NCBI GenBank assembly: GCA_964585065.1 | Contig: CAZPCB010000001.1 | Location: 14,037-78,036 of the forward strand | Reading direction: 5' to 3' | Source of the DNA: an uncultured Candidatus Saccharibacteria bacterium | GTDB lineage: Bacteria; Patescibacteriota; Minisyncoccia; SW-4-49-11 | Length of the DNA stretch: 64,000 nt | Shown: one piece after another, positions 1 through 64,000 of the stretch | How positions within the stretch are numbered: the stretch's first letter is position 1 | Layout: the number at the start of each line of letters is the position of its first letter | Notes under the pieces: model-generated | The model's database searches: none | What the model was told of the DNA's origin: nothing | What the model saw: only the letters and a program-made list of their open reading frames with translations | Made by a program: the position numbers and the translations under genes

Positions 1-1
1 A

Positions 2-1354
2 GAAGCTTATTATCGGCTTAATGGAGGTAAATTTACTAATGAATCACAGCAGACAGCCTATGAGTCTATATTAAATGAATTGGGTAGCAGGGTTCAGCAA
101 GAAAATATTATCAATCAATCTGAAAAAGAAGTAAATCCTACCACTACTCAGGAAGTGAAAGATGAAACCATAAATTCAGAGATTAGTAATAGTGATGAAG
201 GTGAAGTAAAGGCTCAACCTGAGAAATTTGTATTCTCTTCCCCAGAACAAAATCAACAATATACGAGTAAATTATTAACTGTTTTATCAGAAAAGCGTAT
301 TACAGAATTACAAAAACAACAACAAAAGCGTAAAACTGCAGATATTATTGGCTTTGTAGCAGGAGGAAGTCTACTTACAATAGGAACTTTATTAGATGCG
401 AATAGAGCAAACTTAGCGTCACAAAATACTATTGAAACAGCTCCTCCAGCACCTGACTTGCCAACACCAGAAGAATTAGATTCTGGTAAGGGTATAGCCA
501 AAGAAGTTACTCAAAACTTATCAGCCGAACAGATTAAAGATATATCCGAATTAAGTAGCGGGGAAACTTTAATTGGAGAAATTACCAAAAAATTAGGGGC
601 TAATGCTACTGAAGAACAAATTCAACAAGGATTAGAAACATATATGCACACATCACAAGGTTCAGAAACCATATTTAATTTAGCAAGTCAAACTGAAGCA
701 GGAAAAGCTCTATTAGGTCAATTAGGAGTAGATAATGCTGGAGAGTTATCACAATTATCCAATACCGATTTATATGAAATCACTCGACATTTAGGAACAG
801 GGCCATTACAAGGATTAGATAGCCTAGATTTACAGAATATTACGGCTTCATCCGTAAGCTCCCCAATAGAAGTGGTTTCAGTTACAACCGCTACTCCAGA
901 ACAATTATTGAGTAAATTTACGCAAGCACCAGATATATTAGATTTCCCAGAAGGAGCAAAACCATTAACTCAAATCAATAATTATATTGATAGATTTGCT
1001 GGAGATTTACCTCATGACTCATCTCTCGGACAAGAAGTATTAACAACATATTTGAATACTCCAGAAGGAAAAGATTGGTTATATGATGCTATTGTCAATA
1101 ACCCTGAGAGATTATCAGGTAATCAGAATATTCAATTTGTAGAAGAATATTTCCGCCAAAAAGGTATTAAATCAGGTGCAGATATTGATTGGGTTAATTT
1201 AACTCAAGATAAAAGATTCCCAACCTCTATGTTTTGGAGAGAGACTTCTTTGACAGGAGGAAGAAAAATCCCACCATTATCTACTCTTTTGAAACCAGGT
1301 ACAATGCCAGGTATCAAGAAAGCACTTGAGCAAGTATTAACATTAAAACAATAA
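2..1354 (+). CDS. hypothetical protein; 5' end probably lies outside the window
   Basis: Open frame runs from position 2 without a stop. The ORF track starts at an alternative TTG at 80. Soluble, Gln/Glu/Ser-rich product with no recognisable motif. Ends at TAA 1352-1354. Confidence 0.45.
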   Translation, partial: EAYYRLNGGKFTNESQQTAYESILNELGSRVQQENIINQSEKEVNPTTTQEVKDETINSEISNSDEGEVKAQPEKFVFSSPEQNQQYTSKLLTVLSEKRITELQKQQQKRKTADIIGFVAGGSLLTIGTLLDANRANLASQNTIETAPPAPDLPTPEELDSGKGIAKEVTQNLSAEQIKDISELSSGETLIGEITKKLGANATEEQIQQGLETYMHTSQGSETIFNLASQTEAGKALLGQLGVDNAGELSQLSNTDLYEITRHLGTGPLQGLDSLDLQNITASSVSSPIEVVSVTTATPEQLLSKFTQAPDILDFPEGAKPLTQINNYIDRFAGDLPHDSSLGQEVLTTYLNTPEGKDWLYDAIVNNPERLSGNQNIQFVEEYFRQKGIKSGADIDWVNLTQDKRFPTSMFWRETSLTGGRKIPPLSTLLKPGTMPGIKKALEQVLTLKQ

Positions 1355-1355
1355 T

Positions 1356-1769
1356 ATGGCAAATCCAGAAGACAATATTATCGCATTATTAGGACTAGAA
1401 GATTTACCTGTTGAGAATAGAGCTCAATTGGTAGATGAGTTAACCCAAATTCTTGAAGTTCGTGTACTCAGTGCCGCTTATGATACCCTTAGCGAAGATC
1501 AGGCTAAGCAATTAGATACATTACTCAATGATAATAATCCAGAAGTAGTAACTACCTATATTCAAGAAAATGTTCCGACTCTTAGCGATATATTTGCAAA
1601 TCAAATAGAAGTATTAAAAGAGGAATTAATACAGCATAAAGAGGAAATTACCAAGAATTTGACACAAGAATTAGAACTTGAGCATAATCACGATGAAGTA
1701 GGTCATACTCATGATCATGGAGAAGAGCATATTCACGCAGAAACAGCAGAAGAAAATCCCACAGAATAA
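1356..1769 (+). CDS. hypothetical acidic protein with His-rich C-terminus (HNHDEVGHTHDHGEEHIH)
   Basis: 137-aa ORF starting 2 nt after the upstream stop. His/Glu-rich tail suggests metal binding. No family recognised. Confidence 0.4.
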   Translation: MANPEDNIIALLGLEDLPVENRAQLVDELTQILEVRVLSAAYDTLSEDQAKQLDTLLNDNNPEVVTTYIQENVPTLSDIFANQIEVLKEELIQHKEEITKNLTQELELEHNHDEVGHTHDHGEEHIHAETAEENPTE

Positions 1770-2900
1770 TTATCCAATTACGGGTATAGAGAATCTAGTT
1801 TCAGGATTTGATTTACGAACTTTTTTGGCTTCAAATGTATTGAGATAAGCATATAAATATTTATGTACTTGTCCTTCAATAGATAATATATCCTGAATTA
1901 TTAGCATATATTCTACAGCTTTACGCTTCAGAATAGGATGCATATCCTCAATAATATTGAGACCAGTTACAATAGAGCTATAATTATACGGAGTAAAGAA
2001 TATTCCATTTGCTTTTATTAATTCTTGATTATATTCTCCTTTTGAAGCAAGAACAGGAATTCCTGCAATCAGAGCTAGGGATAGAGGATATTTATCTTCA
2101 TTATTAGGAGAAATCTCTACAAATATATGAGCATTTTGAATCAGAGACTGTTCGGTATTCCCGCTTAATTCTCCTACAAAAAGTATAGTATCATTTTGAT
2201 AAGCCTCACGTATAGCGGGCTTTACTTTACCCAGTACAATAATAGGAAGATTCAGATTATGTTTGCGATATGCCTTTAACCATAATTCTAAACTCTCAGA
2301 ATCTCTATATTGCCCATTATGAACCAGAATATATTCTTGAGGGTATAAATCTTTGAAATTATTTTGAGAATTTACAATAGAAGTAGTATCAATTCCTGTT
2401 GGTATACTATATACTTTTGATTTAAAAGAAGAGTTGAATAGAGTTTGTAATTCTGGATTATCTATAATCAAAGAATCAGAAAATTGAGCAGATATATAAG
2501 AGAGTAGCATATAATGTCGCCTATTCTTTTTGCTATTGACAAAAGTATATTGATGATAATCAAAAATAACCCGTACTTGAGGCATTTGTAATGATACCCA
2601 AAAAGCTACCCAAGCATATTCTAGGGATCTAATATGTACAATATCAAGATTTTCTATTTTCTTGAGCTCACGAATAATGGACTTAACTTTAGGTTGACTT
2701 GGAATAATATGAATACCCTTATATTCCGTTAATTGGGTATAATTAGGGTCTGAGAGCACATATACAGAATGCCCTCGTCTTGCCAATTGAGTCGCTACAA
2801 TTTCACAATTATACTCATTTCTATCTCGAGTATTTTGATATGGAATTCCTCTGGTACCAACAAATGCTATGACCATATGAGATATTAGTTCTACAGACAA
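1770..2900 (-). CDS. glycosyltransferase, family 4-like (GT-B fold)
   Basis: N-terminal 'VGTRGIPYQ' (DUF1972/GT4-type start). C-terminal 'GIPVLASKGEYNQELI' is typical of group-1 glycosyltransferases. 376 aa. Confidence 0.6.
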   Translation of the reverse strand: MSVELISHMVIAFVGTRGIPYQNTRDRNEYNCEIVATQLARRGHSVYVLSDPNYTQLTEYKGIHIIPSQPKVKSIIRELKKIENLDIVHIRSLEYAWVAFWVSLQMPQVRVIFDYHQYTFVNSKKNRRHYMLLSYISAQFSDSLIIDNPELQTLFNSSFKSKVYSIPTGIDTTSIVNSQNNFKDLYPQEYILVHNGQYRDSESLELWLKAYRKHNLNLPIIVLGKVKPAIREAYQNDTILFVGELSGNTEQSLIQNAHIFVEISPNNEDKYPLSLALIAGIPVLASKGEYNQELIKANGIFFTPYNYSSIVTGLNIIEDMHPILKRKAVEYMLIIQDILSIEGQVHKYLYAYLNTFEAKKVRKSNPETRFSIPVIG

Positions 2901-2948
2901 AAACTATAGCATAAAATAGCAGTTTTGTCAATTTCTGATATTATTTTT

Positions 2949-3210
2949 CCACCCCTCAAGAGGGGAATTAGCTCAGTCCACACCCGTCGACTTCGTCGAC
3001 ACCCTCGCCGGCGAGGGAAAGTTTTATTGTCCTCCTTTGGAGGAGGTGGCCGCTAGGCCGGAGGTGGATAGAGTTTGAGTTTGTATTTTATCCACCCCGT
3101 CCAGCAAAGCTTGCCACCCCTCAAGAGGGGAATATATACAATGTACTGTCCTAAAAATTCCCCTCTTGAGGGGTGGATGTCTTTAGACAGACGGGGTGGA
3201 AAGTATTACA
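2949..3210. repeat. composite GC-rich palindromic repeat cluster (modules 1, 2 and 3; see findings)
   Basis: Seen directly in the sequence. 'ccacccctcaagaggggaat' occurs at 2949-2969 and 3114-3133, with its inverted copy 'attcccctcttgaggggtgg' at 3167-3186. The outer inverted repeat is 'tccaccccgtc' (3091-3101) with 'gacggggtgga' (3200-3210). 'ccctcgccggcgaggg' lies at 3002-3017. The 'tgtcctcctttggaggaggtggccgctaggccggaggtgga' element lies at 3028-3068. All are GC-rich hairpins in an AT-rich intergenic region. Confidence 0.7.
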
Positions 3211-4171
3211 ATAATTCTCTATTCACAAAATACACCCCTGCATATCCATTGGCAAAGCTATCAGCAGTAATAGTATTTTTCCCCTCTACAGTTAATTCTT
3301 TAACCGCAATATTACCTATTTTTGTCCCAATAATCAGATTGTGATTGACAGAATCCAATTGCCAATATCCTGGCTTTAGCTTAATATCAGATATATGCTC
3401 AAGATCTAATCTATCGAATACAATCTTTTTGTCTGTATTGAGATATGTATATATTTGAGGCCAAATAGTATAAGCTCTATAGGCATTCATAATATCCTCG
3501 GCTGATTGACTCTCCCAATCAATAAGCCCATCTATTTTTTGAACCATTTTCACAAAACTAGCTTTAGCATCATCTTGAACCCAGGTAGTAATTTCTCCAT
3601 TCATAAAAGGAATGAGATTTTCTCTCAGTATATCAGCAGCAACAGTGATAACTTTTGCCTCAAGTTCAATATAGGTATCAGTAGGGGATATAGTTATTTC
3701 TTCCTGAGCAATAATAGGTCCATGATCCATCAAATGATCAATTTCCATCAAACTAACAGCGGTACTCTTGTCCCCATTACGGAGGCTCGCCTGTATAGGA
3801 GATGGTCCACGATATTGAGGTAATCTAGAAGGATGAATATTCAACACCCGATGAGGCATAATATCTAAGATAGCCTGCGGAATAATTTTGCCATAGGCAA
3901 TTATTAGCCAAATATCAGCAGATAATGTACGCAATAATTCACTAGTCTCAGGAGTTTTGAGAGAAATAGGACTATACACGGGAATAGAATTACTTTCCCC
4001 AAATACTTTGAGGGGACTAGGAGTTAAAATTCTTTTACGCCCCTGCGGAGTATCAGGAGTAGTAATAATAGCCACAATATTAGCCCAATCGAGTAGGGAC
4101 TCAGCAATAGCAACCGTAAGCTGTGGAGTACCCCAAACTACAATACGGGGTTTAGACATACACTTTCCCAC
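3206..4171 (-). CDS. fmt: methionyl-tRNA formyltransferase
   Basis: N-terminal 'RIVVWGTPQLTVAIAESLL' and 'HPSRLPQYRGPSPIQASL' (formyltransferase core). Overlaps def on the same strand (def-fmt operon). The alternative start MSKPRIV is at 4159. Confidence 0.85.
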   Translation of the reverse strand: MGKCMSKPRIVVWGTPQLTVAIAESLLDWANIVAIITTPDTPQGRKRILTPSPLKVFGESNSIPVYSPISLKTPETSELLRTLSADIWLIIAYGKIIPQAILDIMPHRVLNIHPSRLPQYRGPSPIQASLRNGDKSTAVSLMEIDHLMDHGPIIAQEEITISPTDTYIELEAKVITVAADILRENLIPFMNGEITTWVQDDAKASFVKMVQKIDGLIDWESQSAEDIMNAYRAYTIWPQIYTYLNTDKKIVFDRLDLEHISDIKLKPGYWQLDSVNHNLIIGTKIGNIAVKELTVEGKNTITADSFANGYAGVYFVNRELL

Positions 4172-4670
4172 TTTGTTTTAGCTTTACAGGAAGAGCCTTA
4201 TCCGCAAATAATACGCCATCAAGATGATCAATTTCATGTTGCAGGATTCGAGCAAAAATTCCAAAAGCCTTACCACCAATTTTCTCACCTTTTAGATTAA
4301 GCCCCGTAAATTCAATACTGGTAGGGCGAATCACATCAGCAAAATATTCAGGTAAAGACAAACACCCCTCTTCCATAGTAGCAGTATCGTTACTCAAAGC
4401 GGTTAATTCAGGATTAATAATTACATAATGCTGATCAAGAGCACAATCCTCAAATCCTGACTCTTCAAAATGCTCTCCTGGTACATTAATCAAAATCAAT
4501 CGCACATTATGTCCGACTTGTGGAGCAGCAAGCCCCATCCCATGATGAGGTCTAATACTAGATTTCATATCTCGAGCTAATTTATGAATATCTCGAGTGA
4601 TAGAATCAATAGGTTCAGATTTGGTACGGAGAATAGGATTTTTAAGCCCTGTTTCAATATCAAGAATCAT
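4152..4670 (-). CDS. def: peptide deformylase
   Basis: Motifs 'GMGLAAPQVG', 'EGCLSLPEY' and 'QHEIDHLDG' are the three conserved PDF motifs. 172 aa. Confidence 0.9.
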   Translation of the reverse strand: MILDIETGLKNPILRTKSEPIDSITRDIHKLARDMKSSIRPHHGMGLAAPQVGHNVRLILINVPGEHFEESGFEDCALDQHYVIINPELTALSNDTATMEEGCLSLPEYFADVIRPTSIEFTGLNLKGEKIGGKAFGIFARILQHEIDHLDGVLFADKALPVKLKQSGKVYV

Positions 4671-4729
4671 ATAATACTATAACAATTTGTTACTATATTA
4701 TAGCATAAATTAGTCAAAAAAGCAAGATA

Positions 4730-6685
4730 CTACACCAAATTCGGAGGATTGATTTCGATTTCCTGGCCATATTCCAATATAGGGACTAATTTGCGTTTGA
4801 TAGAGGTGGCTTGTTTGGGAGTGGTTTGTATGGTGAGGGTAAAGCGATACAGTCCTTTGCCTCGAGCAATATATTTTTCTAAAGGTCCAAGGGCTCGTAT
4901 ATGTATACTGGATAAAGCCTCTTTGATGCGGAGAGCCTGGGCTAGAGATTTGGATCTGATATGATGTTGTGAATGTATGGCGATAATCTCATATTGCGGG
5001 GGATAATGATACAGATTACGATTCTCATATTCTTGTTCCCATAGCTCGGCAATGGGGTGATTGAGTATGGTATGAATATGTGAGGGGCTTTCCTCATCAC
5101 GATTCCAAGCAGTGAATGTCTGTATTAGAGTTTTATCACTATGCATTATAAGTTCGGATAAAACCTGTATTGACTTTTCTCGAATAGTATAATCGGGGAA
5201 ATTGACCAGGGATTCAGCGGAGGGGATAATGGTGAGAGTTTTCGGAATTATATCCAGGAATTTGTGTATCATACGCGTGGTGAGGAGAATTGCAGGTTTA
5301 GTCTGATTAAAATTATCTATAATACTTTGTTGATGCTCAAGATTGCTGGCGGTATCACTAGAAAGTACAAAATGGGGGGTATTGGGGAATAAGGATTTAC
5401 TAAAATCTTCAATTTTCTCAATTCCAATTCCTCCTTGATGTAAATTGAGGGATTTGCATTGTGGGCAAATATGTATCATCTTGAACCATTTATGTGAGCT
5501 ATGGGATAATAATACTTGATTCTCGGTATAATTGGGTATGGCTTTTGGTAAAGTGTCTACACGATGCACTGTGAGCAAAGTTCCTGTTTTGGGGTCTCGG
5601 AGGTGATATCCACAATCGCGGCAAGATACATATAGGGATTCTCCTCGGCGATTGACATATATAATGGCGGATTGATTATTTTGTAGAGATTTCTGTATAG
5701 CTTTTTGGGCTGGTATTGATAATAAATCTCGGTTTCCCTTATAGAATTCTGTCTGCATTTCAATCAAATTGATTTTGGACTTAGGAATATGGGGATATAC
5801 CTCAGTGGGGAGACTGAGATTATGAGACTCTAATAGAGCAAGAGTACTAATGCTCGGAATAGTGGAGGCGAGGGTGATATGGGCTTGATGTAATTTGGCT
5901 ACCTCGACCGCAATACTGGTGGTATGATAATGAGGTTTGGTGTCAAAAGAATAATAGGATTCAGAAGATTCATCTTCTATAATAATATGAGTTAAATGCT
6001 GAAAGGGTAAGAATATATTGCTTCTCGTTCCAATAATAATCTTAGCCTCTCCTGATTTTACCTGAGACCAAGCGGCCCTCTGAGCGGTTATGCCAAGTTG
6101 TGAGCTGATAAGGAGGGGATTATAATCTACAAATTCACGGGAAAGTCTTTCGAGGCTAATAGTATCGGGTACTAATATCAGTATTTGGCCTATATTTGAT
6201 TTGAGAATGGTATGATAGTGTTTGATTCTTTTGGAGAGAGTCCCGAGGAATGCTTTAGGGATATAATCAGGGCCTAATTCTATTTCAGGAGAGGGGACAT
6301 TGAGTATATTCGGGTAGCGTTTTATTTTGTTCGATAATTTTGGCAGGAATAATTTGATAATATTGCCAAGAGCATGGGCATAATAATTACTCATCCATTG
6401 GGCTAAGTCCAATTGTTGGCTTGTTAATAAGCTATTATCAGAAAATCGCTTACGAATTGGCTTGGGGCTGAAGCTTGCAAATTTCTTTAAATCTTGTTTA
6501 GCATTTGTCAGCTCTTGACAAAAATAAACAATTGCTGTAATATCTGTGTTACGAACTTCCACTAATATAAGAGTTCCCGGGAGAATGCTCTCGGAAGCAT
6601 AATAGGTCAAAGTTTGACTTATTTGACCAGGGAGTTTGATAAGAGGGACAACTTGCAAAATATACATACATATAGTATACTCCAT
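4730..6685 (-). CDS. priA: primosomal protein N' (replication restart helicase PriA)
   Basis: Helicase core 'ILILVPDTISLERL' and DExH-like 'IIIEDESSESY'. Cys4 zinc-binding inserts 'CRDCGYHLRDPKTG...CPQCKS'. Conserved def-fmt-priA neighbourhood. Confidence 0.75.
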   Translation of the reverse strand: MEYTICMYILQVVPLIKLPGQISQTLTYYASESILPGTLILVEVRNTDITAIVYFCQELTNAKQDLKKFASFSPKPIRKRFSDNSLLTSQQLDLAQWMSNYYAHALGNIIKLFLPKLSNKIKRYPNILNVPSPEIELGPDYIPKAFLGTLSKRIKHYHTILKSNIGQILILVPDTISLERLSREFVDYNPLLISSQLGITAQRAAWSQVKSGEAKIIIGTRSNIFLPFQHLTHIIIEDESSESYYSFDTKPHYHTTSIAVEVAKLHQAHITLASTIPSISTLALLESHNLSLPTEVYPHIPKSKINLIEMQTEFYKGNRDLLSIPAQKAIQKSLQNNQSAIIYVNRRGESLYVSCRDCGYHLRDPKTGTLLTVHRVDTLPKAIPNYTENQVLLSHSSHKWFKMIHICPQCKSLNLHQGGIGIEKIEDFSKSLFPNTPHFVLSSDTASNLEHQQSIIDNFNQTKPAILLTTRMIHKFLDIIPKTLTIIPSAESLVNFPDYTIREKSIQVLSELIMHSDKTLIQTFTAWNRDEESPSHIHTILNHPIAELWEQEYENRNLYHYPPQYEIIAIHSQHHIRSKSLAQALRIKEALSSIHIRALGPLEKYIARGKGLYRFTLTIQTTPKQATSIKRKLVPILEYGQEIEINPPNLV

Positions 6686-6796
6686 TAACAGTAAAAGTGA
6701 ATATACAATTTATACATTCACACAAAAGAACAGAATTAATCTCTAACAGATATAATGCCTGTCATTTACTGTTATCTAATTAATCATTTATATATT

Positions 6797-7252
6797 ATGA
6801 AGAAGTATCATATGACCCAATCAGGGCTAGAAAAAGCACAAGTAGAACTTGAGGCTCTTTTGGTACGACGCAAGGAAATTGTTGAGAAAATTAAATTTGC
6901 AAAAGAGCAAGGAGATTTGAAAGAGAATTCAGAATATCATGAAGCTAAAAATGATATGGCTTTTAATGAGTCTAAAATTTTAGAGCTGGAAGATTTGATC
7001 CGCAATGCAGAAATCATTGAGGCTCCAAAGCAATCTCAATTTGTATCAATAGGGTCTCGTATCAAAGTGAGTGGAAAAAGAGGAGAAAGAGAATTCCTTA
7101 TTGTAGGAGCTTCTGAAGCTAATCCGGCTGAAAGTAAAATTTCAGATGAATCTCCACTTGGATCTGCTTTTATACATCGTAGTGTCGGAGAAGAAGTAGA
7201 AGTTGCAACTCCTGCCGGAACTCAACAATATACTATTATTGAAATTGCATAA
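6797..7252 (+). CDS. greA: transcription elongation factor GreA
   Basis: 'MTQSGLEKAQVELEALL...KFAKEQGDLKENSEYHEAKNDMAFNESKILELEDLI' is the GreA N-terminal coiled coil with the conserved acidic tip, plus a C-terminal FKBP-like domain. Start chosen at MKKYH (6797), not the track's 6755. Confidence 0.85.
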   Translation: MKKYHMTQSGLEKAQVELEALLVRRKEIVEKIKFAKEQGDLKENSEYHEAKNDMAFNESKILELEDLIRNAEIIEAPKQSQFVSIGSRIKVSGKRGEREFLIVGASEANPAESKISDESPLGSAFIHRSVGEEVEVATPAGTQQYTIIEIA

Positions 7253-7286
7253 TTTAGTCCTATCTACTGTATTTAGCTAGAGAATA

Positions 7287-7326
7287 TGTCCTCCCTTGGG
7301 GGAGGTGCCCGTAGGGTGGAGGAGGA
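7287..7326. repeat. GC-rich palindromic repeat, module 3 copy ('tgtcctcccttgggggaggtgcccgtagggtggaggagga')
   Basis: About 85% identical to 3028-3068 and to the reverse complement of 47745-47785. Lies just upstream of the metG start. Confidence 0.7.
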
Positions 7327-7397
7327 TACGGTTCGGGTTTATATTTTATCCTGATTCGTTTGCACAAATAGATAGTATTTGGTATTATAACAATAAT

Positions 7398-8879
7398 ATG
7401 AGTAAGTCATTTTTTGTTACCACACCAATTTATTATCTCAATGGAGAGCCTCATTTGGGGCATTATTATGCAACCACAATTGCTGATGTATTAGCACGCT
7501 ATAATCGCAAATTTGGAGAGGGGGCTTTCTTTTTGACAGGAACTGATGAGCATGGACAAAAAGTAGCTGAGGCTGCTAAAAAAGATAATATAACTCCCCA
7601 AGAATATACCGATAAATTATCTGCTATTTGGGAAGGAGTTTGGAAAGATTTGGATATTAGCTATGATTATTTTATTCGCACCACTAATCCTACTCATAAG
7701 GCTTTATGTCAATTTGTTATTCAAACATTATTAGACAGTGATGATATATACCCTCAAGAATATGAAGCCTTATATTGTGTAGGAGCTGAATCATTTGTAA
7801 CACAATCTGAATTGAGAGTAGGAGGATTATGCCCTGATCATGATGAAAAGCCTCAAATTGTATTAGAGAAGAATTATTTCTTTAGACTGAGTAAATATAA
7901 AGCGAAAGTTCTTGAGTTAATTGAGAATAATACTATTCATATCTCACCAGAATCTCGTCGTAATGAAGCAATTGAGCTACTCAAAAACCCCGAAGTGGGA
8001 GATTTCTCCGTGACACGAGAGAAAGTAAGCTGGGGGATATCTGTGCCATTTGACACCGAGCAGACTTTATATGTTTGGATAGATGCACTATTCAATTATA
8101 TGTCAGGAATATTAGCAAAGAAAGACATCGATATTAATTCTTTATCTCTGGATGAAATTCTTGATAATATTAAGGATATTTGGCCACCAGATTTACATAT
8201 TATTGGGAAGGATATACTCAAATTCCATGCAGTATATTGGCCAGCTTTTCTTTTGGCCCTCGGAGTGCCAGAAGAGAATTTACCTAAGACTATTCTCGTT
8301 ACAGGATTTTTCCTCTCTGATGGACGCAAAATGAGTAAAAGTATTGGGAATGTCATAGTGCCCCAAGATATTATTGCTTATTTTGATGAGATAACTGATG
8401 GTCTTGGTAATGATATACTTCGCTATGTGATCCTGAGAGAAATGCGAATTGGTAATGATGGAGATATTACTAAGGAGAAAATTATTGGAATTTATGAATC
8501 AGAACTTGTCAATAAATTTGGTAATACTTTTAGTCGTGTGATTGGAATGGCAAAGAAATACGATATAGAAATACCTCATGAATCAGGAGAATTGTCTCAA
8601 GATTATCATAATGCATTACAAAAATATGATATATATGAGGGAATACATACTATATTTGAACAAATAAATCTTATTGGACAAGAAATAGAGTTTCATAAAC
8701 CTTGGGAATTATATAAAGAGGGGAAAACTGAAGAATTAGAAGCTCTTATGAAAAATTGGCTTGAATCCCTACATCAAATTACTGATTTAATTGAGCCGAT
8801 AATGCCATCAACCGCAAAGTTAATGAAAAAACTTCTTGCAGGTGAGAATATTCATATATTTCCACGAATAGAAGAGTAG
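7398..8879 (+). CDS. metG: methionyl-tRNA synthetase (short form without C-terminal tRNA-binding appendix)
   Basis: 'PIYYLNGEPHLGHYYATTIADVLARY' (HIGH motif), 'KMSKSIGN' (KMSKS), zinc knuckle 'CVGAESF...CPDHD'. Real ATG at 7398 (MSKSFF); the track start at 7296 reads through the repeat. Confidence 0.9.
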   Translation: MSKSFFVTTPIYYLNGEPHLGHYYATTIADVLARYNRKFGEGAFFLTGTDEHGQKVAEAAKKDNITPQEYTDKLSAIWEGVWKDLDISYDYFIRTTNPTHKALCQFVIQTLLDSDDIYPQEYEALYCVGAESFVTQSELRVGGLCPDHDEKPQIVLEKNYFFRLSKYKAKVLELIENNTIHISPESRRNEAIELLKNPEVGDFSVTREKVSWGISVPFDTEQTLYVWIDALFNYMSGILAKKDIDINSLSLDEILDNIKDIWPPDLHIIGKDILKFHAVYWPAFLLALGVPEENLPKTILVTGFFLSDGRKMSKSIGNVIVPQDIIAYFDEITDGLGNDILRYVILREMRIGNDGDITKEKIIGIYESELVNKFGNTFSRVIGMAKKYDIEIPHESGELSQDYHNALQKYDIYEGIHTIFEQINLIGQEIEFHKPWELYKEGKTEELEALMKNWLESLHQITDLIEPIMPSTAKLMKKLLAGENIHIFPRIEE

Positions 8880-8945
8880 ACTTCTAGCAATATTATAGAG
8901 TATATGATATAATGAGGTATAAAATAATACCTATACAGTGTTTAT

Positions 8946-10433
8946 ATGAAAGAATACGAAGCAGTGATCGGGATGGAAGTACATGTCGAGTCCAAAACAA
9001 ATTCTAAAATGTTCTGCTCCTGTATAAATGGGAGAGGATTAGAAGATAAGCCTAATATTAATATTTGTCCTATTTGTACCGGTCATCCTGGAACTTTACC
9101 CGTTCCTAATCGTGAGGCTTTGGTCAAAATAACTCGATTTGGGCAAGCTTTGAATTGTAAAATTTCCGATTATACTTGGTTTGAACGTAAAAGTTATTTT
9201 TATCCCGATTTGCCAAAGGGGTATCAGATTACCCAATATGAAAGACCTATTTGTTATGAGGGAAATATTGAAATATTAACTTCTAAGGGGCCAAAATATA
9301 TTCGTATTACGCGAATTCATATGGAGGAGGATACAGGTAAATTATCTCATATTAATGGAAAAACCGTTGTAGATTATAATAGAGCTGGACTTCCTCTGAT
9401 GGAGCTTGTGACTGAGCCTGATATTCGCAATGCCGAGGAAGCAAAAATATTCTGTGAAGAATTACAATTAATATTGCGTTATCTTGATATATCCGATGGA
9501 GATATGGATAAGGGACAAATGCGTTGTGAGGTGAATATTTCTCTTCGAGAAAAGGGTACAGAAGCTTTTGGGACTAAAGTAGAAATTAAGAATTTGAATT
9601 CATTTCGCGTAGTAGAGCAGGCTATTGAATATGAAATTATTCGCCAAACAGAAGTTATATCACAAGGGGGAGGGGTAGTGCAGGAAACCAGAGGTTGGGA
9701 TGATGCGAAATCTATTACTTTTAGTCAGCGTAAAAAAGAAAATGCCCATGATTACCGGTATTTTGTGGAACCTGATATTCCACCTTTTGAGACATCTGCT
9801 ATTGTTACTGATGCCGCTTCTATTACTGCTGAACTTCCTATTGCCAAGAGAAAGCGATTCCTGGATGAATATCAATTAGCTATACAGCAGGTTGAGATTT
9901 TGGTACGAAATAAGGCTTTAGCTGATTATTTTGAGCAAACAGTATCTGAATTAAAAGCTTGGATAAAAGCTGATACAAAAGAATTTACTGCTGAGGAGAA
10001 TAGCAAATTAATCAAATTATCTGCCAATTATCTTCTCACCGAGCTTATTAAACATTATTCTGAGAAGGGGTTAACATTTGATAACTCTCCTATTAGTCCC
10101 GAGAATTATGCTGAATTTATCAAAATTGTATTTAGTGGAGAAGTATCATCCACAGGAGCTCAGACTTTATTATTGCAAATGATTGAGACAGGTTCAGACC
10201 CGAGTGATATTGTAGAATCACAAGGATTAAAGCAAGTCAATGACACGAATGCTTTGCAAGGAATTGTGGATCAAGTCATTACCGAAAACCCTAAAGTTGT
10301 GCTTGACTATCAGAATGGGAATGAAAATGTGTTACAATTCTTAATAGGGCAGGTAATGCGCTATTCTAAGGGTAGTGCTAATCCACAAATTGCAAGACAA
10401 ATTCTTCACGATACTATTACTCAGAATAAATAA
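8946..10433 (+). CDS. gatB: Asp-tRNA(Asn)/Glu-tRNA(Gln) amidotransferase subunit B
   Basis: 'YEAVIGMEVHVE', 'CPICTGHPGTLP', 'RKSYFYPDLPKGYQITQ' and a C-terminal YqeY-like domain are diagnostic of GatB. Confidence 0.9.
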   Translation: MKEYEAVIGMEVHVESKTNSKMFCSCINGRGLEDKPNINICPICTGHPGTLPVPNREALVKITRFGQALNCKISDYTWFERKSYFYPDLPKGYQITQYERPICYEGNIEILTSKGPKYIRITRIHMEEDTGKLSHINGKTVVDYNRAGLPLMELVTEPDIRNAEEAKIFCEELQLILRYLDISDGDMDKGQMRCEVNISLREKGTEAFGTKVEIKNLNSFRVVEQAIEYEIIRQTEVISQGGGVVQETRGWDDAKSITFSQRKKENAHDYRYFVEPDIPPFETSAIVTDAASITAELPIAKRKRFLDEYQLAIQQVEILVRNKALADYFEQTVSELKAWIKADTKEFTAEENSKLIKLSANYLLTELIKHYSEKGLTFDNSPISPENYAEFIKIVFSGEVSSTGAQTLLLQMIETGSDPSDIVESQGLKQVNDTNALQGIVDQVITENPKVVLDYQNGNENVLQFLIGQVMRYSKGSANPQIARQILHDTITQNK

Positions 10434-10439
10434 TCAGAT

Positions 10440-11030
10440 ATGCAGATTCAATGGCAAAATAATACGACAATTACAATCAAAGGAAAAGATTATCGCGTGA
10501 TTATCAATCCTGTTGAAGCTGAGAGTGGGAAATTTATTATACCTCAGAAAGAAAATGATTTACTGATATCTACTAAAGCCATTGATATAGACAATGTAAA
10601 GGGATTTCATATAAATGGGGCTGGGGAATATTCTTATCAGGGAGTGACTGTTCGAGTTGCTGCAATTCGGCAAATTGAAGATGAAGATAAAATTAATCTT
10701 ATTTCTCTTTCGGTGGAAAATATATTAGTAGCCATAGTATTTGGTATTAAAAAAGAATTGACTTCAGAGGATTTGGAATTCATTGGTAGTCCAGATATTC
10801 TCGTATTATCATTGAGTGAATCATTTGGGTCTGAGAAATCTTTACATCTTATTAATGCTATTGAGCCTCGTATTGTAATCCCAGTATATACACAGGATTC
10901 ACAATTACAGGGATTGGTGAGTGAATATGGGGTAAAACAAGAGCCTCAAGATGACTTTAGTATCAAAAAATCAGAGCTTCCATTCGATATTGTCGAAATC
11001 AAACCCCTTATACAGCAGATTAAATCTTAA
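10440..11030 (+). CDS. hypothetical protein
   Basis: 196-aa ORF tightly packed between gatB and gyrA. No confident family assignment. Confidence 0.4.
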
Positions 11031-11035
11031 AGACT

Positions 11036-13537
11036 ATGGCAGACGATACCAAAATTTCAACAATTGAGAATATAGGAAATATTGAGCTTACAGATATTGT
11101 GGCTGAAATGGAGCGCGCCTATATTGATTATTCAATGAGCGTAATTGTAGATAGAGCCCTTCCTGATGTAAGAGATGGATTAAAACCAGTTCATAGAAGA
11201 ATTCTGTATGCTATGCATGAACTTGGTTTGAGGCCAGAAGCAAAATTCCGTAAATCTGCTACCATAGTCGGAGAAGTACTCGGAAAATACCATCCTCATG
11301 GAGATACTGCTGTATATGATTCTTTGGTTCGTATGGCACAAGATTTTTCTCTGAGATATACCTTGGTAAAAGGACAAGGAAACTTTGGATCTATGGATGG
11401 TGACTCAGCCGCAGCTATGCGATATACTGAGGCAAAAATGGACAAAATTGCTCGAGAAATGCTTGTCGATATTGATAAAAAAACCGTTAATTTTATCCCC
11501 AATTATGATGGGAGTATCGAAGAACCAACCGTATTACCAGCAAGAGTTCCTAATCTTCTTATTAATGGAGGAACAGGAATTGCTGTAGGTATGGCAACTA
11601 ATATTCCTCCCCATAATTTGAAGGAAATTGTAGGAGCAACTATTGCTTTGATTGAAAATCCAGAAATTACTATTGAAGAATTATTGCATTTTGTTAAGGG
11701 ACCAGATTTCCCTACTGGAGGAGAATTATATAATATTGAAAATATTCGGCAAGTATATGCTACTGGGCGAGGACCTCTTGTTACTCGAGCTAAAGCTGAA
11801 ATTGTAGAGAGAACCAAAAAAGGAAATGCTTTTGATATTATTGTCTCAGAAATGACATATCAGACCAATAAATCTACCCTTATTGAGAAAATGGCCAATA
11901 TGGTCAGGGATAAAAAACTTGATGGTATTAAGGATATTCGAGATGAATCTGATCGTGATGGAGTAAGAGTGGTGATTGAACTCAAATCTGATGCGTATCC
12001 ACAAAAGGTACTTAATAAATTATACAAATTAACTGATTTACAAAAAACCTATCATGTTAATATGTTGGCTCTTTGTGATGGTATTGAACCAAAGACATTG
12101 TCATTAAAACAAGCCCTACAATATTATATTATTCATCGTAAGGAAGTTGTAACACGAAAAACTGAATTCGAATTACAACAGGCGAAGGATCGAGCTCATA
12201 TTTTGGAAGGACTCAAAAAAGCACTTGACTTTATTGATGAAGTTATTAGTATTATTCGAGGATCTGAGAGTAAAGAAATTGCTAAAGTAAATTTGATTAA
12301 GCGTTTTGAATTCAGTACATTGCAAGTACAGGCTATTCTAGATATGAGATTACAAACTTTGGCTGGATTAGAGCGACAAAAAATTCTTGATGAATTAGCA
12401 GAATTATTAATTCTTATTAAAGAATTAGAGTCAATTCTTGGATCAGAAGAGAGAATTTTCCAAATTATCAAAGATGATTTGAAACAAGTGTCTGAACAAT
12501 ATGGCGATGAACGAAAAACTCGTGTATTCCAAGAAGAGTTGGGAGATTTTAAAGAGACAGATTTTATCCCGAATGAAGATACTATTATTATCTTGACTAA
12601 GGATGGGTATATTAAGCGAGTAGATCCGAAAGAATATCGTTCTCAAAGGCGAGGTGGAGTAGGAATTTCTGGAGTAAAAACGCGAGAAGATGACTCAGTA
12701 TCGATTTTCCTCCATACTATTACTCATGCGAAATTACTATTCTTTACTAATGATGGAAGAGTTTTGAAATTGAAAGCCTATGAAATTCCACAAGGATCTC
12801 GTATTGCCAAAGGTCAATCTATTGTTAATTTCCTGGAACTTACCAAAGATGAGCAAATTCAATCAATTCTACCAACTGAAGATGCATCAGATAGCTTTGT
12901 ATCTATTGTAACTAAATTTGGTATCATCAAGAAAAGTGCAATGTCGGTATATGCTAATGTAAGAAAGGGTGGAATTATTGCTATTAATCTTAAGGACAAA
13001 GATAGTCTTATACAGGCAACTATTACTCATCCTGATGATGATGTGATCTTATTCACAGCTCAAGGCAAAGCTATACGATTTTCTCAAGAAGAATTGAGAC
13101 CAATGGGAAGAACAGCATCTGGGGTTAAAGCAATTACATTAAAACCTGATGACTCAGTATTATCTATGCAAACAATTCGCTCTGGAGATGAGCAAGGATG
13201 GCTCGTGATTGCAACCGCACAAGGATATGGTAAAAAAAGTAAATTAAGTCATTATAAAGTACAGCGACGAGGTGGTGGAGGAGTAAAAGTATCCAAAATA
13301 ACCACTAAAACTGGTCTTGTTATGGGAGCTCAAGTAGTAACCCCAGATAGCAAGGAGTTAATAGCCATTTCTCTTGGGGGGAATATTATTAAGCTGAATA
13401 TACAAAAAGATATTCCAACATTATCCCGAGATACTCAAGGGGTAAAAATTATGAGACTTAATAAAGACGACACTATTGCTTCAATCGCCGTGACCACTGA
13501 AGATGAAAAAGAAGAAGAGATAGAGTCATCAGAATAG
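11036..13537 (+). CDS. gyrA: DNA gyrase subunit A
   Basis: '[24 protein letters not shown]', '[10 protein letters not shown]' (active-site Tyr region) and repeated '[16 protein letters not shown]' beta-pinwheel blades. 833 aa. Confidence 0.95.
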
Positions 13538-13594
13538 TTGACGATTTATAGGAATAACTATATACTAGATACAGATATAAAATAAAATCTTATT

Positions 13595-14137
13595 ATGTTA
13601 GAAACCACTACTCGATTTCTATCACCTCGTGAAATAGTACGGCAATTCGATTTAGAAGTTGGAATGAAAATTGCTGATTTTGGATCAGGAGCCGGAGATT
13701 TTTCTATTGCCATTGCTCAATTTATTCAGCCAACTGGAAAGGTGTTTGCAATTGATGTGATGGAATCAGCTCATCAGTCTCTTAGAAGTAAATACAAAAT
13801 TCAAGGTATTACCAATATTGAACTTATTTTGACTAATTTAGAGACTGATAGTGGTTCTACTTTACCAAAAGAATCAGTAGATAGAGTCATGATACATAAT
13901 ATTCTATTTCAAGTAAATGATAAAAAACATTTGCTCAAAGAAGCTCATAAAATATTAAAGGAAAAAGGGAAATTAGTGGTAATAGAATGGGATATTTCAA
14001 GCCCAATAGGACCTCTCAAAGCATCAAGAATTCCTGAGAGAGAATTGGTTTCTCTGATACAAAATAATGGTTTTGAAATTGATCATAAAATTGATGCGGG
14101 AAAATATCATTATGGATATATATTTAAAAAATCATAA
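13595..14137 (+). CDS. class I SAM-dependent methyltransferase
   Basis: Motif I 'KIADFGSGAGDFSIAIA' and an acidic residue after beta-2 ('FAIDVME'). 180 aa. Confidence 0.7.
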   Translation: MLETTTRFLSPREIVRQFDLEVGMKIADFGSGAGDFSIAIAQFIQPTGKVFAIDVMESAHQSLRSKYKIQGITNIELILTNLETDSGSTLPKESVDRVMIHNILFQVNDKKHLLKEAHKILKEKGKLVVIEWDISSPIGPLKASRIPERELVSLIQNNGFEIDHKIDAGKYHYGYIFKKS

Positions 14138-14139
14138 AT

Positions 14140-15486
14140 ATGGCAGGGAATAATTCTCTAGATTCATTTACCAAAAATCGCAAAGTGATTATTATTGCGG
14201 GAGTAGCTATATTAGCTATTGTTATATTGATGCTTGGTAATGCACTTGGATTTAAAATTGGAGGTGAGAAAAAAGTACAAAAAGCAAATTTGGTAGTATG
14301 GGGAGTCTGGGATGAAAGCGAGACAATGACGAAATTGGGAAGTGATTTTCGTAAAACATATCCTAATGTAAGTATAGAATATCGTAAATTCAAGCCACAA
14401 GATTATGAAACAGAATTAGTGAATGCTTTAGCTGAGGGAAGAGGACCAGATATATTTGCAATAGAACATACTTGGCTCGGAAAGCATAAGAATAAATTAG
14501 CTTCAATGCCAGAAGAAATTATGACGCTTAAAGATTATCAAGATCGTTTTGTAGATGTGGTCAATCAAGACTTTATTGACGAGGGTAAAATATATGGATT
14601 TCCCCTATATACCGATACCTTAGCATTATTATATAATAAAGATGCTTTCAATGATGCAGGAATTGCAAATCCACCAGCAACTTGGGAAGAATTACAAAAA
14701 ATTGTCCCGGAATTAACTAAAATTGATCAATTTGGTAATATTAAACAGGCAGGGGTTGCACTTGGTACTGGGGATAATATAAATCGCTCACCAGATATAT
14801 TGATGGCATTAATGCTACAATCGGGAGCTCAATTTACAGACCCTAAGGATACAAGTCAAATTATATTCTCACAAAGTAAGAATGTCAATGGACAAAATAT
14901 AAATCCTGCTCAATTATCCCTGGCCTATTATACTGACTTTGCTAATCCACGAAAGGGAGTATATACCTGGAATTCAACCTTAAATAATTCAATAGATGCT
15001 TTTTATGAAAGAGAAGTAGCTATGATATTTGGATATTCATATCAGGTAGAAGCAATTAAAGTGAAAGCCCCAAGACTTAATTTTGCAGTAGCACCTCTTC
15101 CTCAAGTATCATTAGATTCTGGACTTGCTAACTTTGCAAATTATTGGGGATATGGAGTCAGCGGTCAATCCAAATACCCAAAAGAATCTTTTGCATTTCT
15201 CAAATCAGCCACCGAAAAAGAAAATGCCCAAGATTATTTCTTGAAAACTAAGCGTCCAACAGCCAGAAGAGATTTAGTAGATACTCAATCTCAAGATATA
15301 GATTATGGGGTATTTGTAAAACAAATTTTACAAGCAAAAACTTGGAGACAACCAGATAATAATTCAGTAGATAAAATATTTATTGAGGCTATTAATTCAG
15401 TAAATTCAGGATTGCTTGATTACTCAAAAGCTATTAGTCAAGCTGAATCAGAAATACAAACATTAGCTGATAATGTGAAAAAATGA
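14140..15486 (+). CDS. extracellular solute-binding protein (ABC-type, family 1, sugar-binding-like), N-terminal TM anchor
   Basis: N-terminal TM anchor, then 'LVVWGVWDE...YRKFKPQDYETELVNALAEGRGPDIFAIEHTWLGKH...YGFPLYTDTLALLYNKDAF' typical of SBP_bac_1. Its stop overlaps the next gene's ATG (ATGA). Confidence 0.7.
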   Translation: MAGNNSLDSFTKNRKVIIIAGVAILAIVILMLGNALGFKIGGEKKVQKANLVVWGVWDESETMTKLGSDFRKTYPNVSIEYRKFKPQDYETELVNALAEGRGPDIFAIEHTWLGKHKNKLASMPEEIMTLKDYQDRFVDVVNQDFIDEGKIYGFPLYTDTLALLYNKDAFNDAGIANPPATWEELQKIVPELTKIDQFGNIKQAGVALGTGDNINRSPDILMALMLQSGAQFTDPKDTSQIIFSQSKNVNGQNINPAQLSLAYYTDFANPRKGVYTWNSTLNNSIDAFYEREVAMIFGYSYQVEAIKVKAPRLNFAVAPLPQVSLDSGLANFANYWGYGVSGQSKYPKESFAFLKSATEKENAQDYFLKTKRPTARRDLVDTQSQDIDYGVFVKQILQAKTWRQPDNNSVDKIFIEAINSVNSGLLDYSKAISQAESEIQTLADNVKK

Positions 15487-16820
15487 AATATATAAAGTTC
15501 AGTATAGTTTTTGGTATAATATTCTTAGTAGTTTCATTTTTTAGTATTAACTATACTAATGCACAGAGTGCAGATGCAGCTTGTAGTGCAGGGGCAACAT
15601 CATTAGAGCAAAACTGTACTTTTCAAAATGGAAGCTCTCGTTTAAATGGAAAATGCCAGGTTAAAGATAAAAATAATCCAGGTTTAGGATTAACTTGTCG
15701 TACTAGCTTAGGATCATCCTGCTCAGGTGATACTTGTCAAAATGGATTAGCCTGTATTAATCAGGTTTGTTCCAGTCCAAGAGGGGCTAAAACTCAAGGT
15801 CAATCTTGTTCAGGGAATGGAAATGAATGTATTGCAGGTCTTGAATGTAGAAATTTTATATGTACAAAAGAAGCTGCCATTACTGGTGGAGGGTCTGGGC
15901 AAACTGGAGGTGGTCAAGTCGGTACCCCTGGAGGTGGTCAAGTCGGTACCCCTGGAGGCTCAACAGGGGCAGAAACAGGGCTAGTAAAATGTGGAGTGAG
16001 TAGAGATTGTACCATTTGTGATATATTTATTTTAATTCGAGATGTCTTTAATTTTGCTCTAGGACTACTGGCTTCACTCGCGGTATTAAGCGTTGTGATT
16101 GGGGGAGTATATATACTCACCTCAGCGGGTAATCCAGGAGCAGTAAGTACAGGATATGGCATTATTACCAATGCAGTGATTGGACTATTATTAGTCATGG
16201 CGAGTTTCCTTCTATTCAGCTTTTTATTAGTAGGACTTGGATTCCAAGAACAAAATTTCTCAGCCGTACTTACTTTTCAACCAGGAAAAATATTCGAGGT
16301 AAAATGTGATACTGCTAGTACTTTTAATGATAATGGAGGTAATGGAGGAGGAGCAGCTACAACAAATAGGGGGCCTGTCACATGTAAAAATAGTCAATGT
16401 TTAGCAAAAAACCCTCAGTTAAAAGATCAAATAGAAAAAAGTGCTGCAAAATATGGAATAGAATCAAATCTACTATTAGCTATAATTGATGAAGGTGAGG
16501 GGTGTAATCCTTCTACTACGGCTGCATGTAGTAGATCCTATAGTGATAGTGATTGTTCAGCTGGTTTTACACAATGTACTCCATTAATACGAGCTAAATT
16601 TACCGGAATAAGCGACCCAAAAGCTAGCTTAGATAAGATTAAATCTGATTTATCTACTGATATTGATTGTGGAGCTTGGCTTATTAAACAAAATGCAGGA
16701 GTTTGTCCTCTTTCAGATGTCCGAAAGGTAGCAAGCTGTTATAATGCTGGCTTATCTGGGGCATGTGGTACTCGTAATTATTGTCAGAGAGTTTCAAGTT
16801 ATTATAATGGTTGTAAATAA
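15483..16820 (+). CDS. secreted Cys-rich protein with internal TrbC/VirB2-like pilin hydrophobic hairpin and C-terminal lytic-transglycosylase-like (SLT) domain
   Basis: Signal peptide; CxxGxxC repeats ('CSGDTCQNGLACINQVCS', 'CIAGLECRNFIC'); Gly-rich tandem 'GGGQVGTP' x2. Two-helix hydrophobic segment '...LASLAVLSVVIGGVYILTSAGNPGAVSTGYGIITNAVIGLLLVMASFLL' matches the downstream small pilin-like proteins. C-terminal 'IESNLLLAIIDEGEGCNP...SAGFTQ...CYNAG' resembles SLT motifs (ES, GLMQ-like, AYNAG). Confidence 0.55.
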   Translation: MKYIKFSIVFGIIFLVVSFFSINYTNAQSADAACSAGATSLEQNCTFQNGSSRLNGKCQVKDKNNPGLGLTCRTSLGSSCSGDTCQNGLACINQVCSSPRGAKTQGQSCSGNGNECIAGLECRNFICTKEAAITGGGSGQTGGGQVGTPGGGQVGTPGGSTGAETGLVKCGVSRDCTICDIFILIRDVFNFALGLLASLAVLSVVIGGVYILTSAGNPGAVSTGYGIITNAVIGLLLVMASFLLFSFLLVGLGFQEQNFSAVLTFQPGKIFEVKCDTASTFNDNGGNGGGAATTNRGPVTCKNSQCLAKNPQLKDQIEKSAAKYGIESNLLLAIIDEGEGCNPSTTAACSRSYSDSDCSAGFTQCTPLIRAKFTGISDPKASLDKIKSDLSTDIDCGAWLIKQNAGVCPLSDVRKVASCYNAGLSGACGTRNYCQRVSSYYNGCK

Positions 16821-16833
16821 TTATAGAAATAAT

Positions 16834-17517
16834 ATGAGTTTTAAAAGTTACTTAATATCAATAATAGTATTTTGTATAGCATTGTATCCATTCAAATTTG
16901 TTAGTGCTGATAGTTTAAATATTGATTTATATTTTGATGGTAATAATATAAGATTAGATAATAAAGTAGATAATCCAATTAATTATATTAAGACTGAGGG
17001 TATTGATAAATATCAATCTGGAGGTGTAGATGATAGATATAAGTTAGAAATTGTATCTGATGGTACTGTTACATATTCACAAATTATAACACCTCCACAG
17101 ACTCCATCCCCATTTCAAGTGTTGCTTCCTAATATTAATATCGCAGACAAGGTGAAAGTTATATCTAATAATTCGATTACTTCTGAATTTGATATATCAC
17201 AATATAAGACATGTTTTAGTAATTTGATATGTGAATATGAAAAAGGAGAAAATATTAATTCCTGTCCCTCTGATTGTAATAATGATAATACTAAATTCTC
17301 AGAGGAAACTCAGAAAACTCTTCAAAAAGAAAATGGAATAATTCGGGATGAAGCGGGAACTGTATTATTGTCAACCAATACTCCTACTCCTAATACTGAC
17401 ACAAATTCAGAGACAGAACAATCCAACACATTAGGGAATATTGCTATTTTAATAGGAGGAATAGTATTCCTTGCTGGGGGACTGGGGCTATTTATTTGGA
17501 AATTAAGAAAAAGATGA
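16834..17517 (+). CDS. secreted protein with C-terminal membrane anchor (hypothetical)
   Basis: Signal peptide 'MSFKSYLISIIVFCIALYPFKFVSA', Asn/Thr-rich body, C-terminal TM plus basic tail 'IAILIGGIVFLAGGLGLFIWKLRKR'. Real ATG at 16834. Confidence 0.45.
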   Translation: MSFKSYLISIIVFCIALYPFKFVSADSLNIDLYFDGNNIRLDNKVDNPINYIKTEGIDKYQSGGVDDRYKLEIVSDGTVTYSQIITPPQTPSPFQVLLPNINIADKVKVISNNSITSEFDISQYKTCFSNLICEYEKGENINSCPSDCNNDNTKFSEETQKTLQKENGIIRDEAGTVLLSTNTPTPNTDTNSETEQSNTLGNIAILIGGIVFLAGGLGLFIWKLRKR

Positions 17518-17547
17518 TATAATTAAAAGTAATTAAATACAGATATT

Positions 17548-18195
17548 ATGAAATTTATTTTATCGACAAGTTTAGCAATTTTATTTGTAATAGGATTTAT
17601 GGGGAATACCTATAATGTCTTTGCTGCTTGTGGGACTGGTCCAGATTGTGCCTCAGGACAGGTATGTGTAACAGTAGATGGTGCTACAAAATGTTTAAAA
17701 AATGAGGCGAATAGTAGTGGTGTTTGTGCGGGGGACTCTTCTATTAAATGTGGATCTGGACAGGCATGTATTCAAAATAAAGCAAAGGAGATTGTATGTG
17801 CTCCTGTACCTAAAGCTAATACATTACAGCCAGCAGCAGATAATACAAAAAATCCAGATAGTGCAGCTAATGGAGGAGGTAACACTTCTGGGGGAGGGGG
17901 ATTATTAGAGGGACTCAATGCTTTTGGTAGTGCAGATTCTGGACTTAATACAGAGGGAACTCTCATTGGGTTTATTGCTAATATTATTCGCTGGATATTA
18001 GGATTACTTGGAACAGTATTCTTTGTAATCATAGTTTTACAAGGGTATCTTTATATGACATCTTCAGGAGATGCGAGTAAAACAGCAGCAGCTACGGGGG
18101 CTATTACTAATGCAGTAATAGGACTACTGATTATTATGGGAGCTTTCCTCATTACTAATTTTGTAACAAGTGCTTTGATTGCCGCGGGCCCTTAA
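17548..18195 (+). CDS. TrbC/VirB2-like pilin-family protein with N-terminal Cys-rich module
   Basis: Signal peptide; 'CGTGPDCASGQVCV...CGSGQACIQ' module; Gly-rich linker. Hydrophobic hairpin 'IIRWILGLLGTVFFVIIVLQGYLYMTSSGDASK...AITNAVIGLLIIMGAFLITNFV'. Confidence 0.55.
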   Translation: MKFILSTSLAILFVIGFMGNTYNVFAACGTGPDCASGQVCVTVDGATKCLKNEANSSGVCAGDSSIKCGSGQACIQNKAKEIVCAPVPKANTLQPAADNTKNPDSAANGGGNTSGGGGLLEGLNAFGSADSGLNTEGTLIGFIANIIRWILGLLGTVFFVIIVLQGYLYMTSSGDASKTAAATGAITNAVIGLLIIMGAFLITNFVTSALIAAGP

Positions 18196-18205
18196 TATCT
18201 CATAT

Positions 18206-18553
18206 ATGATAGAAAAATTTATATCTTATTTCATAATAGCAACAGCGAAAGCCCAGGAGACATCGCCTCCTCCTATATTAGCTATACCTACAGGAACAGG
18301 AGTGGGGGAGCAAGGAGATCTGTTTACTTTTGTGTCAGCTATTGTGCAATGGGGATTGGGATTAATAGGGATAGTATTATTTGTACTTATACTCTTTTCT
18401 GGATTCCAATATGCAACAGCAGGGGGCGACTCTAAAAAAACTGAAGAAGCTATTAGTAGAATTACTTCTGCAGTAATCGGAGTATTCATTGTAGGGGTGG
18501 CTTTTATACTATCCAATGCAGTATTAGGATTTGTTTTTAGTCTAGGATCTTAA
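18206..18553 (+). CDS. TrbC/VirB2-like pilin-family protein (small)
   Basis: 'IVQWGLGLIGIVLFVLILFSGFQYATAGGDSKKTEEAISRITSAVIGVFIVGVAFILSNAV' is the two-helix hairpin with a charged loop. ATG at 18206. Confidence 0.5.
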   Translation: MIEKFISYFIIATAKAQETSPPPILAIPTGTGVGEQGDLFTFVSAIVQWGLGLIGIVLFVLILFSGFQYATAGGDSKKTEEAISRITSAVIGVFIVGVAFILSNAVLGFVFSLGS

Positions 18554-18653
18554 TATACTGACTTATCCACAATAGTATCACTTGCATAGTAATATAAGAT
18601 ATGATAGTATAAAAACATAGAACATATTATTCAATAATTATTAAGATATTCTT

Positions 18654-19037
18654 ATGAATACTTCCCAGATAAAATCAATAGCAACAAGAGCATTATTACC
18701 TGTATTAGTATTAGCTCCTACTTTAGCTGGAGCTGCAACTCCCGTAAAAGATACTAGAGTCATAGGTGAAATACCTCAAGTAGCTGGTACTAATCAATCT
18801 ACTGACCTTGTGGCTACAGTACAAGTGGTTATTCAATGGGCATTAGGATTTATCGGAATTGTAATATTCATTATTTTCTTATTTGCAGGATTTGAATATG
18901 CAACAGCAGGAGGAGATGAAGGAAAAGCAAAAACTGCACAATCTCGAATGATTAACGCGGTAATTGGATTAATTATTATATTCTTTGCCTTTGTAGCTTC
19001 AAATGCAATATTGTCATTCGTATTCCCAGGAAATTAA
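18654..19037 (+). CDS. TrbC/VirB2-like pilin-family protein (small)
   Basis: Signal peptide, then 'VIQWALGFIGIVIFIIFLFAGFEYATAGGDEGKAKTAQSRMINAVIGLIIIFFAFVASNAIL'. Confidence 0.55.
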   Translation: MNTSQIKSIATRALLPVLVLAPTLAGAATPVKDTRVIGEIPQVAGTNQSTDLVATVQVVIQWALGFIGIVIFIIFLFAGFEYATAGGDEGKAKTAQSRMINAVIGLIIIFFAFVASNAILSFVFPGN

Positions 19038-19060
19038 TCAAATTGATAGATACTATGAAA

Positions 19061-19091
19061 CAATAAAAAGGGATATAATCCCTTTTTATTG
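19061..19091 (+). terminator. rho-independent terminator-like hairpin ('caataaaaagggatataatccctttttattg')
   Basis: Perfect 8-bp GC-containing stem with flanking A/T runs, directly after the 18654 gene. Confidence 0.55.
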
Positions 19092-19181
19092 TTTAGAGAA
19101 TACATATTCAAATAATATAGTATTCTTGTCAGATAATAGAATACTTGATATACTTGTAATATATAGAATAGTAAAATAGAT

Positions 19182-19595
19182 ATGAGAGTCTTATTGATTA
19201 TAATAGCTTTATTAATAGGGGGATTTGTATTAAGTTCAAGTATTTCCTTGGCTCAAAGAGCCCCTGATGCTACTCTCCCTGATCCAGGAACAATCCCTAT
19301 TAATACAGGTATATCTGAGGGACCGACCCTCATAGAGACAGTATCTCTTATTATAAGATGGATATTAGGATTTATTGGTATTATAGTATTTGTGATTTTC
19401 TTATTTGCAGGATTTGAATATGCAACAGCAGGAGGAGATCAGAGTAAAGCAGAAAATGCTAGTAAAAGAATGGTAAATGCAATTATAGGACTTATTATTA
19501 TATTCTTTGCCTTTGTAGCATCCAATGCTGTATTGGAATTTGTATTCCCTCCAGATACTACTGCCAATATTAATACCTTATTTAATAGCAATTAA
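19182..19595 (+). CDS. TrbC/VirB2-like pilin-family protein (small)
   Basis: 'IIRWILGFIGIIVFVIFLFAGFEYATAGGDQSKAENASKRMVNAIIGLIIIFFAFVASNAVL'. About 80% identical in the hairpin region to the 18654 product. Confidence 0.55.
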   Translation: MRVLLIIIALLIGGFVLSSSISLAQRAPDATLPDPGTIPINTGISEGPTLIETVSLIIRWILGFIGIIVFVIFLFAGFEYATAGGDQSKAENASKRMVNAIIGLIIIFFAFVASNAVLEFVFPPDTTANINTLFNSN

Positions 19596-19596
19596 T

Positions 19597-20487
19597 ATGA
19601 AATATATTATCTTTTCACTTTTATTAGGTATAGGATTAATAATCCCTCAGAATAGCTTTGCTCAGACAGCTGCTCAAAATACAGCTTGCTCAGGTAAAAA
19701 AAATGGAGATGCATGTACCTATCAAAGAACAGTAACTACTGGAGGAAAAAATACTCCCAGAGGAACTGCAACGCAGACTGAAAGTGGTTTTTGTGATAGG
19801 ACCAATGCAGATAGTATAGCAAAAAATAATCCATTGACTTGTAAAACACTTGATTCTGAGAAGAATGGATGGGAAGATTGTGTTATCATTGGAGATGCTT
19901 GTAAATCTGGTAGCGAATTAGGTGTATGTAGAGCTCCAGGGCCTAAAACAGGACCATGTGACATTAGTAAAAAACCACCAGGTAGTCCGGGGGGAATATC
20001 TCCAGCAAAATGTGGCACATCAACATGTACAGGTGGACAAGTATGTGTGCAGCAAGGTGGAAGCCCAGTTTGTACTAATGATTTAACAAAAAATGGAAAA
20101 TGTGGCACATCAACATGTACAGGTGGGCAAGTATGTGTACAGCAAGGAGGAAGTCCAGTTTGTACTAATGATGCTGCTACACCAAGTACATCAACTAATA
20201 ATGGAACTACTACAGATGCATCATCCCCCCAAAGTGTAGGATTTGTGAACCCTATAAGGTTTAACTCTATTCCTGAGCTTATCGCAGGTATTATTAATGC
20301 CTTATTAGGTATATTAGGAGCGATTACTGTGGCTATTCTAGTTATGTCAGGATTTAAATATATGACAAGTTCTAATCCAGGAGAAGTAGGGCAGGCTTTG
20401 GATGGAATTAGGAATGCAGTTGTGGGACTTATGATAATTATGGGGGCTTTCCTCATAACACAATATATTATCTCGGCTTTGGTTTAA
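19597..20487 (+). CDS. TrbC/VirB2-like pilin-family protein with Cys-rich tandem-repeat N-domain
   Basis: Signal peptide 'MKYIIFSLLLGIGLIIPQNSFA'. 30-aa tandem repeat 'KCGTSTCTGGQVCVQQGGSPVCTND' x2. C-terminal hairpin 'LIAGIINALLGILGAITVAILVMSGFKYMTSSNPGEVGQALDGIRNAVVGLMIIMGAFLITQYII'. ATG at 19597, not the track's 19525. Confidence 0.55.
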   Translation: MKYIIFSLLLGIGLIIPQNSFAQTAAQNTACSGKKNGDACTYQRTVTTGGKNTPRGTATQTESGFCDRTNADSIAKNNPLTCKTLDSEKNGWEDCVIIGDACKSGSELGVCRAPGPKTGPCDISKKPPGSPGGISPAKCGTSTCTGGQVCVQQGGSPVCTNDLTKNGKCGTSTCTGGQVCVQQGGSPVCTNDAATPSTSTNNGTTTDASSPQSVGFVNPIRFNSIPELIAGIINALLGILGAITVAILVMSGFKYMTSSNPGEVGQALDGIRNAVVGLMIIMGAFLITQYIISALV

Positions 20488-20513
20488 ATGTATAAATATT
20501 AATAAAAAGAAAA

Positions 20514-20535
20514 AACCTACCATAGTGGGTAGGTT
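20514..20535. terminator. bidirectional terminator hairpin ('aacctaccatagtgggtaggtt') between convergent genes
   Basis: Perfect 8-bp stem with a 6-nt loop, flanked by A-run and T-run. Lies between the 20487 (+) and 20562 (-) gene ends. Confidence 0.6.
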
Positions 20536-20561
20536 TAGTATTTACTTACTGAGAGCAAATG

Positions 20562-21329
20562 TTACTCTCCCAGTCGGATGACAGGCCATTCAGACTGTCC
20601 TCCTGGTTGGGTGTTCCAGTAAGCATATATTCCTTTAACTTTTTCGGGTGCACCGTAGTCTTGTTCAGAGAAAAAATCGACTTGTAGATTTCCCTCCAAC
20701 TCTTCTTTTAAGGGGAAACATTTGGTTCCAAGTGTTGAGAAGGACTCTCCATTTAGGGTTAATTCCTGAGGGACTCGTGTGGAGCCATCAACTAGTCCTA
20801 GATGGGTGAAGCAAAGAGATTTCCGCCCTTTAGGTACTGAGTAATTTCCATCACCAGTGAGGGTGATTTTCTTACCAGATACCACAACTCTTTCAGTGGA
20901 AGGAGGAGGCTCCTCAACTGGTGGAGCTACCTGCTCGATTGGAGCAGGAGGGTTCAGCTGTGCTTCCCGAATTTGCTTCACTCCGGGGTTGAGTCCGGGG
21001 ATAAAGAAATTCAAGAGAGCGACACCCATCACCAACTTCGATAGGGGTTTGTTACCCCCAGTAAAATGCGATACTCCAGCTCCAATCAAGATTGCGATGA
21101 TCTCGAGAGGGAGTAGAGCTCCTCCAAAGAGAAGCATCCGAGCGAGAAGCCATCCCCCACTTACTCCGAGGAGTAAGTGGGGAAAGGTCCCAGAAGGGAG
21201 GCTCACTCCTTTCCCTTTCCCTGCCGGAGCAGGGGAGGAGGGTGAAGATGTTTTTGAAGAATTACTACTTGAGGTAGTGCTGGATGATGGGTTGGATTGA
21301 TTGTTAAGGCTATAGCGACGATTTGCCAT
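20562..21329 (-). CDS. membrane protein with Ser-rich N-terminus, 2 TM helices and a C-terminal soluble domain (possibly NfeD-like partner of the adjacent SPFH gene); lies in a high-GC island
   Basis: N-terminus 'SNPSSSTTSSSNSSKTSSPSSPAPAGKG', TM segments 'LLLGVSGGWLLARMLLFGGALLPLEIIAILIGAGV', and about 150 aa of soluble C-terminus. Local GC is about 50% against about 33% for the flanking DNA. Start chosen at MANRRY. Confidence 0.45.
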   Translation of the reverse strand: MANRRYSLNNQSNPSSSTTSSSNSSKTSSPSSPAPAGKGKGVSLPSGTFPHLLLGVSGGWLLARMLLFGGALLPLEIIAILIGAGVSHFTGGNKPLSKLVMGVALLNFFIPGLNPGVKQIREAQLNPPAPIEQVAPPVEEPPPSTERVVVSGKKITLTGDGNYSVPKGRKSLCFTHLGLVDGSTRVPQELTLNGESFSTLGTKCFPLKEELEGNLQVDFFSEQDYGAPEKVKGIYAYWNTQPGGQSEWPVIRLGE

Positions 21330-21414
21330 AGTGCCTCGATGAAAAGAACATAATATATATAGCATATTTTAGGTAAAATGTCAATATTTATAGACATAAA
21401 CAATAAAGAAAAAA

Positions 21415-21434
21415 GCCGAGATAATATCTCGGCT
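21415..21434 (-). terminator. terminator hairpin ('gccgagatattatctcggc') followed by a T-run on the minus strand
   Basis: Perfect inverted repeat directly downstream of the SPFH gene stop; on the minus strand it is followed by 'ttttttc'. Confidence 0.6.
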
Positions 21435-21453
21435 CAGGAAGTAGATTATAAGT

Positions 21454-22449
21454 CTACTTTGATTGTAGCATGGCAAGGAGGCCACTAAGCCCACCTTCTG
21501 TGATGAACTTATCTTTATCTCCGACAATTTCCTTCAGAGCAGGTATCTCTACCAATGCTCTGTAGGCTTGTTCATCGGAGATACCGGGATCATTGCTCAA
21601 TGCTTTCACAGCACTGAGCAATCCCTCTGCCTCTGTAACTCGGTTTTTGACCTGCTGCTCAATTACTCGAGCTCGGGCTACCTCGCGATCGAGTGCAGCT
21701 TGTTGCTCCGCTTTCTCTACGGCAGATCTATTCCTAGCTTCATTGACCGTATCGGGAAGAGACAAATCATCGATGTTAATCGACATTAAGTCAACTCCAA
21801 TATTGTCAAGTTTGTCTAGGATTGAGTCACGGATCTTTCTTATATCTTCTGTGGGGTTTTCATCCTTATCAATTCTAGCTCCAACTTGCTTCAGTCCAAG
21901 AGCTTGTAGTAATTGATCAGGAGTAATTTTGGAGACTTGAATCTCATCTAGGGTTTTCCCATCTGCACGCTGAGTGGTATATTCTGCATAAGAATGTTTC
22001 TGCAGAACTAGACGTATGTAAGGGTTCAAAATGCGTTCAGTTGCCTGTAATACATCTTGATCCTCAGCATTATAATGCGCATTGTACACATTATATGCTT
22101 TTTCAGATAGATTCTTTCCCTTGATTTGAGCAATCACACTAACTTTTGCAGTTAATGTGATATCTGGTAGCTCAAGTTCAGCATAATCTCCAGGTGTTGG
22201 AGTGTCATGCCTAAATAGATATACGGGGAATTGATTGGTGCTATATGCTCCTACCAATTTTGCCCCTGGGACAATTATGTGTGGTCCCGGAGTGGCAATT
22301 CTAGAAAGAACTCCAGTTCCTGTATGATTTGGGCGACTGCCCAACCATGAGATTACATGAATCTCATCATCCGGTACAATCCAAATAGGTGGAAGATAAA
22401 AGGGCTCGAATTTAGCCATGAGTTTGTGAATGAGCATGGAACTCCTCAT
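21454..22449 (-). CDS. SPFH/band-7 (stomatin/prohibitin/HflC-like) domain protein
   Basis: N-terminal SPFH-like core ('IWIVPDDEIHVISWLG...PGPHIIVPGAKLV') and a C-terminal 'AEQQAALDREVARARVIEQQ' coiled coil typical of the band-7 family. GC about 50%. Confidence 0.65.
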   Translation of the reverse strand: MRSSMLIHKLMAKFEPFYLPPIWIVPDDEIHVISWLGSRPNHTGTGVLSRIATPGPHIIVPGAKLVGAYSTNQFPVYLFRHDTPTPGDYAELELPDITLTAKVSVIAQIKGKNLSEKAYNVYNAHYNAEDQDVLQATERILNPYIRLVLQKHSYAEYTTQRADGKTLDEIQVSKITPDQLLQALGLKQVGARIDKDENPTEDIRKIRDSILDKLDNIGVDLMSINIDDLSLPDTVNEARNRSAVEKAEQQAALDREVARARVIEQQVKNRVTEAEGLLSAVKALSNDPGISDEQAYRALVEIPALKEIVGDKDKFITEGGLSGLLAMLQSK

Positions 22450-22595
22450 TCATAACACAAAATCATAAATTTGTCAATTAATAATAACAGCTAATAAACA
22501 TATAAAATTGCTCTGACAGGACTGTATCAGAGATGAGAGATTAATTGACAATAAGTATCTTTTACTTATTAGTATTTTATATACTATATATTGTA

Positions 22596-22624
22596 TTGAC
22601 AAATAGCACTATATATATTACAAT
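22596..22624 (+). promoter_or_regulatory. sigma70-type promoter candidate for the rpsL-rpsG-fusA operon (TTGACA-17-TACAAT)
   Basis: TTGACA at 22596-22601, a 17-nt spacer, TACAAT at 22619-22624. Lies about 80 bp upstream of rpsL inside a 250-bp AT-rich intergenic region. Confidence 0.5.
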
Positions 22625-22705
22625 AGAACAAGTTCCCAAAAGAGGTGTGCTTTTGAGTGTCTTTAGGTGTAAAGATGCTCACCCCGCTAATTATAATTAT
22701 TATTT

Positions 22706-23119
22706 ATGCCTACTATACAACAATTAGTACGAAAAGGTCGTAAGACCGGAGTAAAGAAAACCAAGTCCCCAGCATTGGCTAGAACTTTTAATGTTCTCAA
22801 AAATAAGCCTATGGAGAGTAATTCTCCTTTCAAAAGAGGAGTATGTGTGAAAGTTACTACTACAACTCCAAAAAAACCTAACTCAGCTTTACGTAAAATT
22901 GCAAGAGTCCGATTATCTAATGGACAAGAAGTTACTGCGTATATTCCAGGAATGGGACATAATCTTCAAGAGCATTCAGTAGTAATGCTAAGAGGAGGGC
23001 GAGTAAAAGATTTGCCTGGAGTACGATATCATATTGTTCGAGGAGTATTGGATACTGCTGGAGTAGATGGACGATCTCAAGAGCGAAGTAAATATGGGGT
23101 AAAAAAGCCGAAGAAATAA
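22706..23119 (+). CDS. rpsL: 30S ribosomal protein S12
   Basis: '[13 protein letters not shown]...[10 protein letters not shown]...' is near-universal S12 sequence. Confidence 0.95.
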
Positions 23120-23143
23120 GGTTAATTAAGATATTGTAATATT

Positions 23144-23611
23144 ATGGCTAGAAGAAAGCGCAATTATACCAGAGAAATCGAACTTGATCCAAGATACAAG
23201 AATCTTTTGGTTTCTCAATTTATCAACTATATTATGTTGGATGGTAAAAAGTCAGTAGCTCGAAATGTATTTTATGGAGCTATGGATATTATTGAGAAAG
23301 ATTATTCACAAGAACCATTGAATGTATTCAATACTGCGGTAAAAAATGTATCTCCTGCAGTTGAGGTGAAATCTCGAAGAGTTGGGGGTGCTAATTATCA
23401 AGTACCGGTAGAAGTTCGACCAGAACGAAAAACTTCTCTTGCTTTCCGATGGATTCTTGATGCTGTGCGCAAGAAAAAAGGTAAATCAACTGATAAAAAA
23501 TTAGCTGAAGAGTTAATGGATGCTTTCAATAAAACTGGTTCTGTTATCAAGAAAAAAGATGATACCCAGAGAATGGCGGAAGCAAACCGAGCTTTTGCTC
23601 ATTTGAGATAA
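23144..23611 (+). CDS. rpsG: 30S ribosomal protein S7
   Basis: 'MARRKR...DPRYKN..LVSQFINYIMLDGKKS' and 'GGANYQVPVEVRPERK' match S7. Confidence 0.95.
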   Translation: MARRKRNYTREIELDPRYKNLLVSQFINYIMLDGKKSVARNVFYGAMDIIEKDYSQEPLNVFNTAVKNVSPAVEVKSRRVGGANYQVPVEVRPERKTSLAFRWILDAVRKKKGKSTDKKLAEELMDAFNKTGSVIKKKDDTQRMAEANRAFAHLR

Positions 23612-23700
23612 TTGAAATACTGCTAAGAATCCTGTCTATGAATATCATGGTCAGGATTTACGCGGTAAGTATACTAATTAGTAATTAATAATCAAATACT

Positions 23701-25821
23701 ATGGCCAAAGATCACAAAGATATTCCTCTTGATGATGTTCGTAATATTGGAATTATTGCGCATATTGATGCAGGTAAAACTACTACTACAGAGCGAATTT
23801 TGTATTTCACTGGATTAAAGCATAAAATTGGTGAAGTTCATGATGGTGCGGCTGAAATGGATTGGATGGCACAAGAGCGAGAGCGAGGAATTACTATTAC
23901 CTCAGCTGCTACTACTTGTTTTTGGAAAGATCATAGAATTAATATTATTGATACTCCTGGCCATGTTGATTTTACTATGGAAGTGGAGCGATCTCTTCGT
24001 GTTCTTGATGGTGCTGTTACCGTATTCGATGGAAAATCTGGTGTAGAGCCACAATCTGAGACGGTTTGGCGACAAGCTGATAGATATAATGTGCCTCGAA
24101 TTTGTTTTGTAAACAAAATCAATCAAACTGGAGGAGATTTTTATAAATCATTTGCATCTATTCAGGAGCGATTATCTAAAGATGCTGTAGTGATTGCGCT
24201 TCCTATTGGATTTGAGCAAGGTATACGAGGTCTTGTAGATTTGGTTGAGAATAAAGCCTATGTCTATGCTGATGATGCTGGTATGACTGAAATTGTTGAG
24301 GCTGAAATCCCCGCAGATATGCTTGAGCAAGTAGAAGAATATCGACAAGTATTGATGGAGAAGGTCTCAGAAGTAGATGATAGACTTATTGAATTATTCT
24401 TGAATGATGGTGTGCTCTCAACTGAAGAGATGAAATATGCTATTCGACGAGGAACTCTTGAATCAAAGATTTTCCCGGTACTCGGAGGAGATTCTCGAAC
24501 TGCTATTGTTCGAAAGCTTCTTGATGCTGTTATTGATTATCTTCCATCTCCACTGGATATTGATGCTGCCAAAGGAACTGATGTACATGATGAAGAAAAA
24601 GAATTAGAGCGAAAGGCAGATAAAAATGAGCCATTTGCAGGACTTGCTTTCAAAATTGCAACTGACCCTTATATTGGACAATTAGTATTCTTCCGAGTCT
24701 ATTCGGGAACTCTTAAGAGTGGAAGTTATGTATATAACTCAACCAAGGGGGAGAAAGAGCGAATTTCTCGACTTGTTTTGATGCATGCTAATTCCCGAAC
24801 AGAAGTAGATGAATTATCTGCAGGAGAAATTGGAGCTATTGTAGGACTTAAGAATACTACTACTGGAGATACTCTTTGTGATGAGAAAAATCCTATTATC
24901 TTGGAGAAAATTGTAATCCCAGAACCCGTTATTCAGATTAAACTTGAGCCAAAGACTAAGGTTGATCAAGAAAAAATGAGTTTAGCTCTTCACAAATTAT
25001 CTGATGAAGATCCAACTCTTAAAGTAAGTTCTGATGAAGTTACTGGAGATACTCTTATTGCAGGAATGGGAGAGCTTCATCTTGATATTATTGTGGATCG
25101 TATGAAGCGAGAATTTGGTGTGGAAGTAAATGTAGGACAACCACAAGTAGCTTATAAAGAAGCTATTCAAGGTACTGCTGAAGCACAAGGAAAATATATC
25201 AAACAATCAGGAGGAAAAGGACAATATGGAGATGTATATCTTCGTGTTGAGTCATTTGATCCTGAGACAGTTGAAATTGACCCAAAGAAGCCACAACATT
25301 ATATCTTTGGTAATGAATTAAAGGGAGGATCTATTCCATCAGAATATGTACCTGCTATTGAAAAGGGTATTAAGGAATCTATAGACCGAGGAGTTATAGC
25401 TGGATACCCATTGATTAATATCAAAGCAACGGTATATGATGGATCATATCATGATGTTGACTCCTCTGAATCAGCTTTCAAAATTGCAGGTTCTATGGCT
25501 CTTTCAGCAGCTGTAAAAAAAGCAAATCCTATTATTCTTGAGCCAATTATGGCAGTAGAAGTAACTATCCCAGAACAATATATGGGAGATGTGGTGGGAG
25601 ATTTGAATTCACGACGAGGACTTATTGAAGAAATGAATGATAGAACTGGTGGACTCAAAGTTGTATCAGCAAAAGTACCTCTATCTTCAATGTTTGGATA
25701 TGTAACTACACTTCGGTCTATGACACAAGGACGAGGAAATGCAGTAATGGAATTCAATGATTATCAGCCAGTTCCTAGCAATGTACAACAAGATATTATT
25801 GCCAAGAGAACAGCGAGATAA
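23701..25821 (+). CDS. fusA: elongation factor G
   Basis: G-domain '[20 protein letters not shown]', 'DTPGHVDF', 'NKIN'. 706 aa in canonical str-operon order. Confidence 0.95.
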
Positions 25822-25908
25822 TTATAGGGTACTTCACAACAAAAGCTGGGCTACAAACCTAGTTTTTGTGTTTATGATATACTGTAAGTATTAATATAAT
25901 TATATTCT

Positions 25909-27048
25909 ATGCCACTTGCAGATAGCGTCAGGCCCATCGATTTGAATGCCTTTATAGGGCAGAAACACCTTGTAGGAGAAGGGAAACCTCTCTATCTGTG
26001 TATTACACAGCAATTACCACAATCTTTTATTTTGTGGGGTCCTCCTGGAGTGGGTAAAACCACCTTAGCCCGTATATACAGTAATGCAATTGATGGCAAA
26101 TTATATGAAGTCTCAGCGGTAAGAGCAGGCAAAAAAGATATAGAAGCAATTATCAAAGATAATACGGAGCAGCAAAAGATTTTATTCCTGGATGAGATAC
26201 ATCGATTTAATAAGGCTCAACAAGATTATTTACTGCCTTTTGTAGAAGACGGTACTCTGATTCTGATTGGAGCTAGTACCGAGAATCCAAGTTTTGAGAT
26301 TATAGCTGCCCTACAATCTCGTTGTATTATCTATACACTTATTGCACTTACTGTAGAGGAAATACAAAATATATTAACTCAGGCGGGATTAGATAATGCT
26401 AGTATAAGCGAGTATATTGCTCAATATGCTAATGGAGATGCCCGTAAGGCTTTAGGAATTTATGAGAGAGCCAAGTCTATGTATGGTGATTCTATCAGTA
26501 TTGAGAATATTGAAGCTATTCTGAAAGATACCAATCTTAGATATGATAGGGCAGGGGAGGAGCATTATGATGTTATTAGTGCTTTTATCAAAAGTATGAG
26601 AGCCAGCCAAGTAGATGCAGCTTTATATTATCTTGCTCGTATGCTAGAAGGGGGAGAAGACCCTAAATTTATTGCTCGTAGAATGATTATATTTGCAAGT
26701 GAGGATATTGGGATGGCTTTACCAACAGCTCTTGTGATTGCCAATGAAGTATTCCGAACAGTAGAAGTAGTGGGATTACCAGAGGCTTCTATTAATCTCG
26801 CGCATGGAGTTGTGTATTTGGCTCAAGCACCTAAAGATCGGCGAGTATATGATGCTATTAAAGATGCTCAAAGAGAAGTAAAACAGTCAGGGAACCTTAC
26901 AATACCATTGAATATTCGTAATGCTCCTACTAATTTAATGAAAGATTTGGGCTATGGGAAAGATTATGAGCTCTATGATACTGAAAGTTATCTTCCAGAA
27001 AAAATACAGAATAAAACATTTTGGCAAAAATCTAAAAAAGAGAAGTAA
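25909..27048 (+). CDS. rarA: replication-associated recombination protein A (AAA+ ATPase RarA/MgsA)
   Basis: Walker A 'GPPGVGKTTLARI', Walker B 'ILFLDEIHRFNKAQQD', and the C-terminal MgsA helical lid. Confidence 0.8.
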   Translation: MPLADSVRPIDLNAFIGQKHLVGEGKPLYLCITQQLPQSFILWGPPGVGKTTLARIYSNAIDGKLYEVSAVRAGKKDIEAIIKDNTEQQKILFLDEIHRFNKAQQDYLLPFVEDGTLILIGASTENPSFEIIAALQSRCIIYTLIALTVEEIQNILTQAGLDNASISEYIAQYANGDARKALGIYERAKSMYGDSISIENIEAILKDTNLRYDRAGEEHYDVISAFIKSMRASQVDAALYYLARMLEGGEDPKFIARRMIIFASEDIGMALPTALVIANEVFRTVEVVGLPEASINLAHGVVYLAQAPKDRRVYDAIKDAQREVKQSGNLTIPLNIRNAPTNLMKDLGYGKDYELYDTESYLPEKIQNKTFWQKSKKEK

Positions 27049-27055
27049 ATAAAAA

Positions 27056-27080
27056 AGGGAGTTTATAGGCTCCCTTTTTT
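27056..27080. terminator. bidirectional terminator hairpin ('agggagtttataggctccct' plus T-run)
   Basis: 6-bp GC stem flanked by A6 and T6, between convergent rarA (+) and the RND/MMPL gene (-). Confidence 0.6.
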
Positions 27081-27099
27081 ATCTTGAGATTCCCGTGAC

Positions 27100-29817
27100 T
27101 TAATTAAAGTCTTTTTGGCGGAATATTTTTCTCCACACAAATCGTCGAGTATGAGCTAAGGCAACATAGAATACCGGATAGGCAAATATTACCAATAGGG
27201 TACTAGATGCAAGTCCGAATACCAATGCATAGGCAAGTCCTTCCCAGAATGGGTCAGCAAAGGCTAGAGGAAGTATACCCACAATAGTTGAGAGAGAAGT
27301 AGTAATCAAAGCTCGGAAACGATATTTTATTGCCCCAGAAATTGATTCTCGAATAGATCCCGTTTCTTCTAAGACTGTATTAGAATAGTCGAGTAAGAGA
27401 ATAGTATTATTAACCACAATACCGACTAATCCCGTAATACCAATTAAGGCAAAGAAGCTTAATGGGTTATTGGTCAAATAGAGTCCAAAGAATAATCCAG
27501 GGAATGAGAATGGGACAGCCATTAAGATTAGGAATGGTTGACTCAAGGAATTGAATTGCAATACCAAGAGTATATACATAATGATAATAGCCGCAATAAG
27601 AGCAAATATCGCAGATTGGAAGGAGTCAAGATTTTCTCCTTGTTGTCCTAGATCAAATGCAACTCCATCTTTGGCTAAACTATACTTGGAGCGGAATTCA
27701 TCAGTATCAAATTTTTCTTTCATAGCTGTCTGAGCTTCTAATACCAAATTAGTATTCTCAGGGTCAGACACAGCAACTTGTACTGAGGCATAACGACGTC
27801 CATCTTTTCGAGTAATAGTATCAATATTATTGATGATTACATCTTTTATTTCACCACCATTTAATTTAATATCCTTGGTAAAGTCTCGAATTTCTTTAGT
27901 TGAATTCTCAAGAGTTTTTTGATCATCTGAGAATACTTGGAAAGTAATTTGATAATCATCAGTTGGAGGCCCAGCTCCAGATATACCTGCCTTTACTTTC
28001 AAATCCTTAAGCTTTACATTATCTGCAATCTTATCATTAATCTCGGATACAATAGTAGCTGAAGTTTTCTCTCTTTCTCCAAGAGGGGTAAGAGTAATAT
28101 ACATTAATACTCCATTTGAATCAGCATTAAAGTAGGTAATATCATCAATATACTCAGCATTGGTATCCTTTATGATTTTCTCAATTTCCTTAGTAGTATC
28201 AATAGATTTCTGAATATCACGATTATCCTTTAATATAGAAGTAACCGTAATTTCATTGGTATCTTTGGCTGGAGCAAAAATAGCAAATTTAAGCTTAGTT
28301 GCAGTAAATATTCCTCCACCAATAAGAGCAATTGTTAATACAAATATTATAGTACTACGCCATATATTATTAAGATACCAATTAGTATACTGATATACCT
28401 TAATATTAATCCAATCAATAATACCAGGAACAAAATAGAGAACATTATACAATGCTTTACTAATACCTTTGCGCTTTACTTTAACTCCAGTCTCAGCCTC
28501 ATAATGAGGTAATACCAGATTTGCAAAGAAAGGAATCAGAGTAAGACTTACAATAAGAGATAAAGCTAAAGTCAAGATAACGGTAATAGGAATAAGCTTA
28601 ATAAATTCTCCTAAAGTACCAGATACAAGAGCAATAGGAATAAAGGCTAGAATGGTAGTAACAGTTCCTGATATATCAGCTAGCCCAACAGTATTAATGG
28701 CCTTTATAACCGCTTGTTTACCTCGGTGTCCCGCTTTACGGGCATTATCAATAGCATCAATCACGAGAATGGCATCATCTGCGATTAATCCAATCACTAG
28801 AATAAGACCAAATAAAGTAAGAGTATTAAGAGAATATCCAATTAGATATAATCCTAAAGAAGTAAGTGCAATAGAGACAGGGATGAATACCGCAATAACC
28901 ACAGAAGCCCTCCAGTTCACAATTAATATCATAATAATCATTACTGCAAGAAGCCCAGATATAGCACTTTCCTGGAGTAAAGATAATTGAGCTTTGAGTG
29001 AATTAGAAGCATCTCCACCACCAAATATCACATCATATCCATCTAAATCCCCTGAATCTTTGAGCTTTTGAACTTTATCTTGAATAGCCTGTGAGAATTC
29101 AATAGTACCAACATTAGTGTCTCTGACAGCACCAATAAGAATGGCATCAGTAAATACTAATTTATTATCAGCATTACGATGAGCAGATCTTCCAAATTTA
29201 ATTTGCTCTAAATTAGATTCTCCCGTAATAGGATTCGTTTGAACTTCTTGTAAATCAATTACATTTGTTCGAGTAACTGAATTAACAGCATCTATTTCCT
29301 TTGCAACAAAAGTTGCTTTATCTTGTAATTCTTGAGTAGATTTCCCATTGCCAATCAAACTAAATACCAAATCATTTTCTCCATCAAAAGAAGCAGCATT
29401 AATAGTGACAAAAGAGGATTTTGTATCCTTTGGTAAATTAATTCCATTCACCGCATCTTCTAATAATTTTGCCCCAGCCTTAGAAGTTGTACCTTCTTTG
29501 AACTCGACTGTAATATTAGAGAAATTATCAGCGCTGGTAGAGGTAATAGCTTTAATCTCCTGTATGCTTCCAATAGCCGATTCAATTGGGCCGGTAACAT
29601 CTTTATCTACAAGCCCTTTGTCATTAACAAAATAAGGCGTTTGAATAAGGGCAACCGGAACCTCAATAGTAGGGAAGCCTTCTCGTTTAAGGAATGTGGT
29701 ATAAGCCGCAGTTCCAATTGCAAGAATACCCACTAATAAAAGAACAGTAATTCGCCATTTATTCAGGAAGAATAAGGCAATTTTTGTTAATGCATCTGGT
29801 TTATTGGATGTATCCAT
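27100..29817 (-). CDS. RND-superfamily / MMPL-type exporter membrane protein
   Basis: 905 aa with two blocks of about 6 TM helices each, separated by large extracytoplasmic loops. 'GLIADDAILVIDAIDN' resembles the RND/MMPL TM4 motif. Confidence 0.55.
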   Translation of the reverse strand: MDTSNKPDALTKIALFFLNKWRITVLLLVGILAIGTAAYTTFLKREGFPTIEVPVALIQTPYFVNDKGLVDKDVTGPIESAIGSIQEIKAITSTSADNFSNITVEFKEGTTSKAGAKLLEDAVNGINLPKDTKSSFVTINAASFDGENDLVFSLIGNGKSTQELQDKATFVAKEIDAVNSVTRTNVIDLQEVQTNPITGESNLEQIKFGRSAHRNADNKLVFTDAILIGAVRDTNVGTIEFSQAIQDKVQKLKDSGDLDGYDVIFGGGDASNSLKAQLSLLQESAISGLLAVMIIMILIVNWRASVVIAVFIPVSIALTSLGLYLIGYSLNTLTLFGLILVIGLIADDAILVIDAIDNARKAGHRGKQAVIKAINTVGLADISGTVTTILAFIPIALVSGTLGEFIKLIPITVILTLALSLIVSLTLIPFFANLVLPHYEAETGVKVKRKGISKALYNVLYFVPGIIDWINIKVYQYTNWYLNNIWRSTIIFVLTIALIGGGIFTATKLKFAIFAPAKDTNEITVTSILKDNRDIQKSIDTTKEIEKIIKDTNAEYIDDITYFNADSNGVLMYITLTPLGEREKTSATIVSEINDKIADNVKLKDLKVKAGISGAGPPTDDYQITFQVFSDDQKTLENSTKEIRDFTKDIKLNGGEIKDVIINNIDTITRKDGRRYASVQVAVSDPENTNLVLEAQTAMKEKFDTDEFRSKYSLAKDGVAFDLGQQGENLDSFQSAIFALIAAIIIMYILLVLQFNSLSQPFLILMAVPFSFPGLFFGLYLTNNPLSFFALIGITGLVGIVVNNTILLLDYSNTVLEETGSIRESISGAIKYRFRALITTSLSTIVGILPLAFADPFWEGLAYALVFGLASSTLLVIFAYPVFYVALAHTRRFVWRKIFRQKDFN

Positions 29818-29930
29818 ACTGATAATTAATTACTACATAGAGTTACTGCATTCAGTATATACGATATATAGGTTTCTAGCAAACAAAATAATAGATTGCT
29901 AAATGAAAAAGAGGAGATTTTTTTAATATA

Positions 29931-30188
29931 TTATTTTTTTGTATAAATAAATTTTTGAATAGCAAGAATAAACCACAAGATAACCGTGATAGCCGTAACA
30001 ATAGTAGATAACCATAATTGCAGAGACGCAAAAGACAAACCAACAGCAGTTAGCGATAGAGCATAGGGAATAGAAGTCCAATAACTTACTGGTCCAGTTT
30101 TAGTCTGAAACCCTAATATCACTTGAGGGATCAGGGATATAGAAATAATAATACTGGCAATAGTAATAACAATATCTTGTATATTCAT
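29931..30188 (-). CDS. small membrane protein (hypothetical, about 3 TM helices)
   Basis: 85-aa hydrophobic ORF. No further evidence. Confidence 0.3.
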   Translation of the reverse strand: MNIQDIVITIASIIISISLIPQVILGFQTKTGPVSYWTSIPYALSLTAVGLSFASLQLWLSTIVTAITVILWFILAIQKFIYTKK

Positions 30189-30272
30189 AAAATAATTTAG
30201 TATATATGTATAGTAAACCGATATATAACTCTAGTCAATAAATCAAATATCTGATAAAATAAGCAAGATATT

Positions 30273-30358
30273 GGAGAGTTCGCATAGTTGGTCTAGTGCG
30301 CACGCTTGGAAAGCGTGTATACCGAAAGGTATCAAGAGTTCGAATCTCTTACTCTCCG
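30273..30358 (+). tRNA. tRNA-Ser (anticodon GGA)
   Basis: Manual fold. Acceptor GGAGAGT/ACTCTCC. Anticodon stem CACGC/GCGTG with loop TTGGAAA (GGA). Long variable arm 'tataccgaaaggtat'. T-arm AAGAG-TTCGAAT-CTCTT. Discriminator G. Confidence 0.85.
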
Positions 30359-30521
30359 CAAAATCCCCCCCAGCCCCGTCTCGGACACCTACGGTTTCCG
30401 ACACTCGGGAATAAATCCCTCGCTGCCTTCCTGCACGGGGGATTTTGCCTTCATACATACGATGTATGAAATCCTGAAGGAAGTTTTATAGATTCGAACT
30501 CGGGAAGGGTATATGGTTTTT

Positions 30522-30595
30522 TGTCTCCCTTTGGAGGCTTTCGTCCCTCCTATATTTATTTAGGAGGGGGAGTACCCGTAGGGTGAGGGTTTCAA
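30522..30595. repeat. GC-rich palindromic repeat, module 3-related copy ('tgtctccctttggagg...gagtacccgtagggtgaggg')
   Basis: Shares 'tgtcYtccYtttggagg' and 'cccgtagggtg' with the 7287 and 3028 copies but carries an internal insertion ('ctttcgtccctcctatatttatttaggaggggg' hairpin). Confidence 0.5.
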
Positions 30596-30764
30596 GGAGC
30601 AAATCCCATTTGCGACGAGTTCGGAATCTCTCTCCGTATGAGTATTCTCAAAAACTTCATAATTAGTTTAGTATATATACTGGCGTGAAGAGAATGAAAA
30701 GTATATAATATATAGAGATTTAATAAGCTAAGAAAGTAGAAGAGGTACCGTTAAAACAGTAATT

Positions 30765-31226
30765 ATGAAACAAAATAATTTGGGTAAATTATCAAAAGGA
30801 ATAACAGGAATAGCAGGTGAATACTATGTCGCGGGTGAATTATCAAGACGTGGTTATATGGCTTCTATTACTTTACGAAATAACGATAGTATTGATATTC
30901 ATGCTTCTAATTTAGTGGACAATAAAATATTTGCAATACAAGTAAAGACGAGTCAATATTCTGGACGCAAATGGCCTGTTGGACAAAAGGCTGAAAACTT
31001 GCATTCAGGCAATATGTTTTATATCTTTGTTGCGTTTAAAAAAATAGACGAACGACCTGAATATTTTATCGTTCCAAGTAAAGACGTTGCTAAACACGTA
31101 AAAGAGGGACATAAAAAATGGCTTGAAACACCAGGTAAAAAAGGGCAAACGCATAAAGATACATCCATGCGACAATTCAGTGACAAGGACGGAAAATATT
31201 TAGAACGTTGGGATCTTTTAATGTAA
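30765..31226 (+). CDS. hypothetical protein, possible PD-(D/E)XK-fold nuclease-like
   Basis: 'GIAGEYYVAGELSRRGY...DSIDIHA...FAIQVKTS' fits a GE...D...(E/Q)xK arrangement. Inference only. Confidence 0.35.
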   Translation: MKQNNLGKLSKGITGIAGEYYVAGELSRRGYMASITLRNNDSIDIHASNLVDNKIFAIQVKTSQYSGRKWPVGQKAENLHSGNMFYIFVAFKKIDERPEYFIVPSKDVAKHVKEGHKKWLETPGKKGQTHKDTSMRQFSDKDGKYLERWDLLM

Positions 31227-31303
31227 AAGATGTAACACCCGATACCCCCCCTATTTCCTTTTATATGATATAATACAGGTATATAATATCTAAACTCAAC
31301 ACT

Positions 31304-31789
31304 ATGTCATTCTATGATCTTGCTTTTAACGATACTGCGGGGAATATCATCTCTATACAACAATTTCAAGGGCAAGTTCTTTTACTCGTGAATACAGCAA
31401 CTAAATGTGGTCTAGCTCCGCAATTTGTGGATCTGGAGAAATTGCATCAAGAGTATAAAGATAAGGGCTTAACTGTTATTGGCTTTCCTTGTAATCAATT
31501 TGCGGGTCAAGAACCTGAGAGCAATGAAACGGTAGTAAATGTATGTCAGATAAATTATGGAGTTACTTTTTTACTTTCAGAAAAAATTGATGTAAATGGA
31601 GAGAATACTCATCCTGTATTCACATATCTCAAAGATAATGCAAATTCTGGTATTTTGGGGGATGACATAAAGTGGAATTTTACTAAATTTTTAGTTTCCG
31701 CAGACGGACTTACTATTAATCGCTATGCACCTACGACAAACCCAATGGATATAAAGGAAGATATTGAATTATTCTTGCAAAAGATATAA
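31304..31789 (+). CDS. gpx: glutathione peroxidase
   Basis: 'LLVNTATKCGLAPQFVDLEKL...KGLTVIGFPCNQFAGQEP...WNFTKFLV' are conserved GPx motifs, with Cys in place of Sec. Confidence 0.85.
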   Translation: MSFYDLAFNDTAGNIISIQQFQGQVLLLVNTATKCGLAPQFVDLEKLHQEYKDKGLTVIGFPCNQFAGQEPESNETVVNVCQINYGVTFLLSEKIDVNGENTHPVFTYLKDNANSGILGDDIKWNFTKFLVSADGLTINRYAPTTNPMDIKEDIELFLQKI

Positions 31790-31835
31790 TGTCTCTGTTT
31801 GTGGTATAATAAACTCAATAGGTAACTATTCTACT

Positions 31836-32231
31836 ATGAACACATATAATTGGTACGAAAATCTCATCAAACCGTCCTGGGCTCCTCCTTCCTATTTATT
31901 CGGATCGGTATGGTCTATATTGTATCTGATTATATTTGCTAGTTTCGGTACAGTATTCTATCAAGTGGCCATAGGGAGAATTCCATGGATAGTAGCTTTA
32001 CCTTTTATACTCAATTTAGTATTCAATGCTGCTTTCTCACCACTGCAATTTGGGCTCAGGAATAATCTATTAGCCTCTATAGATATTATCTTATTATTGA
32101 TTACCCTTATCTGGGCTATGATTGCTATTTGGCCATATATGCGTTGGGTGACTTATATTAGTATTCCATATTTGCTTTGGGTTTCCTTTGCAACTATATT
32201 ACAGGTGAGTATAACCTATTTGAATAGATAA
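31836..32231 (+). CDS. tspO: TspO/MBR family (tryptophan-rich sensory protein)
   Basis: 'WYENLIKPSWAPPSYLFGSVWSILY' and five TM helices. ATG at 31836. Confidence 0.7.
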   Translation: MNTYNWYENLIKPSWAPPSYLFGSVWSILYLIIFASFGTVFYQVAIGRIPWIVALPFILNLVFNAAFSPLQFGLRNNLLASIDIILLLITLIWAMIAIWPYMRWVTYISIPYLLWVSFATILQVSITYLNR

Positions 32232-32254
32232 AAGTATATAAATGAAGAAATAAT

Positions 32255-33115
32255 ATGGAAAATTTTGAAAATTATTCATCAAGATTCTCAGAAGAAGTTG
32301 AAGAGAAAGAGATAGAAATAACCCCAGAGCAAAAGGAAATTCTGGAATCAGCAACAAAATTTGCAGAATATCTGACTAATCGCTATCCACAAGTTGATAA
32401 TACAGAGGGTATTGAGCCTCAAATTAACTATTATCTTTCAGGTTCTTTAGCTACTATGCTTTTATCTCAAGCAGAGACATGTATTGAGGTAGATGAAAAA
32501 CTGACTGAATTAAGTATAAGAGAAGTACCAGAATCTACCCAAGATATATTAACTTCTTTTTCTCGACAAATTGGGGATTTAGATTATGTACCTACTGCGC
32601 ATTATAGAGATAATCCTATGAGATTAAAAAAGGGTGGAGGAGGACCTTCTTTTGATGAAGTGCCTGAAGAGGGGCTTAGGGCTTTGAAAAGAGGGGAGAA
32701 TCAATTCAAAATTATGTGCGATCCGGTTGAGTCATATGAGGTAAAGAAAATTGCTAAAATTAAGGTTGAGGATAAAGATTATTATATTGCAAGACCAGAT
32801 ACTATGCTTGCATATAAAATATTGCATATTCTTCAAAGCTATGAACAGAAGCCAGAGAAGTTTAATTCCGATTTTGGAAAATTATTCGGAGCATTAGGGG
32901 ATATGTATACAGAAGAAGAAATAGAAACTATTACTCGGGAGATACTAGTCAATTATGAGAGTGAAATGCAAAGTATACATAATCAATTTAATGATACAGA
33001 TACCTCTCCTGCTTATCAAAAACAAATTCCTCAATATATGCAAAAAGTCTTATCTCATGAAGCTATTTCTCCTGAAATAAGAAATATATTAGAGAAATTA
33101 AGAGATTCAATATAA
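32255..33115 (+). CDS. hypothetical acidic protein
   Basis: 286-aa ORF. No recognisable family. Confidence 0.4.
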   Translation: MENFENYSSRFSEEVEEKEIEITPEQKEILESATKFAEYLTNRYPQVDNTEGIEPQINYYLSGSLATMLLSQAETCIEVDEKLTELSIREVPESTQDILTSFSRQIGDLDYVPTAHYRDNPMRLKKGGGGPSFDEVPEEGLRALKRGENQFKIMCDPVESYEVKKIAKIKVEDKDYYIARPDTMLAYKILHILQSYEQKPEKFNSDFGKLFGALGDMYTEEEIETITREILVNYESEMQSIHNQFNDTDTSPAYQKQIPQYMQKVLSHEAISPEIRNILEKLRDSI

Positions 33116-33216
33116 ATTATGAAATATCTCGCTTAATTATGGAAAACTTTGAATAAAGACGAATACCAGAGACAGAAATTGAGGAAAATGAAGTAGAAAA
33201 GCCAAAATTTTTTGAT

Positions 33217-34045
33217 ATGGAAGTGGTTTTAGATAGTATAATGACTATCGAGGAATACAGCAAAATTGAACATGTAAGACCTTATATTTTTGAATTGAAA
33301 GCTGGAGAAAAAGAACTGTATTATTTTGGATCGCCTCACATAAGCGACCCAAGCAATCCTCTATTCGCAGAAATTGAGGCCGCTTTTAATAGAGCGAATC
33401 CTGATATTGTTTTTGTCGAGGGTATGCATATTCGGGGAGATAAAACAAAATTTAATGAGAGTGTCAAATCTGCCACCCGCGAGGAAGCAATAGATAGTAT
33501 GGGTGAATCTGGACTCACCTTAAAATTAGGAGTTGAGAAAGGAATTGATTGGGAATCGCCCGAACCAACCGATGAGGATTTATATAATCATCTACGTAGT
33601 GAAGGATTTTCTCAAGACGAAATATTTGCATGGGATGTTTTTAACATTCTCCCACAATATAACCGTCAAATGAAACGAGAGGGATTTGAAAGATATATTT
33701 CGGGATTTATTGACCGATTCAAACGAACAACCAACTGGGAAAGTTTTTGATTATTCATACGAGCGCGCAATTAAACTAGGTGAACAAATTTTTGGCGAAG
33801 AGGTGGATGTTGAAAATGATTTAAACGCTCCAAATCGAGTTGATCCAATACCATGGGATGAAAAGAAAGAAACACAAACAGTTTTGAATCGAATTAGTGA
33901 AGCTTCTATGATTATGAGAGATAAAAAAATTGTTGAAGATATTCTTGAAGGGTTCAAAGCACACAAGCGAGTTTTTGTCGTATATGGTGCAAGCCATGCT
34001 GTGATTCAAGAACCAGCTTTAAAAAGAGCATTTGAATCAATATAG
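33217..34045 (+). pseudogene. TraB/GumN-family-like gene interrupted by a +1 frameshift at a T5 homopolymer (about 33746)
   Basis: ORFs 33217-33750 and 33686-34045 overlap in different frames. Deleting one T from 'gaaagtttttgat' gives a continuous reading '...TTNWESFDYSYERAIKLG...'. C-terminal 'RVFVVYGASHAV' resembles the GxxH motif of TraB/GumN. Confidence 0.45.
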
Positions 34046-34047
34046 TA

Positions 34048-34335
34048 TTACTCCAAATTCTTAAACCACTTTTTGGCACTTTCTCTGCGATGTGGGCAGC
34101 CAGGCCAGCAACAAGGTCTTTTTTCTCCCATAAGTATTTCTTCAGATAGACGGACAAGATGATTGGCTCGAGTTTCGGGTTTTTTGACTATGGTAATATA
34201 ACAAATCCATTCATTACGAGCAAGGTCAGTGAGATTATTCCATTTTTCAAGCAAGGCATCATTACTCAATAATAATTCTCTCAAATCATCAGGGATATCA
34301 TGTACTAATCCTGGGGCTATTTTTTTTGCATTCAT
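34048..34335 (-). CDS. YdeI/OmpD-associated-like small protein (KRPCCWPGCPHR motif)
   Basis: 95 aa with 'EWICYITIVKKPETRANHLVRL...KRPCCWPGCPHRRE'. Family assignment is from memory and carries moderate confidence. Confidence 0.4.
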   Translation of the reverse strand: MNAKKIAPGLVHDIPDDLRELLLSNDALLEKWNNLTDLARNEWICYITIVKKPETRANHLVRLSEEILMGEKRPCCWPGCPHRRESAKKWFKNLE

Positions 34336-34447
34336 AAATGAAATATAAATATAGTATTAGTATATAGAATATTGAGCGATTTATCAATATAGAATTGACA
34401 TCAATTTGGTATTAGGATATTCTTAAAAAGTTGTCGCATTCAAATCA

Positions 34448-34852
34448 ATGTCTGAAACTCTGACAAGAAATTTTTACGAGGATGCTATAGCTTGGGGGAA
34501 ACTCAATTATCCCGATAGTCCAGAAGAACATCATATAGGATTTGCGAGCATTATTGCTTTTGCTTGTAAAACACCGGTTATACGTAGCCAGGTCATGAAT
34601 ACTATGAGGACATATGTTGCTATTAATATGCTTTTATTGAGGGGGCAACCTGGTAAATTTAATTTTGAGGAAGCAATAGAGTATTTTGCTCAGAATTGCT
34701 ATGGCTCTATTACTCAAGAGCATGCAGCTGTATATAAGCAATGTAGATTTAAGGGCGATTGTCCTGAAGATATAATTGCGGCTGAGTTAATGCTACAACA
34801 CAGACAACCAAGTCCTCCACATGAATATGTTCGCGACAGGGAGGCTATATAG
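34448..34852 (+). CDS. hypothetical protein
   Basis: 134-aa ORF with slightly elevated GC. No family recognised. Confidence 0.35.
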   Translation: MSETLTRNFYEDAIAWGKLNYPDSPEEHHIGFASIIAFACKTPVIRSQVMNTMRTYVAINMLLLRGQPGKFNFEEAIEYFAQNCYGSITQEHAAVYKQCRFKGDCPEDIIAAELMLQHRQPSPPHEYVRDREAI

Positions 34853-34931
34853 GCTTCCCTTTTTATTTGACGGTCTGTATTGACAAAATAGTTAAAATAG
34901 AGTATTTTTATAGGGTGTTCTTGTAAAGCTA

Positions 34932-35216
34932 ATGATTATTGAAATTACCAACAAAGCTCAAGTTGTTCCCACAGCAAAAGCTATTGTGGAGAGGCAAGAT
35001 GATTGGTCTGAGGCTCAGGGAATAGTCTACATTAATTTAATGAATTTTTTTGCAGGAACAGGAGGATTTGTTCCACCATTTATGGACCATATTCACTCTA
35101 TATTGGATCTGCGTGAAGTTCTTCAAGTTGGCCATAGCAATGTGTTTGGGTTTATGAGTTATGAAGAAGCTAATACTCTGATCACAACACATCCTGGGTT
35201 TGAAGCCCTGAGGTGA
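34932..35216 (+). CDS. hypothetical protein
   Basis: 94-aa ORF. Weak support. Confidence 0.3.
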   Translation: MIIEITNKAQVVPTAKAIVERQDDWSEAQGIVYINLMNFFAGTGGFVPPFMDHIHSILDLREVLQVGHSNVFGFMSYEEANTLITTHPGFEALR

Positions 35217-35279
35217 AATACGGTTTACTTTGGGAGATATCAATGATATCTCCTTTTTTCTTTATGCTATAATACATAT

Positions 35280-35993
35280 ATGAAATCATTAGTATATACA
35301 TCTGATTCCCGTGGTAAGGCTGATTATGATTGGCTCAAAACCAATTATAGTTTTAGCTTTGCTGAATATTATAATGAAAACCGTATGGGATTTGGGGCTT
35401 TGCGCGTACTCAATGATGATAGTATAGCAGGGGGTAAAGGATTTGGAGCTCATCCTCATAATAATATGGAGATTATCACTATACCTCTATCAGGAGGATT
35501 AGAACATAAAGATAATATGGGTAATGTGGCAGTGTCAAAGCCTGGGGATATACAGGTTATGAGTGCGGGTAGCGGCGTATTTCATAGTGAATTCAATGCT
35601 CATACTGATGAGGCTGTAAGCTTACTCCAAATTTGGGTTATCCCAAATACAATGAATATAGTACCACGCTATGAGCAGAGATATTTTGATATATATAGCC
35701 AGCCTAATATATTCCACCAAATTATCTCACCTATTGAGAGGGGAGAAGAGGGAATAGGTATATATCAGGATGCCTGGTTTCAAAGAACCTATGTAGAAAA
35801 GGATAAAATACTAGATTATACGCTCAAAAAATTAGGAAATAGGATATATATTTTTGTGATATCAGGTGGAATTAAAGTGAATAATCAAGAATTACATACA
35901 AGAGATGCAGTCGGCATATGGGATACTGAGGAGGAAATTCATATTGAGGCAATTCAAAATGCTGAGTTTATATTGATAGAAGTTCCCCTATAA
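35280..35993 (+). CDS. pirin family protein (bicupin)
   Basis: 'GFGAHPHNNMEIITIPLSGGLEHKDNMGN...GDIQVMSAGSGVFHSEFN' is the pirin metal-binding His/Glu motif. Confidence 0.85.
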   Translation: MKSLVYTSDSRGKADYDWLKTNYSFSFAEYYNENRMGFGALRVLNDDSIAGGKGFGAHPHNNMEIITIPLSGGLEHKDNMGNVAVSKPGDIQVMSAGSGVFHSEFNAHTDEAVSLLQIWVIPNTMNIVPRYEQRYFDIYSQPNIFHQIISPIERGEEGIGIYQDAWFQRTYVEKDKILDYTLKKLGNRIYIFVISGGIKVNNQELHTRDAVGIWDTEEEIHIEAIQNAEFILIEVPL

Positions 35994-36072
35994 ACAAGGG
36001 TATAAACTTTAGACAAGGTATTTATTTTATGATATTCTATATGAAATGTGTAGAAATTAATATGAAAGTAGT

Positions 36073-36690
36073 ATGATTATCACGATTGATGGGCCAGGAG
36101 GAACAGGAAAAAGTAGTACCGCTCAATCACTGGCAAAACGATTAGGATATTTTCATCTCAATTCTGGATCTTTATATCGATGGATTACCTATAATGCTCT
36201 CAATCAACATCTAAATCTTAGAGACTCAGATGTTTTGATAACATTAGCTGAGGGCTTAGACTATAATAGTATTGATTATAATGTGCTCCAAAATCAAGAT
36301 GTCTCAGATAATGTAGCAACAATTGCAAAAATTCCAGAAATTCGAGATAAGGTTTTAGATATTCAACGTAAATTTGCAAAGGATAAAAATATTGTAGTTG
36401 AAGGTAGAGATATTGGGACTAGGGTATTTCCTGAAGCTGATTATAAATTCTATTTTACCGCTTCACTCGATATACGGGCTCAACGTAGATATAGACAATT
36501 ACAAAAAGCAGGTATAGAGGGAGATTTAGAACATATTAAAATTTCAATAGCTGAGAGGGATAGACAAGATATTGAGCGAGAACATGCTCCTCTCAAAAAA
36601 GCTGATGATGCTATTGAAATTGATACCAATAATATTACCGTTGACGAGGGAGTAGATATTATCCTAGAAAAAATCAAAGTATTGTCATAA
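36073..36690 (+). CDS. cmk: cytidylate kinase
   Basis: P-loop 'ITIDGPGGTGKSSTAQSLAKRLGYFHLNSGSLYR' and 'GRDIGTRVFPEADYKFYFTASLDIRAQRR'. Confidence 0.85.
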   Translation: MIITIDGPGGTGKSSTAQSLAKRLGYFHLNSGSLYRWITYNALNQHLNLRDSDVLITLAEGLDYNSIDYNVLQNQDVSDNVATIAKIPEIRDKVLDIQRKFAKDKNIVVEGRDIGTRVFPEADYKFYFTASLDIRAQRRYRQLQKAGIEGDLEHIKISIAERDRQDIEREHAPLKKADDAIEIDTNNITVDEGVDIILEKIKVLS

Positions 36691-36926
36691 AAAGAAAAGT
36701 CCCCACCAGCATCACAACAGGTGGGGCTCAGTCTGGGAATGGGAGTTATATCAACTTGTCTGATTTTGTGCTCAGACTGGGGCGAAGTTAATAGCAACTC
36801 CTTGGGGATGGATGAACCCAGCTTCATCAGGTATAGTATACATACATAAAATATATTTGTCAACTTATAACAAATATGACGTGTATTGGAGAAAAAAGAG
36901 GAGCATTGCTCCTCTCAGATTTGGCT

Positions 36927-37238
36927 TCAAGCTGCTAATGTGAGAATTTTCTCCTCAAGTCGAGGGAAAAGGAGTTCAAGTTTATTACGTTCTCGAATTT
37001 CTTTACAGTTATAAATAACCCGACCATACCTATTTGTAGGTATTAATTTTGCCTCTACTTCTGTGTGACAATCTGCACAGAATGGGATTAGGTTCTCAAA
37101 ACTGTCATCTCTGCCCTCCCTCTGGGGGATAATATGATGAACTTGAAGTTTGCTTGGATGAAATTGTTCGAAACAGTGTTGGCATGTGTGATCATGCAGC
37201 TCCTTTACTTCGGCCCTAATACTAGTGTATTGGCACAT
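36927..37238 (-). CDS. HNH endonuclease (stand-alone, small)
   Basis: 'CQHCFEQFHPSKLQVHHIIPQREGRDDSFENLIPFCADCHTEVE' contains the canonical HNH Cys4 plus His-His arrangement. Confidence 0.7.
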   Translation of the reverse strand: MCQYTSIRAEVKELHDHTCQHCFEQFHPSKLQVHHIIPQREGRDDSFENLIPFCADCHTEVEAKLIPTNRYGRVIYNCKEIRERNKLELLFPRLEEKILTLAA

Positions 37239-37388
37239 TGGAAGGAGGGGGATAGGGTGGACGTATCTATTATAAATAATTTTATGTATTTTTTCAAATA
37301 TTAAATTGGGGATAAGTATAAATATTGAATATATATATTGTATAATATAGGTTACTCCTATATACTGTACACAGGATAAGAAATATAT

Positions 37389-37814
37389 ATGACATCAGAT
37401 GATTTGAAAGCAAAATTAACTCCAATACAATATACGGTTACTCAAGAGGGTGGTACAGAAACTCCATTTGAGAATGAATATTATAATAATAAAAGAGATG
37501 GTATTTATGTAGATATTGTCTCTGGGGAGCCTTTATTCTCTTCTCGTGATAAATATGATTCAGGTACTGGTTGGCCGTCTTATACTAAGCCAATTAAAGA
37601 TGATGCAGTGATTACCAAAGAGGATAATAAATTATTCCAAACAAGAATTGAGGTAAGATCTAAAGGAGCTAATTCCCATCTCGGGCATGTATTCGATGAT
37701 GGTCCTCAAGATAAAGGAGGTAAGAGATATTGTCTCAACTCAGCATCTCTACGCTTTATCCCAAAAGAGGATATGGAGCGTGAAGGATATGGAGAATATT
37801 TGGATAAAGTATAA
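37389..37814 (+). CDS. msrB: peptide-methionine (R)-S-oxide reductase
   Basis: '[11 protein letters not shown]' and '[21 protein letters not shown]...RYCLNSASL'. The catalytic Cys and the HLGHVF motif are present. This form lacks the zinc CxxC pairs. Confidence 0.9.
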
Positions 37815-37818
37815 GGTA

Positions 37819-38544
37819 TTAGCCTTGAATAATTCCAATATTGAGTTCTTTAGCTAGCTGATATAAACTTTGATTTATTTCTTGTGCTCTTTGAGAAGAG
37901 GCTAAATATTCTTGAGATACTATAACCCCTTTCCAAGGGCGATATTTAAATTGAGCTAAGCGAAGGGGAGAAGGATTCATAAGGCTAATATATATCGTAA
38001 TATCTGATTGTAAGGATTGTATGAATGCGACAGCCTTTTGTATAGTATGTATATCTATACCAATTTGTAAATATACGCTAGATATAAGTCCAGTTTTGAT
38101 TTTATTTGTAAGGAGATTATTTTCTTGCTCTAATTCTTTATCCAAGAGGAATGGATTATAGGCAATAGCAATATGAGGATATGTATCCTGATAATGGGAT
38201 TGTATAAATGACAATATATCAAGAGTGGTATATTTTGATTTAGGGACCCCACTAATAAGTAATATCTCAGGTATATGTAAGGATTCTAATTGTTCTAAGA
38301 GAGATAAGAATTCCTGGGCTGTCTCATCAAGAGTTTTTGCTTGATGAAATTTGAGGGAATAATAGGGGATAATGGTGAGCTTGGGGTTAATATGCTGAAT
38401 TTGATTAATCATATCTAATATAGATATGTTTTTTGACTTATTTGGTAGGGATATAGTGGCAGTTTCTAAACTTAGTAATTGAGATTGTAATTTGGGCTCT
38501 AATTCTTGACTTTTGAGAACTATTTCATGAATCAGATTCATCAT
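37819..38544 (-). CDS. hypothetical protein (possibly methylenetetrahydrofolate-reductase-like TIM barrel; weak)
   Basis: 241-aa ORF. Only faint resemblance to the MetF family. Confidence 0.3.
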   Translation of the reverse strand: MMNLIHEIVLKSQELEPKLQSQLLSLETATISLPNKSKNISILDMINQIQHINPKLTIIPYYSLKFHQAKTLDETAQEFLSLLEQLESLHIPEILLISGVPKSKYTTLDILSFIQSHYQDTYPHIAIAYNPFLLDKELEQENNLLTNKIKTGLISSVYLQIGIDIHTIQKAVAFIQSLQSDITIYISLMNPSPLRLAQFKYRPWKGVIVSQEYLASSQRAQEINQSLYQLAKELNIGIIQG

Positions 38545-38545
38545 A

Positions 38546-38971
38546 TTAAGTCAATATAATGCGAGGTATTTGCTCTTGTAGCCAAATAACAAAATTATCT
38601 GGGCAAGGCATTACGGAGAGGCGACTATGCTTTACCAAAAGAAAATCATCAAAAAGATGTGATTGTTTGATAGTATCGAGGCTAATTTGTTCCTCAGGGC
38701 TGAATCTGGTGACAAATTCTAATTTTGCAGCCCAGCTAAAGCGACTATCGGCAAGATTGAGATAGGGCTCTTCTATTACTTTACCTATTCCTACAATACG
38801 GCGTTCTTTGACTGAATGATAAATTAAGACATAATCTCCGATTTGCCAAGTTTTAATCACATTAATAGCCTGATAATTATGTACTCCATCCCAAAGTGTA
38901 ATATGTTCTTTTTCAAAATCATCAATAGAAAAGGTTGAGGGTTCAGTTTTGGCGAGGAATACTTGAGGCAT
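38546..38971 (-). CDS. EVE (PUA-like) domain protein
   Basis: 'LWDGVHNYQAINVIKTWQIGDYVLIYHS...IVGIGKVIEEPY' matches the EVE/thymocyte nuclear protein-like family. Confidence 0.55.
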   Translation of the reverse strand: MPQVFLAKTEPSTFSIDDFEKEHITLWDGVHNYQAINVIKTWQIGDYVLIYHSVKERRIVGIGKVIEEPYLNLADSRFSWAAKLEFVTRFSPEEQISLDTIKQSHLFDDFLLVKHSRLSVMPCPDNFVIWLQEQIPRIILT

Positions 38972-39016
38972 AAAAGCAAATTTATTTTGTATAGTATATC
39001 ATAATTTGATATACTA

Positions 39017-39448
39017 GTGTATATGAAATTACAATTCAAACAACTTCATCCTAATGCAAAATTACCAAGCTATGGGCATCCCACAGATGCTGGTATGGAT
39101 TTGTATACCCTTGAAGAAATAGTATTTCAACCAGGTGAGCAGAAAGTTATTCCTACGGGACTAGCCATGAATTTACCAGTAGGATATGCGGCTCTAGTTT
39201 GGGATAAAGGAAGTATTGGTTTTAATAAGGGGCTGAAAAGTCTAGGTGGAGTTTTTGATGCTGGGTATATAGGGGAAATAAAAATATCCCTCATTAATTT
39301 ATCTCATGAAGTACAAATAATAGAAAAAGGAGCAAAATGTGCTCAATTGTTAGTACAAAGAGTGGAATATTGTGATATTGAATTTACCGATATATTAATT
39401 GATTCGTCTCGTGGAGAGGGTGGTTTTGGAAGTACTGGTAAATTTTGA
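39017..39448 (+). CDS. dut: dUTP diphosphatase
   Basis: 'HPTDAGMDLY', 'GYAALVWDKGSIGFNKGL', 'GVFDAGYIGEI' and 'SRGEGGFGSTG' are dUTPase motifs 1-5. Confidence 0.85.
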   Translation: MYMKLQFKQLHPNAKLPSYGHPTDAGMDLYTLEEIVFQPGEQKVIPTGLAMNLPVGYAALVWDKGSIGFNKGLKSLGGVFDAGYIGEIKISLINLSHEVQIIEKGAKCAQLLVQRVEYCDIEFTDILIDSSRGEGGFGSTGKF

Positions 39449-39512
39449 TATAATTTGACAAATATAAATTATTCTATGTATACTAAATATATACATCTCT
39501 GTGGAGATTTGT

Positions 39513-39632
39513 ATGGACAAAACAAAGAACACTCAGTCTAGTGATTATCAAGTAGCTTGGGTTCTCATTGGATTCCTATTTGGAATATCGCTATTGATCT
39601 TTCTCAGACTATTACAAAAAGGGATTTGGTGA
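39513..39632 (+). CDS. possible 39-aa hydrophobic peptide (MDKTKNTQSSDYQVAWVLIGFLFGISLLIFLRLLQKGIW)
   Basis: Below the 60-aa cutoff of the ORF track. Single TM helix, basic C-terminus, sits in a 680-bp gene-poor gap, followed by a GC hairpin plus T-run at about 39655-39690. Confidence 0.25.
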   Translation: MDKTKNTQSSDYQVAWVLIGFLFGISLLIFLRLLQKGIW

Positions 39633-39758
39633 TATATTGATCCCAGCATTATATTGAGGAGCTCCCCAGAGCCCCTCTTTTTTTGTGGATAACTATTATT
39701 GACATAATATATAGAATATATTATAAGTCTTTGATATACTATATAAGTACATTTTATC

Positions 39759-40052
39759 TTGGAGGGCCATGTGACAGCAACGGGTGTAGTTATAAATAGA
39801 AAAATAGGTAACAGCGTTGCCTGGGGCAAGTTCTTTGCTCCTGTTGTAAACTTCGTAAAAACAGCACTCGCAATCATAGCTGCTCTTTTTGGGGCTTATG
39901 CTATGGTTGTACGTAATTTAATTCTCTTGCTACGGAAAGATGCTCGTCTCTTTCTGTGGGTGGGAGGATTCTATTTCACCTACCTGCTGCTATACAAGTT
40001 TGCAGGCCCCTACCTTGTGGCTGCTAGTCTCAGGAGTAGGTATTCCATTTGA
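39759..40052 (+). CDS. hypothetical small membrane protein
   Basis: 97-aa ORF with 2 predicted TM helices. Could be spurious. Confidence 0.25.
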   Translation: MEGHVTATGVVINRKIGNSVAWGKFFAPVVNFVKTALAIIAALFGAYAMVVRNLILLLRKDARLFLWVGGFYFTYLLLYKFAGPYLVAASLRSRYSI

Positions 40053-40127
40053 GGACTCTCTTCAATGCCATCGAATACACAAACAAGTCAATCATTTGGA
40101 GGTCTCTTGAATTTCAAGTAGGCCTCT

Positions 40128-41606
40128 TTATTTTTGCTGAGAGTATAAATATTTAGCTTGCTTATAGCGTAATATTGCTAATTGTCTAGCCTTACTATGT
40201 TCAATAATTGGTATGAGTGGGGGAATATAATTTTCTCCAAGCCATTTTGACTGATATCTTCCCTTAGGATCATAATTCTCAGCTTGAAGATAAGGATTAA
40301 ATATACGAATTGGTTTTGGGTCAGCTCCAACAGAAGCTCCCCATTGCCAACCTCCATTATTAGATGCTTCATCTAAATCAATCAGAGTAGCCCGGAAATA
40401 TTCTTGTCCCCATCGCCAATCAATACCTAAATGTTTGGTCAATATGCTCGCTACAATCATACGAGATCTATTATGCATCCATCCAGTCTGAGATAATTGT
40501 CTCATAGCAGCATCTACAATAGAGTAACCGGTTTCTCCTTTAATCCAAGAGAGGAATCTCTGCTGAGCTTTTTCTCCTGATATCCAATCAATAGTATTAC
40601 GAAATTGTGGCTGAAATTCTGTATTAAGTAATTCGGGTTGATGATAGAGTAAATAGGCATAAAATTCTCTCCAAATAAGCTCGGAGATATATATAGCAGC
40701 TCCTGGATATTGACTATCTATTAGGGCAGATTCTAGGCTATTATTACTATGTTTTTGTATCATTTGCCTAAGAGTTTTACTGGAGATAAATCCCCAGGCA
40801 AGAGCTAAACTCATTTTGGAGGTTTTACCATTATCAATGGTGTCAAGTTCCAGAGAATCACGATTGAGATGATAATTATCAAGAGAGCCAGAATCAAGAA
40901 AATTTTGGAATAATGCTAAAGCCTCAGCTTCGGAATAATACCATAGAGATAAATCGGGAAGAGGAATATATTGAGTTAAATCATATACTCTATCTTCAAT
41001 TAATATATCTCTATTGGATGAGAATTCTTGCTGTATAGCATTGGGATTAGATTCTATATAATTCCAGCCAGGTATACTATCTTGATATGATACAGATTGA
41101 AGGTCGGGTTTGGGATAGGCTTCAGTATTCAAGAATTCTTGCCAAATAGATTTTTTAAAAGGGGTGAATACAGAATACAAATTCCCATTTTGACTACGAG
41201 TATTACTATCAATACTTAGTCTATCTGAATAGAGGTGTATAGTAATTCCAGCATCTTTAATCTTTTGTAATTGCTTAGTAAAATCAGGATATATATCATG
41301 ATTGACATATACTTGAATATCATAGGATTTGCTAAGCTCAATAATGGAGTGCGCACCTTTACCCTTAATTAAATGAAATTGAGGGAATCGCTGTATGAAT
41401 TGGGGTAAAGCCTGACTTAATATATGTCTTTGTGCATAGCCAAATTGAGCTTGGGGTTTAGCTTCCAGCATATAGTTTTCCAATATAAAAATAGGAGCAA
41501 AAAGAATATTATGTTCTTTTGCAGTATTAATAGCGTGATATAATGCAGAATTATCAGTAAGCCGCAAATCACGCCGAGCCCAATATACAATAAGAGATGT
41601 TTTCAT
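40128..41606 (-). CDS. phr: deoxyribodipyrimidine photolyase / cryptochrome family
   Basis: 'WREFYAYLLYHQPEL', 'TGWMHNRSRMIVASIL' and 'DEASNNGGWQWGASVGADPKPIRIFNPYLQAENYDPKG' are FAD-binding-domain signatures. Confidence 0.85.
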   Translation of the reverse strand: MKTSLIVYWARRDLRLTDNSALYHAINTAKEHNILFAPIFILENYMLEAKPQAQFGYAQRHILSQALPQFIQRFPQFHLIKGKGAHSIIELSKSYDIQVYVNHDIYPDFTKQLQKIKDAGITIHLYSDRLSIDSNTRSQNGNLYSVFTPFKKSIWQEFLNTEAYPKPDLQSVSYQDSIPGWNYIESNPNAIQQEFSSNRDILIEDRVYDLTQYIPLPDLSLWYYSEAEALALFQNFLDSGSLDNYHLNRDSLELDTIDNGKTSKMSLALAWGFISSKTLRQMIQKHSNNSLESALIDSQYPGAAIYISELIWREFYAYLLYHQPELLNTEFQPQFRNTIDWISGEKAQQRFLSWIKGETGYSIVDAAMRQLSQTGWMHNRSRMIVASILTKHLGIDWRWGQEYFRATLIDLDEASNNGGWQWGASVGADPKPIRIFNPYLQAENYDPKGRYQSKWLGENYIPPLIPIIEHSKARQLAILRYKQAKYLYSQQK

Positions 41607-41683
41607 ATAGATTAGTATATCATATATTGCCTAATAATCAGTATTATGGTATTCTAATGCTAAGGTTAAATATAGTATTCACT

Positions 41684-43414
41684 ATGAAAATTATTCAGCA
41701 GTTTTTTGAATATTTTGAGGCTAGGAGACACAAAAGAGTACAATCATCATCATTATTACCGGAGGGGGATAATTCAGTGTTATTTACTACAGCTGGTATG
41801 CAACAATTTAAACCCTATTATCTTGGGAGATTATCTCCTTATGGAAATAGGGTGATTAGTGTACAAAAATGTTTGAGAGTAGATGATATTGATGAGGTGG
41901 GGGATGATACGCATAATACCTTTTTTGAAATGTTAGGGAATTTTTCTTTTCATTATCCGAATGGGGAGGGGAGTTATTTTAAGCAAGAGGCTATCAAATT
42001 AGGATATGAGTTTATTGCCGAGGAATTAGGGATGGCAATTGATTATGTAACGATTTTTACAGGGGACGAGAAAAGCCCAAAAGATACCGAGGCTCTTGCT
42101 ATATGGAAACAATTAGCTGAGGATAAGGGAATAACATTAGAGATTAAGGAACTTGGAAGAGAGGATAATTTTTGGGGACCTACGGGTGCTGAGGGACCTT
42201 GTGGTCCTACTACGGAGATTTTTGTAAATGGTGTAGAGGTATGGAATATTGTATTTAATCAATATTATGCAGGAATAGATGGAAGCCTAAAAGAATTAGA
42301 ACAGCAAGGTGTAGATACCGGTGGTGGCTTGGAGCGTATAATTACTCAAAGTGAAGGGGTTAAATCAGTATATGAGACCCAAGTATTTGCTCTAATTCTG
42401 GAGAATATTCGGAATCAATTTCCTCATCAATCAGAAGAAATATATCGTATATTATTTGATCATATTCGAGCCAGTATTTTCCTTTTAGCCGAAGGAGTGG
42501 TGCCATCCAATAAAGAACAAGGATATATATTGAGACGATTATTACGCAAAGTATTAAGTCTTATTTCATCTTATGATAAACCTCTAGAATTAGTATTTAA
42601 TACTATTGAGGGTATTATTGTAGTTTATCAAGAAAGATATCCTGAGCTTATTATTGCAAAGGATAGTATTATTCATAGTATTCAAGGGGAATATGCATTA
42701 TTTAGTGAATCAGTATCAAGAGGTATGCGATATGCCGATAAAATATTAAAGAAAAAACGTATTCCTCATATGTCAGGAGAAGAGGCTTTTCTATTAGCTT
42801 CAACATATGGTTTATCTCCAGAAGTATTAAAATTACAAGGCTTGTCTTTTGATGAGCAAGATTTTGAGAATTATAAAGCAGAACATCAGAATATTTCTCG
42901 GGCTGGAGCTACCAAAAAATTTGGTGGGCATGGACTAATTCTCGATAATGGTGAAATTAAAGCGGCCAATAAAGAGGAATTAGCTATTGTAACCAGACTT
43001 CATAGTGCTACCCATCTTTTGAATAAGGCTTTGCGAGATATATTGGGGGAGGGAGTAGAACAGCGAGGTTCAGATATTACGGCTGAGCGTACACGATTTG
43101 ATTTTAGTTTTGAGAGAAAATTAACTCCTGAGGAAATACAAATGGTGGAAAATAAAGTGAATGAATATATTCAAGCTGGGGTGGATGTCAGTATTACTCC
43201 TATGTCTCTTGATGAGGCAAAAAAGTCTGGAGCTTTATATTTAGTCAATCGTAATTATCCAGAACAGGTAGATGTATATAGTTTTGGGGATATCTCAAAA
43301 GAATTATGTGGGGGCCCACATATTCATAATACTCGAGAAATAGGTCAATTTAAAATTAAAAAAGAAGAGGCTGTTGCTCGAGGCATACGCCGTATTCGTG
43401 GTATAATAGAATAA
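41684..43414 (+). CDS. alaS: alanyl-tRNA synthetase, short form (catalytic plus editing domains, no C-Ala domain)
   Basis: 'LLPEGDNSVLFTTAGMQQFKPYYLG' (class II motif region) and editing-domain 'HSATHLLNKALRDILG...CGGPHIHNT' (HxxxH / CGGxH zinc motifs). 577 aa from the ATG at 41684. Confidence 0.8.
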   Translation: MKIIQQFFEYFEARRHKRVQSSSLLPEGDNSVLFTTAGMQQFKPYYLGRLSPYGNRVISVQKCLRVDDIDEVGDDTHNTFFEMLGNFSFHYPNGEGSYFKQEAIKLGYEFIAEELGMAIDYVTIFTGDEKSPKDTEALAIWKQLAEDKGITLEIKELGREDNFWGPTGAEGPCGPTTEIFVNGVEVWNIVFNQYYAGIDGSLKELEQQGVDTGGGLERIITQSEGVKSVYETQVFALILENIRNQFPHQSEEIYRILFDHIRASIFLLAEGVVPSNKEQGYILRRLLRKVLSLISSYDKPLELVFNTIEGIIVVYQERYPELIIAKDSIIHSIQGEYALFSESVSRGMRYADKILKKKRIPHMSGEEAFLLASTYGLSPEVLKLQGLSFDEQDFENYKAEHQNISRAGATKKFGGHGLILDNGEIKAANKEELAIVTRLHSATHLLNKALRDILGEGVEQRGSDITAERTRFDFSFERKLTPEEIQMVENKVNEYIQAGVDVSITPMSLDEAKKSGALYLVNRNYPEQVDVYSFGDISKELCGGPHIHNTREIGQFKIKKEEAVARGIRRIRGIIE

Positions 43415-43415
43415 T

Positions 43416-44024
43416 ATGAAAACAAAACGAGATATATTACTTCGCAAATCTCTCCATCTAGGACTTATACTTCCTTTTGCTGTGTATTGGTATATATCTG
43501 CTCAGATTTTTATCGATGCAGAGTTATATGCTAAGAGCTTTTTAGCTGTCTTTGTAATAGGATTCTTGATATATGAATATTTGCGACTAGATACTCGATT
43601 TTGGGTTCCATTTGCGAGTTTAGTAAAACCCAAGGAGCAAAATACCAATGTAGATGGGTTGAATTTGGTTTTAGCTGCTATTGTGGCGACAGCTCTTTTT
43701 GATCCGAGAGTTTCTCTCACCGCAATATTAATTGCCATTATTGGGGATACATTTTCTACAATTGGAGGAATTTATGGTACAATGAGAGTATTCCCAAATA
43801 CAGAAAATAAAACTACTTGGGAAGGTATATTATTAGCTTTAATTGCAAATTTTGCAATAGCAAGTAGCATATGGGGATTTGGTATTATTCCACTTATATT
43901 AGCTCTAGTGGGAGTTATTATTGAAACCTTTGCCTCTAAGCTCGATGATAATTTGGCAATTCCCTTGGGAGTGGGATTCGTAGGACAAGTGATTTGGCTT
44001 ATAGTACAATATTATCCAAAATAA
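43416..44024 (+). CDS. polytopic membrane protein, CTP-transferase-1 / dolichol-phytol kinase-like (tentative)
   Basis: 6-7 TM helices. 'KSLHLGL', 'IGDTFSTIGGIYG' and 'KTTWEGIL' resemble the CDS/DGK1/SEC59 family motifs. Confidence 0.35.
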   Translation: MKTKRDILLRKSLHLGLILPFAVYWYISAQIFIDAELYAKSFLAVFVIGFLIYEYLRLDTRFWVPFASLVKPKEQNTNVDGLNLVLAAIVATALFDPRVSLTAILIAIIGDTFSTIGGIYGTMRVFPNTENKTTWEGILLALIANFAIASSIWGFGIIPLILALVGVIIETFASKLDDNLAIPLGVGFVGQVIWLIVQYYPK

Positions 44025-44035
44025 ATAATAATACC

Positions 44036-45238
44036 ATGTTTGGTAAAAAAACAGCATCTGAACCTCTTATCATAGATATCTCTGAGAATAGAGTGACGGT
44101 AATTGATTATACTGTTGATGACAAGACAGGTAATACTTTGATTCATGGTATTGGTCAAACTCAATTACCTTTTGGAGTAGTGAATACCAATACTATTGAA
44201 CAAGAAACAGTATTAATACAAGCAATAGAAAATGCTCGGCTTGAAGCTGAGACAAGTAATGATGAGATAAAAACAGGAACAATATTGGGGGTTTCAGGAC
44301 CATTGGTAGAAATTAAAGACCGTATTGCTGAGATAAATCGTGATAAACCTAACAAAAGTATTAAGCCAAAAGAATGGATTAATACCATTGATGATATATA
44401 TGTTCAATTTGATGCAGAGTCTTATGCCACTTCTCAGGGACATAAGCTTCCATTATCTTTGGTACAGATTTCATTAAATGATATTAGGCTAGACGGTGTT
44501 GAGACTTTATCCCCAATTGATGAAAAGGCTCAAACGATAACTTTAGAGACACTGAACACCTATATTCCAACTTCCTATAAACAATCATTAGTCAATATAG
44601 AAAAAAGTATTGGATTAACTATTGAAGGAGTATATCAGCATGGATATGCCGTAGGGCAGCTTATATTAGATTATAATAGAAGTAGAGATATAGCGGTTAT
44701 ATTAGTAGATATTCGATTTGGACATACTACTATTAGTATTGTTCAGAATCAAAAAATCAAATATATACAGTCATTTAGTATGGGGAGTCATAGTTTTACT
44801 CAAGCTATTGCCAATACCTTCCAAATCACTATTGATGAGGCAGAAACTGTTCGTCAGGAATATAGCCGATTACAATTACCAAGAGATATGTCTCGTCGCA
44901 TTACGGATGCTCTTGAACCAGAAATATCTCTTTGGTTGCAGGGAATAATCTTGAGCCTACAGGAAGCTCAACTAGAAAATCTCCCACCATATGTATTATT
45001 ATATGGCGAGGGAGCTCAATTATTAGGTATAAAAGAGGCTCTTGAATATAGTAATTGGTATAAATCACTTAATAGTACTGTTAAGCCAGGAGTGTCAATT
45101 CTTACACCAAAGCAATTCCCTCATATTATTGATATGACAAGTAAAATAGATAATGCCCGATATATTGATATTCTCGGCCTTATACATGCCGCCAATATTC
45201 CTACAGATATTCATCTTCCATATCGTTTAAGTGAATAA
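44036..45238 (+). CDS. actin-like ATPase of the PilM/FtsA family (putative pilus-assembly or divisome protein)
   Basis: 'PLIIDISENRVTVIDY...' (phosphate-1-like), 'IAVILVDIRFGHTTISIV...ITIDEAETVRQEY' (FtsA/PilM second domain), 'YVLLYGEGAQLLGIKEAL' (phosphate-2-like). No ftsZ nearby. Followed by membrane proteins. Confidence 0.45.
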   Translation: MFGKKTASEPLIIDISENRVTVIDYTVDDKTGNTLIHGIGQTQLPFGVVNTNTIEQETVLIQAIENARLEAETSNDEIKTGTILGVSGPLVEIKDRIAEINRDKPNKSIKPKEWINTIDDIYVQFDAESYATSQGHKLPLSLVQISLNDIRLDGVETLSPIDEKAQTITLETLNTYIPTSYKQSLVNIEKSIGLTIEGVYQHGYAVGQLILDYNRSRDIAVILVDIRFGHTTISIVQNQKIKYIQSFSMGSHSFTQAIANTFQITIDEAETVRQEYSRLQLPRDMSRRITDALEPEISLWLQGIILSLQEAQLENLPPYVLLYGEGAQLLGIKEALEYSNWYKSLNSTVKPGVSILTPKQFPHIIDMTSKIDNARYIDILGLIHAANIPTDIHLPYRLSE

Positions 45239-45244
45239 ATCACT

Positions 45245-46798
45245 ATGAAAAACACAACTTCAAAACCACTTATATTAAATCCAAAAGACGGTATTTCAGA
45301 TATTGTATATCAAATTAAAAGTGATGCAGTAAAAGGCGGAAAAGTTTTGATTTATATACCAGATAATATGGATATATTATATAATCCTGTAAATAGGGGA
45401 TTATTTGTACATACCATTAAGCAATTAATTGCTCAATATGATATAGAATTATTTAGTGCAGATAATGAATTAGTATCTCTATTAACTACAAGCAATATAC
45501 CTATTACTACTTCTGATACTATTCCTAATACTACATCACAAAGGACAGGTATAGAAAATGACCCCTATACTGATTTTTTTGGATATCAATTGAATCAAAA
45601 AACCCAAAACTCTATATCTGAATCAAGTACTGAAGCAGTATTTCATCCAGAACCTGCCAATCCACAACCATTACCAAAGAAAAAATCAGATGGACCTTCC
45701 TGGAAATTTTTATTGGCAGGAATGATTGTCGTGACAATAATTCTTGTGGCCGTAGCAGCTATACTTATTCCAAGAGCAGATATTACTATTACTACAAAAC
45801 TGGAATCATTATCTAAAGATTTTGATATTACTTTTGATCCCGCTATTACTGATATTAGTGTTGAGAATAAAGCCATCCCATCCGCTACAGATACTATTAG
45901 TGCTTCTGTAGAAGGAACATATGAAGGAACTGGCTCACAGGCTGGGGGTACAAAAGCAAATGGTACTATTACCATTAAAAATGAAACTTCTGCCTCACAA
46001 TCATTGGTTGCAAACACTCGATTTCTTTCAGCAAAAGGAAAACAATTTCGTCTTGTGGAAGCTGTCACTGTTCCTGCAAAAGGCTCTGTAGAAGGGAAAA
46101 TTATAGCTGATAATCCAGGAGAAGAATATAATATACCAGCAGGAAAATTAACTATTCCAGGATTTGATGATAATCCAACTAAATTAGCAGCCATTTATGG
46201 AGAATTAGGATTGGCCATTAATAATGGAGCTAGTGAAGATGGAATTATTGTTACAGAACAAGATATAGAAAAGGCCAGATTAGATTTACAAAAAAAGCTT
46301 ACCGAGGTGGTAAATAAGCAAGTTAGTGAAAGACAAGATACTAGAGCCTTGGTGATACAGACTAAACTCAATGATATACAATATACTGGGTTACCAAATG
46401 TTGGAGATAGAGTAAGAAGCTTTACGGTAAAAGCCTCGGGTAATCTGCAGGGAGTATTCTATAAAGAAGAAGATTTAGACAAATTAATAAAATCTTTATT
46501 GGCCTCACAAGTGATTGATTCAAGAGAATTGGGATCTGATATTAAAATTAACTTTGACCCTCCACAGGAATTTCCAAATAAACAAGCAGCAAAAGCAAGA
46601 GTATATGTAGACTATTCTCTACAACCAAAATTTGATGAGGGGGATATATCTCGCAATATAAGGCTTAAAACCATATCTCAAGCACAGGATTATCTCAAGG
46701 GTCTCGATAATGTAGACTCAGCGGATCTTAAATTAATTCCAGGATTTAGTCCAGTATTGCCGGCTCTTACATCTCGTATTCGTATTATCATCAAATAA
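45245..46798 (+). CDS. bitopic membrane protein (cytoplasmic about 150 aa, 1 TM, large extracytoplasmic domain); hypothetical
   Basis: TM segment 'WKFLLAGMIVVTIILVAVAAILI'. Thr/Ser-rich. Adjacent to the PilM-like gene. Confidence 0.4.
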   Translation: MKNTTSKPLILNPKDGISDIVYQIKSDAVKGGKVLIYIPDNMDILYNPVNRGLFVHTIKQLIAQYDIELFSADNELVSLLTTSNIPITTSDTIPNTTSQRTGIENDPYTDFFGYQLNQKTQNSISESSTEAVFHPEPANPQPLPKKKSDGPSWKFLLAGMIVVTIILVAVAAILIPRADITITTKLESLSKDFDITFDPAITDISVENKAIPSATDTISASVEGTYEGTGSQAGGTKANGTITIKNETSASQSLVANTRFLSAKGKQFRLVEAVTVPAKGSVEGKIIADNPGEEYNIPAGKLTIPGFDDNPTKLAAIYGELGLAINNGASEDGIIVTEQDIEKARLDLQKKLTEVVNKQVSERQDTRALVIQTKLNDIQYTGLPNVGDRVRSFTVKASGNLQGVFYKEEDLDKLIKSLLASQVIDSRELGSDIKINFDPPQEFPNKQAAKARVYVDYSLQPKFDEGDISRNIRLKTISQAQDYLKGLDNVDSADLKLIPGFSPVLPALTSRIRIIIK

Positions 46799-46800
46799 AT

Positions 46801-47253
46801 ATGCTGTACTTTTGGCTTATCCCTATTATTCCTCTGACCGCAGGTCTTATATATGCTGGGTTTGTAAAAGATATTCTAGAGGAAAAAGGATTATTAAAGT
46901 TAGGACTTCAAAGAAGTGAACTTGCTAAAGTCAATATTGTAAGAGGATTTTTATTATTAGGTATTGTAATATTCCTTATATTTGCAACAGGTAAAAGTCA
47001 GCTTATTATAGGACTTATTGGTATAGTTTTGGGATTTTTGATTATGTTTTTCTCAGAACCCATACATAGAATTTTAGCAACTGGTGGAGGGAGTAATTCA
47101 TCCTTTAGGGGAGATGATAAAATTAAATTGGTTGGTATAGTGATTTGTATTTTGTCAGCTGGTTGGATGTCAGGTATTACACAGGGATTATTGTATGGAT
47201 TTTTAAAAACGGCCAATCTTATTCCATCAAGTGATGTAATAGATTATTATTAG
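46801..47253 (+). CDS. small polytopic membrane protein (hypothetical)
   Basis: 150 aa with 4 TM helices. Start is 3 nt after the upstream stop. Confidence 0.35.
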   Translation: MLYFWLIPIIPLTAGLIYAGFVKDILEEKGLLKLGLQRSELAKVNIVRGFLLLGIVIFLIFATGKSQLIIGLIGIVLGFLIMFFSEPIHRILATGGGSNSSFRGDDKIKLVGIVICILSAGWMSGITQGLLYGFLKTANLIPSSDVIDYY

Positions 47254-47308
47254 GGGTAACACAACATATTGACCGAGTTGTGAAATCTTGCTATACTATT
47301 CTCTAGTT

Positions 47309-47385
47309 GGCCTTGTCGTCTAGTCCGGTCAGGACGCCAGGTTTTCATCCTGGTAACACGGGTTCGAATCCCGTCGAGGCTACCA
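47309..47385 (+). tRNA. tRNA-Glu (anticodon TTC), CCA encoded
   Basis: Manual fold. Acceptor GGCCTTG/CGAGGCT (two G-U pairs). D-arm GTCTAGTCCGGTCAGGAC. Anticodon stem CCAGG/CCTGG with loop TTTTCAT. T-arm ACGGG-TTCGAAT-CCCGT. Discriminator A, then CCA. Confidence 0.8.
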
Positions 47386-47396
47386 ATTACTTTACT

Positions 47397-47469
47397 GCTC
47401 CTGTGGTGAAACTGGATATCACTACGGTCTTCGGAACCGTCATTCGGGGTTCGAACCCCTGCGGGAGCA
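47397..47469 (+). tRNA. tRNA-Arg (anticodon TCG)
   Basis: Manual fold. Acceptor GCTCCTG/CGGGAGC. D-stem GTGA/TCAC. Anticodon stem ACGGT/ACCGT with loop CTTCGGA. T-arm CGGGG-TTCGAAC-CCCTG. Discriminator A. Confidence 0.75.
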
Positions 47470-47609
47470 CAGATAGAAGGAATATGTCAGTGACATATTC
47501 CTATAGGGGTGAGAAAGTCGGAGCCTGGTGTGAGTTTCCCTGAAAGGGAAGGCGAACACGGCGAGACGGGGTCGCGAGAATTTACCGTCAGGGAAATTAC
47601 TTGTGACCG

Positions 47610-47632
47610 AACCCCTGCGGGAGCACAAGATA
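47610..47632 (+). repeat. direct repeat of the tRNA-Arg 3' end ('cgaacccctgcgggagcaca'), att-like
   Basis: An exact 20-nt copy of tRNA-Arg positions 47450-47472 recurs 160 bp downstream. Confidence 0.7.
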
Positions 47633-47699
47633 TATTTTCATCATCTTTAGTTTGAGGTAATATTAATTTTGCTTGGTACAAATTTAAAATCTATACTGT

Positions 47700-47785
47700 C
47701 CCTCGCTGGCGAGGGAGGAACACATAGTGGTGGGTATGGATTTCTTTGTCATAGTCCTCCTCCGACCTGACGGCCACCTCCCCCA
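47700..47785. repeat. GC-rich palindromic repeats: module 2 ('ccctcgctggcgaggg', 47700-47715) and inverted module 3 (47745-47785)
   Basis: 47745-47785 is the reverse complement of the 7287-7326 element at about 85% identity. Module 2 matches 3002-3017. Confidence 0.7.
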
Positions 47786-47817
47786 AGGGAGGACAATAAG
47801 GAGGTGTATCTATATAT

Positions 47818-47846
47818 TTGACTTTATGCACAAAAAGGTGTATAAT
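47818..47846 (+). promoter_or_regulatory. sigma70-type promoter candidate for rpoBC (TTGACT-17-TATAAT)
   Basis: TTGACT at 47818-47823, a 17-nt spacer, TATAAT at 47841-47846. Lies 176 bp upstream of the rpoB start. Confidence 0.5.
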
Positions 47847-48022
47847 ATTTGCAACGGATGAGTGATGACGAGTGAGACTTTATTGGATTGGCTATCAAAT
47901 AATGATGATACAGATACATATTGCTTAGTAAAAAAGAGAGTAATGGATTTTCCATTGCTTATTTTATGCGTTTATAAGTAAGTCCGAACAAGTCCTCATC
48001 AAAGCACTATTAGATTAAGTAT

Positions 48023-51000
48023 ATGCATATGGCAAAAAATCAGAGAGTTTTCTTTAAGCCCACTATTGATCTCGAGTTACCAAATCTTATTGAGCCGCAA
48101 TTAGCATCATATAAATGGTTTTTACAAGAGGGGCTTCGTGACCTCTTTGAAGAGCATTATCCAGTATTGGACTGGACAGGTACTGAATATCGATTAGAAT
48201 TTGTAGGATATCGATTGGATGAGCCAAAACTTTCTGAAGTACAATCCCGTGTAAAGAATATCACTTTTGAAGCTCCACTTAGAGCTAAAATTACGTTAAT
48301 TAATAATACAACGAATAAAAAAGTTACTCAAGAAGTATTTCTTGGAGATGTTCCTTTAATGACTGAGAGAGGTACATTTATTATTAATGGTACAGAGCGA
48401 GTTATTATTGCTCAAATTTTGCGTTCACCTGGAGTATTCTTTACTGAGAATATTTCTCGAGATAAGAGATATTTTGGAGCTAAGCTTATCCCTACTCGTG
48501 GAGCTTGGATTGAAATTGAAACAGATGGAGCTGGAGTTATGTGGGTGAAAATTGATCGTAAGCGTAAAGTTGCTCTTACTTCTCTTTTGCGTGCCTTTGG
48601 ACTCGGTAAAGATAATGAACTTATTTCAACTTTTGCTGATGTTGATACGGGTAAAGTGAAATTCATCAAAGAAACTATTGCAAAAGATGCTGCTCGTGAT
48701 CAAAAATCAGGATTTGTAGAAGTGTATCGAAGAATTCGACCAGGAGATTTAGCCACCGATGATAATGCTAAACAATTAATTGAAGGAATGTTCTTTAATT
48801 TTAGTCGTTATGATCTCGGTAAAGTTGGGCGATATAAAGTAAATAATCGAATAGGAGTTGATTTAACAGAAGATCCAAAGCATAGAATTTTACAAATTGA
48901 TGATTTTATTAAAATTGTAAAAGAAATTATTCGTCTTAATAATGACCCACAGGCTATGCCTGATGATATCGATAATCTTAGCAATCGACGTATTCGATTA
49001 ATTGGAGAATTAGTACAAGAACGAGCTCGAGTTGGATTTGCTCGAATGGAAAAAATTGTAAAAGATAGAATGAGTACAGCTGATCCACAAACAATTACCC
49101 CTACGAGTGTAATTAATGCACGACCCCTAGTAGCTGCTATCCATGAATTTTTCTCTTCAAGTCAATTGTCTCAGTACATGGATCAGATTAATACCTTATC
49201 AGAATTAGAGCATAAGCGAAGAGTATCTGCTTTAGGGCCAAATGGACTTGCTCGAGACCGAGCTGGATTTGAGGTTCGAGATGTTCATCCTACCCATTTC
49301 GGGCGTATTTGTCCTATTGCGACACCTGAAGGACCTAATATTGGGCTTATTGGTCAATTAGCTACCTATGCACATATTAATGAATATGGATTCTTAGAAA
49401 CCCCATTCAGAAAAGTAGTGAAAGGAAAAGTTACCGATGAAGTAATATTCTTTGATGCAGCTGAGGAGAAGAAATATGTTATTGCATCCGCAGTAGTAGA
49501 CCTCGATGATAATGGGCTCATTATTAATGAGCGTGTTATTGCACGAAAAGACAGTAATGTGATTATTGTTGAGAGAGATGAAATTGAATTTATCAATGTA
49601 TCTCCAAAGCAATTGATTTCTGTGTCTACATCTCTTATTCCATTTGTTGAGCATAATGACTCAGCTAGAGCTTTGATGGGTTCAAACATGCAGAAGCAGG
49701 GAGTTCCTTCTATTAAAAGTGATTCTCCAATTGTAGGAACTGGTATGGAGCGAGAAGCAGCTCGATATAGTGGTCAAATTATTGTAGCTCCAGAAGATGG
49801 AAGTATTATTGAAGCTGATGCTGCTCATATTCTCTTTGAGGCAACAAAGTCAAAGAAGAGAACTTTATTTGAATTAACCAAATTCTTAAAGTCTAATGCA
49901 TATACTAGTGTTAATCAAAAAATACGATGTATTCCTGGACAAAAAGTAAAAAGAGGTGATCTTCTTGCCGATGGTTCATCTATGCAAAATGGAGAATTAG
50001 CTCTTGGACAAAACTTGAGAGTAGGATTTATGTCTTATGAAGGAAATAACTTTGAGGATGCTATTATCTTGTCAGATCGTCTTGTAAAAGAAGATGTATT
50101 TACCTCGGTACATATTGAAGATTTCTCAGTAGATGTATCAGATACTCGACTTGGAGAAGAACAAGTTACTCGAGATATTCCTAATGTTTCAGAAGAAAGA
50201 CTCAAAGATTTAGATGCTGAAGGTATTGTAAGAATTGGAGCAACGGTAAAGCCAGGAAATATTCTTGTTGGAAAAATTAGTCCTAAGGGAGAAACTGATT
50301 TGACAGCAGAAGAGCGATTGCTCCGAGTGATTTTTGGTGAAAAATCTCGAGAAGTAAAGGATTCTTCTCTCAAAATGCCAAATGGTCATCAAGGAAAAGT
50401 TGTGGAAGTAAGAATATTTACTCGAGCAAATGGAGATAAGCTTCCAAGTGGAGTTATCAAGAGAGTTCAAGTAAGTATTGCTCATCTAAGAAAAGTAAGT
50501 GTTGGAGATAAATTAGCTGGACGACATGGAAATAAGGGAGTTATTGCAAAAATTCTTCCACAAGAAGATATGCCATTCTCAGCTGATGGAACTCCACTTG
50601 ATATTCTCTTGACACCACTTGGTATTGCATCTCGTATGAATCTTGGTCAAGTATATGAAACTCATCTTGGACTTGCAGTTTCTGCTCTTGGATTAAAAGT
50701 TGCAAGCCCTGCTCTTGATGGAGTAAGTCTTGATAAGATTAAAGAATTACTTCGAGAAGCAAATCTTCCTGAAGATGGAAAAATTCAATTATTTGATGGA
50801 AAAACTGGAGATGCTTATCTTGAAAAGACTACAGTTGGAGTTATGTATGTAATGAAATTGAACCATTTAATTGAAGATAAGCTTCATATGCGATCTACTG
50901 GTCCTTATTCTCTTATTACACAGCAACCTCTAGGAGGAAAAGCTCAAATGGGAGGACAGAGACTGGGAGAAATGGAAGTATGGGCATTCGAAGGATATGG

Positions 51001-51211
51001 AGCTTCTCATATGCTTCAAGAAATGTTGACCATTAAATCTGATGATGTGATTGGACGATCTCGTGCCTATGAGTCAATCATTAAGGGAGAAAAAATTCAA
51101 GCTCCGTATATTCCTTCATCATTCCACGTATTGGTAAATGAATTAAAGGGACTTGGAATTAATGTTGCTCTCAAGAATGCCAAGACAATAGTTGAGTCAG
51201 ACGAAGAATAA
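48023..51211 (+). CDS. rpoB: DNA-directed RNA polymerase subunit beta
   Basis: 1062 aa with conserved regions throughout, including 'GDKLAGRHGNKGVI' and 'NLGQVYETHLG'. Confidence 0.95.
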   Translation: MHMAKNQRVFFKPTIDLELPNLIEPQLASYKWFLQEGLRDLFEEHYPVLDWTGTEYRLEFVGYRLDEPKLSEVQSRVKNITFEAPLRAKITLINNTTNKKVTQEVFLGDVPLMTERGTFIINGTERVIIAQILRSPGVFFTENISRDKRYFGAKLIPTRGAWIEIETDGAGVMWVKIDRKRKVALTSLLRAFGLGKDNELISTFADVDTGKVKFIKETIAKDAARDQKSGFVEVYRRIRPGDLATDDNAKQLIEGMFFNFSRYDLGKVGRYKVNNRIGVDLTEDPKHRILQIDDFIKIVKEIIRLNNDPQAMPDDIDNLSNRRIRLIGELVQERARVGFARMEKIVKDRMSTADPQTITPTSVINARPLVAAIHEFFSSSQLSQYMDQINTLSELEHKRRVSALGPNGLARDRAGFEVRDVHPTHFGRICPIATPEGPNIGLIGQLATYAHINEYGFLETPFRKVVKGKVTDEVIFFDAAEEKKYVIASAVVDLDDNGLIINERVIARKDSNVIIVERDEIEFINVSPKQLISVSTSLIPFVEHNDSARALMGSNMQKQGVPSIKSDSPIVGTGMEREAARYSGQIIVAPEDGSIIEADAAHILFEATKSKKRTLFELTKFLKSNAYTSVNQKIRCIPGQKVKRGDLLADGSSMQNGELALGQNLRVGFMSYEGNNFEDAIILSDRLVKEDVFTSVHIEDFSVDVSDTRLGEEQVTRDIPNVSEERLKDLDAEGIVRIGATVKPGNILVGKISPKGETDLTAEERLLRVIFGEKSREVKDSSLKMPNGHQGKVVEVRIFTRANGDKLPSGVIKRVQVSIAHLRKVSVGDKLAGRHGNKGVIAKILPQEDMPFSADGTPLDILLTPLGIASRMNLGQVYETHLGLAVSALGLKVASPALDGVSLDKIKELLREANLPEDGKIQLFDGKTGDAYLEKTTVGVMYVMKLNHLIEDKLHMRSTGPYSLITQQPLGGKAQMGGQRLGEMEVWAFEGYGASHMLQEMLTIKSDDVIGRSRAYESIIKGEKIQAPYIPSSFHVLVNELKGLGINVALKNAKTIVESDEE

Positions 51212-51234
51212 TCATCATTTAATACGATATCTCT

Positions 51235-54200
51235 ATGAATAATCAAATCACCCCAAACAATGAGAAAGAGACTATATCTATGAATGTAGTTGACTTCGAT
51301 TCTATACAATTAACTCTAGCTTCTCCTGAAGATATTCTTGCATGGTCATCTGGAGAAGTTACAAAACCTGAAACTATCAATTATCGAACTCAGAAAGCTG
51401 AGAAAGATGGTTTATTTTCAGAAAAAATCTTCGGACCAGTAAGAGATTATGAATGTTCTTGTGGAAAATATCGACGAATTCGATATAAGGGAATTATTTG
51501 TGATAAATGTGGAGTTGAAGTTACCAAATCTTCAGTTCGAAGAGAGAGAATGGCTCATATTGAACTTGCTATTCCGGTTGCACATATTTGGTTTTTGCGA
51601 AATATTCCAAGCCGAATTGCTTTAATCTTAAATCAAACATTATCTGATGTTGAAAAGGTAGTATATTATTCTAGCTATATCATTACTGAAGTTGATGAGA
51701 ATCTAAAAAAAGATTATATCAAACAAGTTGAAGCAGAATATAAGCATAAGCTTAATGATTTAGGTACTCGTGGTAATGATAGTGATCAGGCTCTACAAGA
51801 ATTGCTTGATTCTAAGCAACAGAATTTAGATTTCCTTGCTACTCTTGAGAAATGGAATATTATTTCAGAAATTGATTATCGTTTGATGTCAATGAAATTT
51901 GCTCCTGTATTCAAGGCTGAGACAGGTTCTGCTGTACTTCGTACTATTTTTGCTGGAATTGATCTTGAGACAGAACTTAAGAATTTGGAAAAAGAATTAG
52001 AAGTTGCTGATGGTATCAAAGCTCAGAAAATTATCAAGAAAATTCGATTCTTGGGAGGATTACATCAGGCTCATGTTCGACCCGAATGGATGTTCCTTAC
52101 TCATCTTCCTGTTATACCACCAGACCTACGGCCAATGGTGGCTCTTGATGGAGGACGATTTGCAACGTCAGATCTTAATGATTTGTATCGACGTGTAATT
52201 AATCGAAATAATCGATTAAAGAAATTGATGTCACAAAGAGCTCCTGAGGTAATTGTACGAAATGAAAAGAGAATGTTGCAAGAAGCAGTAGATGCTCTTA
52301 TTGATAATTCAATGCGCAAGGGTCAATCTACAACAGTAGCTTCAACAGGACAAAAGAGAGTATTGAAATCTCTTGCCGATTCTCTTAAAGGAAAGCAAGG
52401 ACGATTCCGACAAAATCTTCTTGGAAAGCGTGTAGATTATTCTGCTCGATCAGTAATTGTGGTAGGACCTAATCTCAAGATTAATGAGTGTGGAATTCCA
52501 AAGACGATGGCTCTTGAATTATTCAAACCATTTATCATCAATAGATTGATAGAAGATGAATATGCTCATAATATTCGAAGCGCAACACGATTAATAGAAC
52601 AAGGATTAGATGTTGTTTGGGATATTCTTGATGATGTTATTGAACATCGATATGTTCTCTTGAACCGAGCACCTACTCTTCATAGATTGAGTATTCAAGC
52701 TTTCAAACCAGTTTTGATTGAAGGAAAGGCTATTCAATTAAATCCTATGGTATGTAGCCCATTCAATGCTGATTTCGATGGAGATCAAATGGCGGTACAT
52801 GTACCTCTATCTGAGGAAGCTGTACGAGAAGCAGGAGAATTGATGATATCTGATCATAACTTGATTAAACCTTCAGATGGAAGTCCTTCTTCAGCACCAT
52901 CACAAGATATGGTATTGGGAATTTATTATACTACGGTTGCTGATGAGAGCGATAAGCCTGTTCAAGTATTCAGAAACTTTGATGAGGCTGTAACCGCTTA
53001 TGACCATAAGCAAATTACTCTAAGAGAATTAGTAGAAATTCGCAATGAAGTAAAAGTTGGAAATACTCCTATCAAAACAACAGTTGGGCGAATTTCATTT
53101 AATGAAATATTGCCAGAAGGATTTGAATATGTAAATGAAGTAGTTGGTAAAAAACAGCTGAAGAATCTCTTGAATAAAGCTTTATATGAATTCACTCAAC
53201 CACAAGTAGGGGAATTCCTAGATAGAATTAAGAAATTTGGATTTGCTGAAATGACTCGATCAGGATTATCTTGGGCTATTAGTGACTTCACCGTTTCTGA
53301 TAAAAAAGATAAGCTTATTACCAATGCCCAAAATAGTGTTGAGGAGGTAACCAATCAATTCGAAGATGGATTATTGACCGAAAAAGAACGATATGCTCAA
53401 ATTGTGGATGTATGGAGCAAGGCTTCTATTGAAATTGGAGCATTAGTACGATCAGAAGTTGATGTAAAAGGACCGGTATTTTCTATGATTGACTCTGGAG
53501 CTCGAGGATCTTGGGGACAATTAAATCAGATGGCAGGAATGAAAGGATTGGTGGTATCTCCATCAGGAAAAATTATTGAAACTCCGATTACATCTAGTTT
53601 CCTCAAGGGTCTTACTGAATTAGAATATTTCATTTCTACTCATGGAGCTCGAAAAGGACTTGTAGATACCGCTTTGAAGACAGCTACATCTGGATATCTT
53701 ACTCGACGATTAGTAGATGTAAATCAAGATATTGTGGTAAAAGAATCAGATTGTGGAGATACAACTGGACTCGTATTATCACGTAGGGACGCTGAAGAAG
53801 CAGGGGATAGCTTTACTAATTTCATATTCGGACGAAAAACTGTAGATGATATTGTAAATCCCGAGACTAAGAAGACAATTGTAAAGGCAGGAGAATTCAT
53901 TACTCATGCTGAAGCTGAAACTATTGATACACTTGGTATTGATAATGTAAGAATCAGAAGCTTGGTAAGTTGTAAAACCATTAGAGGAGTATGTCAATCT
54001 TGTTATGGAATTGATCTCGGGCGTAATGCAATTGTAAAAATTGGAGAAGCAGTAGGAATTGTTACTGCCCAAGCTATTGGAGAACCTGCAACACAGTTGA
54101 CTATGCGTACTTTCCATCAAGGAGGTTCAGCTGGGGCTGCTGATGTTACTAAGGGACTTCCACGAGTAGAAGAAGTATTCGAAGCTCGTAATCCAAAAAC

Positions 54201-54870
54201 TCAAGCTATGATGTCAACTGTAGCAGGAACTGTCGTAGATGTGATTGAAACAGCTGGAGAAATTCGAATTAAGATTAAGACGAATGAATCTAAAGAAGCT
54301 AAGAAGTCAAAAGCAGATATCAAGGAACTTGTGGCTGATCCAGTAGTAGATATTGTACTTGTGAAAGTAGGTGATAAGATTGAAGTAGGACAACCAATTA
54401 CAGAGGGACATCTTGATCTTGAAAAACTCTATAAGCATGCAGGTATTGATACCTTAACTCGATATATAATTCAGCAAATTCTTGAAATTTATAATTCTCA
54501 AGGAGCTGGAATCGCTATCAAGCATGTTGAGATGATTGTAAGACAAATGACTTCACGCTATATGGTGACAGAACCAGGAAAATCTACTTACTTGAAGGGA
54601 CAAACCATTACTCGTGATCAACTTCTTGAATTCAATCGATCCACTGAGAATAAAGATGACTTGATACAAGTAGATCCTCTATTGCAAGGTATTACCAAGG
54701 TTGCTCTTAATACTGAAAGTTTCTTATCAGCTGCATCTTTCCAAAATACCACCAAGGTATTAATTGATGCTGCCTTATTCGGAAAAGAAGATCATTTGAG
54801 AGGACTAAAAGAGAATGTCATTATTGGAAGACTTATTCCAGCCGGAACTGGATTTGAATCCGAGAGATAG
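51235..54870 (+). CDS. rpoC: DNA-directed RNA polymerase subunit beta'
   Basis: Zinc finger '[23 protein letters not shown]', catalytic '[12 protein letters not shown]' and the trigger-loop region. 1211 aa. Confidence 0.95.
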
Positions 54871-54933
54871 TCTTTGCAGAATATGTTTTCTCATGTATAC
54901 TAATACTATACATATCAATAAAATAAAAAGAGC

Positions 54934-55722
54934 ATGAATCGAAGAGCTATTATTATTTGGGGAATTGTAGGGTTAATAGCTATTATTGGTATTATCTTAA
55001 CCTATATTCTCCTACGTAATAATGGCTCTTCGAGTACTAATAATGCTAATCAACAAACAGCCCAAAACCCTATTAATAGAAATTCAGAGAATGCTAATGG
55101 CTCAGCTAATTCCGGAGAAAATCAGGTATTACCCGAACCAGCACAATCGAACTATTTACCAGAAGACTATAGTCAATATGAAGTAGCAGGATTGCCAAGT
55201 ATTGAGTTGAAAGCTAAACTACAACTAGATAATAAAAACTCTGTTACAGATTATATTTACTCAAGAGTAAATGCTATCGCTCTTACCTATGAAAAAGAAA
55301 GTATTATTGATAAAAAAGTAGTATATGTAAGAGTTCTTGATACCAAGATTTATTTATCACTCTCAGAAGACGCTATTAAATCAGGCCAATCAATAGAAAT
55401 TATTAATATAGATTCAGATAAGCGATTTAATACTATTCCAGATATTATTGCCATTCAATTATTAACTCCAATACAGAATACAAATTGTCAAATAATAGAA
55501 AAAGATGGTAAATATAGTGTTATTGCTAAAGATACTAAAGTAACAGATTCCACAGCAATTTGTGGTAAATATGCTAAGGGGAATAATAGATTCTTTATCA
55601 AGCCTCAAGAAGAGGGAACTGCAACCAATAAATTAGTATTTGTGACTGCAGGGGATAGGGAGCTTAGTTATGATGGAAGTAATAATGGTAAATTCTGGTA
55701 TCAGTCTGTAGTTGTGGAATAA
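54934..55722 (+). CDS. membrane-anchored hypothetical protein
   Basis: N-terminal TM 'AIIIWGIVGLIAIIGIILTYILL', then an Asn/Ser-rich linker. 262 aa. Confidence 0.4.
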   Translation: MNRRAIIIWGIVGLIAIIGIILTYILLRNNGSSSTNNANQQTAQNPINRNSENANGSANSGENQVLPEPAQSNYLPEDYSQYEVAGLPSIELKAKLQLDNKNSVTDYIYSRVNAIALTYEKESIIDKKVVYVRVLDTKIYLSLSEDAIKSGQSIEIINIDSDKRFNTIPDIIAIQLLTPIQNTNCQIIEKDGKYSVIAKDTKVTDSTAICGKYAKGNNRFFIKPQEEGTATNKLVFVTAGDRELSYDGSNNGKFWYQSVVVE

Positions 55723-55769
55723 ACTTTGACAAAAAGAGTATTTTAGTATATAATTCTACAAGACTGTGC

Positions 55770-55842
55770 GCCGATATAGCTCAGTTGGTAGAGCGCACCC
55801 ATGGTAAGGGTGAGGTCATCAGTTCAATCCTGATTATCGGCT
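55770..55842 (+). tRNA. tRNA-Thr (anticodon GGT)
   Basis: Manual fold. Acceptor GCCGATA/TATCGGC. D-arm GCTCAGTTGGTAGAGC. Anticodon stem CACCC/GGGTG with loop ATGGTAA. T-arm ATCAG-TTCAATC-CTGAT. Discriminator T. Confidence 0.8.
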
Positions 55843-55868
55843 CCCCCAAATTATATAATGATATTACT

Positions 55869-56027
55869 ATGAGTCAAGATAATTTAATCAAATTACAGTG
55901 TACAGAAACCGGTAAAATCGGTTATTATACACGTAAGAATAAGAAGAAAAATACCGAAAAATTAGAGTTAAAGAAATTTAATTCTGATTTACGACGACAT
56001 ACTCTTCATCGAGAAATGAAGAAATAA
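55869..56027 (+). CDS. rpmG: 50S ribosomal protein L33
   Basis: 'LQCTETGKIGYYTRKNKKKNTEKLELKKFNSDLRRHTLHREMK' matches L33 (C-x2-C-type variant with degenerate downstream cysteines). The ORF track fuses it to the upstream tRNA; real ATG at 55869. Confidence 0.8.
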   Translation: MSQDNLIKLQCTETGKIGYYTRKNKKKNTEKLELKKFNSDLRRHTLHREMKK

Positions 56028-56040
56028 TACACCTAATAAA

Positions 56041-56060
56041 AAGGAGCTAATTAGCTCCTT
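56041..56060. terminator. bidirectional terminator hairpin ('aaggagctaattagctcctt')
   Basis: Perfect 8-bp stem with a 4-nt loop, A-run upstream and T-run downstream, between convergent rpmG and the fur-family gene. Confidence 0.6.
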
Positions 56061-56061
56061 T

Positions 56062-56481
56062 TTATTTTTGGCAAGATTTGCATATGCCTTGTATTTCAAA
56101 GGAATGGGATATAGGCTTTCCAATATGAGCTATTGAGCTTAATAGGGGATCAATGAGGCATTCATCAATATCAATTATGGTATCGCATTCAGAGCAAGTA
56201 AAATGATGATGATGAGGTAAAAATTGAGATGATAATTCATAGGAAGTCGCTTTCTCTCTATAAATAGCATCTACTAATTGAATACTATGAAGTTTTTCTA
56301 GAATACGATGAATTGTGGATAAGTCAATTGATTTATGATTATCTTTTAATTGAGTATAAATAGTTTTAGCTTCTATAGGTGTTTTACTTTTAATGATAAT
56401 ATCAATCACATCTCTCATATGCTGAGTTAAGCGAATATGCGACTTTTGAATATAGATGTATATCTTATCATTAATAGACAT
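56062..56481 (-). CDS. Fur-family transcriptional regulator (Fur/Zur/PerR)
   Basis: Winged-helix N-terminus. 'HHHHFTCSECDTII...ICKSCQ' is the HHHH plus CxxC...CxxC metal-site arrangement of the Fur family. Confidence 0.8.
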   Translation of the reverse strand: MSINDKIYIYIQKSHIRLTQHMRDVIDIIIKSKTPIEAKTIYTQLKDNHKSIDLSTIHRILEKLHSIQLVDAIYREKATSYELSSQFLPHHHHFTCSECDTIIDIDECLIDPLLSSIAHIGKPISHSFEIQGICKSCQK

Positions 56482-56494
56482 AGAGTTGAATTAT

Positions 56495-56569
56495 TGGCAG
56501 GCACAGTAGGAATCGAACCTACGACGATGGTTTTGGAGACCATTGTTATACCATTTAACTATGCGCCTA
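56495..56569 (-). tRNA. tRNA-Trp (anticodon CCA)
   Basis: Reverse complement folds as follows. Acceptor AGGCGCA/TGTGCCT (one G-U). D-stem GTTA/TAAC. Anticodon stem ATGGT/ACCAT with loop CTCCAAA. T-arm GTAGG-TTCGATT-CCTAC. Discriminator G, then CCA. Confidence 0.8.
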
Positions 56570-56676
56570 AGTTATTACATTATATCTATAAACGCCAATT
56601 TTTGCAATATTATGAATGATATATATTGTAGATAAAATTCTAGTTATGTAGGGGGGAACCTTTTAGGTGTAAGTAT

Positions 56677-56786
56677 TCCACCCCACCCCATGGGCACCCC
56701 TCAAGAGGGGAATTTTTCGTACAGGACATTGGTATATATTCCCCTCTTGAGGGGTGGTCACTCTCATACTTTTGTATGGGAGTGGA
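56677..56786. repeat. GC-rich long inverted-repeat element (module 1 pair plus outer arms), second copy of the 3091-3210 element in opposite orientation
   Basis: 'cacccctcaagaggggaat' at 56695-56713, 'attcccctcttgaggggtgg' at 56738-56757. Outer arms 'tccaccccacccca' and 'gacggggtgga'. The spacer is the reverse complement of the 3134-3166 spacer. Confidence 0.7.
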
Positions 56787-56867
56787 CGGGGTGGATAGAA
56801 AAGCGAGGTATATATTATTGACATCAAAACATATATTTGATACTATTAGATAGTAGTTATACATAAA

Positions 56868-56940
56868 GCGGGTATCGTATAAAGGCTAATTATCTCTGCC
56901 TTCCAAGCAGATGATGAGGGTTCGAATCCCTCTACCCGCT
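56868..56940 (+). tRNA. tRNA-Gly (anticodon TCC)
   Basis: Manual fold. Acceptor GCGGGTA/TACCCGC. Anticodon stem TCTGC/GCAGA with loop CTTCCAA. T-arm GAGGG-TTCGAAT-CCCTC. Discriminator T. The D-stem is imperfect. Confidence 0.7.
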
Positions 56941-56965
56941 CATTCATAAATAGTAAAAAATTAAA

Positions 56966-57850
56966 ATGAGATATAAATATATACCATTATCTATAACTTT
57001 ACTTATAGTATCTTATTTTATATTTGCTACAAATACTTTTGCTCAAGTGACTTATCAGTCCTATACTAATTTTCCGGGAGTGGGTAGAATAGGTGATTTG
57101 TGTCAACTGATTACTGCTCTTTGGTATCTTGGATTTGCAACTCTCTTTACTGCGGTACTCGGTATGTTTATATATGGGGGGTATATGTATGTGACAGCTG
57201 GAGTGAATGCTGGGAAAGTTAATCAAGCTAAGGAAATATTTACTAATACCATTACTGGACTCATTATAGGACTTTCTATATTTATTATTATTAATGTTAT
57301 TAACCCAGGATTATTGCAAGGGAATTGTAGTATTTCTTCTCCAGGATCGGCTGGGAGTAATTCTACTTTAGGAGCAGATAGTGGGGCACCTGTTGCGGGG
57401 AATGGTTCAGCTTCATTATTAGAAGTTGCTCGCAGAGATAGTGGTGGTAAAAAGCCTGATGGACGTTGTTATACACATGTAGCAAAATATATTAATCAAG
57501 CTGGATTTTGTGGTATTCCTAAAAATGGATTTGATAGTAAAATACCCTCTGCATATTGGCCAGAGGCAAGACAATTTGGAGAATATTTAAATCAAGGGAA
57601 TAATGCATCAAATCTTGGTATTGTGAAATTACCAACGGATAATCCATATAGAGCACCTGCTGGGTCAATTGTAGTTGTAAGAGCAGATAGACCCGGCTGT
57701 GAGGGTAGTCTCTGTCACCCTACTGCTGGTGATATAGCCGTTGCTGATGGACAGGGTTCATTTTATAATGGAGGAGAAATGGGCTATGGAGGGTCACAAA
57801 ATTATCCACCAGGGAATAATTATGTTATAGGAATATATGCTTGTAAATAA
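56966..57850 (+). CDS. TrbC/VirB2-like pilin-family N-domain fused to a C-terminal Cys/His peptidase-like (CHAP- or NlpC/P60-like) cell-wall hydrolase domain
   Basis: Signal peptide, then 'LITALWYLGFATLFTAVLGMFIYGGYMYVTAGVNAGKVNQAKEIFTNTITGLIIGLSIFIIINVI' (two-helix pilin hairpin). C-terminal about 170 aa with 'DGRCYTHVAKYINQAG' (candidate nucleophile Cys) and 'GSLCHPTAGDIAVADG' (candidate His). Confidence 0.5.
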   Translation: MRYKYIPLSITLLIVSYFIFATNTFAQVTYQSYTNFPGVGRIGDLCQLITALWYLGFATLFTAVLGMFIYGGYMYVTAGVNAGKVNQAKEIFTNTITGLIIGLSIFIIINVINPGLLQGNCSISSPGSAGSNSTLGADSGAPVAGNGSASLLEVARRDSGGKKPDGRCYTHVAKYINQAGFCGIPKNGFDSKIPSAYWPEARQFGEYLNQGNNASNLGIVKLPTDNPYRAPAGSIVVVRADRPGCEGSLCHPTAGDIAVADGQGSFYNGGEMGYGGSQNYPPGNNYVIGIYACK

Positions 57851-57916
57851 TATTTGAAATTTCGCTAAAATCAGCGTATACTATATAAACAGATTAAATG
57901 ATAGAAAATAGTATAT

Positions 57917-60517
57917 ATGACTTTTTTACAAAAAATATTCGGAGACCCAAATGCAAAAACATTATCTAAAATTCAACCAATTGTAGAGCAAATTAACTCT
58001 CTAGAAAATACCTATAAAGATAAATCTGATGAGGAGATTAGAGTAGAAATAACAAGACTTAAATCAGAAGTACAGGATAAAGGTGTTGGTCTTGACGAAG
58101 TTATTGCTCCTACTTTTGCTCTTGTAAGAGAAGCCTCTCGCCGTACTCTTGGACAGAGACATTTTGATGTACAGTTAATTGGAGGTATTGTATTGCATCA
58201 AGGTAAAATTGCCGAGATGAGAACTGGAGAGGGTAAAACTTTAGTAGCAACTTTGCCAACGGTACTCAATGCTCTCACAGGGCGAGGAGTTCATGTGGTA
58301 ACAGTCAATGATTATCTTGCAAAGCGAGATGCAGTTTGGATGGGACAAATTTATAACTTTTTAGGTTTATCTCTTGGTATTGTTACAGGAGAGGGAGCCT
58401 ATCTCTATACTGAAGTCCCTGCAGAGGATAAGGAGAGAGATGAAAAAGGTTCTTATGAAGTTGAACAAGAATTTTTGATAGAAGTAAGTCGAAAAGAGGC
58501 TTATGCTGCTGATATTACCTATGGGACTAATAATGAATTTGGTTTTGATTATTTGCGCGATAATATGGCGACTTCCAAGGAGTCTATGGTACAGCGAGAA
58601 TATTATTTTGCAATAGTTGATGAGGTAGATAGTGTTTTGATTGATGAGGCCCGAACTCCTCTTATTATTTCAGCGCCTGATGTGGAGTCTCCAGCTTTAT
58701 ATAAAACATTTGCGAGCCTTGTCCCTACTCTCAAGCCAGAAAAAGACTATACGGTAGATGAGAAAATGCGTACCGTAAATATTACAGAATCAGGTATAGA
58801 TAAAGTTGAGAAATCTCTTAATATTACTAATATTTATGAGGAAAAAGGTTTAGCCTTTGTACATCATTTAGAGCAAGCTCTCAAAGCTCAGGCTTTATTT
58901 CATCTCGATAAGGAGTATGTAGTTAAAGATGGAGAAATTATCATTGTGGATCAATTTACTGGTCGTATGACTCCAGGTAGACGCTATTCTGAAGGATTAC
59001 ATCAAGCTCTCGAGGCAAAGGAAGGAGTAGCTATACAACAGGAGTCTAAGACATTAGCAACTATTACCTTACAGAATTATTTCCGTATGTATGATAAGCT
59101 TGCTGGTATGACAGGGACGGCTGTTACCAGTGCTGAGGAATTACATAAAGTATATAAATTAGATGTGGTGATAATGCCTACTAATAAGGAAATCAAAAGG
59201 CAGGATTTAGCCGATGTAGTCTATAAAAATGAAAAGGCTAAATTTACTGCAATTGCAAAAAAAGTAAAAGAGGTGTCTGAGTTAGGACAACCAGTATTGC
59301 TTGGTACAGCCTCTATTGAAAAAAGCGAAGAGCTTGGTAAAGTCTTTGATAAATTCAAGCTCAAATATACTATTTTAAATGCAAAACAGCATGAGGCAGA
59401 AGGTCTTATTATTGCAGATGCGGGGAAAAAGGGAGCTATTACCATTGCAACAAATATGGCAGGAAGAGGTGTAGATATTAAGCTCGGAGGGGCTAATGCC
59501 ACAGAAGAGCAAAAACAAGAAATACTAGAACTTGGCGGATTATATGTGATAGGAAGTGAGAGACATGAAGCTCGCCGTATTGATAATCAGCTAAGAGGGC
59601 GCTCTGGTCGTCAGGGGGAGGCTGGAATTACTCAATTTTATCTTTCTCTAGATGATGAGATTATGCGGATTTTTGGAGGAGATAGAATTAAGTCTCTGAT
59701 GGAGAGATTTAATTTCCCTGAAGATGAGCCTATTGAAAATGTTCTTATTGCAAAATCTATAGAGGGAGCTCAGACTAAAATTGAAGGGTTTCACTTTGAT
59801 TCTCGCAAACATTTACTCGAATACGATGATGTTATTAATAAACAGCGAGAAATTATTTATAAGAAGAGGCGAGATATTCTCTTAAATAAAATTGACATTA
59901 AATCTCAAACTTCTGAACTTATTCAAGAGAATATTTATAAAATTGTATCATTCTATACTACTATTGAAAGTACAAGAGAATGGGATTTGAAGTCAATCGT
60001 AGAGGATATTCAAGGGCTTATTGGTAATACTATTGACTTTAATTCTACTTTAGAGAATATTCGAGATCAAGAAGGTACTATAGAGACCAAAAAACAATCT
60101 ATGATTGAAACTTTAGTGGAAATTATTGAAGGTATTCTTGCTAAACGATTTGAATCGGTAACTGATGAGCAGTATCAGGGAGTATTGAACTCAGTATACA
60201 TTCAAACAATAGATAATCTTTGGATGGAACATCTGGAGGTAATTGATTATTTAAAAACGGGAATTCGGCTTCGTGGTTATGCTCAGCGAGACCCTCTTAT
60301 TGAGTATAAAAATGAGGCCTTTATGTTATTTGAAAAATTATTAACCTCAATTCGAGACAATTATATTAATACCATTTTAAGAATTGAGCCAACTCCTCAA
60401 ATAGCTCAAAATATTATTGCCCCAAATCCTATGGGAGAATCTTTACCCCGAGTAGGTCGCAATGACCTTTGCCCTTGTGGAAGTGGGAAAAAGTATAAAA
60501 AATGTCACGGTAAATAA
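57917..60517 (+). CDS. secA: preprotein translocase ATPase SecA
   Basis: '[19 protein letters not shown]', '[18 protein letters not shown]' and the C-terminal zinc-binding '[14 protein letters not shown]'. Confidence 0.95.
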
Positions 60518-60532
60518 TATAAAATCAAATAT

Positions 60533-61321
60533 ATGAAAAACTGGATAAATAAAAACCCAAAGCTCATATTCCCAATAGGATTAATCCTATTCCTTGCAAT
60601 AGGAGGATCATATATATATTTTATTCTCCTTGAGAAGCCAGATAGTAAAGTTACTGATTTCAAATCCTGTGTCGAGTCAAAGAAAGGTAAAATCTTAGAA
60701 ATATACCCATCTCAATGTGTCTATAATGGGGTGACATATACCGAAGAAATTACGACAAAACCCGAAGATACTAATTCTAATAGAGAGGGCATAAATCTAG
60801 ACTTACCAGAAAATGAAAAAGCTCAAATTGAAGCTTGGCTTGAGAAAAATGATTATAATCAATATGGGGATAAAACAGATACGGTATATACAGGAGGAAC
60901 TCCATTATTTGATGAGTCCAAGGGAACATATATTAAGTTATATGATTATTTACTCCAGAAATATCCTGAAAAACCTTGGTTGACGGATACTAAACCTATT
61001 ACTGATAATTCTAATACAAATCCAGAAGTCAAATCATTTACCACAGTAAAAACTTGGCTCAATTTTACTGACCCTAATTTTGAATTACAATATCCTGATT
61101 TTGTACAAGTAGCTAATCAAAATGGATATCCTGTAAAATTTAGCAGTGAAGATGGATTTGAATTTGTGATTTATGTAGATAGTAAAGTTCCACAATATGA
61201 TTCTGGTACTTGTGATAAAAAAGAAGATGTAGATGCATTAGGAGTATATTTATGCTATAATAAAACTAAAGTATATCAAGAATTATATCAAAGAATATTG
61301 GATTCATTTGTAGCAAGATAG
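60533..61321 (+). CDS. membrane-anchored hypothetical protein
   Basis: N-terminal TM, then a soluble about 230-aa domain. No family recognised. Confidence 0.4.
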   Translation: MKNWINKNPKLIFPIGLILFLAIGGSYIYFILLEKPDSKVTDFKSCVESKKGKILEIYPSQCVYNGVTYTEEITTKPEDTNSNREGINLDLPENEKAQIEAWLEKNDYNQYGDKTDTVYTGGTPLFDESKGTYIKLYDYLLQKYPEKPWLTDTKPITDNSNTNPEVKSFTTVKTWLNFTDPNFELQYPDFVQVANQNGYPVKFSSEDGFEFVIYVDSKVPQYDSGTCDKKEDVDALGVYLCYNKTKVYQELYQRILDSFVAR

Positions 61322-61333
61322 AGGATATAGTAT

Positions 61334-62608
61334 ATGTATAAAACTCGTAAATTAGATAATGGGCTCACTATAATTGGTATTCCACTCAAAGATTCCAAAA
61401 CTACTACTGTTTTAACCTTGGTAGGTGTTGGGTCTCGATATGAATCGGATACAGAAAAGGGATTATCACATTTCCTGGAACATATGATGTTCAAAGGAAC
61501 TCAAAAAAGACCCAATGCTAAAATTATCGCACAAGAATTAGATGGACTTGGAGCCTCTTATAATGCTTTTACGAGCTATGAATATACGGGATATTGGGTA
61601 AAAGTAAGAAATCAAAAAAAATATATAGCCCTTGATATTATCGCTGATATTTTCCAAAATTCTCTTCTTCAGGAAAGCGATATCAAAGTGGAGCGAGGAG
61701 CTATTACTGAAGAGCTTAATATGTATCTAGATATGCCAACAAGGCAAATACATAGTGATTTTCAGTCTCTCTTGTATGGAGATACCCCTCTTGGGAGATC
61801 AATTATTGGGACTCGAGAATCTATACATTCATTTACAAGACCAGATTTTATTGAATATGTTGCTCAAAAATATGTAACAGGGAATACCTATATTATTATT
61901 GCTGGGGAAGTAGATACTGCTATTATTGATAGGGTAGAGGAGTCCTTTCGGCATGCGCGCAATCAAAAAGATATACCGAAAAGAGAAAGTGTTACTATTC
62001 AGCAAACTAAACCACAAGTTGCAATTAGAAGTAAGAAAACAGATCAAACGCATTTAATGCTCGGATTTCATATTCCATCTATTCATAATGAGGAGAGATA
62101 TATTGCTACAATAGCAAGTACTATATTAGGAGGATATATGAGCTCTCGCTTATTTACTGAAATTCGAGAAAAAAGAGGATTGTCCTATTATATTCGAGCC
62201 GATAGCCATCATTTTGATGATACCGGAGTATTTAGTATTAATACTGGTGTTCAAAATACCAAAGTTATTGAGACGGTAAAGCGAATAGTACAAGAATTGC
62301 AAAATATAAAAAATTTACCAGTATCAGATAAAGAATTATTAATAGCAAAAGAACATATAAAGGGTCAAACTGTTATGGAATTTGAATCCAGTGACGAGAT
62401 AGCCGCTATTATTGGTATGAATGAATTATTATTGAAGCAACCATTTGATTTAGACAAAGAAATGGAATTATATGGCTCAGTTACAAAACAGCAAATTCTT
62501 GATTTTCTGCAACAATATGCACAATCAGAACATGTTAACTTAGCCTTAATTGGAGATATTTCAGCTTCAGAGAATACTAAATTAGAGAATATACTTGCAA
62601 GCTTATGA
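61334..62608 (+). CDS. M16-family zinc peptidase (insulinase/pitrilysin-like)
   Basis: Inverted zinc motif 'HFLEHMMFKGT' (HxxEH) and the downstream 'E...E' region. 424 aa. Confidence 0.8.
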   Translation: MYKTRKLDNGLTIIGIPLKDSKTTTVLTLVGVGSRYESDTEKGLSHFLEHMMFKGTQKRPNAKIIAQELDGLGASYNAFTSYEYTGYWVKVRNQKKYIALDIIADIFQNSLLQESDIKVERGAITEELNMYLDMPTRQIHSDFQSLLYGDTPLGRSIIGTRESIHSFTRPDFIEYVAQKYVTGNTYIIIAGEVDTAIIDRVEESFRHARNQKDIPKRESVTIQQTKPQVAIRSKKTDQTHLMLGFHIPSIHNEERYIATIASTILGGYMSSRLFTEIREKRGLSYYIRADSHHFDDTGVFSINTGVQNTKVIETVKRIVQELQNIKNLPVSDKELLIAKEHIKGQTVMEFESSDEIAAIIGMNELLLKQPFDLDKEMELYGSVTKQQILDFLQQYAQSEHVNLALIGDISASENTKLENILASL

Positions 62609-63753
62609 TATATCTTGATAATCAATCGAGTACCCCAATTCATCCTGAAGTATTGAAAGTTATTACTCAAGCTATGCACAATAATTTTGCAAATCCCCAT
62701 AGTCAACATTCAGGGGGGCAACAAGCAATGCATAGTATAGATACAGCCCGTCGCATTATTACTGATTATTTAGGGATACAATTCTCAGAACTTATTTTTA
62801 CTAGTGGAGCTACCGAAAGTAATAATATTGCAATACAGGGAGTTATTTTCAAAGCTTTACAAACACAAGAGCAAATTGAAATTATTACAACTCCAATAGA
62901 GCATAGTTCCGTGATAGAGACAATAAAAGCTTTACAAATATCATATCCAGAAAGAATATATATCAAAATAATTCCTATTGATGAGCGTGGTATTGTAAAA
63001 GTAGAAGATATACAATCATTATTAACTGATAAAACCGTATTAGTGAGTATTATTCATGCTAATAATGAAATCGGAACTATACAGCCAATTCGGGATATTG
63101 GAAGAATGCTCAAAAAATATCATCCAGAATCAGTATATCCACTTTTTCATTCTGATGGGGCTCAAGCCATATGGTCAGAAGAAATCAATTTACATTATGC
63201 CAATTTAGATCTATATAGTATATCCGGGCATAAAATGTATGCGCCCAAGGGTATTGGAGCTCTATTTATCAAAAAAGATACCCCTATACAGTCTATTACC
63301 TATGGTGGAGGACAAGAATATAGTCTGCGCCCAGGTACATTGAATACACCCCTTATTGTAGGACTTGGAGAATCTTTTCGGTTACTCACTATTCCAGAGC
63401 ATAAAGCATTATTAGATAAAGTGAGGCTTTTGAGAGATACTCTCTTAGATAAATTATTAGCTCTTGAAGATATACAATTAAATGGAGATAGAGAAAATCG
63501 ATTACCTCAAAATATTAATATAGTAACCACAAAAGCATCAGATAGTCTTGTGATTGCAGCTGATTTAGAAGGGCTTGCTATCTCAGCAGGATCAGCTTGT
63601 CATAGTGGAGCATTGCAAGCATCTTATGTTATTCAGGCAATTAGTCCACCTGACTCTCATGCCTCTACCCAAAGTATACGTATTTCCTTATCTCAATATA
63701 CGAGTAAGGAGGAAATAGAAGAGGCTTATACTATTATCAAATCATTAATCTAA
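62605..63753 (+). CDS. cysteine desulfurase (class V aminotransferase, IscS/NifS-like)
   Basis: PLP-Lys motif 'SISGHKMYAPKGIGALFIKK', 'HANNEIGTIQPI', C-terminal active-site 'SAGSACHSG'. Start overlaps the upstream stop (ATGA). Confidence 0.85.
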   Translation: MIYLDNQSSTPIHPEVLKVITQAMHNNFANPHSQHSGGQQAMHSIDTARRIITDYLGIQFSELIFTSGATESNNIAIQGVIFKALQTQEQIEIITTPIEHSSVIETIKALQISYPERIYIKIIPIDERGIVKVEDIQSLLTDKTVLVSIIHANNEIGTIQPIRDIGRMLKKYHPESVYPLFHSDGAQAIWSEEINLHYANLDLYSISGHKMYAPKGIGALFIKKDTPIQSITYGGGQEYSLRPGTLNTPLIVGLGESFRLLTIPEHKALLDKVRLLRDTLLDKLLALEDIQLNGDRENRLPQNINIVTTKASDSLVIAADLEGLAISAGSACHSGALQASYVIQAISPPDSHASTQSIRISLSQYTSKEEIEEAYTIIKSLI

Positions 63754-63757
63754 ATAT

Positions 63758-64000
63758 ATGCTCCATATACTCATATCACTACTTATATTTACTCTTCCCT
63801 TTGAAATAGTAAAAATATCATTTGGGACTCTTGATATTAGAATACATCAAATTCTTCTTGCGCTTATTGTAATTACACTTATACCTCGTTTATTCAACAA
63901 AGAACCAATTTCTACACTTTGGAATAATATAACTTCACTTGATTGGTATTATGATAATATCCACTTAGTTTTATTATCAGGAATGTGGCTTATGATTGCC
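63758..64000 (+). CDS. polytopic membrane protein, 3' partial (runs off the window)
   Basis: ATG at 63758, then hydrophobic 'MLHILISLLLIFTLPFEIVK...'. No stop before the window end. Confidence 0.35.
   Translation, partial: MLHILISLLIFTLPFEIVKISFGTLDIRIHQILLALIVITLIPRLFNKEPISTLWNNITSLDWYYDNIHLVLLSGMWLMIA

Follow-up and report, generated by a model that had tools for sequence, protein, structure and literature searches.

The analysed stretch of DNA, hereafter the window, is 64,000 nucleotides long, with a GC content of about 35% and a positive GC skew along most of its length. It carries the housekeeping genes fmt, def, priA, greA, metG, gatB, gyrA, rpoB, rpoC and secA together with genes for type IV secretion pilin-like proteins, a gene set typical of Patescibacteria, and the closest relatives that were retrieved are labelled Candidatus Paceibacteria or Paceibacterota. 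Transposase and integrase families were absent among the window ORFs tested against Pfam, and the sole nuclease-like ORF encodes a 103 amino-acid HNH protein (36927-37238). The GC-rich islands of the window coincide almost wholly with the loci of short palindromic repeats that are the subject of this work. A tRNA-tail element in the neighbourhood is bordered by copies, 20-30 nt long, of the 3′ ends of three different tRNAs.

The initial annotation had divided the repeats into three recurring modules. Module 1 (CCACCCCTCAAGAGGGGAAT) had plus-strand matches at 2949, 3114 and 56694 and minus-strand matches at 3157 and 56738, in all five matches at up to three mismatches, when 0.00 were expected from 100 shuffles. 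Module 2 was present at 3002-3017 and 47700-47715 (0.01 expected), and module 3 at 3028-3048 and 7287-7307 (plus) and 47775-47795 (minus; 0.00 expected), all chance expectations being obtained from dinucleotide-preserving shuffles. An independent repeat search of the window recovered the same module pairs; it also relocated the inverted copy of module 3, annotated at 47745-47785, by about 10 nt, the full copy being 47755-47799. Both long hairpins described were confirmed (3091-3200 and 56677-56795), and their 23-nt spacers are indeed mutual reverse complements, save three substitutions. Folding of 2940-3215 in comparison to shuffled sequences gave z-scores of -8.7 for the plus and -9.3 for the minus strand. 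The GC content of the modules was measured as 55-71%, lower than the 70-80% first claimed. The proposed variant of module 3 at 30522-30595 was retained with low confidence as a C-like unit with a nested hairpin, on the basis of our reading of the sequence and short BLAST matches to repeat mosaics in loci L021, L030, L082 and L011.

While recurrence of the modules was upheld, their division into three separate types was not. By extracting the flanks of all matches to the 19-mer CACCCCTCAAGAGGGGAAT, a longer conserved unit was found, with the consensus 5′-(A)TCCAC(C)CCG-[hp2]-CACCC-[HP1]-AAT-3′, in which hp2 is a variable palindrome and HP1 a conserved GC hairpin. The unit is about 37-47 nt long, and longer where hp2 is long. 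In unit A the order is (A)TCCACCCCG, an hp2 palindrome differing among copies, and the 19-mer, the core of which (CCCCTCAAGAGGGG) forms HP1. The 5′ box of each unit resembles, on reading of the sequence, the 5′ arm of its HP1: CCACCCC and CCACCCC in unit A, CCACCTCC and CCACCTCC in unit C, and CACACCC and CACCC in unit B. A covariance model, R1, was built from 87 distinct copies of unit A, and identified in the window four full A units and a shortened copy at 2949. The same model also detected units B and C (E-values in Table 1), and detection of these two by a model of unit A is evidence for a single family. Modules 1-3 are thus variants of one two-hairpin unit, module 2 at 3002-3017 being the HP1 of unit B. 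The model additionally detected the left arm of a Nomurabacteria element at about 35 bits.

Table 1. Repeat units, linkers and spacers identified in the window.
Feature	Position	Strand	Evidence and remarks
Truncated unit A	2949..2968	+	Exact 20-mer; R1 model positions 9-42 only
A-B linker TAGCTCAG	2969..2976	+	Kept as TTAGCTCAG in L082, L021, L043, L044 and L108
Unit B, TCCACACCCG-[GTCGAC TTC GTCGAC]-CACCCTCGCCGGCGAGGGAA	2977..3020	+	R1 17.6 bits, E = 2.4e-4, full model length
Unit C (module 3), G-rich strand on window plus strand	3024..3068	-	R1 match 3026-3068, E = 0.019
AT-rich head-to-head linker TAGAGTTTGAGTTTGTATTTTA, C to A	3069..3090	.	Linker between C-type unit and A also in L091 and L122
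Full unit A, left half of tail-to-tail dimer	3091..3133	+	R1 60.8 bits, E = 2.8e-20
Dimer spacer, 23 nt	3134..3156	.	Near-identical at 56714-56737 (flipped) and in L120, L122, L207 and L209
Full unit A, right half of tail-to-tail dimer	3157..3200	-	R1 61.3 bits, E = 1.9e-20
Solo unit C between greA and metG, without head-to-head partner	7284..7326	-	Pattern match
Degenerate A-like unit 3′ of tRNA-Ser	30369..30412	+	Weak R1 match, 7.6 bits, E = 1.3, and sequence reading; low confidence
C-like unit split by nested hairpin (TCCCTCCTATATTTATTTAGGAGGGGGA)	30522..30595	-	Sequence reading; low confidence
Solo HP1 hairpin of unit-B type (CCCTCGCTGGCGAGGGA)	47700..47716	.	Pattern match
Unit C, C-rich strand on window plus strand, upstream of rpoB	47755..47799	+	Inverted-repeat pairs, pattern match
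Unit A with decayed hp2, left half of second dimer	56677..56713	+	R1 49.8 bits
Spacer of second dimer, flipped relative to 3134-3156	56714..56737	.	Inverted-repeat pair
Unit A with hp2 cassette of about 30 nt, right half of second dimer	56738..56795	-	R1 50.8 bits

The units combine in a limited number of ways. Tail-to-tail dimers, in which unit A is followed by the 23-nt spacer and an inverted A, constitute the two long hairpins at 3091-3200 and 56677-56795, and an orthologous copy of the left unit of the latter (56677-56713) is about 92% identical in L091. Head-to-head joining is seen at 3024-3133, where an inverted unit C is connected to unit A by an AT-rich linker; this C copy (3024-3068) pairs inverted with 47755-47799 at 87% complementarity. 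In Nomurabacteria, a related left unit (N′) and unit A are joined head-to-head into an element of about 90-100 nt. The region 2949-3200 as a whole is a mosaic of five units, and a part of it, A-TTAGCTCAG-B-linker-C′, was also found in two other genomes (L082 and L021), with which unit B aligns. These two mosaics carry a full unit A at the place of the shortened window copy at 2949, which consists of CCACCCC-HP1-AAT only, its 5′ portion (TCCACCCCG-hp2) being absent.

The hp2 palindrome is the hypervariable part of the unit. In the alignment of 87 sequences, 152 cells of the proposed hp2 stem had both partners altered. Shuffles gave 58 ± 7 such cells, and sliding of the 3′ partners by 1-3 columns as a control gave 18-43. 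Each of the four Watson-Crick pair types is represented at the centre positions, and hardly any G·U pair is seen. Stems of 2-7 bp were found in 97 of 98 distinct sequences and loops of 3 nt in 55, of which 39 were TNC on the C-rich strand, i.e. GNA on the G-rich strand. The DNA mini-hairpin C(GNA)G has an exceptional stability, and the bias towards GNA loops hints at a single-stranded DNA form. RNA-type tetraloops were considered and rejected, as the TTCG and TACG strings in hp2 are 3-nt loops within perfect palindromes. From the alignment, hp2 reads as a true palindrome of free sequence that behaves as a palindrome of DNA. Paralogous tail-to-tail dimers at three sites in the lineage are near-exact over HP1-spacer-HP1′, yet their hp2 cassettes cannot be aligned, and thus hp2 changes far faster than the presumably neutral spacer. 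Candidates for this rapid change are nested palindromic insertion and hairpin-templated repair. Some copies carry nested hairpins in the HP1 loop, and one HP1 has a flipped loop.

Relatives were retrieved by means of their Fmt protein (87-95% identical), and four intergenic sites were compared; an exact look-up of the Fmt protein of the window itself gave no record. The spacer between fmt and a glycosyltransferase gene exists in at least five states among these relatives and the window. It is empty in L120, L124 and L208, and has a tail-to-tail dimer alone in L207 and a truncated dimer in L209. In L122 the dimer is accompanied by a 62-nt insert and further modules, and in the window by the units C, B and A. 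The greA-metG spacer has two head-to-head units in L124 and L125 and a single unit in the window, and it lacks units in L120 and L122. The spacer between gyrA and a methyltransferase gene is occupied by a dimer in L120 only, and the metG-gatB spacer by a 224-nt mosaic in L122 only; both are empty in the window. Mosaics are accordingly gained, lost and rearranged quickly among close relatives. The block by which the window exceeds L207 has GGGGTGG at both of its ends, which fits either insertion at this motif or deletion between direct repeats. At the four filled and empty sites no unambiguous or consistent target-site duplication was found, the junctions usually containing extra AT-rich sequence, and at three of the four a clean insertion junction was not found. 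No fresh insertions were seen within the near-identical pairs L120/L121, L122/L123 and L124/L125, each being 100% identical. As such junctions and duplications were not found, active transposition is something that we infer, and recombination or deletion alone could account for a part of the polymorphism.

The units are by no means restricted to the window. With the unit-A 19-mer CACCCCTCAAGAGGGGAAT as search pattern, at least 119 loci elsewhere were found to carry the unit, most of them in Patescibacteria; the exact conservation of the 19-mer among them is partly built in, as it was itself the pattern. Full units are present in the cultured Bacteroidota Pedobacter mendelii CCM 8685, Parasediminibacterium sp. 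JCM 36343 and Flavobacterium sp. RHBU_24, in closed chromosomes of Kapabacteria and Flavobacterium, and in metagenome-assembled genomes (MAGs) labelled as Bacillota, Thermotogaceae, Ignavibacteriae, Nitrospirota, Limisphaerales, Desulfobulbaceae, Bdellovibrionales and Sulfurovum. Several cross-phylum MAG labels may reflect mis-binning: the “Simkania” loci have an hp2 in common with one Patescibacteria locus, which makes that label doubtful. Phages or plasmids as vectors were rejected, since among 2.9 million viral contigs there was one match and in plasmid and phage collections none. Adjacency to tRNA genes, pointed out in the initial annotation, did not hold in a wider sample, in which six of 145 units were located within 400 nt of a tRNA gene when 2.6 were expected at random positions; targeting of tRNAs was therefore dropped.

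Copies within long ORFs numbered 15 of 145 by a strict test, with at least 60 codons of open frame on each side, and 28 of 145 by a loose one. The 15 strict copies occupy four of the six reading frames and both orientations, which indicates that it is the DNA that is conserved and not a peptide. In L019, rsmA contains two in-frame units (ISTPLPQAGAPLKRGM and SNSPLEEYPLGGGGQSFPPRPAATPQEGN), and other Patescibacteria carry in-frame units in purD (L024, L025), pheT (L031, L093) and trmD (L191); an example of the predicted insert, from RsmA and PurD, is SPLEEYPLGGGG...TPQEGN. These in-gene copies belong to related Patescibacteria, and no convincing one was seen within the window. The units persist both between genes and at in-frame sites within genes that tolerate them. 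Relative to flanking genes the orientation of intergenic copies is balanced, with 24 sense and 25 antisense copies between co-directional genes, 15 between convergent and 13 between divergent genes. Intergenic solo units are oriented against the local GC skew in 34 cases and along it in 14 (p = 0.006, the copies not being independent of each other). Such a modest bias would fit a replication-linked single-strand mechanism. The two strand clues disagree, as GNA loops lie on the G-rich strand, when the skew bias places the C-rich strand on the G-skewed strand.

Taken together, the units are probably non-autonomous repeats at the level of DNA, of the REP/BIME/RPE kind and with no gene of their own. 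The selfish reading already offered in the initial annotation gains from the filled and empty sites, the mosaics, the in-gene copies and the lack of a linked gene, when its alternative of structured RNA does not. No mobilising enzyme was found, and clustering of the ORFs of at least 120 amino acids from the 119 listed loci returned only syntenic housekeeping clusters. For the units to spread, a protein acting in trans would be needed, one able to recognise the invariant C-rich boxes, probably in folded single strands of DNA. The short direct repeats (CCACCCC and GGGGTGG) may mediate many of the deletions and additions, and hp2 and the hairpin loops would be hot spots for nested palindromic insertion or template-switch repair. 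A benefit of the units to the host is possible.

We regard it as rather unlikely that the units are an undescribed cross-phylum mobile element, in which invariant CCACCCC ... CCACCCC boxes bracket a palindromic cassette exchanged or rewritten far faster than the adjoining neutral spacer. The cassette could then, as one possibility, be a tiny palindromic insertion with a 6-7 bp CCACCCC duplication, or each move could rebuild it by synthesis templated on a hairpin. The units would be moved by a host function of wide conservation or by an enzyme so far unrecognised, and not by a RAYT or a classical transposase. On this reading, the neighbouring tRNA-tail element may belong with the units to one integration biology.

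Little credence is given to the units being MITEs of an autonomous insertion sequence (IS) with terminal inverted repeats ATTCYCCTCTTGAGG...CCTCAAGAGGGGAAT, moved by its transposase. Head-to-head dimers do possess imperfect terminal inverted repeats of about 20 nt, and by our own reading an 8-bp AT-rich duplication (AAAATWAT) possibly surrounds the dimer at the fmt site. This duplication, however, was not reproduced at the other polymorphic sites, and solo units and tail-to-tail dimers misfit a simple inverted-repeat element. In the loci retrieved with the pattern, about 0.9 Mb in total, no transposase ORF was located between units or next to them, and no parent IS with the same ends was found in these loci or in the plasmid and phage collections. 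A candidate IS in L033 was rejected, as the segments enclosed by inverted units encode tandem paralogous proteins of about 630 amino acids that are not transposase-like.

The initial annotation had suggested a RAYT partner, and it is similarly improbable that the units are REPINs of a RAYT or RayT (a Y1 HUH enzyme), in which case the hairpins would be cut and relocated, in single-stranded form, by one domesticated, single-copy RayT. Sequences of IS200, IS608 and the E. coli RAYT served as tblastn queries and produced one weak match, in L093, through which a RayT-like family was recognised, conserved and very common among Patescibacteria. Many of the RayT palindromes have outer arms TTCCCC...GGGGAA that recall the ATTCCCC and GGGGAAT ends of the units, and the dimer architecture, the DNA-type GNA loop bias and the orientation against GC skew are in agreement with such a mover. 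Nevertheless, the palindrome that accompanies the RayT-like genes is perfect, lineage-specific and unrelated to the present units, lying upstream, downstream and in many cases inside the ORF just after the HUH motif, and on this ground Y1/RayT was set aside as the mover. Of 80 RayT loci, a single one contains unit A at a distance of up to 2.5 kb, in an ORF read as trmD, and the palindrome flanking RayT at that locus is unrelated (CTAGGCCTTGCCTAG). Conversely, a RayT gene is found in one of the 119 listed unit-A loci, with a different palindrome. The units also have no 5′ GTAG or GTGG tag. The partner sought was thus not found linked to the units; cross-mobilisation by RayT is conceivable from the similar outer arms, though nothing observed speaks for it.

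Very improbable is the reading of the units as small structured RNAs or cis-acting signals (terminators, stabilisers, sRNAs or whalefall-1-like motifs) acting on the transcript, for which the very strong folding (z = -8.7 and -9.3), the covariation of hp2, and the likeness of HP1 with the AAT and often a T-run that follow it to an intrinsic terminator speak, but which has against it the equal folding of both strands, the near-absence of G·U in the covarying stem, the unbiased orientation with copies also between divergent genes, the in-ORF copies in both orientations, and the variable presence at the same site among close relatives. The whalefall-1 motif of Rfam, graded by its authors as certainly RNA (PMC2864571), is weakly matched by unit C in a 101-nt search (18.2 bits, E = 0.008), at half of the gathering score of 37. 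For the units, no Rfam family passed the gathering threshold in the window and 108 kb of repeat-rich loci; these searches, and those of the individual loci at E ≤10, turned up nothing but tRNAs, RNase P and matches at the level of chance.

Non-autonomous DNA-level repeats of this kind bear on several matters. The tiny, streamlined genomes of Patescibacteria tolerate fast-turnover selfish repeats even in rsmA, purD, pheT and trmD. Gene calling is affected, as inflated or fused ORFs were seen, e.g. metG of 517-536 amino acids in comparison to 492 without the repeat. Assembly and binning are concerned as well, since the 19-mer is common to contigs labelled with several phyla, some of which labels may be binning errors. 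The spread of REP-like repeats without a dedicated transposase is an open problem, for which the cultured carriers allow direct tests of mobility, and a fast-changing palindrome between invariant boxes offers a handle on hairpin-driven mutation and insertion.

In comparison to known systems, the units form a new REP/BIME/RPE-like family, marked by the two-hairpin unit with its hypervariable cassette and by near-identical recurrence across phyla. The initial annotation had named no described family, and in accordance a full-text literature search for the HP1 core sequence returned no paper, the nearest concept differing in sequence and in hairpin geometry. As in REP, BIME and REPIN sequences (E. 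coli BIMEs, Pseudomonas REPINs), short GC-rich palindromes are repeated, mainly in intergenic, non-coding and strain-variable positions, and they form inverted dimers able to fold into one long hairpin as well as mosaics of unit types in alternating orientation with specific linkers. In contrast to REPs and REPINs, the units lack GTAG or GTGG and have CGTC (or CGCC or CGGC) 5′ of hp2 and CCAC 5′ of HP1, and no RAYT gene is flanked by them in the 80 RayT loci and the 119 listed unit-A loci. Unlike a REP, the unit has two hairpins, one of them hypervariable even between paralogues of one lineage. REPs are also lineage-specific, while the present unit recurs in several phyla.

Rickettsia palindromic elements (RPE), reportedly described by Ogata et al. 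in 2000, are known only from Rickettsia; they are palindromes located in frame in housekeeping genes, where they are read through as an extra peptide, and also in intergenic DNA. The present units are likewise in frame and stop-free inside genes and occur in intergenic DNA, but, judged from the encoded peptides, which differ from those listed for RPE-4 and RPE-6, they would form another sequence family. CRISPR and TIGR-type arrays differ from the units in that the latter alternate in orientation, are irregularly spaced and have no associated genes in the window. With whalefall-1 (Rfam RF01762) the units share a conserved C/G-rich hairpin, a variable hairpin and a G-rich tail, but only one window unit matches it (47754-47796), at the score given above; that whalefall-1 may itself be a relative of such repeats is a lead only.

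Among described concepts, the CGTC-tagged REP superfamily comes closest; it includes dRS3 of Neisseria and RPE-4 and RPE-6 of Rickettsia and extends to several phyla, among them Bacteroidetes, Chlorobi and Thermotogae (PMC3733652; Di Nocera, De Gregorio and Rocco 2013). Its members have a family-specific stem of 8-9 bp, the first pairs of which are A-T, and a 4-5 nt loop, and encode peptides such as VIPAKAGI and DGRVKPGHD (PMC3733652). Compared by description, the present unit is not filed as a member. It resembles these repeats in the CCCCGTC tag 5′ of hp2 (54 of 87 copies) and the CCA(C) tail 3′ of it (66 of 87), in having no dedicated transposase, and in its in-gene copies, head-to-head dimers and presence in several phyla. 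It differs from them in that the tagged hairpin has a stem of free sequence, 2-7 bp long, with mostly 3-nt loops, in the second conserved hairpin that follows, and in the encoded peptides, TPQEGN and APLKRG.

In the window, a structured element some 135 nt long lies 3′ of tRNA-Arg(TCG). It begins with a perfect 23-nt palindrome, and after it 20 nt of the 3′ end of the same tRNA are repeated without change. The tRNA-tail element was also identified 3′ of tRNA-Glu and of tRNA-Leu at two other loci (L067 and L056, respectively), and there, too, the 3′ end of the adjoining tRNA is duplicated after the element. The G·U pairs of the terminal hairpin were kept in all three copies, and the element returned no match against Rfam. 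The same pattern was present at tRNA-Ser (window 30273-30359), the 3′ end of which recurs in decayed form (window 30618-30640) after GC-rich modules that together span about 260 nt.

Location of the tRNA-tail element, RayT-like genes and additional genes of relatives (loci of other genomes in their own coordinates)
Feature	Locus	Coordinates	Remark
tRNA-tail element	window	47471-47629	
tRNA-tail element	L067	3415-3583	
tRNA-tail element	L056	4040-4270	reverse strand
RayT-like gene (Y1/HUH)	L093	5758-6492	
RayT-like genes (Y1/HUH)	L126-L205		80 loci
Additional genes	L122	8487-9359	close relative
Additional genes	L124	8492-9361; 2921-3976	close relative
Additional genes	L209	3974-8497	close relative

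In the window, paralogous genes for small membrane proteins, arranged in series at 17548-20487, contain internal DNA repeats (families D1-D5 and D7), and a 90-nt tandem duplication at 20007-20172 encodes a Cys-rich repeat. The Ser/Pro-rich, low-complexity ORF at 20562-21365 (minus strand), which had no match in Pfam, includes a GC-rich hairpin, CCCTGCCGGAGCAGGG (21212-21248), possibly what is left of a palindromic insert within the gene. Away from this gene series, the ORF at 56966-57850 gave a weak match to the Pfam family T4SS_pilin, and the sole nuclease-like gene found in the window was a free-standing HNH endonuclease ORF of 103 aa (36927-37238, minus strand).

RayT-like (Y1/HUH transposase-like) genes are common in Patescibacteria. 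Many of them carry one perfect, lineage-specific palindrome in three copies, i.e. upstream, within the ORF and after the stop codon. The internal copy is located directly 3′ of the HUH motif and encodes a conserved HRSDLW, and the palindrome sequence varies from lineage to lineage.

Outside Patescibacteria, copies of the two-hairpin GC-rich repeat (units) occurred in pairs on a closed Kapabacteria chromosome (L033, 2612-7068), separating tandem paralogous genes. These genes encode proteins roughly 630 aa long and recur approximately every 2.1 kb. A Thermotogaceae-labelled MAG (loci L003, L004, L017, L035, L057, L074, L085, L101 and L110) contained dense mosaics of unit A, a variant of the repeat, joined to several other short repeat modules, e.g. 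TGCTGTAACGCCGTGC...GCGTGGCTGTTACACTACATT, and here too no ORF was linked to them. On two Simkania-binned contigs (L002 and L115), hp2, the variable palindromic cassette of the unit, was the same as on a Patescibacteria contig (L100). This common cassette suggests that the two contigs are mis-binned, and demonstrates that hp2 could be used as a lineage marker.

In three close relatives, additional genes, most of them without any Pfam match, were inserted between priA and def and between gatB and metG, whereas the corresponding positions of the window are occupied only by short spacers. The two sites are hot spots for both repeats and gene gain.

Follow-up and report, generated by a model that had tools for sequence, protein, structure and literature searches.

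Tandem arrays of VirB2-like genes are an established feature of Patescibacteria: a survey described 441 of them, of 2–11 genes each, in 383 assemblies, and among 1,948 assemblies found pilin genes next to virB4 in 1,135 and away from it in 813 (Quinonero-Coronel et al. 2025, PMC12102498). Southlakia epibionticum ML1 carries an essential six-pilin series inside its T4SS cluster (Wang et al. 2023, PMC10633639; see also PMC12857230), and the 'Sec secreted array' of TM7x (McLean et al. 2020) is another patescibacterial example. The locus that we describe, in a 64 kb stretch of DNA analysed as a whole (the window), is a further example of these published arrays. Novelty, implied by a sequence-only reading of the window, falls away, as stand-alone arrays too have already been published (PMC12102498, PMC10633639, PMC12857230) and close homologues of the products carry the NCBI label 'Type secretion system pilin'.

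The array shares with its published counterparts the phylum, the PF18895 (T4SS_pilin) domain, a tandem layout sometimes interrupted by a non-pilin gene, a gene number of six, as in ML1, and low paralog identity (published arrays, mean 25%, maximum 54%; here 15–69% over the hairpin, with the closest pair sharing 51% along its full length). It differs in belonging to class Paceibacteria, whereas published arrays are most abundant in Microgenomatia and Saccharimonadia; in lying between gyrA and rpsL without virB4 linkage; and in having three members with large Cys-rich ectodomains and one with a putative lytic-transglycosylase-like domain. The organism, an ultrasmall freshwater bacterium of Candidatus Paceibacteria, had been placed among CPR bacteria, correctly: its GyrA is 99% identical to that of a Lake Mendota Paceibacteria MAG. 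We propose that the locus encodes its set of VirB2-like subunits, and think it somewhat probable that they work as T4SS-polymerised pilins.

Layout and family of the array

Six pilin-type genes occupy 15483–20487 on the + strand: g1 (15483..16820, 445 aa), g3 (17548..18195, 215 aa), g4 (18206..18553, 115 aa), g5 (18654..19037, 127 aa), g6 (19182..19595, 137 aa) and g7 (19597..20487, 296 aa). A seventh, g8 (56966..57850, +, 294 aa), lies between tRNA-Gly and secA. The seven genes had been recognised from the sequence, and all the ORFs are present at those coordinates; a profile built from the seven hairpins recovers, within the window, the same seven ORFs and no others. Each encodes a signal peptide together with a hydrophobic hairpin of two helices, an ~80-residue helix-loop-helix segment alignable in seven of the eight ORFs (consensus '..W.LG..G...F.I....GF.Y.TAGGD..K......I.NAVIGL.II..AF'). 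The exception is g2 (16834..17517, +, 227 aa), formerly a possible array pilin, which encodes a secreted protein with a Thr/Pro/Asn stalk, a single C-terminal TM segment and a basic WKLRKR tail, with no PF18895 match and no hairpin in the alignment.

Five genes, g3 to g7, exceed the PF18895 cut-off of 26.6 bits (38.5, 41.9, 35.9, 39.8 and 41.8 bits, respectively), while g1 (26.1 bits) and g8 (22.0 bits) fall slightly under a threshold that their orthologues pass (27.2–27.4 bits for those of g1); since the matches are grouped at the array, they are not chance. NCBIfam NF045849, a mycoplasma ICE 'pilin-like conjugal transfer protein', was matched independently (E 1e-6 to 9e-10; for g5, 38.1 bits and E 8.7e-10), at 28–38 bits and thus under its equivalog cut-off of 40. 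Classical TrbC/VirB2 (PF04956) was not matched (E 0.13–0.52; 11–13 bits versus a 27.9 cut-off), so that of the pilin identities first suggested the T4SS_pilin one stands and the TrbC/VirB2 one does not. AlphaFold2 bears out the expected paired helices (in g1, 177–213 and 218–251, pLDDT 79–87), and the best hairpin-type PDB match of the g1 hairpin in Foldseek is the Aeropyrum conjugative pilus 8dfu (prob 0.99, E 0.86), with the caveat that a fold of just two helices carries little information; profile searches against PDB sequences gave no match. The products are thus supported as members of the CPR-typical T4SS_pilin family.

The start codon of g1 overlaps the stop of an upstream solute-binding-protein gene (ATGA), and the intergenic gaps from g1 to g7 are 13, 30, 10, 100, 144 and 1 nt; these sizes, together with a strong stem-loop after g5, show that the array is not a single tight operon. 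Its transcription probably ends at a GC-rich stem-loop (20513..20536; fold z −2.9), terminator-like on both strands, between g7 and a convergent gene at 20562–21365(−).

Minimal and decorated members

Three products, those of g4, g5 and g6, are minimal pilins that lack Cys. That of g4, a signal peptide, a short Pro-rich segment and the hairpin, keeps a constant length of 111–115 aa in six relatives and diverges by just 2.0% in nucleotides from one of them (L001); that of g5 is likewise constant (127–131 aa) and has 135 homologues, nearly all PF18895 proteins. The g6 product adds a short C-terminal tail and has g5 as its nearest paralog, at 69% identity over the hairpin and 51% full-length, values that do not sustain an earlier description of the pair as near-identical. 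Upstream of g5 lies the 100-nt spacer and downstream the stem-loop (19058..19094), in which a perfect 17-bp stem encloses a 3-nt loop and A and T tracts flank the whole (dG −20.7 kcal/mol, z −5.4; 0/200 shuffles fold as well). The stem recurs in L001 with a different loop, and two further relatives (L003 and L007) have a stem-loop of other sequence in the same position. We read the element as either an intrinsic terminator or an attenuator, and because this terminator-like feature is conserved in position after g5, we consider g5, on its flanking signals only, a candidate major subunit.

Cys-rich modules had been thought optional across the array; four-Cys modules are limited to g1, g3 and g7 (15, 8 and 16 Cys before the hairpin). 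A C-terminal hairpin, claimed for all members, holds for g3 (signal peptide, two four-Cys modules, Gly-rich linker, hairpin, with all 8 Cys preceding the last) and g7 (signal peptide, ~200-aa Cys-rich region, Thr/Ser/Asn-rich linker, hairpin), but not for g1 or g8. In g7 a 90-bp tandem duplication (20007–20172; TRF period 90 x1.8, 94% matches) encodes the CGTSTCTGGQVCVQQGGSPVC module. The g1 hairpin is central (~177–251) and followed by a 188-aa domain, the parts in order being a signal peptide, Cys-rich beta modules (~28–130), a Gly-rich linker containing a 24-bp x2.3 repeat, the hairpin, a second linker and a C-domain (~300–445); g8 has a signal peptide, a hairpin at 45–112, a Gly/Ser linker and a C-domain (~146–294). 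The peptidoglycan-hydrolase domains of these two proteins had been missed in the sequence-only reading.

In Foldseek the C-domain of g1 groups with MltC/MltE/Slt/g-lysozyme (prob 1.0, E 4e-3), and its E...GxxQ...YNAG motifs align with those of SLT_3-positive homologues, its own SLT Pfam score being under threshold (13.7 versus 21.3); the domain appears to be lytic-transglycosylase-like. That of g8 is probably an NlpC/P60–CHAP-type, Tae3-like amidase, with an ambiguous position for the canonical catalytic His. PAAR fusions, of the kind seen in T6SS toxins, occur among its homologues, and relatives encode an M23 peptidase in place of the catalytic domain at the identical chromosomal slot. At least five peptidoglycan-hydrolase families with no relation to one another (SLT, Tae3/NlpC-P60-like, M23, M15_3 and VanY) occur as fusions on one side or the other of pilin-type hairpins.

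Such fusions raise the possibility that the hairpin is only an N-out/C-out two-helix membrane anchor for adhesin-like modules and hydrolases, the minimal forms being small membrane proteins and T4SS polymerisation playing no part. The Gram-positive VirB1-type hydrolases PrgK and TraG are also TM-anchored, and the natural polyproteins with 2–17 hairpins found in other CPR bacteria resemble polytopic membrane proteins more than filament subunits. As the sequence-only reading had stated, T4SS genes are absent nearby: no ORF in the window has a Pfam match to VirB4, VirD4 or VirB6, and all those of at least 495 aa are assigned to other functions. We nonetheless judge the anchor explanation rather unlikely: it leaves no role for three conserved, ectodomain-less proteins of constant length (g4–g6), and a simple anchor would not need such strong conservation of hairpin sequence. 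Against it also stand the match to a pilin-like protein of conjugative elements, the siting of the essential S. epibionticum series within a T4SS cluster (PMC10633639) and the many assemblies in which pilins adjoin virB4 (PMC12102498).

Slot-wise orthology and ectodomain exchange

The six slots recur in unchanged order in three relatives (L001, L003 and L005), downstream of gyrA, a methyltransferase gene and the solute-binding-protein gene; a fourth (L081) matches in layout by Pfam annotation, and in L002, L006 and L007 the contigs end within the array. Wherever the contig of a related genome extends over a slot, it contains an orthologue of the paralog at that slot, and across five genomes the hairpins group by gene slot rather than by genome; the six paralogs are therefore older than these species and form a long-standing, stably maintained, slot-by-slot orthologous set rather than recent copies, contrary to the recent diversification first supposed. 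Synonymous-to-nonsynonymous codon changes in the hairpins (38:4 and 27:3) indicate that purifying selection keeps them between close relatives.

The ectodomains behave otherwise. Window and L001 are unalignable over 16351–17366, 17805–17893 and 19555–20230, yet adjoining segments are merely 0.2–2% diverged; the C-domain of g1 is 39% identical, the remainder of g1 97–99%. The g3 orthologue in L001 (279 aa) has extra Cys modules (16 Cys precede its hairpin, versus 8 here), its g7 has a short Gly/Thr/Pro repeat in place of the Cys-rich region (146 aa), and the g2 slot in relatives encodes a short (~225 aa) or long (~370 aa) ectodomain with the same C-terminal tail. This recombination mosaic indicates that ectodomains and catalytic domains have been exchanged as cassettes at low-complexity linkers. 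Variation, as originally suspected, exists, but it is located in the ectodomains, through recombination between alleles, and not in the pilin core; cassette exchange with conserved hairpins is consistent with selection for altered specificity towards hosts or partners. We found no description of slot-wise orthology, cassette swapping or a terminator after g5 in the patescibacterial pilin-array literature.

Strong divergence among the paralogs and ectodomains that differ between strains might also suggest antigenic or host-range variation, in which six interchangeable versions of one pilin arose by duplication and diversification, as proposed for the virB2 genes of Bartonella and Anaplasma and raised for Patescibacteria (PMC12102498). 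The stability of the slots, with no turnover, makes this improbable, as do the differentiated roles implied by three constantly minimal slots and three with ectodomains; moreover, every gene is intact and encodes a signal peptide, there are no silent promoterless copies or inversion sites, and the covalently fused multi-hairpin proteins elsewhere favour co-assembly of different hairpins. A holin–endolysin-like or bacteriocin-like lysis or toxin cassette, for example from a degraded prophage, in which the small two-TM proteins would be the holins and the g1 and g8 products the lysins, would suit the adjacency of those proteins to muralytic domains and the PAAR fusions of g8 homologues but is scarcely credible, given a cleavable Sec signal peptide on every product, a position in the core genome that is conserved throughout a family-level clade, the lack of phage genes there, a composition without skew (GC 0.34–0.35) and the selection on the hairpins.

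Proposed working and comparison with known systems

As T4SS-polymerised pilins, the products would be exported by Sec, lose their signal peptides and insert as hairpins whose short charged loop would face the cytoplasm while the two termini lie outside, a topology that the disulfide-type Cys modules on the N side and, independently, the peptidoglycan-hydrolase domains on the C side would require. A VirB4-driven T4SS of MPF-FATA type, encoded elsewhere in the genome, would extract g4, g5 and g6 from the membrane and assemble them as a polymeric filament or stalk on the cell surface, with g5 perhaps predominating. A densely packed VirB2-type filament could not accommodate ectodomains of 100–220 aa on all of its subunits, and the role of major subunit is excluded for at least g1, g3, g7 and g8; these decorated pilins, including the unlinked g8, may co-assemble sparsely or be retained at the base, displaying Cys-rich binding modules and cell-wall-cutting enzymes. 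The enzymes of g1 and g8 could supply an otherwise missing VirB1-type wall opening or act on the host wall. We found no published sighting of a T4SS pilus in any CPR bacterium, and one study terms it a 'possibility' (PMC12857230); that the products form a pilus is what we infer.

With VirB2/TrbC/TraA pilins and the archaeal CedA1 pilus (8dfu) the products share the signal peptide, two hydrophobic helices, short polar loop and predicted N-out/C-out topology; unlike classical VirB2-type pilins, they belong to a monoderm host and include members with ectodomains of 100–220 aa. The NF045849 proteins of Mycoplasma ICEs ('Mbov_0395 family pilin-like conjugal transfer protein') align over the full ~80-residue hairpin and likewise serve a monoderm, with an MPF-FATA-type T4SS, but in another taxon and on an ICE, as this locus is not. 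Gram-positive VirB1-type hydrolases (PrgK, TraG of pIP501, TcpG, CD419/Orf14) combine a TM anchor with SLT and/or CHAP/NlpC-P60 domains; here the anchor is a VirB2-type hairpin after a signal peptide, and the two putative activities are on separate proteins. Polymorphic toxin systems (PAAR/Rhs/CDI) also join a constant N-terminal trafficking part to a swappable C-terminal toxin, but g8, unlike those toxins and the T6SS effector Tae3, has a pilin-type hairpin rather than a known toxin-trafficking domain at its N terminus and no recognised adjacent immunity gene, secA following directly. The virB2 arrays of Bartonella and Anaplasma are, similarly, tandem sets of diverged genes in host-dependent bacteria; they encode classical PF04956 pilins, lie within the virB operons of diderms and are regarded as alternatives to one another, whereas the members of the present array are stably orthologous and architecturally differentiated.

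Architecture and family of the array

Six pilin-type genes and one intervening gene follow one another closely on the forward strand: g1 (15483-16820, 445 aa), g2 (16834-17517, 227 aa from the ATG chosen in an earlier, sequence-only reading), g3 (17548-18195, 215 aa), g4 (18206-18553, 115 aa), g5 (18654-19037, 127 aa), g6 (19182-19595, 137 aa) and g7 (19597-20487, 296 aa), with a distant copy, g8, on the same strand at 56966-57850 (294 aa). The sequence-only reading had located all of these correctly. Alignment reveals a helix-loop-helix segment of ~80 residues common to g1 and g3-g8 and missing from g2, and an HMM built from the seven hairpins retrieved exactly those seven ORFs among all six-frame ORFs of at least 50 aa in the whole window. 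Paralogous hairpins are 15-69% identical; to call the closest pair, g5 and g6, near-identical, as had been done, was an overstatement, since they agree at 69% over the hairpin and 51% over their full length. All seven hairpin proteins begin with a predicted signal peptide (K/R residues, a hydrophobic run and an AxA-like site), and AF2 models contain the paired helices that had been anticipated in both proteins modelled, g1 (177-213/218-251) and g8 (45-77/82-112), at pLDDT 79-93. The predicted architecture, a signal peptide and then a two-helix hairpin with a short polar loop, is that of the T4SS_pilin family (PF18895). With six hairpin genes and one intervening non-pilin gene, g2, the locus is an array in the published sense (PMC12102498), which asks for a Patescibacteria genome in which at least two pilin genes recognised by HMM stand in tandem or have one non-pilin gene between them.

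Whole-protein HMM scores place g3-g7 above the PF18895 gathering cut-off of 26.6 bits (38.5, 41.9, 35.9, 39.8 and 41.8 bits, respectively), with g1 (26.1) and g8 (22.0) slightly under it and their orthologues beyond it (P0010 27.2, P0017 27.4, P0046 27.3, P0064 27.3), so that the proposed assignment to T4SS_pilin was right. The classical TrbC/VirB2 model also proposed, PF04956 (cut-off 27.9 bits), is unmatched: its best scores are 12.9 bits for g6 (E 0.13) and 11.0 for g4 (E 0.52), and the other array proteins give no match at all. An independent link to a pilin-like family comes from NF045849, the NCBIfam model for the 'Mbov_0395 family pilin-like conjugal transfer protein' of mycoplasma ICEs, which aligns across the entire hairpin; at 28.1-38.1 bits (E 1.2e-6 to 8.7e-10; g1 9.4 bits), under the equivalog cut-off of 40, g3-g7 are relatives of that family and not members. 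A literature search on the mycoplasma pilin-like family yielded nothing useful; close g5 homologues carry the NCBI label 'Type secretion system pilin'. The hairpin family is very large, as a profile of the seven hairpins found 77,309 proteins at E <= 1e-3 (13,686 at E <= 1e-10) among 1.84 billion cluster representatives, and PF18895 has been reported to predominate among freshwater-specific structure clusters (preprint 10.1101/2025.04.23.650224).

Only some features run through the whole set. The four-Cys modules that the sequence-only reading took to be shared are confined to g1, g3 and g7 (CASGQVCV...C in g3; CGTSTCTGGQVCVQQGGSPVC twice in g7, the repeated module being encoded by a 90-bp tandem duplication at 20007-20172), and g4, g5 and g6 contain no Cys. 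The C-terminal position assigned to the hairpin does not apply to g1, where the hairpin is central with 188 residues beyond it; in the linker of the same protein, GGGQVGTP is encoded by a 24-bp repeat at 15904-15958. The gene at 16834, g2, had been described as of unclear relation, and we rejected it as a diverged pilin: it has a single C-terminal TM segment with a basic tail, faintly like an LPXTG/sortase-type anchor (TIGR01167, E 0.38), and no PF18895 match.

The main rival to a pilin is a hairpin that does no more than anchor the protein in the membrane. Profiles of the minimal-pilin and g8 families found nothing among PDB sequences, even at E <= 10 and E <= 1, respectively, and hence provide no sequence-level link to any solved pilin. 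The resemblance to a pilus comes from the fold of the g1 hairpin, which Foldseek matched to the Aeropyrum conjugative pilus 8dfu (prob 0.99, E 0.86, TM 0.68 on target); a VirB4-dependent, helical, lipid-containing filament would be an extrapolation from that match. Proteins from other CPR bacteria bear on how such hairpins might pack: single polypeptides hold 2-17 T4SS_pilin hairpins joined by short linkers (P0299, P0303, P0315, P0302, P0347), among them one of 501 aa with 6 hairpins (P0299, whose cluster includes a Ca. Andersenbacteria protein) and one of 1775 aa with 17. Such a polyprotein amounts to a whole pilin array in a single chain, and its natural occurrence suggests that different hairpins can lie side by side in one assembly.

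Enzyme-like domains joined to the hairpin

Two of the hairpin proteins, g1 and g8, extend into domains with predicted hydrolase folds. The g1 model, made from a 57-sequence alignment, has a mean pLDDT of 66, with values of 73-90 in the beta-rich Cys modules and 79-87 in helices 177-213 and 218-251; the C-terminal domain is all-alpha and of moderate quality (pLDDT ~70-86). When Foldseek compared it with the PDB, MltC, MltE, Slt, MltF, phiKZ gp144 and g-type lysozymes took all of the top 31 places; prob was >= 0.96 for 26 of these matches, and the best E was 4e-3. By sequence HMM the domain stays under the cut-off for SLT (PF01464; 13.7 vs 21.3 bits, E 0.048) and does not qualify as SLT or SLT_3; two homologues of the same architecture, P0012 and P0046, pass both SLT_3 (PF18896, 63.8-65.6 bits) and SLT, which scored in 9 of the 57 g1 homologues. 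The E, GxxQ and YNxG motifs line up in the alignment, where 'IIDE', 'GFTQ' and 'CYNAG' of g1 fall opposite 'MAES', 'GLWQ' and 'VYRSG' of homologues that are positive for SLT_3. The C-domain of g1 is thus predicted to combine a lysozyme-like all-alpha fold with the catalytic Glu and the GxxQ/YNxG motifs.

The g8 model is good (pLDDT 84; C-domain 95-98) and its C-domain is predicted to adopt a papain-like fold with the catalytic Cys at a helix N-terminus (NlpC/P60-CHAP, Tae3-like). Cys168 is invariant among 65 g8 homologues; H171 and D256 are near-invariant and H251 is conserved in only 38 (Asn in 23), so that the canonical His is not clearly conserved. Searches of Pfam and of PDB sequences returned no match to this domain. 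Bacteria outside the CPR have domains 55-60% identical to it, joined there to PAAR, PG_binding_1/3 or ricin lectins. Such relatives of the segment encoded at 57400-57850 (P0118-P0178) come from Deltaproteobacteria, Chloroflexi and Polyangium, and some even from transcriptome entries of eukaryotes. The domain, with its CYxH motif, has the look of a cell-wall toxin module that is horizontally mobile and has no name yet.

Homologues of the g8 hairpin carry other enzymes instead: Peptidase_M23 in 30 of 120, M15_3 in 8 and VanY in 6. In this clade, therefore, the pilin-type hairpin is repeatedly paired with enzymes that degrade the wall, and we found no description of hairpin-hydrolase fusions in the literature searched. 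The exchange can be seen at one chromosomal slot, in the order rpoC, L33, FUR, g8, secA: two relatives (contigs L082 and L083) encode the same first ~127 residues there (92% nucleotide identity) and then a Peptidase_M23 domain, homology with g8 stopping at a Gly/Ser linker (57346) and restarting at 57844. A tRNA-Gly gene lies at 56868-56941, and g8 starts 25 nt further on. In another relative, L084, the tRNA-Gly sequence is present twice (4705-4783 and 7271-7355), and both copies have a hairpin-hydrolase gene downstream, which gives the look of a duplicated unit of tRNA and hairpin-hydrolase gene.

Genomic setting and exchange of exposed modules

The window is core genome. GyrA (11036-13537) shares 99% identity with its counterpart in L001, a 'Candidatus Paceibacteria' MAG from Lake Mendota, 90-91% with those of several Parcubacteria/Paceibacteria MAGs and 78% with another. 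Genes for PriA, MetRS, GatB, GyrA, a methyltransferase and a solute-binding protein precede the array; further on lie rpsL, rpsG, EF-G, an AcrB-like protein, AlaRS, photolyase, a PilM-like protein, RpoB/RpoC, FUR, g8, SecA and an M16 peptidase, and all window ORFs of at least 495 aa could be assigned. VirB4, VirD4, VirB6, TrsD and PrgI/VirB3 were not found within this 64-kb part of a 298,903-bp contig, so the description of the array as a stand-alone cassette, without VirB4/VirD4 ATPases or VirB6, holds for the window. Given 2,474 virB4 genes in 3,035 genomes of Patescibacteria (PMC12102498), the prior for a partner T4SS (MPF-FATA-like) in the same genome is high. Horizontal acquisition of the array was rejected, because its GC of 0.34-0.35 equals the window average. 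Directly after it, and convergent with it, come two minus-strand genes (20.5-22.4 kb), the only ones of higher GC (0.43 vs ~0.35), syntenic in relatives including L001 and L081: one for an unknown Ser/Pro-rich membrane protein (20562-21365), the other for an SPFH/Band_7 protein (21454-22449). The former lacks nucleotide homology between the window and L001 and so is another swapped surface gene. Elsewhere, a PilM_2/FtsA-like gene (43994-45238) has unannotated neighbours at 43416-44024, 45245-46798 (a weak Baseplate_J match) and 46801-47253; the stretch 43416-47253 may be part of a type IV pilus assembly cluster, a pilus system distinct from that of the array.

The stop codon of the solute-binding protein gene (14140-15486) overlaps the start of g1 in an ATGA at 15483-15486, and translation of the first pilin gene may thus be coupled to that of a transporter component; conservation does not extend to L081, where two extra genes separate the pair. 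Gaps from g1 to g4 are 10-30 nt, 100 nt precede g5, and g6 and g7 are 1 nt apart. Immediately after g5, A and T tracts flank a strong stem-loop whose 17-bp stem is perfect (19058-19094; dG -20.7, z -5.4). Relatives have a stem-loop in the same position: that of L001 (18617-18653) is nearly identical (same stem, different loop), and those of L003 (~18038-18067) and L007 (~8601-8638) differ in sequence. It may be a terminator or attenuator that makes g5 its own transcription unit; g6-g7 end at a further stem-loop (20513-20536). The gene for a major pilin subunit is usually bracketed by its own spacer and terminator, and from this layout we infer that g5 is a candidate major subunit. A scan for sigma-70-type promoters was uninformative in such AT-rich DNA (58 sites vs 38 expected), with sites upstream of g5 and g6.

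The six hairpin genes retain their order and chromosomal position in L001, L003 and L005, and a more distant relative, L081 (a 1.17-Mb contig), has the same layout; contigs L002, L006 and L007 end inside the array. In a neighbour-joining tree the hairpins cluster by slot, not by genome, on which ground we rejected both a recent origin of the paralogs by tandem duplication and their evolution in concert. Lengths are constant among relatives for g4 (111-115 aa), g5 (127-131) and g6 (137-162), while the pre-hairpin parts of g1, g3 and g7 vary from 57 to 225 aa and from 0 to 16 Cys.

Between the window and L001, nucleotide divergence is a mosaic. It amounts to 6.7% in gyrA (156:5 synonymous to nonsynonymous codons) and 9.9% in the solute-binding protein gene (87:25), falls to 0.2% in g1 codons 1-140 (0:1), 2.0% in g4 (3:3) and 1.0% in g5 (2:1), and reaches 13.1% in the g1 hairpin region (38:4), 15.2% in the first 125 codons of g6 (27:17) and 13.3% in the g7 hairpin region (27:3). 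Several stretches cannot be aligned at all: 16351-17366 (the g1 C-domain and g2 ectodomain), 17805-17893 (part of the Cys-module region of g3) and 19555-20230 (the Cys-rich region of g7, replaced in L001 by a short Gly/Thr/Pro repeat). The g1 C-domains are 39% identical and the remainder of g1 97-99%. Breakpoints fall at low-complexity linkers, for instance a 9-bp repeat at 16331-16348, and together with the mosaic they are the signature of recombination swapping exposed modules on a conserved core. Along with g1 codons 1-140, g4 and g5 (18206-19037 vs 17765-18596 in L001) are 0.2-2% diverged and flanking core genes 7-10%, which suggests that the two lineages have swapped these segments recently.

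The slot of g2 holds two unrelated ectodomain forms, of ~225 and ~370 aa, on a stalk, TM segment and WKLR(K/R)R tail (window 16834-17517; L001 ~15778-16884; L003 15556-16662; L005 15863-16549; L007 6598-7272; L002 8747-9871). The tail is identical in the window and L001, conserved in L002, L003 and L005 and diverged in L007. Which form a genome carries runs counter to the species tree, suggesting either an old dimorphism or repeated exchange.

Proposed function and comparison with published systems

Patescibacteria account for much of the diversity among uncultured bacteria and spend their lives attached to other microbes. The analysis shows membership of the pilin family, a predicted hairpin, the folds of the hydrolase domains, the pattern of conservation and the mosaic left by recombination; the mechanism sketched next goes beyond these. 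The products would be exported by Sec, and the hairpin would sit N-out/C-out, a topology that the Cys modules and the peptidoglycan-directed domains each demand on their own. A T4SS encoded elsewhere would then extract and polymerise g4-g6, and g1, g3, g7 and g8 would be incorporated sparsely or basally, displaying binding modules and wall-cutting enzymes. A bolder reading, which we hold to be rather unlikely, is that the PF18895 hairpin is the constant trafficking or display module of a polymorphic, T4SS-linked system of cell-wall attack. In it, pilin-type subunits of CPR epibionts would carry Cys-rich binding modules and interchangeable peptidoglycan hydrolases (SLT-like, Tae3-like amidase, M23, M15, VanY), and a T4SS filament would present them, on its surface or by passage through it, so that the wall of the host is breached or remodelled, with recombination at linkers reshuffling the cassettes to track host wall chemistry. 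Few VirB1 homologues were reported from Patescibacteria in a T4SS survey (PMC12102498); were the wall-attack reading true, the fusions would account for recognisable VirB1 genes seeming absent from most of the group. More generally, hairpin-wall-enzyme fusions may supply this 'missing' VirB1 function or act on the host. The locus itself offers a fixed set of six differentiated subunits, kept across a freshwater Paceibacteria clade, a candidate major subunit in g5, and clear evidence that what close relatives exchange is the exposed parts and not the core.

Arrays of this kind had been published before, contrary to the novelty implied by the sequence-only reading. Quinonero-Coronel et al. (2025) applied PF18895 and VirB2 profiles to 3,035 genomes of Patescibacteria and found pilins in 1,948 VirB4-containing assemblies, near virB4 in only 1,135 of the 1,948, with a mean within-array identity of 25% and a maximum of 54% (PMC12102498). 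They proposed that pilin versatility might help adaptation to different host strains (PMC12102498). The reading's host-range speculation, like its family assignment, agrees with what has been published. In Southlakia epibionticum, the one species tested, the T4SS and a predicted pilin series in its gene cluster are essential for epibiotic growth and the attached lifestyle (Wang et al. 2023; PMC10633639); a 2025 review counts six VirB2-like pilins there, conserved in structure and divergent in sequence, and calls a pilus an 'intriguing possibility' (PMC12857230). Set beside these patescibacterial arrays, the present one is a further case of a described kind, in which the hydrolase fusions, slot-wise orthology and cassette swapping are modestly new.

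Follow-up and report, generated by a model that had tools for sequence, protein, structure and literature searches.

A T4SS-like system and its arrays of VirB2-like pilins occur widely in Patescibacteria and have proved essential in the only species so far tested, and their function has been described as unknown (PMC12857230, PMC11665869). In the T4SS loci of these bacteria, the arrays are reported as essential (PMC12102498, PMC12857230, PMC10633639). The arrays described hold 2 to 11 pilin genes (PMC12102498) and mostly lack a recognisable VirB1 (PMC12102498, PMC12857230), and glycosidases other than VirB1 have been proposed for its role (PMC12102498, PMC12857230, PMC10633639). In Paceibacteria, VirB1 homologues have been reported in association with virB4, so a space-making enzyme may already exist in this group (PMC12102498). 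A role in compromising host envelopes has been suggested for lytic transglycosylases located at the surface (PMC11665869). In the literature searched, no report was found of the polymerisation of any PF18895 protein, and one review terms the pilus 'potential' (PMC12857230). The same literature describes the arrays themselves and makes no mention of an enzyme domain fused to the C terminus of a pilin.

As the initial annotation of this locus had stated, and as the literature confirms, VirB1 and VirB2 are usually separate proteins (PMC12102498, PMC12857230). VirB1-type lytic transglycosylases (A. tumefaciens VirB1, P19/TraL; SLT, GH23) share with the tail of the fusion protein described here the fold, motifs II and III and, presumably, the task of opening the peptidoglycan to a surface structure related to a T4SS. 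However, VirB1 is a soluble periplasmic protein of its own and has the canonical E-S dyad, whereas the enzyme of the fusion lies behind a pilin module, is Cys-rich and disulfide-capable, has an invariant Glu one residue off the canonical place and is swapped for other lysozyme classes in relatives. The processed fragment VirB1* is said, from the work of Zupan et al. 2007, to promote T-pilus formation and reportedly interacts with VirB2 and VirB5. By analogy, a covalent VirB2-VirB1-like fusion would mirror this partnership. The membrane-anchored wall hydrolases of monoderm T4SSs, PrgK (pCF10), TraG (pIP501), CwlT (ICEBs1) and Tn916-like Orf14/CTn1-Orf17, have a single N-terminal TM helix, and none has a VirB2-like hairpin; in these proteins an SLT or muramidase domain is usually paired with CHAP/NlpC-P60 or LytM. 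Monoderm conjugation systems are without VirB2 (PMC12102498, PMC12857230).

The stretch of DNA analysed here (the window, 64 kb) contains a gene at 15483..16820 (+ strand; ORF call with an ATG start) whose 445-aa product is identical to P0001 in a public protein collection; a separate exact-sequence look-up returned nothing, and the context of the protein was drawn from homologues. Apart from one catalytic motif, the parts ascribed to this product in the initial annotation were recovered by ORF, Pfam, AF2, profile and fold searches, and a pilin hairpin and a lysozyme-like domain do occur in one polypeptide, as indicated by a PF18895 match, an AF2 hairpin and lysozyme-superfamily fold matches. 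The hairpin belongs to the same family as those of the PF18895 arrays of Southlakia epibionticum, in which the array is essential, and Nanosynbacter TM7x, but the arrays described so far consist of small free-standing pilins. We consider it probable, with moderate confidence, that the product is a decorated PF18895 (VirB2/TrbC-like) pilin of Patescibacteria with a covalent peptidoglycan-cleaving module, a putative wall-cutting subunit of a T4SS-like pilus.

The fusion lies in an operon with the order methyltransferase, solute-binding protein, fusion, anchored protein and five pilins, and is both its first pilin-family gene and the first of six tandem PF18895 genes. The upstream gene (14140..15486, +) encodes a membrane-anchored carbohydrate-type solute-binding protein (Pfam SBP_bac_1, 6e-32; NCBIfam MalE, GanS, NgcE-like). 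Direct reading of the junction (...AAAAAATGAAATAT) confirmed that its stop codon overlaps the fusion start as ATGA. This 4-nt overlap is present in the syntenic loci with called genes, L008 excepted, and the solute-binding protein adjoins the fusion in every syntenic locus that reaches upstream of it. No permease or ATPase gene adjoining 14140..15486 was found in the ORF list or by Pfam, in agreement with the earlier description of the solute-binding protein as an orphan. Downstream lies the gene of the anchored protein, termed protein X (16834..17517, +; ORF and locus comparisons), for which no Pfam family was found. Protein X has a signal peptide, a variable N-domain and a CNxNxxCEYEKGExxNxCxSDC motif, followed by a T/P/N linker and a TM anchor at the C terminus. 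It is followed at 17548..20487 (+) by five further PF18895 pilin genes (17548-18195, ~18206-18553, 18654-19037, 19182-19595 and ~19597-20487; Pfam E=1e-9 to 8e-9; NCBIfam Mbov_0395 pilin-like), the first and last of which have Cys-rich N-terminal extensions. A bidirectional terminator-like hairpin at 20513..20536, called by consensus scan only, closes the array. To the extent that each related locus is covered by sequence, the operon and its synteny are kept in all of them. Among these loci are those of 13 GTDB species representatives, all of them Parcubacteria/Paceibacteria-type MAGs, and the pilin array is syntenic in all loci long enough to include it. The source organism is described as an ultrasmall freshwater bacterium (Paceibacteria).

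The product begins with a signal peptide (residues 1-27; 15483..15563, +) identified by hydropathy and an AF2 helix at residues 6-20, with predicted cleavage between TNAQ and S; a hydrophobic leader ending in AQ is found in all homologues. The leader is followed by an extracytoplasmic Cys-rich head (residues 28-131; 15564..15875, +) with 12 Cys, modelled by AF2 as small beta-hairpins. The two Cys-rich repeats noted earlier, of the form CxnCx5Cx4C, were located at C80-C96 (CSGDTCQNGLACINQVC) and C109-C127 (CSGNGNECIAGLECRNFIC). All 28 of the 28 Cys in the fusion fall in segments predicted to lie outside the membrane. The head is variable or missing among orthologues, and one 73-aa head occurs in identical form on tails of the B1, B2, A and C classes described below (P0006, P0022, P0035, P0047). 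A Gly-rich disordered linker (residues 132-164; 15876..15974, +; TRF; AF2 pLDDT <50) connects the head with the hairpin. Within it, the annotated Gly-rich tandem repeat proved to be exact (15904-15958; period 24 bp, 2.3 copies, 100% match by TRF) and encodes GGGQVGTP twice, while a close relative, P0002, has a single copy, one fewer than the target.

The conserved pilin module spans residues 165-284 (15975..16334, +), as delimited by PF18895, the AF2 hairpin and the homologue alignment. It is ordered GLVKCG..CTICD, helix 177-213, loop SAGN, helix 218-251 and GFQ...FEVKCD..FND, with four conserved Cys (170, 176, 179, 275) outside the membrane. Hydropathy maxima at about residues 180-212 and 225-253 and AF2 helices at 177-213 and 218-251, joined by a 4-residue loop (pLDDT 70-81), show the arrangement of PF18895, in which a leader peptide precedes two long hydrophobic helices with a short loop. 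Pfam T4SS_pilin (PF18895) matched residues 184-248 of the target with E=9e-6 and 26.1 bits, just under the gathering cut-off of 26.6; orthologues with 79-94% identical cores (P0010, P0017, P0046, P0039) scored above it at 27.2-31.0 bits, and other orthologous cores scored 20-26 bits. The identity of the pilin core was 75-97% over 57 homologues and 78-97% across syntenic loci, and the other decorated pilin hairpins of the array are conserved to a similar degree. A core profile retrieved 13,085 cluster representatives, and 37 of the 38 scanned matched PF18895. A flanking GLVxCG...CTxCD plus trailing Cys signature is common to the fusion and the free-standing small pilins. These sequence comparisons mark the hydrophobic segment as a full module of the PF18895 pilin type and the same hairpin as that of the small pilins, not the ordinary TM anchor unrelated to pilins that the initial annotation had allowed for.

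No match of the target to TrbC (PF04956) was found by Pfam at E<=1, while the neighbouring array pilins gave E=0.13-0.44 and 3 of 38 relatives matched, with a best E of 3e-6. Against PDB, a narrow core profile found no match, and a broad 53-sequence pilin profile reached A. tumefaciens VirB2 chains at insignificant E values of 3.2 and 8.2. Because the target itself does not match TrbC and the VirB2 scores are insignificant, its kinship to characterised VirB2/TrbC is indirect, through the family.

By Pfam, none of VirB4, VirD4 and VirB6 was found among ten large ORFs of the window, which takes in 64 kb of a 298.9-kb contig, so the locus is tied to a T4SS through its pilin family alone. The chromosomal surroundings hold the housekeeping genes gatB, gyrA, rpsL and fusA. 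Both this setting and the lack of a T4SS ATPase among the ten ORFs scanned would suit a housekeeping autolysin in which the hairpin is a mere anchor and the enzyme remodels the cell's own wall for growth or division, with no pilus or T4SS involved; the disordered linker at residues 253-305 could let an anchored enzyme reach that wall. However, the would-be anchor has all the parts of a pilin module, the family Cys signature included, and is conserved like the other decorated pilins, and the fusion gene is always the first of a pilin array. An autolysin is therefore fairly unlikely. A prophage-like lysis module, with a holin-like hairpin fused to an endolysin, is extremely improbable, although a two-TM hairpin with a muramidase resembles a holin with an endolysin and JGI has named some relatives 'muramidase (phage lysozyme)'. 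In the fusion, a cleavable leader precedes a large extracytoplasmic head, and the hairpin matches the pilin family and not holin families in Pfam. The gene keeps the same place between housekeeping genes in 13 species, no phage genes adjoin it in the window, and there was no tblastn match in 50,697 phage records.

The tail of the fusion (residues 306-445; 16398..16817, +) is a Cys-rich lysozyme-like (GH23 / SLT-like) domain of the 'B1' subtype. The structure model and profile search proposed in the initial annotation gave a lysozyme-like fold together with a PF01464 match below threshold. The AF2 model of residues 296-445 (pLDDT 83.7, pTM 0.83) has the lysozyme-like alpha-helical fold of family-1 lytic transglycosylases, and 50 of the top 50 Foldseek matches belonged to the lysozyme superfamily (family-1 lytic transglycosylases, Tse3, phiKZ gp144 and one GH23-type chitinase). 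The full-length AF2 model (pLDDT 59.5) was confident in the hairpin and tail only and uninformative on domain arrangement and segment 254-284. Pfam SLT (PF01464) matched the target with E=0.048 and 13.7 bits, short of the gathering cut-off of 21.3. When searched against PDB, the tail as a single sequence returned only noise, and a family profile matched lysozyme-superfamily chains only (HEWL 0.016, goose lysozyme 0.021, EtgA 0.049). B1 and B2 tails were linked by hhalign with a probability of 97%, and the B2 member P0056 scored 22.7 bits for SLT. A protein database queried with the C-domain, both as a single sequence and as a profile, returned only P0005 although other relatives are known, a result of a word-index limit with no bearing on distribution.

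Two of the three motifs proposed earlier for this domain stood. SAGFTQ (motif II, S359-Q364; 16557..16574, +) and CYNAG (motif III, C419-G423; 16737..16751, +) align with the canonical SLT motifs as equivalents of GLMQ and AYNAG, and S-x-G-[FY]-x-Q and C-Y-N-x-G are invariant in B1. By contrast, the 'ES' (E327-S328) is not the catalytic dyad, as it sits at the canonical 'v-D-p' position ahead of the catalytic helix. G338 of the target, which reads E337-G338-E339 here, occupies the column of the canonical catalytic Glu, and this column is Gly in 12 of 12 B1 members. In the alignment of these members, the sole invariant acidic residue of this region is E339 (codon 16497..16499, +; GEGCN), one position past the canonical Glu. 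The tail thus keeps both the family-1 transglycosylase fold and an invariant Glu; the initial annotation had made its enzyme depend on a lysozyme-like fold and a catalytic Glu, and E339 is the candidate for the latter. Because this Glu is shifted by one residue, activity of the B1 tail is not assured, and the tail may have altered or no activity. A dead lysozyme-fold tail that binds peptidoglycan or glycan, making the protein an adhesin-type decorated pilin that recognises a partner wall, would accord with the Gly at the canonical position and the SLT score under the cut-off, and the heads and protein X also resemble variable surface-recognition modules. We regard this as unlikely, given that the displaced Glu lies in an invariant GEGCN, that motifs II and III are invariant and that the B2, D and A tails of relatives hold canonical catalytic motifs.

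Behind the pilin core, the wall-cutting module proposed here is one of five classes of tail: lambda-lysozyme-like (A), two related SLT-like (B1, B2), SLT_2-like (C) and SLT_3 (D), defined as four classes without BLAST links, one of them split into two subtypes. Class D tails match SLT_3 plus SLT above the cut-off, 2 of 9 B2 members pass the SLT cut-off, and class C is linked to B1 by hhalign with a probability of 79%. The canonical catalytic motifs in relatives are TEN...GILQLN (B2), AES...GLWQIN (D) and YEG...YGRFQ (A). Since these interchangeable tails hold such motifs, the tail position appears to be used for an enzyme.

C-terminal extensions of at least 120 aa were present in 44 of the 150 nearest pilin cluster representatives. 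Among the 38 scanned with Pfam, SLT was detected in 3 and DPBB_1 in 1; tail models placed 11 in class A, B or C, and one showed a weak M15 match. The fusion is recurrent in Patescibacteria and not confined to the source genome. Among ten other pilin tails, weak SLT_3 matches were found in two by Pfam. An assignment of these tails by eye to LAS/M15-type peptidases was not confirmed, with Pfam blank for 7 of 10 and M15 matched only in P0190 (2.7e-4). A profile of seven 'SCHYGG..AVD..NHVH' tails matched only Hedgehog-N (E=0.65).

Comparison of related loci located the point at which tails change. The pilin hairpin and tail are separated by a disordered stretch of about 20-50 residues, which in the target includes a G/N/T-rich flexible linker at the recombination junction (residues 285-305; 16335..16397, +; TRF; pLDDT <50; L003 DNA comparison) and a 9-bp x 2 repeat at 16331-16348 (TRF). 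The window and L003 were 92% identical in DNA up to 16351 and then unrelated until 17355, and L005 and L007 showed the same break pattern. In near-identical strains, the DNA break thus falls exactly at the core/tail junction, and the N-terminal part of protein X is replaced along with the tail. Between L001 and the window, identity was 84% in the tail, 80% in the core and 72% in the solute-binding protein, values that point to lateral exchange of the tail. Judged from these alignments, recombination at the core/tail junction replaces one lysozyme-superfamily tail by another. Tail classes are swapped between strains 92-99% identical in flanking genes, which would not be expected of a constant-substrate enzyme such as a housekeeping autolysin. 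In FlgJ, a flagellar rod cap joined to a muramidase, and in EtgA-EscI of the T3SS, the carriers and secretion systems are unrelated to those considered here, and neither FlgJ nor EtgA is known to be polymorphic between strains.

A conserved N-terminal region with recombining C-terminal modules is also the layout of polymorphic toxins. An interbacterial toxin with protein X as its cognate immunity, like CdiA-CT/CdiI or Tse3/Tsi3, would explain a variable enzymatic tail on a conserved N-terminal part and the span of the swapped DNA, which in near-isogenic strains covers the tail and the N-domain of the next gene; Tse3 is, moreover, among the structural neighbours of the tail. However, A- and D-type loci share 60-75% identical X proteins, two B1 loci with 84% identical tails have X proteins only 51% identical, and a different X N-domain occurs in class C only. 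X was rejected as a strict immunity partner for want of co-variation with tail class across nine loci, and no co-varying immunity gene was found beside the fusion. The carriers of VgrG3 (V. cholerae), Tse3/Tsi3, CdiA-CT and Rhs-CT are a T6SS spike or T5SS filament rather than a T4SS-type pilin, and the alternative tails seen in the fusion clade are all lysozyme-superfamily, whereas polymorphic-toxin systems carry diverse toxins. A toxin with X as immunity is thus very unlikely.

As a wall-cutting pilin, the fusion would be inserted by Sec and, after leader cleavage, would have both its head and its enzyme domain facing outward, as in VirB2 topology. The pilin module would carry the enzyme to the site at which a T4SS-type pilin apparatus is assembled, where the fusion could stay in the membrane as a subunit of the base or enter a filament as a minor or tip component. 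Cutting of glycan strands by the glycosidase would then allow the structure to pass the peptidoglycan layer. A homopolymeric shaft seems hard to reconcile with subunits that each bear two bulky domains. The hypervariability of the tail and of the other exposed parts of the locus makes the wall of a partner (host) somewhat more likely as the target than purely self-directed space-making. Possible, though doubtful, is a more specific extension, in which the fusion is a minor or tip pilus subunit that displays a muralytic 'drill head' at a host or prey wall. Switching of lysozyme families and the variable heads and X would then reflect an arms race against host peptidoglycan modifications or family-specific lysozyme/transglycosylase inhibitors, the coupled sugar-binding protein would capture muropeptide sugars, and VirB2-like pilins would be general carriers of wall enzymes in these epibionts.

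A pilin with its own putative wall-cutting enzyme provides a concrete, testable link between pilin arrays and the breaching of peptidoglycan, and its architecture is a natural 'Rosetta stone' for a pilin-hydrolase partnership. The tails also form a set of compact, disulfide-rich putative muramidases for biochemistry. Lysozyme classes are exchanged rapidly at one fixed junction among near-identical freshwater strains, which suggests a variable target for the enzyme. This target could be the host wall or host inhibitors and, if so, tail alleles would be markers of host range in lake time series. If the fusion does act as a drill head, it would take the place of the 'missing VirB1' and offer a concrete mechanism for the essential pilin arrays.

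The 445-aa fusion protein is encoded at 15483-16820 on the forward strand, and an identical protein (P0001) was found in the public protein collection on a 298.9-kb NCBI contig. Translational coupling of the gene to its upstream neighbour, reported in the initial annotation, was confirmed: its start overlaps the preceding stop as ATGA. The upstream gene encodes a membrane-anchored, carbohydrate-type solute-binding protein (SBP_bac_1, E=6e-32). The fusion begins with a hydrophobic leader (residues 1-27) that ends in AQ, as do the leaders of all homologues, followed by a head (residues 28-131) with 12 cysteines, including two CxnCx5Cx4C repeats, in which small beta-hairpins were predicted by AF2. 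The disordered Gly-rich linker that follows (residues 132-164) is encoded in part by 2.3 perfect tandem copies of a 24-bp unit (15904-15958), and the near-identical relative P0002 has one copy fewer. The conserved core (residues 165-284) comprises GLVKCG..CTICD, a helix (177-213), a four-residue loop, a second helix (218-251) and GFQ...FEVKCD..FND, and is joined by a second, G/N/T-rich linker (residues 285-305) to a Cys-rich globular tail (residues 306-445). As first proposed, Cys-rich repeats, Gly-rich tandem repeat, pilin-like hairpin and C-terminal lytic-transglycosylase-like domain are thus all present in one polypeptide. All 28 cysteines lie in predicted extramembrane segments, and head and tail would both be exposed outside once the leader is cleaved, as in the topology of VirB2.

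Residues 184-248 matched the Pfam family of VirB2-like T4SS pilins (T4SS_pilin, PF18895; E=9e-6) at a score 0.5 bit under the curated cut-off, which was passed by several orthologues with a nearly identical core. The core and free-standing small pilins also share a flanking signature, with GLVPCG...CTxCD ahead of helix 1, the loop bordered by IGG and GNP, and a Cys behind helix 2. Together, the family match and this signature identify the hydrophobic segment as a pilin-family module. At a threshold of E<=1e-3, a profile of the core detected 13,085 cluster representatives, and PF18895 was present in 37 of the 38 that were examined. Downstream of the fusion, five further PF18895 genes form a tandem run (17548-20487). 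Sequence ties PF18895 only indirectly to the experimentally characterised VirB2, and no demonstrated pilus was reported for PF18895 proteins in the literature searched. In the fifth pilin gene, a Cys module (KCGTSTCTGGQVCVQQGGSPVCTND) is duplicated by a 90-bp x 1.8 tandem repeat (20007-20172, 94% match), and small modules of a similar kind also occur at the N-terminus of this pilin, at that of the first pilin and in the fusion head.

Single-sequence searches with the tail were weak, with E=0.048 for the Pfam family-1 lytic transglycosylase domain (SLT) and only noise in the PDB. All PDB matches of a 15-sequence tail profile belonged to the lysozyme superfamily (hen lysozyme, goose lysozyme and EtgA). 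Profile-profile alignment placed SAGFTQ on SLT motif II and CYNAG on SLT motif III, as originally assigned, and both are invariant in the subfamily. The proposed catalytic ES motif did not withstand this alignment, with E327-S328 occupying the v-D-p position ahead of the catalytic helix. Because the canonical Glu column is occupied by G338, between E337 and E339, while only E339 of these two glutamates is invariant (GEGCN in 12 of 12 members), the candidate catalytic residue has probably shifted by one position. That the tail is instead a catalytically dead binding module was judged quite improbable, and the interpretation in the initial annotation was supported overall, the catalytic motif excepted.

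A homologue search recovered 57 relatives with the same core and variable heads. Core identity was 75-97%, five deeper-branching members excepted, and their tails formed four classes that were not linked by BLAST. Class A (31 members) carries the JGI name "muramidase (phage lysozyme)" and weakly resembles lambda lysozyme. Class B (16 members) comprises B1, the type of the target, and B2, which has canonical motifs and passed the Pfam SLT cut-off in two of nine members. Class C (6 members) has an SLT_2-like AGAGQF motif and was joined to B1 by hhalign at a probability of 79%, and class D (4 members) matched SLT_3 and SLT, both over their cut-offs. Some orthologues (P0015 and P0017) have another globular N-terminal head of ~230 aa (residues about 30-260) instead of the Cys-rich head; it matched no Pfam family, and its motifs appeared faintly amidase-like by eye.

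In every related locus fetched, gene order was constant to the limits of the locus: gatB, an MBL-fold protein, gyrA, a methyltransferase, the solute-binding protein, the fusion, the downstream protein X, five pilins, two reverse genes and rpsL. The tail differences are therefore allelic. This constant position, together with the lack of a match in the phage collection, makes it unlikely that the fusion belongs to a phage lysis module. Window DNA was 92% identical to that of locus L003 up to 16351 (residue ~290, just past the core) and then unrelated to 17355, and the class A locus L005 and the class C locus L007 diverged at the same core/tail junction. Right at this junction, where identity to near-isogenic strains stops, there is a direct repeat (16331-16348, 9 bp x 2; TAATGGAGG, which encodes NGGNGG) that may be a recombination joint. 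Identical 73-aa heads were found combined with B1, B2, A and C tails. The B1 tail of locus L001 is closer to that of the target (84% identity) than are its core (80%) or solute-binding protein (72%) to theirs, which indicates lateral exchange of tails. One MAG bin (GCA_023264145.1, isolate BSH.5) held two contigs, L016 and L019, with the solute-binding-protein/fusion junction; the solute-binding-protein genes are 94% identical and the heads and tails differ (D versus A), which indicates co-existing strains or mixed binning.

Across loci, conservation was highest in gyrA (89-99%), followed by the core (78-97%) and the small pilins (58-99%). Hypervariable parts were the heads and tails, the X N-domain and a reverse-strand gene (20562-21365). 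The related loci came from Parcubacteria/Paceibacteria MAGs which, where isolate names tell, were from freshwater (e.g. Lake Mendota and Lake Zurich). X is a constant locus member (window 16834-17517; L001 11091-11768; L005 7472-8194; L003 9283-10437; others) that matched no Pfam family. It has a signal peptide and then the hypervariable N-domain, in place of which class C loci have an unrelated region of ~300 aa. Further parts are the invariant motif CNxNxxCEYEKGExxNxCxSDC, FSEETxxTLQxxNGxIRDEAG, a linker of T/P/N and, at the C-terminus, a TM anchor. Across nine loci X did not co-vary with tail class, and a strict toxin/immunity pairing of tail and X was rejected.

The housekeeping genes gatB, gyrA, rpsL, rpsG and fusA surround the fusion locus. 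Window GC is 33-39%, with one 2-kb block (20001-22000) at 43%, versus about 0.35 elsewhere. Within this block, the reverse-strand gene encodes a 267-aa membrane protein with an S/P-rich N-terminus and 24-63% identity between syntenic loci, and adjoins an SPFH/Band_7 gene (21454-22449). Farther downstream, a 905-aa RND/AcrB-family transporter (27100-29817, reverse strand; E=6e-94) is unexpected in a monoderm-type reduced genome. Flanked by alaS and tRNA genes, where the surroundings are otherwise housekeeping, are genes for a PilM/FtsA-like protein (43994-45238) and, just after it, a protein of 517 aa that matched Baseplate_J-like (45245-46798; E=7e-6).

The best 150 of the 13,085 core-profile representatives comprised 58 small pilins, 44 proteins with a C-terminal extension of at least 120 aa, 41 multi-hairpin proteins and 7 with a long N-terminal extension. 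Recognisable tails among the nearest representatives were SLT (3), RlpA-like DPBB (1), classes A/B/C (11), weak SLT_3 (2) and weak Peptidase_M15 (1); many other tails matched none of these. A LAS-peptidase identity read by eye for one tail group was not confirmed by Pfam or profile searches. The multi-hairpin proteins (P0068, P0071, P0074, P0077, P0110 and others) are tandem-fused "poly-pilins" with 2-8 pilin hairpins per chain and up to 933 aa. The fusion architecture is implicit in databases, as in P0046, annotated with PF18895 and PF18896. The T4SS of Patescibacteria is MPF_FATA-like, and their VirB2-like pilin arrays contain 2-11 genes (PMC12102498); in Southlakia the array is essential, its function being undescribed (PMC10633639; PMC12857230; PMC11665869). 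Pilin-hydrolase fusions are recurrent in Patescibacteria and were not mentioned in the literature searched.

The fusion joins features of two known kinds of protein, namely VirB2-like pilins and the wall hydrolases associated with T4SSs. Coupling of a structural subunit to a wall hydrolase has precedents in VirB1/VirB1*, PrgK, TraG, CwlT, FlgJ, EtgA-EscI and VgrG3. Most economically, the pilin module would recruit the muralytic domain to the site of pilin or T4SS assembly. There the fusion would breach the peptidoglycan, whether as a base-resident subunit or as a minor or tip subunit. A role as a plain autolysin is improbable. An external and variable target of the tail, such as a host wall, is suggested by its repeated exchange for a different lysozyme class among strains that are nearly identical, by the disulfide-rich build and by the hypervariability of all exposed modules of the locus. 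Of all features of the fusion, its polymorphic and cassette-like behaviour stands out most.

Follow-up and report, generated by a model that had tools for sequence, protein, structure and literature searches.

A VirB2-type pilin hairpin joined to an exchangeable, putative papain-fold cell-wall hydrolase domain in Patescibacteria

Can a VirB2-type pilin be the carrier of a cell-wall-cutting enzyme, and what kind of enzyme would it carry? Among the ultra-small Patescibacteria, arrays of VirB2-like pilins are widespread; S. epibionticum cannot do without them, and their function is unknown (PMC12102498, PMC10633639, PMC12857230). Epibiotic growth has been tested in a single species and requires both the patescibacterial T4SS and these arrays, yet neither a cargo nor an effector or mechanism is known for the two (PMC10633639, PMC11665869, PMC12857230). 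The question is raised by a 294-aa open reading frame (ORF) in the window (the whole stretch of 64,000 nucleotides analysed here), for which a preliminary description had proposed a pilin hairpin fused to a CHAP/NlpC-like hydrolase domain. No description of pilin-hydrolase fusions in CPR was found in the literature that we searched.

The gene and its locus

The gene and its upstream neighbors are as follows.

56593-56811, GC-rich, strongly structured element near the tRNA and the ORF
56868..56941, + strand, tRNA-Gly(UCC), conserved 5' boundary of the locus, 24 nt upstream of the ORF
56966..57850, + strand, complete coding sequence comprising a signal peptide, a pilin hairpin, a linker, and a predicted papain-fold C-terminal domain (C-domain)

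The ORF starts with ATG and is present exactly as first described, and the three strings quoted from its translation were all found (the hairpin at aa 71-111, DGRCYTHVAKYI at aa 165-176, and SLCHPTAGDIAVADG at aa 248-262). A protein identical to its product (P0001) exists in databases, its orthologs are found at the corresponding locus of related genomes, and the dN/dS ratio against the L057 ortholog is 0.06 in the pilin module and 0.14 in the C-domain. The ORF is thus real, conserved, and under purifying selection, and a chance ORF is excluded. The gene order rpoC-L33-Fur-[gene]-secA-M16 is syntenic among related genomes, with secA starting 67 nt past the stop codon of the ORF. The SecA of the window is 85-86% identical to that of Minisyncoccia/Parcubacteria MAGs. 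The tRNA-Gly(UCC) and the gene may be co-transcribed; a promoter-like TTGACA-17-TACTAT at 56818-56846 is a consensus match only. An Rfam search of the GC-rich element returned no family. The reported position, adjoining a tRNA and a GC-rich repeat and far from the main pilin array, was correct, and the gene is a separate locus 36 kb from that array.

The signal peptide, the pilin module, and the linker

The N-terminal half of the protein consists of three parts.

56966..57043, + strand, Sec-type signal peptide, aa 1-26 (MRYK, a hydrophobic core, and TNTFA/Q), assigned by inspection
57044..57346, + strand, VirB2-type T4SS_pilin module, aa 27-127, assigned by PF18895, phmmer, the hairpin in the AlphaFold (AF2) model, and 92-95% DNA identity between sister strains
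57347..57412, + strand, Gly/Ser/Asn-rich linker, aa 128-149 (Gly/Ser-rich from aa ~123), assigned by inspection and lying outside the C-domain profile

In an alignment, the signal peptide is also kept in the sister-strain alleles, and in the longer homologs P0002-P0009, homology starts at aa 28, right behind it. The pilin module is composed of helix 1 (aa ~45-77), a short Lys-containing loop from aa 78-81, and helix 2 (aa ~82-112), which is followed by the junction motif INPGLLQGNCSxxSPG; Cys46 and Cys121 lie on either side of the hairpin. The AF2 model of the mature N-domain is a hairpin (H19-51/H56-86 in mature numbering) with a pLDDT of 71.5. Pfam family PF18895 matched the protein with an E-value of 1.7e-4 and 22.0 bits over profile positions 23-71 of 71, that is to say, below the cut-off of 26.6 bits, and precomputed PF18895 matches are present in several close homologs. 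A Foldseek search of the hairpin against the PDB returned generic helical hairpins only (E >=2), which are non-specific. By phmmer, the hairpin matched all six PF18895-positive ORFs of the array (15483-20487) with 15.6-29 bits, and the motif G[FY]xYxT[AS]G...NAxxGL is common to the hairpin and the array pilins. These results support the assignment of the N-domain as a probable VirB2-type T4SS_pilin hairpin that is homologous to the six array pilins of the window, in agreement with the preliminary description, which had also placed a signal peptide before the hairpin and a Gly/Ser-rich linker (visible in the sequence at aa ~123-149) behind it.

VirB2/TrbC pilins and the pilins of the patescibacterial arrays (PF18895; Quinonero-Coronel et al. 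2025, PMC12102498; Wang et al. 2023, PMC10633639) likewise have a signal peptide, two hydrophobic helices, and a short basic loop, and the arrays are known from the same taxon. Whereas the array pilins end a few residues past helix 2, the 294-aa protein adds the linker and a putative enzyme domain of 145 aa. No T4SS machinery genes were found in the 64-kb window.

ORF 15483, which heads the pilin array, had been taken as a first pilin-hydrolase fusion, and this was only partly verified: the SLT-type motifs ES(327), GFTQ(361), and CYNAG(419) are all present and in the right order, but the T4SS_pilin match (26.1 bits) falls below the cut-off of 26.6 bits, and the SLT match is weak (E = 0.048). 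ORF 15483 had no match among PDB sequences. The proposal that the two fusions carry different hydrolase classes is therefore plausible (SLT-like versus papain-like), with the ORF 15483 side weakly evidenced.

Fold and family of the C-domain

57413..57847, + strand, C-domain, aa 150-294 (145 aa), predicted papain-fold, NlpC/P60-CHAP-like, putative peptidoglycan amidase/endopeptidase, assigned by AF2, fold matches, and domain co-occurrence

The family match of the C-domain begins at aa ~147-150, beyond the linker. In the AF2 model of the C-domain (pLDDT 94.5), Cys168 is located at the N-terminus of a helix, which is followed by a four-strand sheet. The sole coherent fold neighbors are CHAP, NlpC/P60, and Amidase_5 lysins, and the matches are weak (best E 2e-3, TM <=0.60). 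In the PDB, the neighbors are Lys2972, CD630_03720, and Spr; the BFVD search reached a probability of 1.0 with an E-value of 2e-3 and a TM of 0.60. The catalytic residues of Lys2972 are C35 and H101 (PMC10980517). In profile-profile comparison, C168 was paired with the Lys2972 catalytic Cys by the local alignment (P = 0.0014), and the global alignment did not reach significance; no strong result was obtained because the set of Lys2972 homologs is too shallow (68-100% identity).

A search of 1.8 billion representatives showed that the C-domain family comprises about 218 clusters at 50% identity. Scans of the query and 32 family members against Pfam, NCBIfam, and PHROGs yielded no family for the C-domain, and comparison with PDB sequences, by single sequence and by profiles, yielded nothing relevant. 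The query had no match to CHAP (PF05257) or NlpC/P60 (PF00877) in Pfam even at E <=10, and 2 of the 32 members touched the CHAP HMM at E ~0.12. The earlier term "CHAP/NlpC-like" therefore holds for the predicted papain-like fold, by weak matches, and fails for HMM membership. Taken together, the model and its neighbors support the view that the C-domain represents an undescribed papain-fold (NlpC/P60-CHAP-like) family.

Set beside the cell-wall amidases and endopeptidases of the NlpC/P60-CHAP superfamily (e.g., phage endolysin Lys2972, Amidase_5/PF05382, PDB 8tw1; E. coli Spr/MepS, PDB 2k1g), the modeled C-domain resembles them in (i) a Cys predicted to lie at the N-terminus of a helix packed on an antiparallel sheet; (ii) similar strand motifs (xPGS-IVVV and AGDIAV in the C-domain, xxGD-IILM and GGHVGV in the enzymes); and (iii) its occurrence together with peptidoglycan-binding domains. 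By contrast, the C-domain lacks HMM membership, has an Asp at the putative His position and no invariant His, and has a longer helical insert, which separates the Cys helix from the sheet.

Lineage-specific cysteine pairs in the C-domain co-vary perfectly (C182/C293 in 10 of 10 cases and C245/C250 in 5 of 5). These pairs, the signal peptide, and the location of C46 and C121 around the hairpin suggest that the protein is extracytoplasmic.

Candidate active-site residues

57467..57469, + strand, Cys168 codon, putative nucleophile, 95% conserved in 187 members, at a helix N-terminus (model residues 24-35)
57716..57718, + strand, His251 codon, the candidate His of the preliminary description, variable (H/N/D), in a loop before a strand
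57731..57733, + strand, Asp256 codon (motif AGDI), at the probable canonical catalytic-His position of NlpC/P60-CHAP, 97% conserved, at the start of strand E112-116
57767..57769, + strand, Asn268 codon (motif F-x-N-G-G), 12 residues past Asp256, 99% conserved

The preliminary description had proposed a Cys/His dyad as in CHAP enzymes. The Cys part of this proposal stands, and Cys168 would be the nucleophile. The His part does not: across the 187 members, the position of His251 is occupied by His in 70%, Asn in 20%, and Asp in 5%. The members with Asn or Asp (49 of 186, about 26%) are otherwise highly conserved, and a search of the members lacking His251 found no compensating His; a canonical Cys-His dyad was therefore rejected as a family feature. 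His171 is a His in 68% of the members, and no invariant His is present anywhere in the C-domain family; a standard Cys-His mechanism should therefore not be taken for granted.

His251 sits in a loop, five residues before the strand in which CHAP/NlpC enzymes have their His. Asp256 is the residue that faces H101 of Lys2972, both in the non-significant global alignment of the profiles and when the motifs AGDIAV and GGHVGV are matched. From the motif, the secondary structure, and this alignment, Asp256 probably occupies the catalytic-His position, in which case the site would not be the canonical CHAP dyad. Judged by spacing, Asn268 may stand where the NlpC/P60 triad has its third polar residue.

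These observations bear on the alternative that the protein is a canonical CHAP-type amidase, with a Cys168-His251 dyad, and a divergent member of CHAP (PF05257) or NlpC/P60 (PF00877). Consistent with this alternative, the Cys precedes the His as in CHAP, His251 is present in the 294-aa protein as well as in most of the family, the fold neighbors are CHAP/NlpC/Amidase_5 lysins, and two members approach the CHAP HMM (E ~0.1). The missing Pfam matches of the query, the replacement of His251 by Asn or Asp with no compensating His, and the presence of Asp256 at the strand position of the usual His argue against it, and we consider it quite improbable.

Cassette replacement between sister strains

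57347..57843, + strand, strain-variable cassette (linker and C-domain), replaced by an M23 or M15_3-like cassette in sister strains

The results of blastn comparison with L051, L052, L054, and L055 from sister strains revealed that homology ends at 57346 and restarts at 57844-57847. DNA identity is 91-95% up to 57346 (codon 127) and again from the stop codon, that is to say, everything behind the pilin module is replaced. The alleles at the syntenic locus encode an M23 domain (P0012), an M15_3-like domain (P0010), or the papain-fold C-domain. By tail clustering, 63 proteins share the pilin module, and their tails are M23 (29 proteins), M15_3-like (22 proteins), VanY, or the papain-fold C-domain; the alternative cassettes on this module are all peptidoglycan peptidases. 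The two alternative alleles are found on 16 and 11 independent contigs, which makes a mis-assembly artefact unlikely. L057 has two different pilin-hydrolase genes in tandem at the same locus. The cassette has a GC3 of 0.15, fully at host level, and the 10 pilin-fused C-domains form a single clade; on these two observations, we rejected the idea that the cassette had recently been acquired from a high-GC donor. The proposal of a modular pilin-effector architecture is thus strongly supported by the varied tails and by the swap at an orthologous locus. The swap at a single spot in sister strains points to what may be an exchangeable "warhead on a pilin".

Polymorphic toxins (CdiA-CT, Rhs-CT, and PAAR-CT) exchange their cassettes at a conserved junction motif. 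The pilin locus resembles them in its conserved N-terminal delivery module, its sharp junction at INPGLLQGNCSxxSPG, and its unrelated C-terminal cassettes exchanged at one locus between closely related strains. It differs from them in that (i) no cognate immunity gene follows the cassette, the next gene being secA; (ii) we saw no orphan cassettes in the window; and (iii) the pilin cassettes are all cell-wall peptidases, in contrast to the nucleases, deaminases, and other enzymes of polymorphic toxins. A crude test across 47 family loci (naive ORF calling, high-GC genomes) for a conserved immunity-like neighbor yielded lineage-local clusters only.

The C-domain in other proteins

The C-domain module is always located at the C-terminus of its proteins. 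Its fusion partners are PG_binding_1/2/3, LysM, SLT, Hydrolase_2, M23, VanY, S11/beta-lactamase, and ricin domains, and its carriers include predatory bacteria and secreted proteins of algae (MMETSP algae), to which it was apparently transferred. Peptidoglycan is the likely substrate, since the C-domain co-occurs with PG_binding, LysM, SLT, M23, VanY, and S11 domains. In P0074, the C-domain is fused to PAAR, and the gene is located directly downstream of VgrG (Phage_GPD/base_V) and upstream of DUF2169; several further PAAR fusions exist. With a PAAR fusion in a VgrG-effector-DUF2169 module, the C-domain family qualifies as a T6SS effector family, whereas the 294-aa gene itself has neither PAAR nor T6SS context.

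The T6SS amidase effectors Tae1-Tae4 are small papain-fold proteins with eukaryotic "dae" descendants, and the Tae families use Cys-His. The C-domain is similar to them in being a small, predicted papain-fold domain delivered by T6SS (PAAR fusion beside VgrG and DUF2169) and in its patchy, HGT-like distribution, which includes the secreted eukaryotic homologs. However, it has no match to the Tae4 Pfam model and no conserved periplasmic immunity partner was detected, and the carrier of the 294-aa protein is a T4SS-type pilin rather than VgrG, PAAR, or Hcp.

The C-domain might not be a peptidoglycan hydrolase. It could have another papain-fold chemistry (a deamidase, a transferase, or a protease whose substrate is a protein or is linked to a lipid), be a metal-binding domain (C168, H171, H251, and D256), or be a dead binding module. 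The absence of the canonical His and the lack of family or PDB annotation agree with this alternative, as does the arrangement C-x2-H...H-x4-D, which could be read as a metal site; in addition, cytoplasmic targets are common among PAAR-linked toxins. However, the C-domain is fused to seven kinds of peptidoglycan-binding or -cleaving domains and is interchangeable with M23, M15, and VanY peptidases on the pilin carrier, C168, D256, and N268 are nearly invariant, which argues for a catalytic role over mere binding, and H171 and H251 vary too much to be obligatory metal ligands. We therefore regard this alternative as quite unlikely.

A further alternative concerns the target rather than the chemistry. 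The VirB1-type lytic transglycosylases and PrgK-type multidomain peptidoglycan hydrolases of T4SSs carry their SLT, CHAP, or muramidase domains on proteins of their own and act on the wall of the donor; the 294-aa protein resembles them as a putative peptidoglycan hydrolase with a functional link to a T4SS component, and differs in that the hydrolase is fused to the pilin. A VirB1 homolog is missing from most patescibacterial genomes with VirB2 homologs (PMC12102498), and a pilin-fused hydrolase could therefore fill the VirB1 role. The protein would then be a housekeeping autolysin or VirB1 substitute, its hairpin a membrane anchor or an assembly-site tag, and its function the remodeling of the wall of the producing cell itself, be it to grow, to divide, or to let a T4SS or pilus through. 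The gene indeed lies amid core housekeeping genes (rpoBC, Fur, tRNAs, and secA), its locus is conserved from strain to strain, purifying selection on it is strong, and no immunity gene adjoins it; ORF 15483 at the array head resembles a pilin-SLT fusion, i.e., VirB1-like chemistry. By contrast, the swapping of unrelated peptidase classes (papain-fold, M23, and M15-like) between flanks that are ~92% identical is typical of antagonism or host-interaction loci, L057 has two different pilin-hydrolase genes in tandem, and T6SS PAAR effectors and predatory lineages outside Patescibacteria make use of the C-domain. An autolysin thus seems rather unlikely to us, and a cell-wall hydrolase directed at another cell remains the reading that we prefer.

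Discussion

Our analysis, which is computational throughout, showed how the domains are arranged and related by homology, that the cassette is replaced, that selection is purifying, and with which other domains the C-domain is associated. These findings are best joined by a pilin-borne, cassette-swapping cell-wall hydrolase, that is, a Sec-exported VirB2-type pilin carrying a papain-fold enzyme, which we consider somewhat probable. The overall interpretation of the preliminary description is thereby partly supported. In the proposed mechanism, the protein would be exported by Sec and its signal peptide cleaved, and the hairpin would insert with both ends outside the cytoplasm, as suggested by VirB2 topology. 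The outer C-terminal end would bear the enzyme domain on a flexible linker of ~25 aa, and the pilin module would serve as a carrier, by which the enzyme is kept at the cell surface or shown on a T4SS-type pilus. The C-domain would cut a peptide or amide bond of peptidoglycan with Cys168 as the nucleophile, Asp256 in place of the canonical His, Asn268 as the third residue, and His251 and His171 as dispensable neighbors, and would open the cell wall where a host or competitor cell is touched. Recombination at the junction motif would swap the enzyme for M23 or M15-like peptidases in sister strains, in the style of polymorphic toxins.

A C-domain active site that lacks the canonical His would be of interest for enzymology and for the discovery of antibacterial lysins, and the family, which has no Pfam, NCBIfam, or PDB entry, is one used by T6SS PAAR effectors. 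A broader reading, which we put forward tentatively and hold to be possible but doubtful, is that the VirB2-like pilins of Patescibacteria carry exchangeable lytic warheads: a hydrolase-decorated or -tipped pilus would breach the host wall, the cassettes would recombine to match host wall chemotypes, and the C-domain would represent a new Cys-Asp-Asn papain-fold family. If so, this Cys-Asp-Asn family would link the pilins of Patescibacteria with T6SS effectors from predatory bacteria and with proteins that marine algae secrete. Pilin-carried, strain-swapped hydrolases lead to a testable hypothesis, namely that the pilin system may present wall-cutting enzymes to the host and that the choice of cassette may track host range.

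Gene, locus and host

The ORF at 56966–57850 (+ strand) has an ATG start and encodes 294 amino acids, as in the preliminary description, and the 3 sequence strings quoted there were all found in its translation. It is a real gene; an identical protein (P0001) exists in the public protein collection, related genomes carry orthologs at the same locus, and purifying selection is evident from comparison with the ~77%-identical ortholog of a more distant relative (L057), which gave dN/dS values of 0.06 in the pilin module and 0.14 in the C-terminal domain. The protein comprises:

Residues 1–26, Sec-type signal peptide (by inspection)
Residues 27–127, hydrophobic two-helix hairpin
Residues 128–149, Gly/Ser/Asn linker
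Residues 150–294, compact C-terminal domain

The window is chromosomal and rich in housekeeping genes (gyrA, metG, gatB, rpoB/rpoC, fusA, S12/S7, and secA). Its SecA shares 85–86% identity with MAG proteins that bear the names Minisyncoccia or Candidatus Parcubacteria; therefore, the organism is a patescibacterium. The tRNA and the GC-rich block reported beside the gene are present:

tRNA-Trp, opposite strand, farther upstream than tRNA-Gly
56593–56811, GC-rich structured element between tRNA-Trp and tRNA-Gly(UCC), core palindrome 56695–56756
tRNA-Gly(UCC), ending 24 nt upstream of the pilin-fusion gene
3114–3176 and 2949–2969, element-related copies

The element has a GC content of 49% (window, 35.5%) and a predicted RNA fold of −91 kcal/mol (z = −6.8), and an Rfam search with it matched no family. 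It is present in the sister strains L052/L055 and absent from L051/L054, and elsewhere in the window a second intergenic region holds a copy of its 63-bp palindromic core (94% identity). The element has the look of a small REP/MITE-like mobile repeat with dispersed copies. The region's best sigma-70-like match (TTGACA-17-TACTAT, TG-extended; 56818–56846) lies just 5′ of tRNA-Gly, and no Shine-Dalgarno sequence is evident in the 24-nt gap between the tRNA and the gene. On the basis of this predicted promoter, the gene may be co-transcribed with tRNA-Gly.

The pilin module

Homology to longer relatives begins directly after the signal peptide. The N-domain matched the Pfam family T4SS_pilin (PF18895; E = 1.7e-4) with 22 bits, below the cut-off of 26.6 bits; 6 ORFs of the pilin array (15483–20487) matched the same family, 5 of them above the cut-off (35.9–41.6 bits) and ORF 15483 with 26.1 bits. 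In phmmer searches, the hairpin aligned with all 6 array pilins (15.6–29 bits) across the motif G[FY]xYxT[AS]G-(loop with K)-A-x3-[IV]xN[AT][IV]xGL[IL]I. Because of the family match and the alignment through this specific motif, we accept the proposed homology to the array pilins. AlphaFold predicted a helical hairpin (pLDDT 71.5), and a PDB fold search with it returned only non-specific matches, as expected for such a simple fold. The fusion subfamily has a cysteine at either end of the hairpin (Cys46 and Cys121), on the predicted outer side.

The array begins with the following ORF:

15483–16820, first ORF of the array, 445 aa, with a Cys-rich N-terminal region

This ORF contains a T4SS_pilin hairpin (residues 184–248), followed by a C-terminal region with a weak SLT match (E = 0.048); the SLT family-1 motifs ES (327), GFTQ (361), and CYNAG (419) occur in order. 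The ORF probably encodes a pilin–lytic transglycosylase fusion. Housekeeping genes border the six-gene VirB2-like array at both ends (gyrA, a methyltransferase, and a solute-binding protein; SPFH, S12/S7, and EF-G), and no VirB4/VirB6/VirD4-type genes were found anywhere within the 64-kb window. VirB2-like pilin arrays and their essentiality have been described in Patescibacteria, and we found no description of hydrolase-fused pilins in the openly accessible literature on patescibacterial VirB2-like pilins.

Cassette replacement between strains

The syntenic order in the sister strains is rpoC – hypothetical – (tRNA-Thr) L33 – Fur(−) – tRNAs – [pilin-fusion gene] – secA – hypothetical – M16 peptidase. 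Their DNA is 91–95% identical to the window on both flanks of the cassette, which comprises the linker and the C-terminal domain. The identity breaks off in codon 127 (position 57346), directly behind ...INPGLLQGNCSISSPG, and returns at 57844–57847, the stop codon; the junction is equally sharp in the protein alignment. The sister-strain alleles are P0012 (302 aa, pilin plus M23; 16 contigs) and P0010 (274 aa, pilin plus an M15_3-like tail; 11 contigs). Among 63 retrieved proteins with this pilin module, the tail was M23 in 29, M15_3-like in 22, the C-domain in 8, and others in 4, and many also had N-terminal extensions such as VanY.

These replacements bear on the reading that the fusion is a self-directed autolysin or a VirB1 substitute. 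In its favor, VirB1 is missing from most patescibacterial genomes that have VirB2 (PMC12102498), the locus resembles that of a housekeeping gene, and no immunity gene is present; against it, the cassettes differ between near-identical strains. We regard this reading as possible yet rather doubtful.

The 10 pilin-fused C-domains form one clade, the sisters of which are PG_binding_1 proteins, and the cassette GC3 (0.15) is fully host-like. Therefore, the fusion is old within the lineage, and its alleles have been shuffled between strains. The clade has gained cysteine pairs that co-vary perfectly (C182/C293 in 10/10, C245/C250 in 5/5), which fits disulfide stabilization outside the cell. The L057 locus carries 2 pilin-hydrolase genes that differ from each other, and its tRNA-Gly is duplicated:

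L057, 4001–7640, Fur–secA locus with a 514-aa protein, a 246-aa ORF, a second tRNA-Gly, and P0039

The 514-aa protein consists of an N-terminal extension (Amidase_3 match sub-threshold only, E = 0.044), the pilin, and the C-domain, and the second fusion, P0039 (331 aa), has an M15-like tail; the locus is a tandem expansion seeded at tRNA-Gly.

Fold and putative catalytic residues of the C-terminal domain

Pfam, NCBIfam, and PHROG yielded no family for the C-domain or for 32 relatives, and PDB sequence searches, including a profile search, yielded no relative. Therefore, contrary to the earlier suggestion, the domain is not a recognizable CHAP or NlpC/P60 member by HMM. The AlphaFold model, calculated from an alignment of 32 sequences (A1; pLDDT 94.5, pTM 0.90), has Cys168 at a helix N-terminus, followed by a helical insert and 4 strands; a divergent papain-like (NlpC/P60-CHAP clan) fold is supported rather than proven.

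In an exhaustive HMMER search of 1.8 billion representatives, the family amounted to only 218 clusters (50% identity). Among 187 near-full-length members, Cys168 is conserved in 95%, Asp256 in 97%, Asn268 in 99%, and His171 in 68%, and position 251, the histidine of the proposed dyad, is H in 70%, N in 20%, and D in 5%. Members without His251 are otherwise highly conserved, and no compensating histidine was found in them. Thus, the cysteine guessed as nucleophile stands as the putative one, but the family does not conserve a Cys/His dyad. A canonical CHAP Cys-His enzyme is accordingly improbable, given the variable histidine and the failed HMM membership.

The catalytic residues of the phage endolysin Lys2972 (Amidase_5) are C35 and H101 (PMC10980517). 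A profile–profile local alignment (P = 0.0014) placed the C-domain motifs PDGxC and APxGSIVVV opposite TADC and QRGDIILM of Lys2972, and a global alignment, itself not significant, placed AGD256IAV opposite GGH101VGV; the latter correspondence agrees with the strand positions of the model. Asn268 lies 12 residues past Asp256, a distance that we infer to be usual for the third residue of the triad. At the canonical positions, the family thus appears to have Cys-Asp-Asn, with putative catalytic roles; Asp256, with or without His251/His171, is a candidate base. Least secure in the whole reading, for which all evidence is computational, are the assignments of the fold and of the catalytic residues.

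A further homolog, P0174 (1,868 aa), has 26 separate stretches matching C-domain residues 17–66 (the Cys-helix region) and reads as a long tandem-repeat protein built from this fragment.

Domain partners and distribution

The C-domain is always located at the extreme C-terminus. Its partners are PAAR, PG_binding_1/2/3, LysM, ricin lectin, SLT, and Hydrolase_2, and, in giant proteins, VanY, M23, and S11/beta-lactamase-type DD-peptidases. The gene for P0074 (PAAR plus C-domain) lies directly between VgrG and DUF2169, a textbook position for a T6SS effector. From this domain-association network, peptidoglycan is the likely substrate, and the domain would usually serve in interbacterial antagonism or predation; the network speaks against the view that the C-domain is not a peptidoglycan hydrolase at all, to which we give little credence. 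Giants of 1,691–2,162 aa (L033 405–5480, P0206, and P0253), one of them from a Patescibacteria MAG, combine VanY, an S11/beta-lactamase-type DD-peptidase, and the C-domain and look like multi-warhead cell-wall-degrading proteins.

Among species-representative genomes, the hosts are Myxococcota/Polyangia, Herpetosiphonaceae and other Chloroflexota, Sericytochromatia (often several copies), Blastocatellia, Riflebacteria, and just one patescibacterium. Among the Sericytochromatia/Tanganyikabacteria MAGs (L011–L027), single genomes carry at least 3 paralogs (e.g., isolates 243584 and 593175), and at some Sericytochromatia loci a conserved lipoprotein-like gene upstream could be an immunity or partner candidate. 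Marine algal transcriptomes contain secreted homologs (among them P0047, P0061, P0072, P0103, and P0107–P0114; P0107 is a Florenciella parvula MMETSP transcript) with 54–63% identity, signal peptides, Cys-rich C-terminal tails, and mostly Asn at the His251 position. These candidate eukaryotic homologs, for which contamination is possible, suggest horizontal passage of an antibacterial hydrolase to algae, resembling the tae-to-dae transfers.

Proposed mechanism

Both ends of VirB2/TraA pilins lie outside, and C-terminal extensions of F-pilin are displayed on the surface. Starting from the observed anatomy, homologies, swap, selection, and associations, we favor, with some reserve, an exported pilin-borne peptidoglycan hydrolase acting on another cell, in which (i) the fusion would be exported by Sec and its signal peptide cleaved; (ii) the VirB2-type hairpin would insert with both ends presumably outside; (iii) the enzyme, a putative peptidoglycan amidase/endopeptidase that depends on Cys168, would be tethered by the linker to the cell surface or possibly to a T4SS-type pilus; (iv) it would open cell wall where the producer touches another cell, the presumed target; and (v) recombination at the conserved junction would exchange the cassette, as in polymorphic toxins.

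The cassette exchange is similar in style to that of polymorphic toxins, but the fusion is not a classical one because it has no immunity gene. The C-domain, here mounted on a VirB2-like pilin, resembles a lysin of the NlpC/P60-CHAP kind or the domain of a Tae-type effector but is not a demonstrable CHAP or NlpC/P60 member because the HMM and His tests failed. The preliminary observation is thus confirmed, and its interpretation is supported in part, namely for the pilin homology, the modular pilin-effector design, and the conserved cysteine, and not for HMM membership and the dyad. The new element is an undescribed family, predicted to be papain-fold, on a pilin carrier, with cassettes swapped at strain level.
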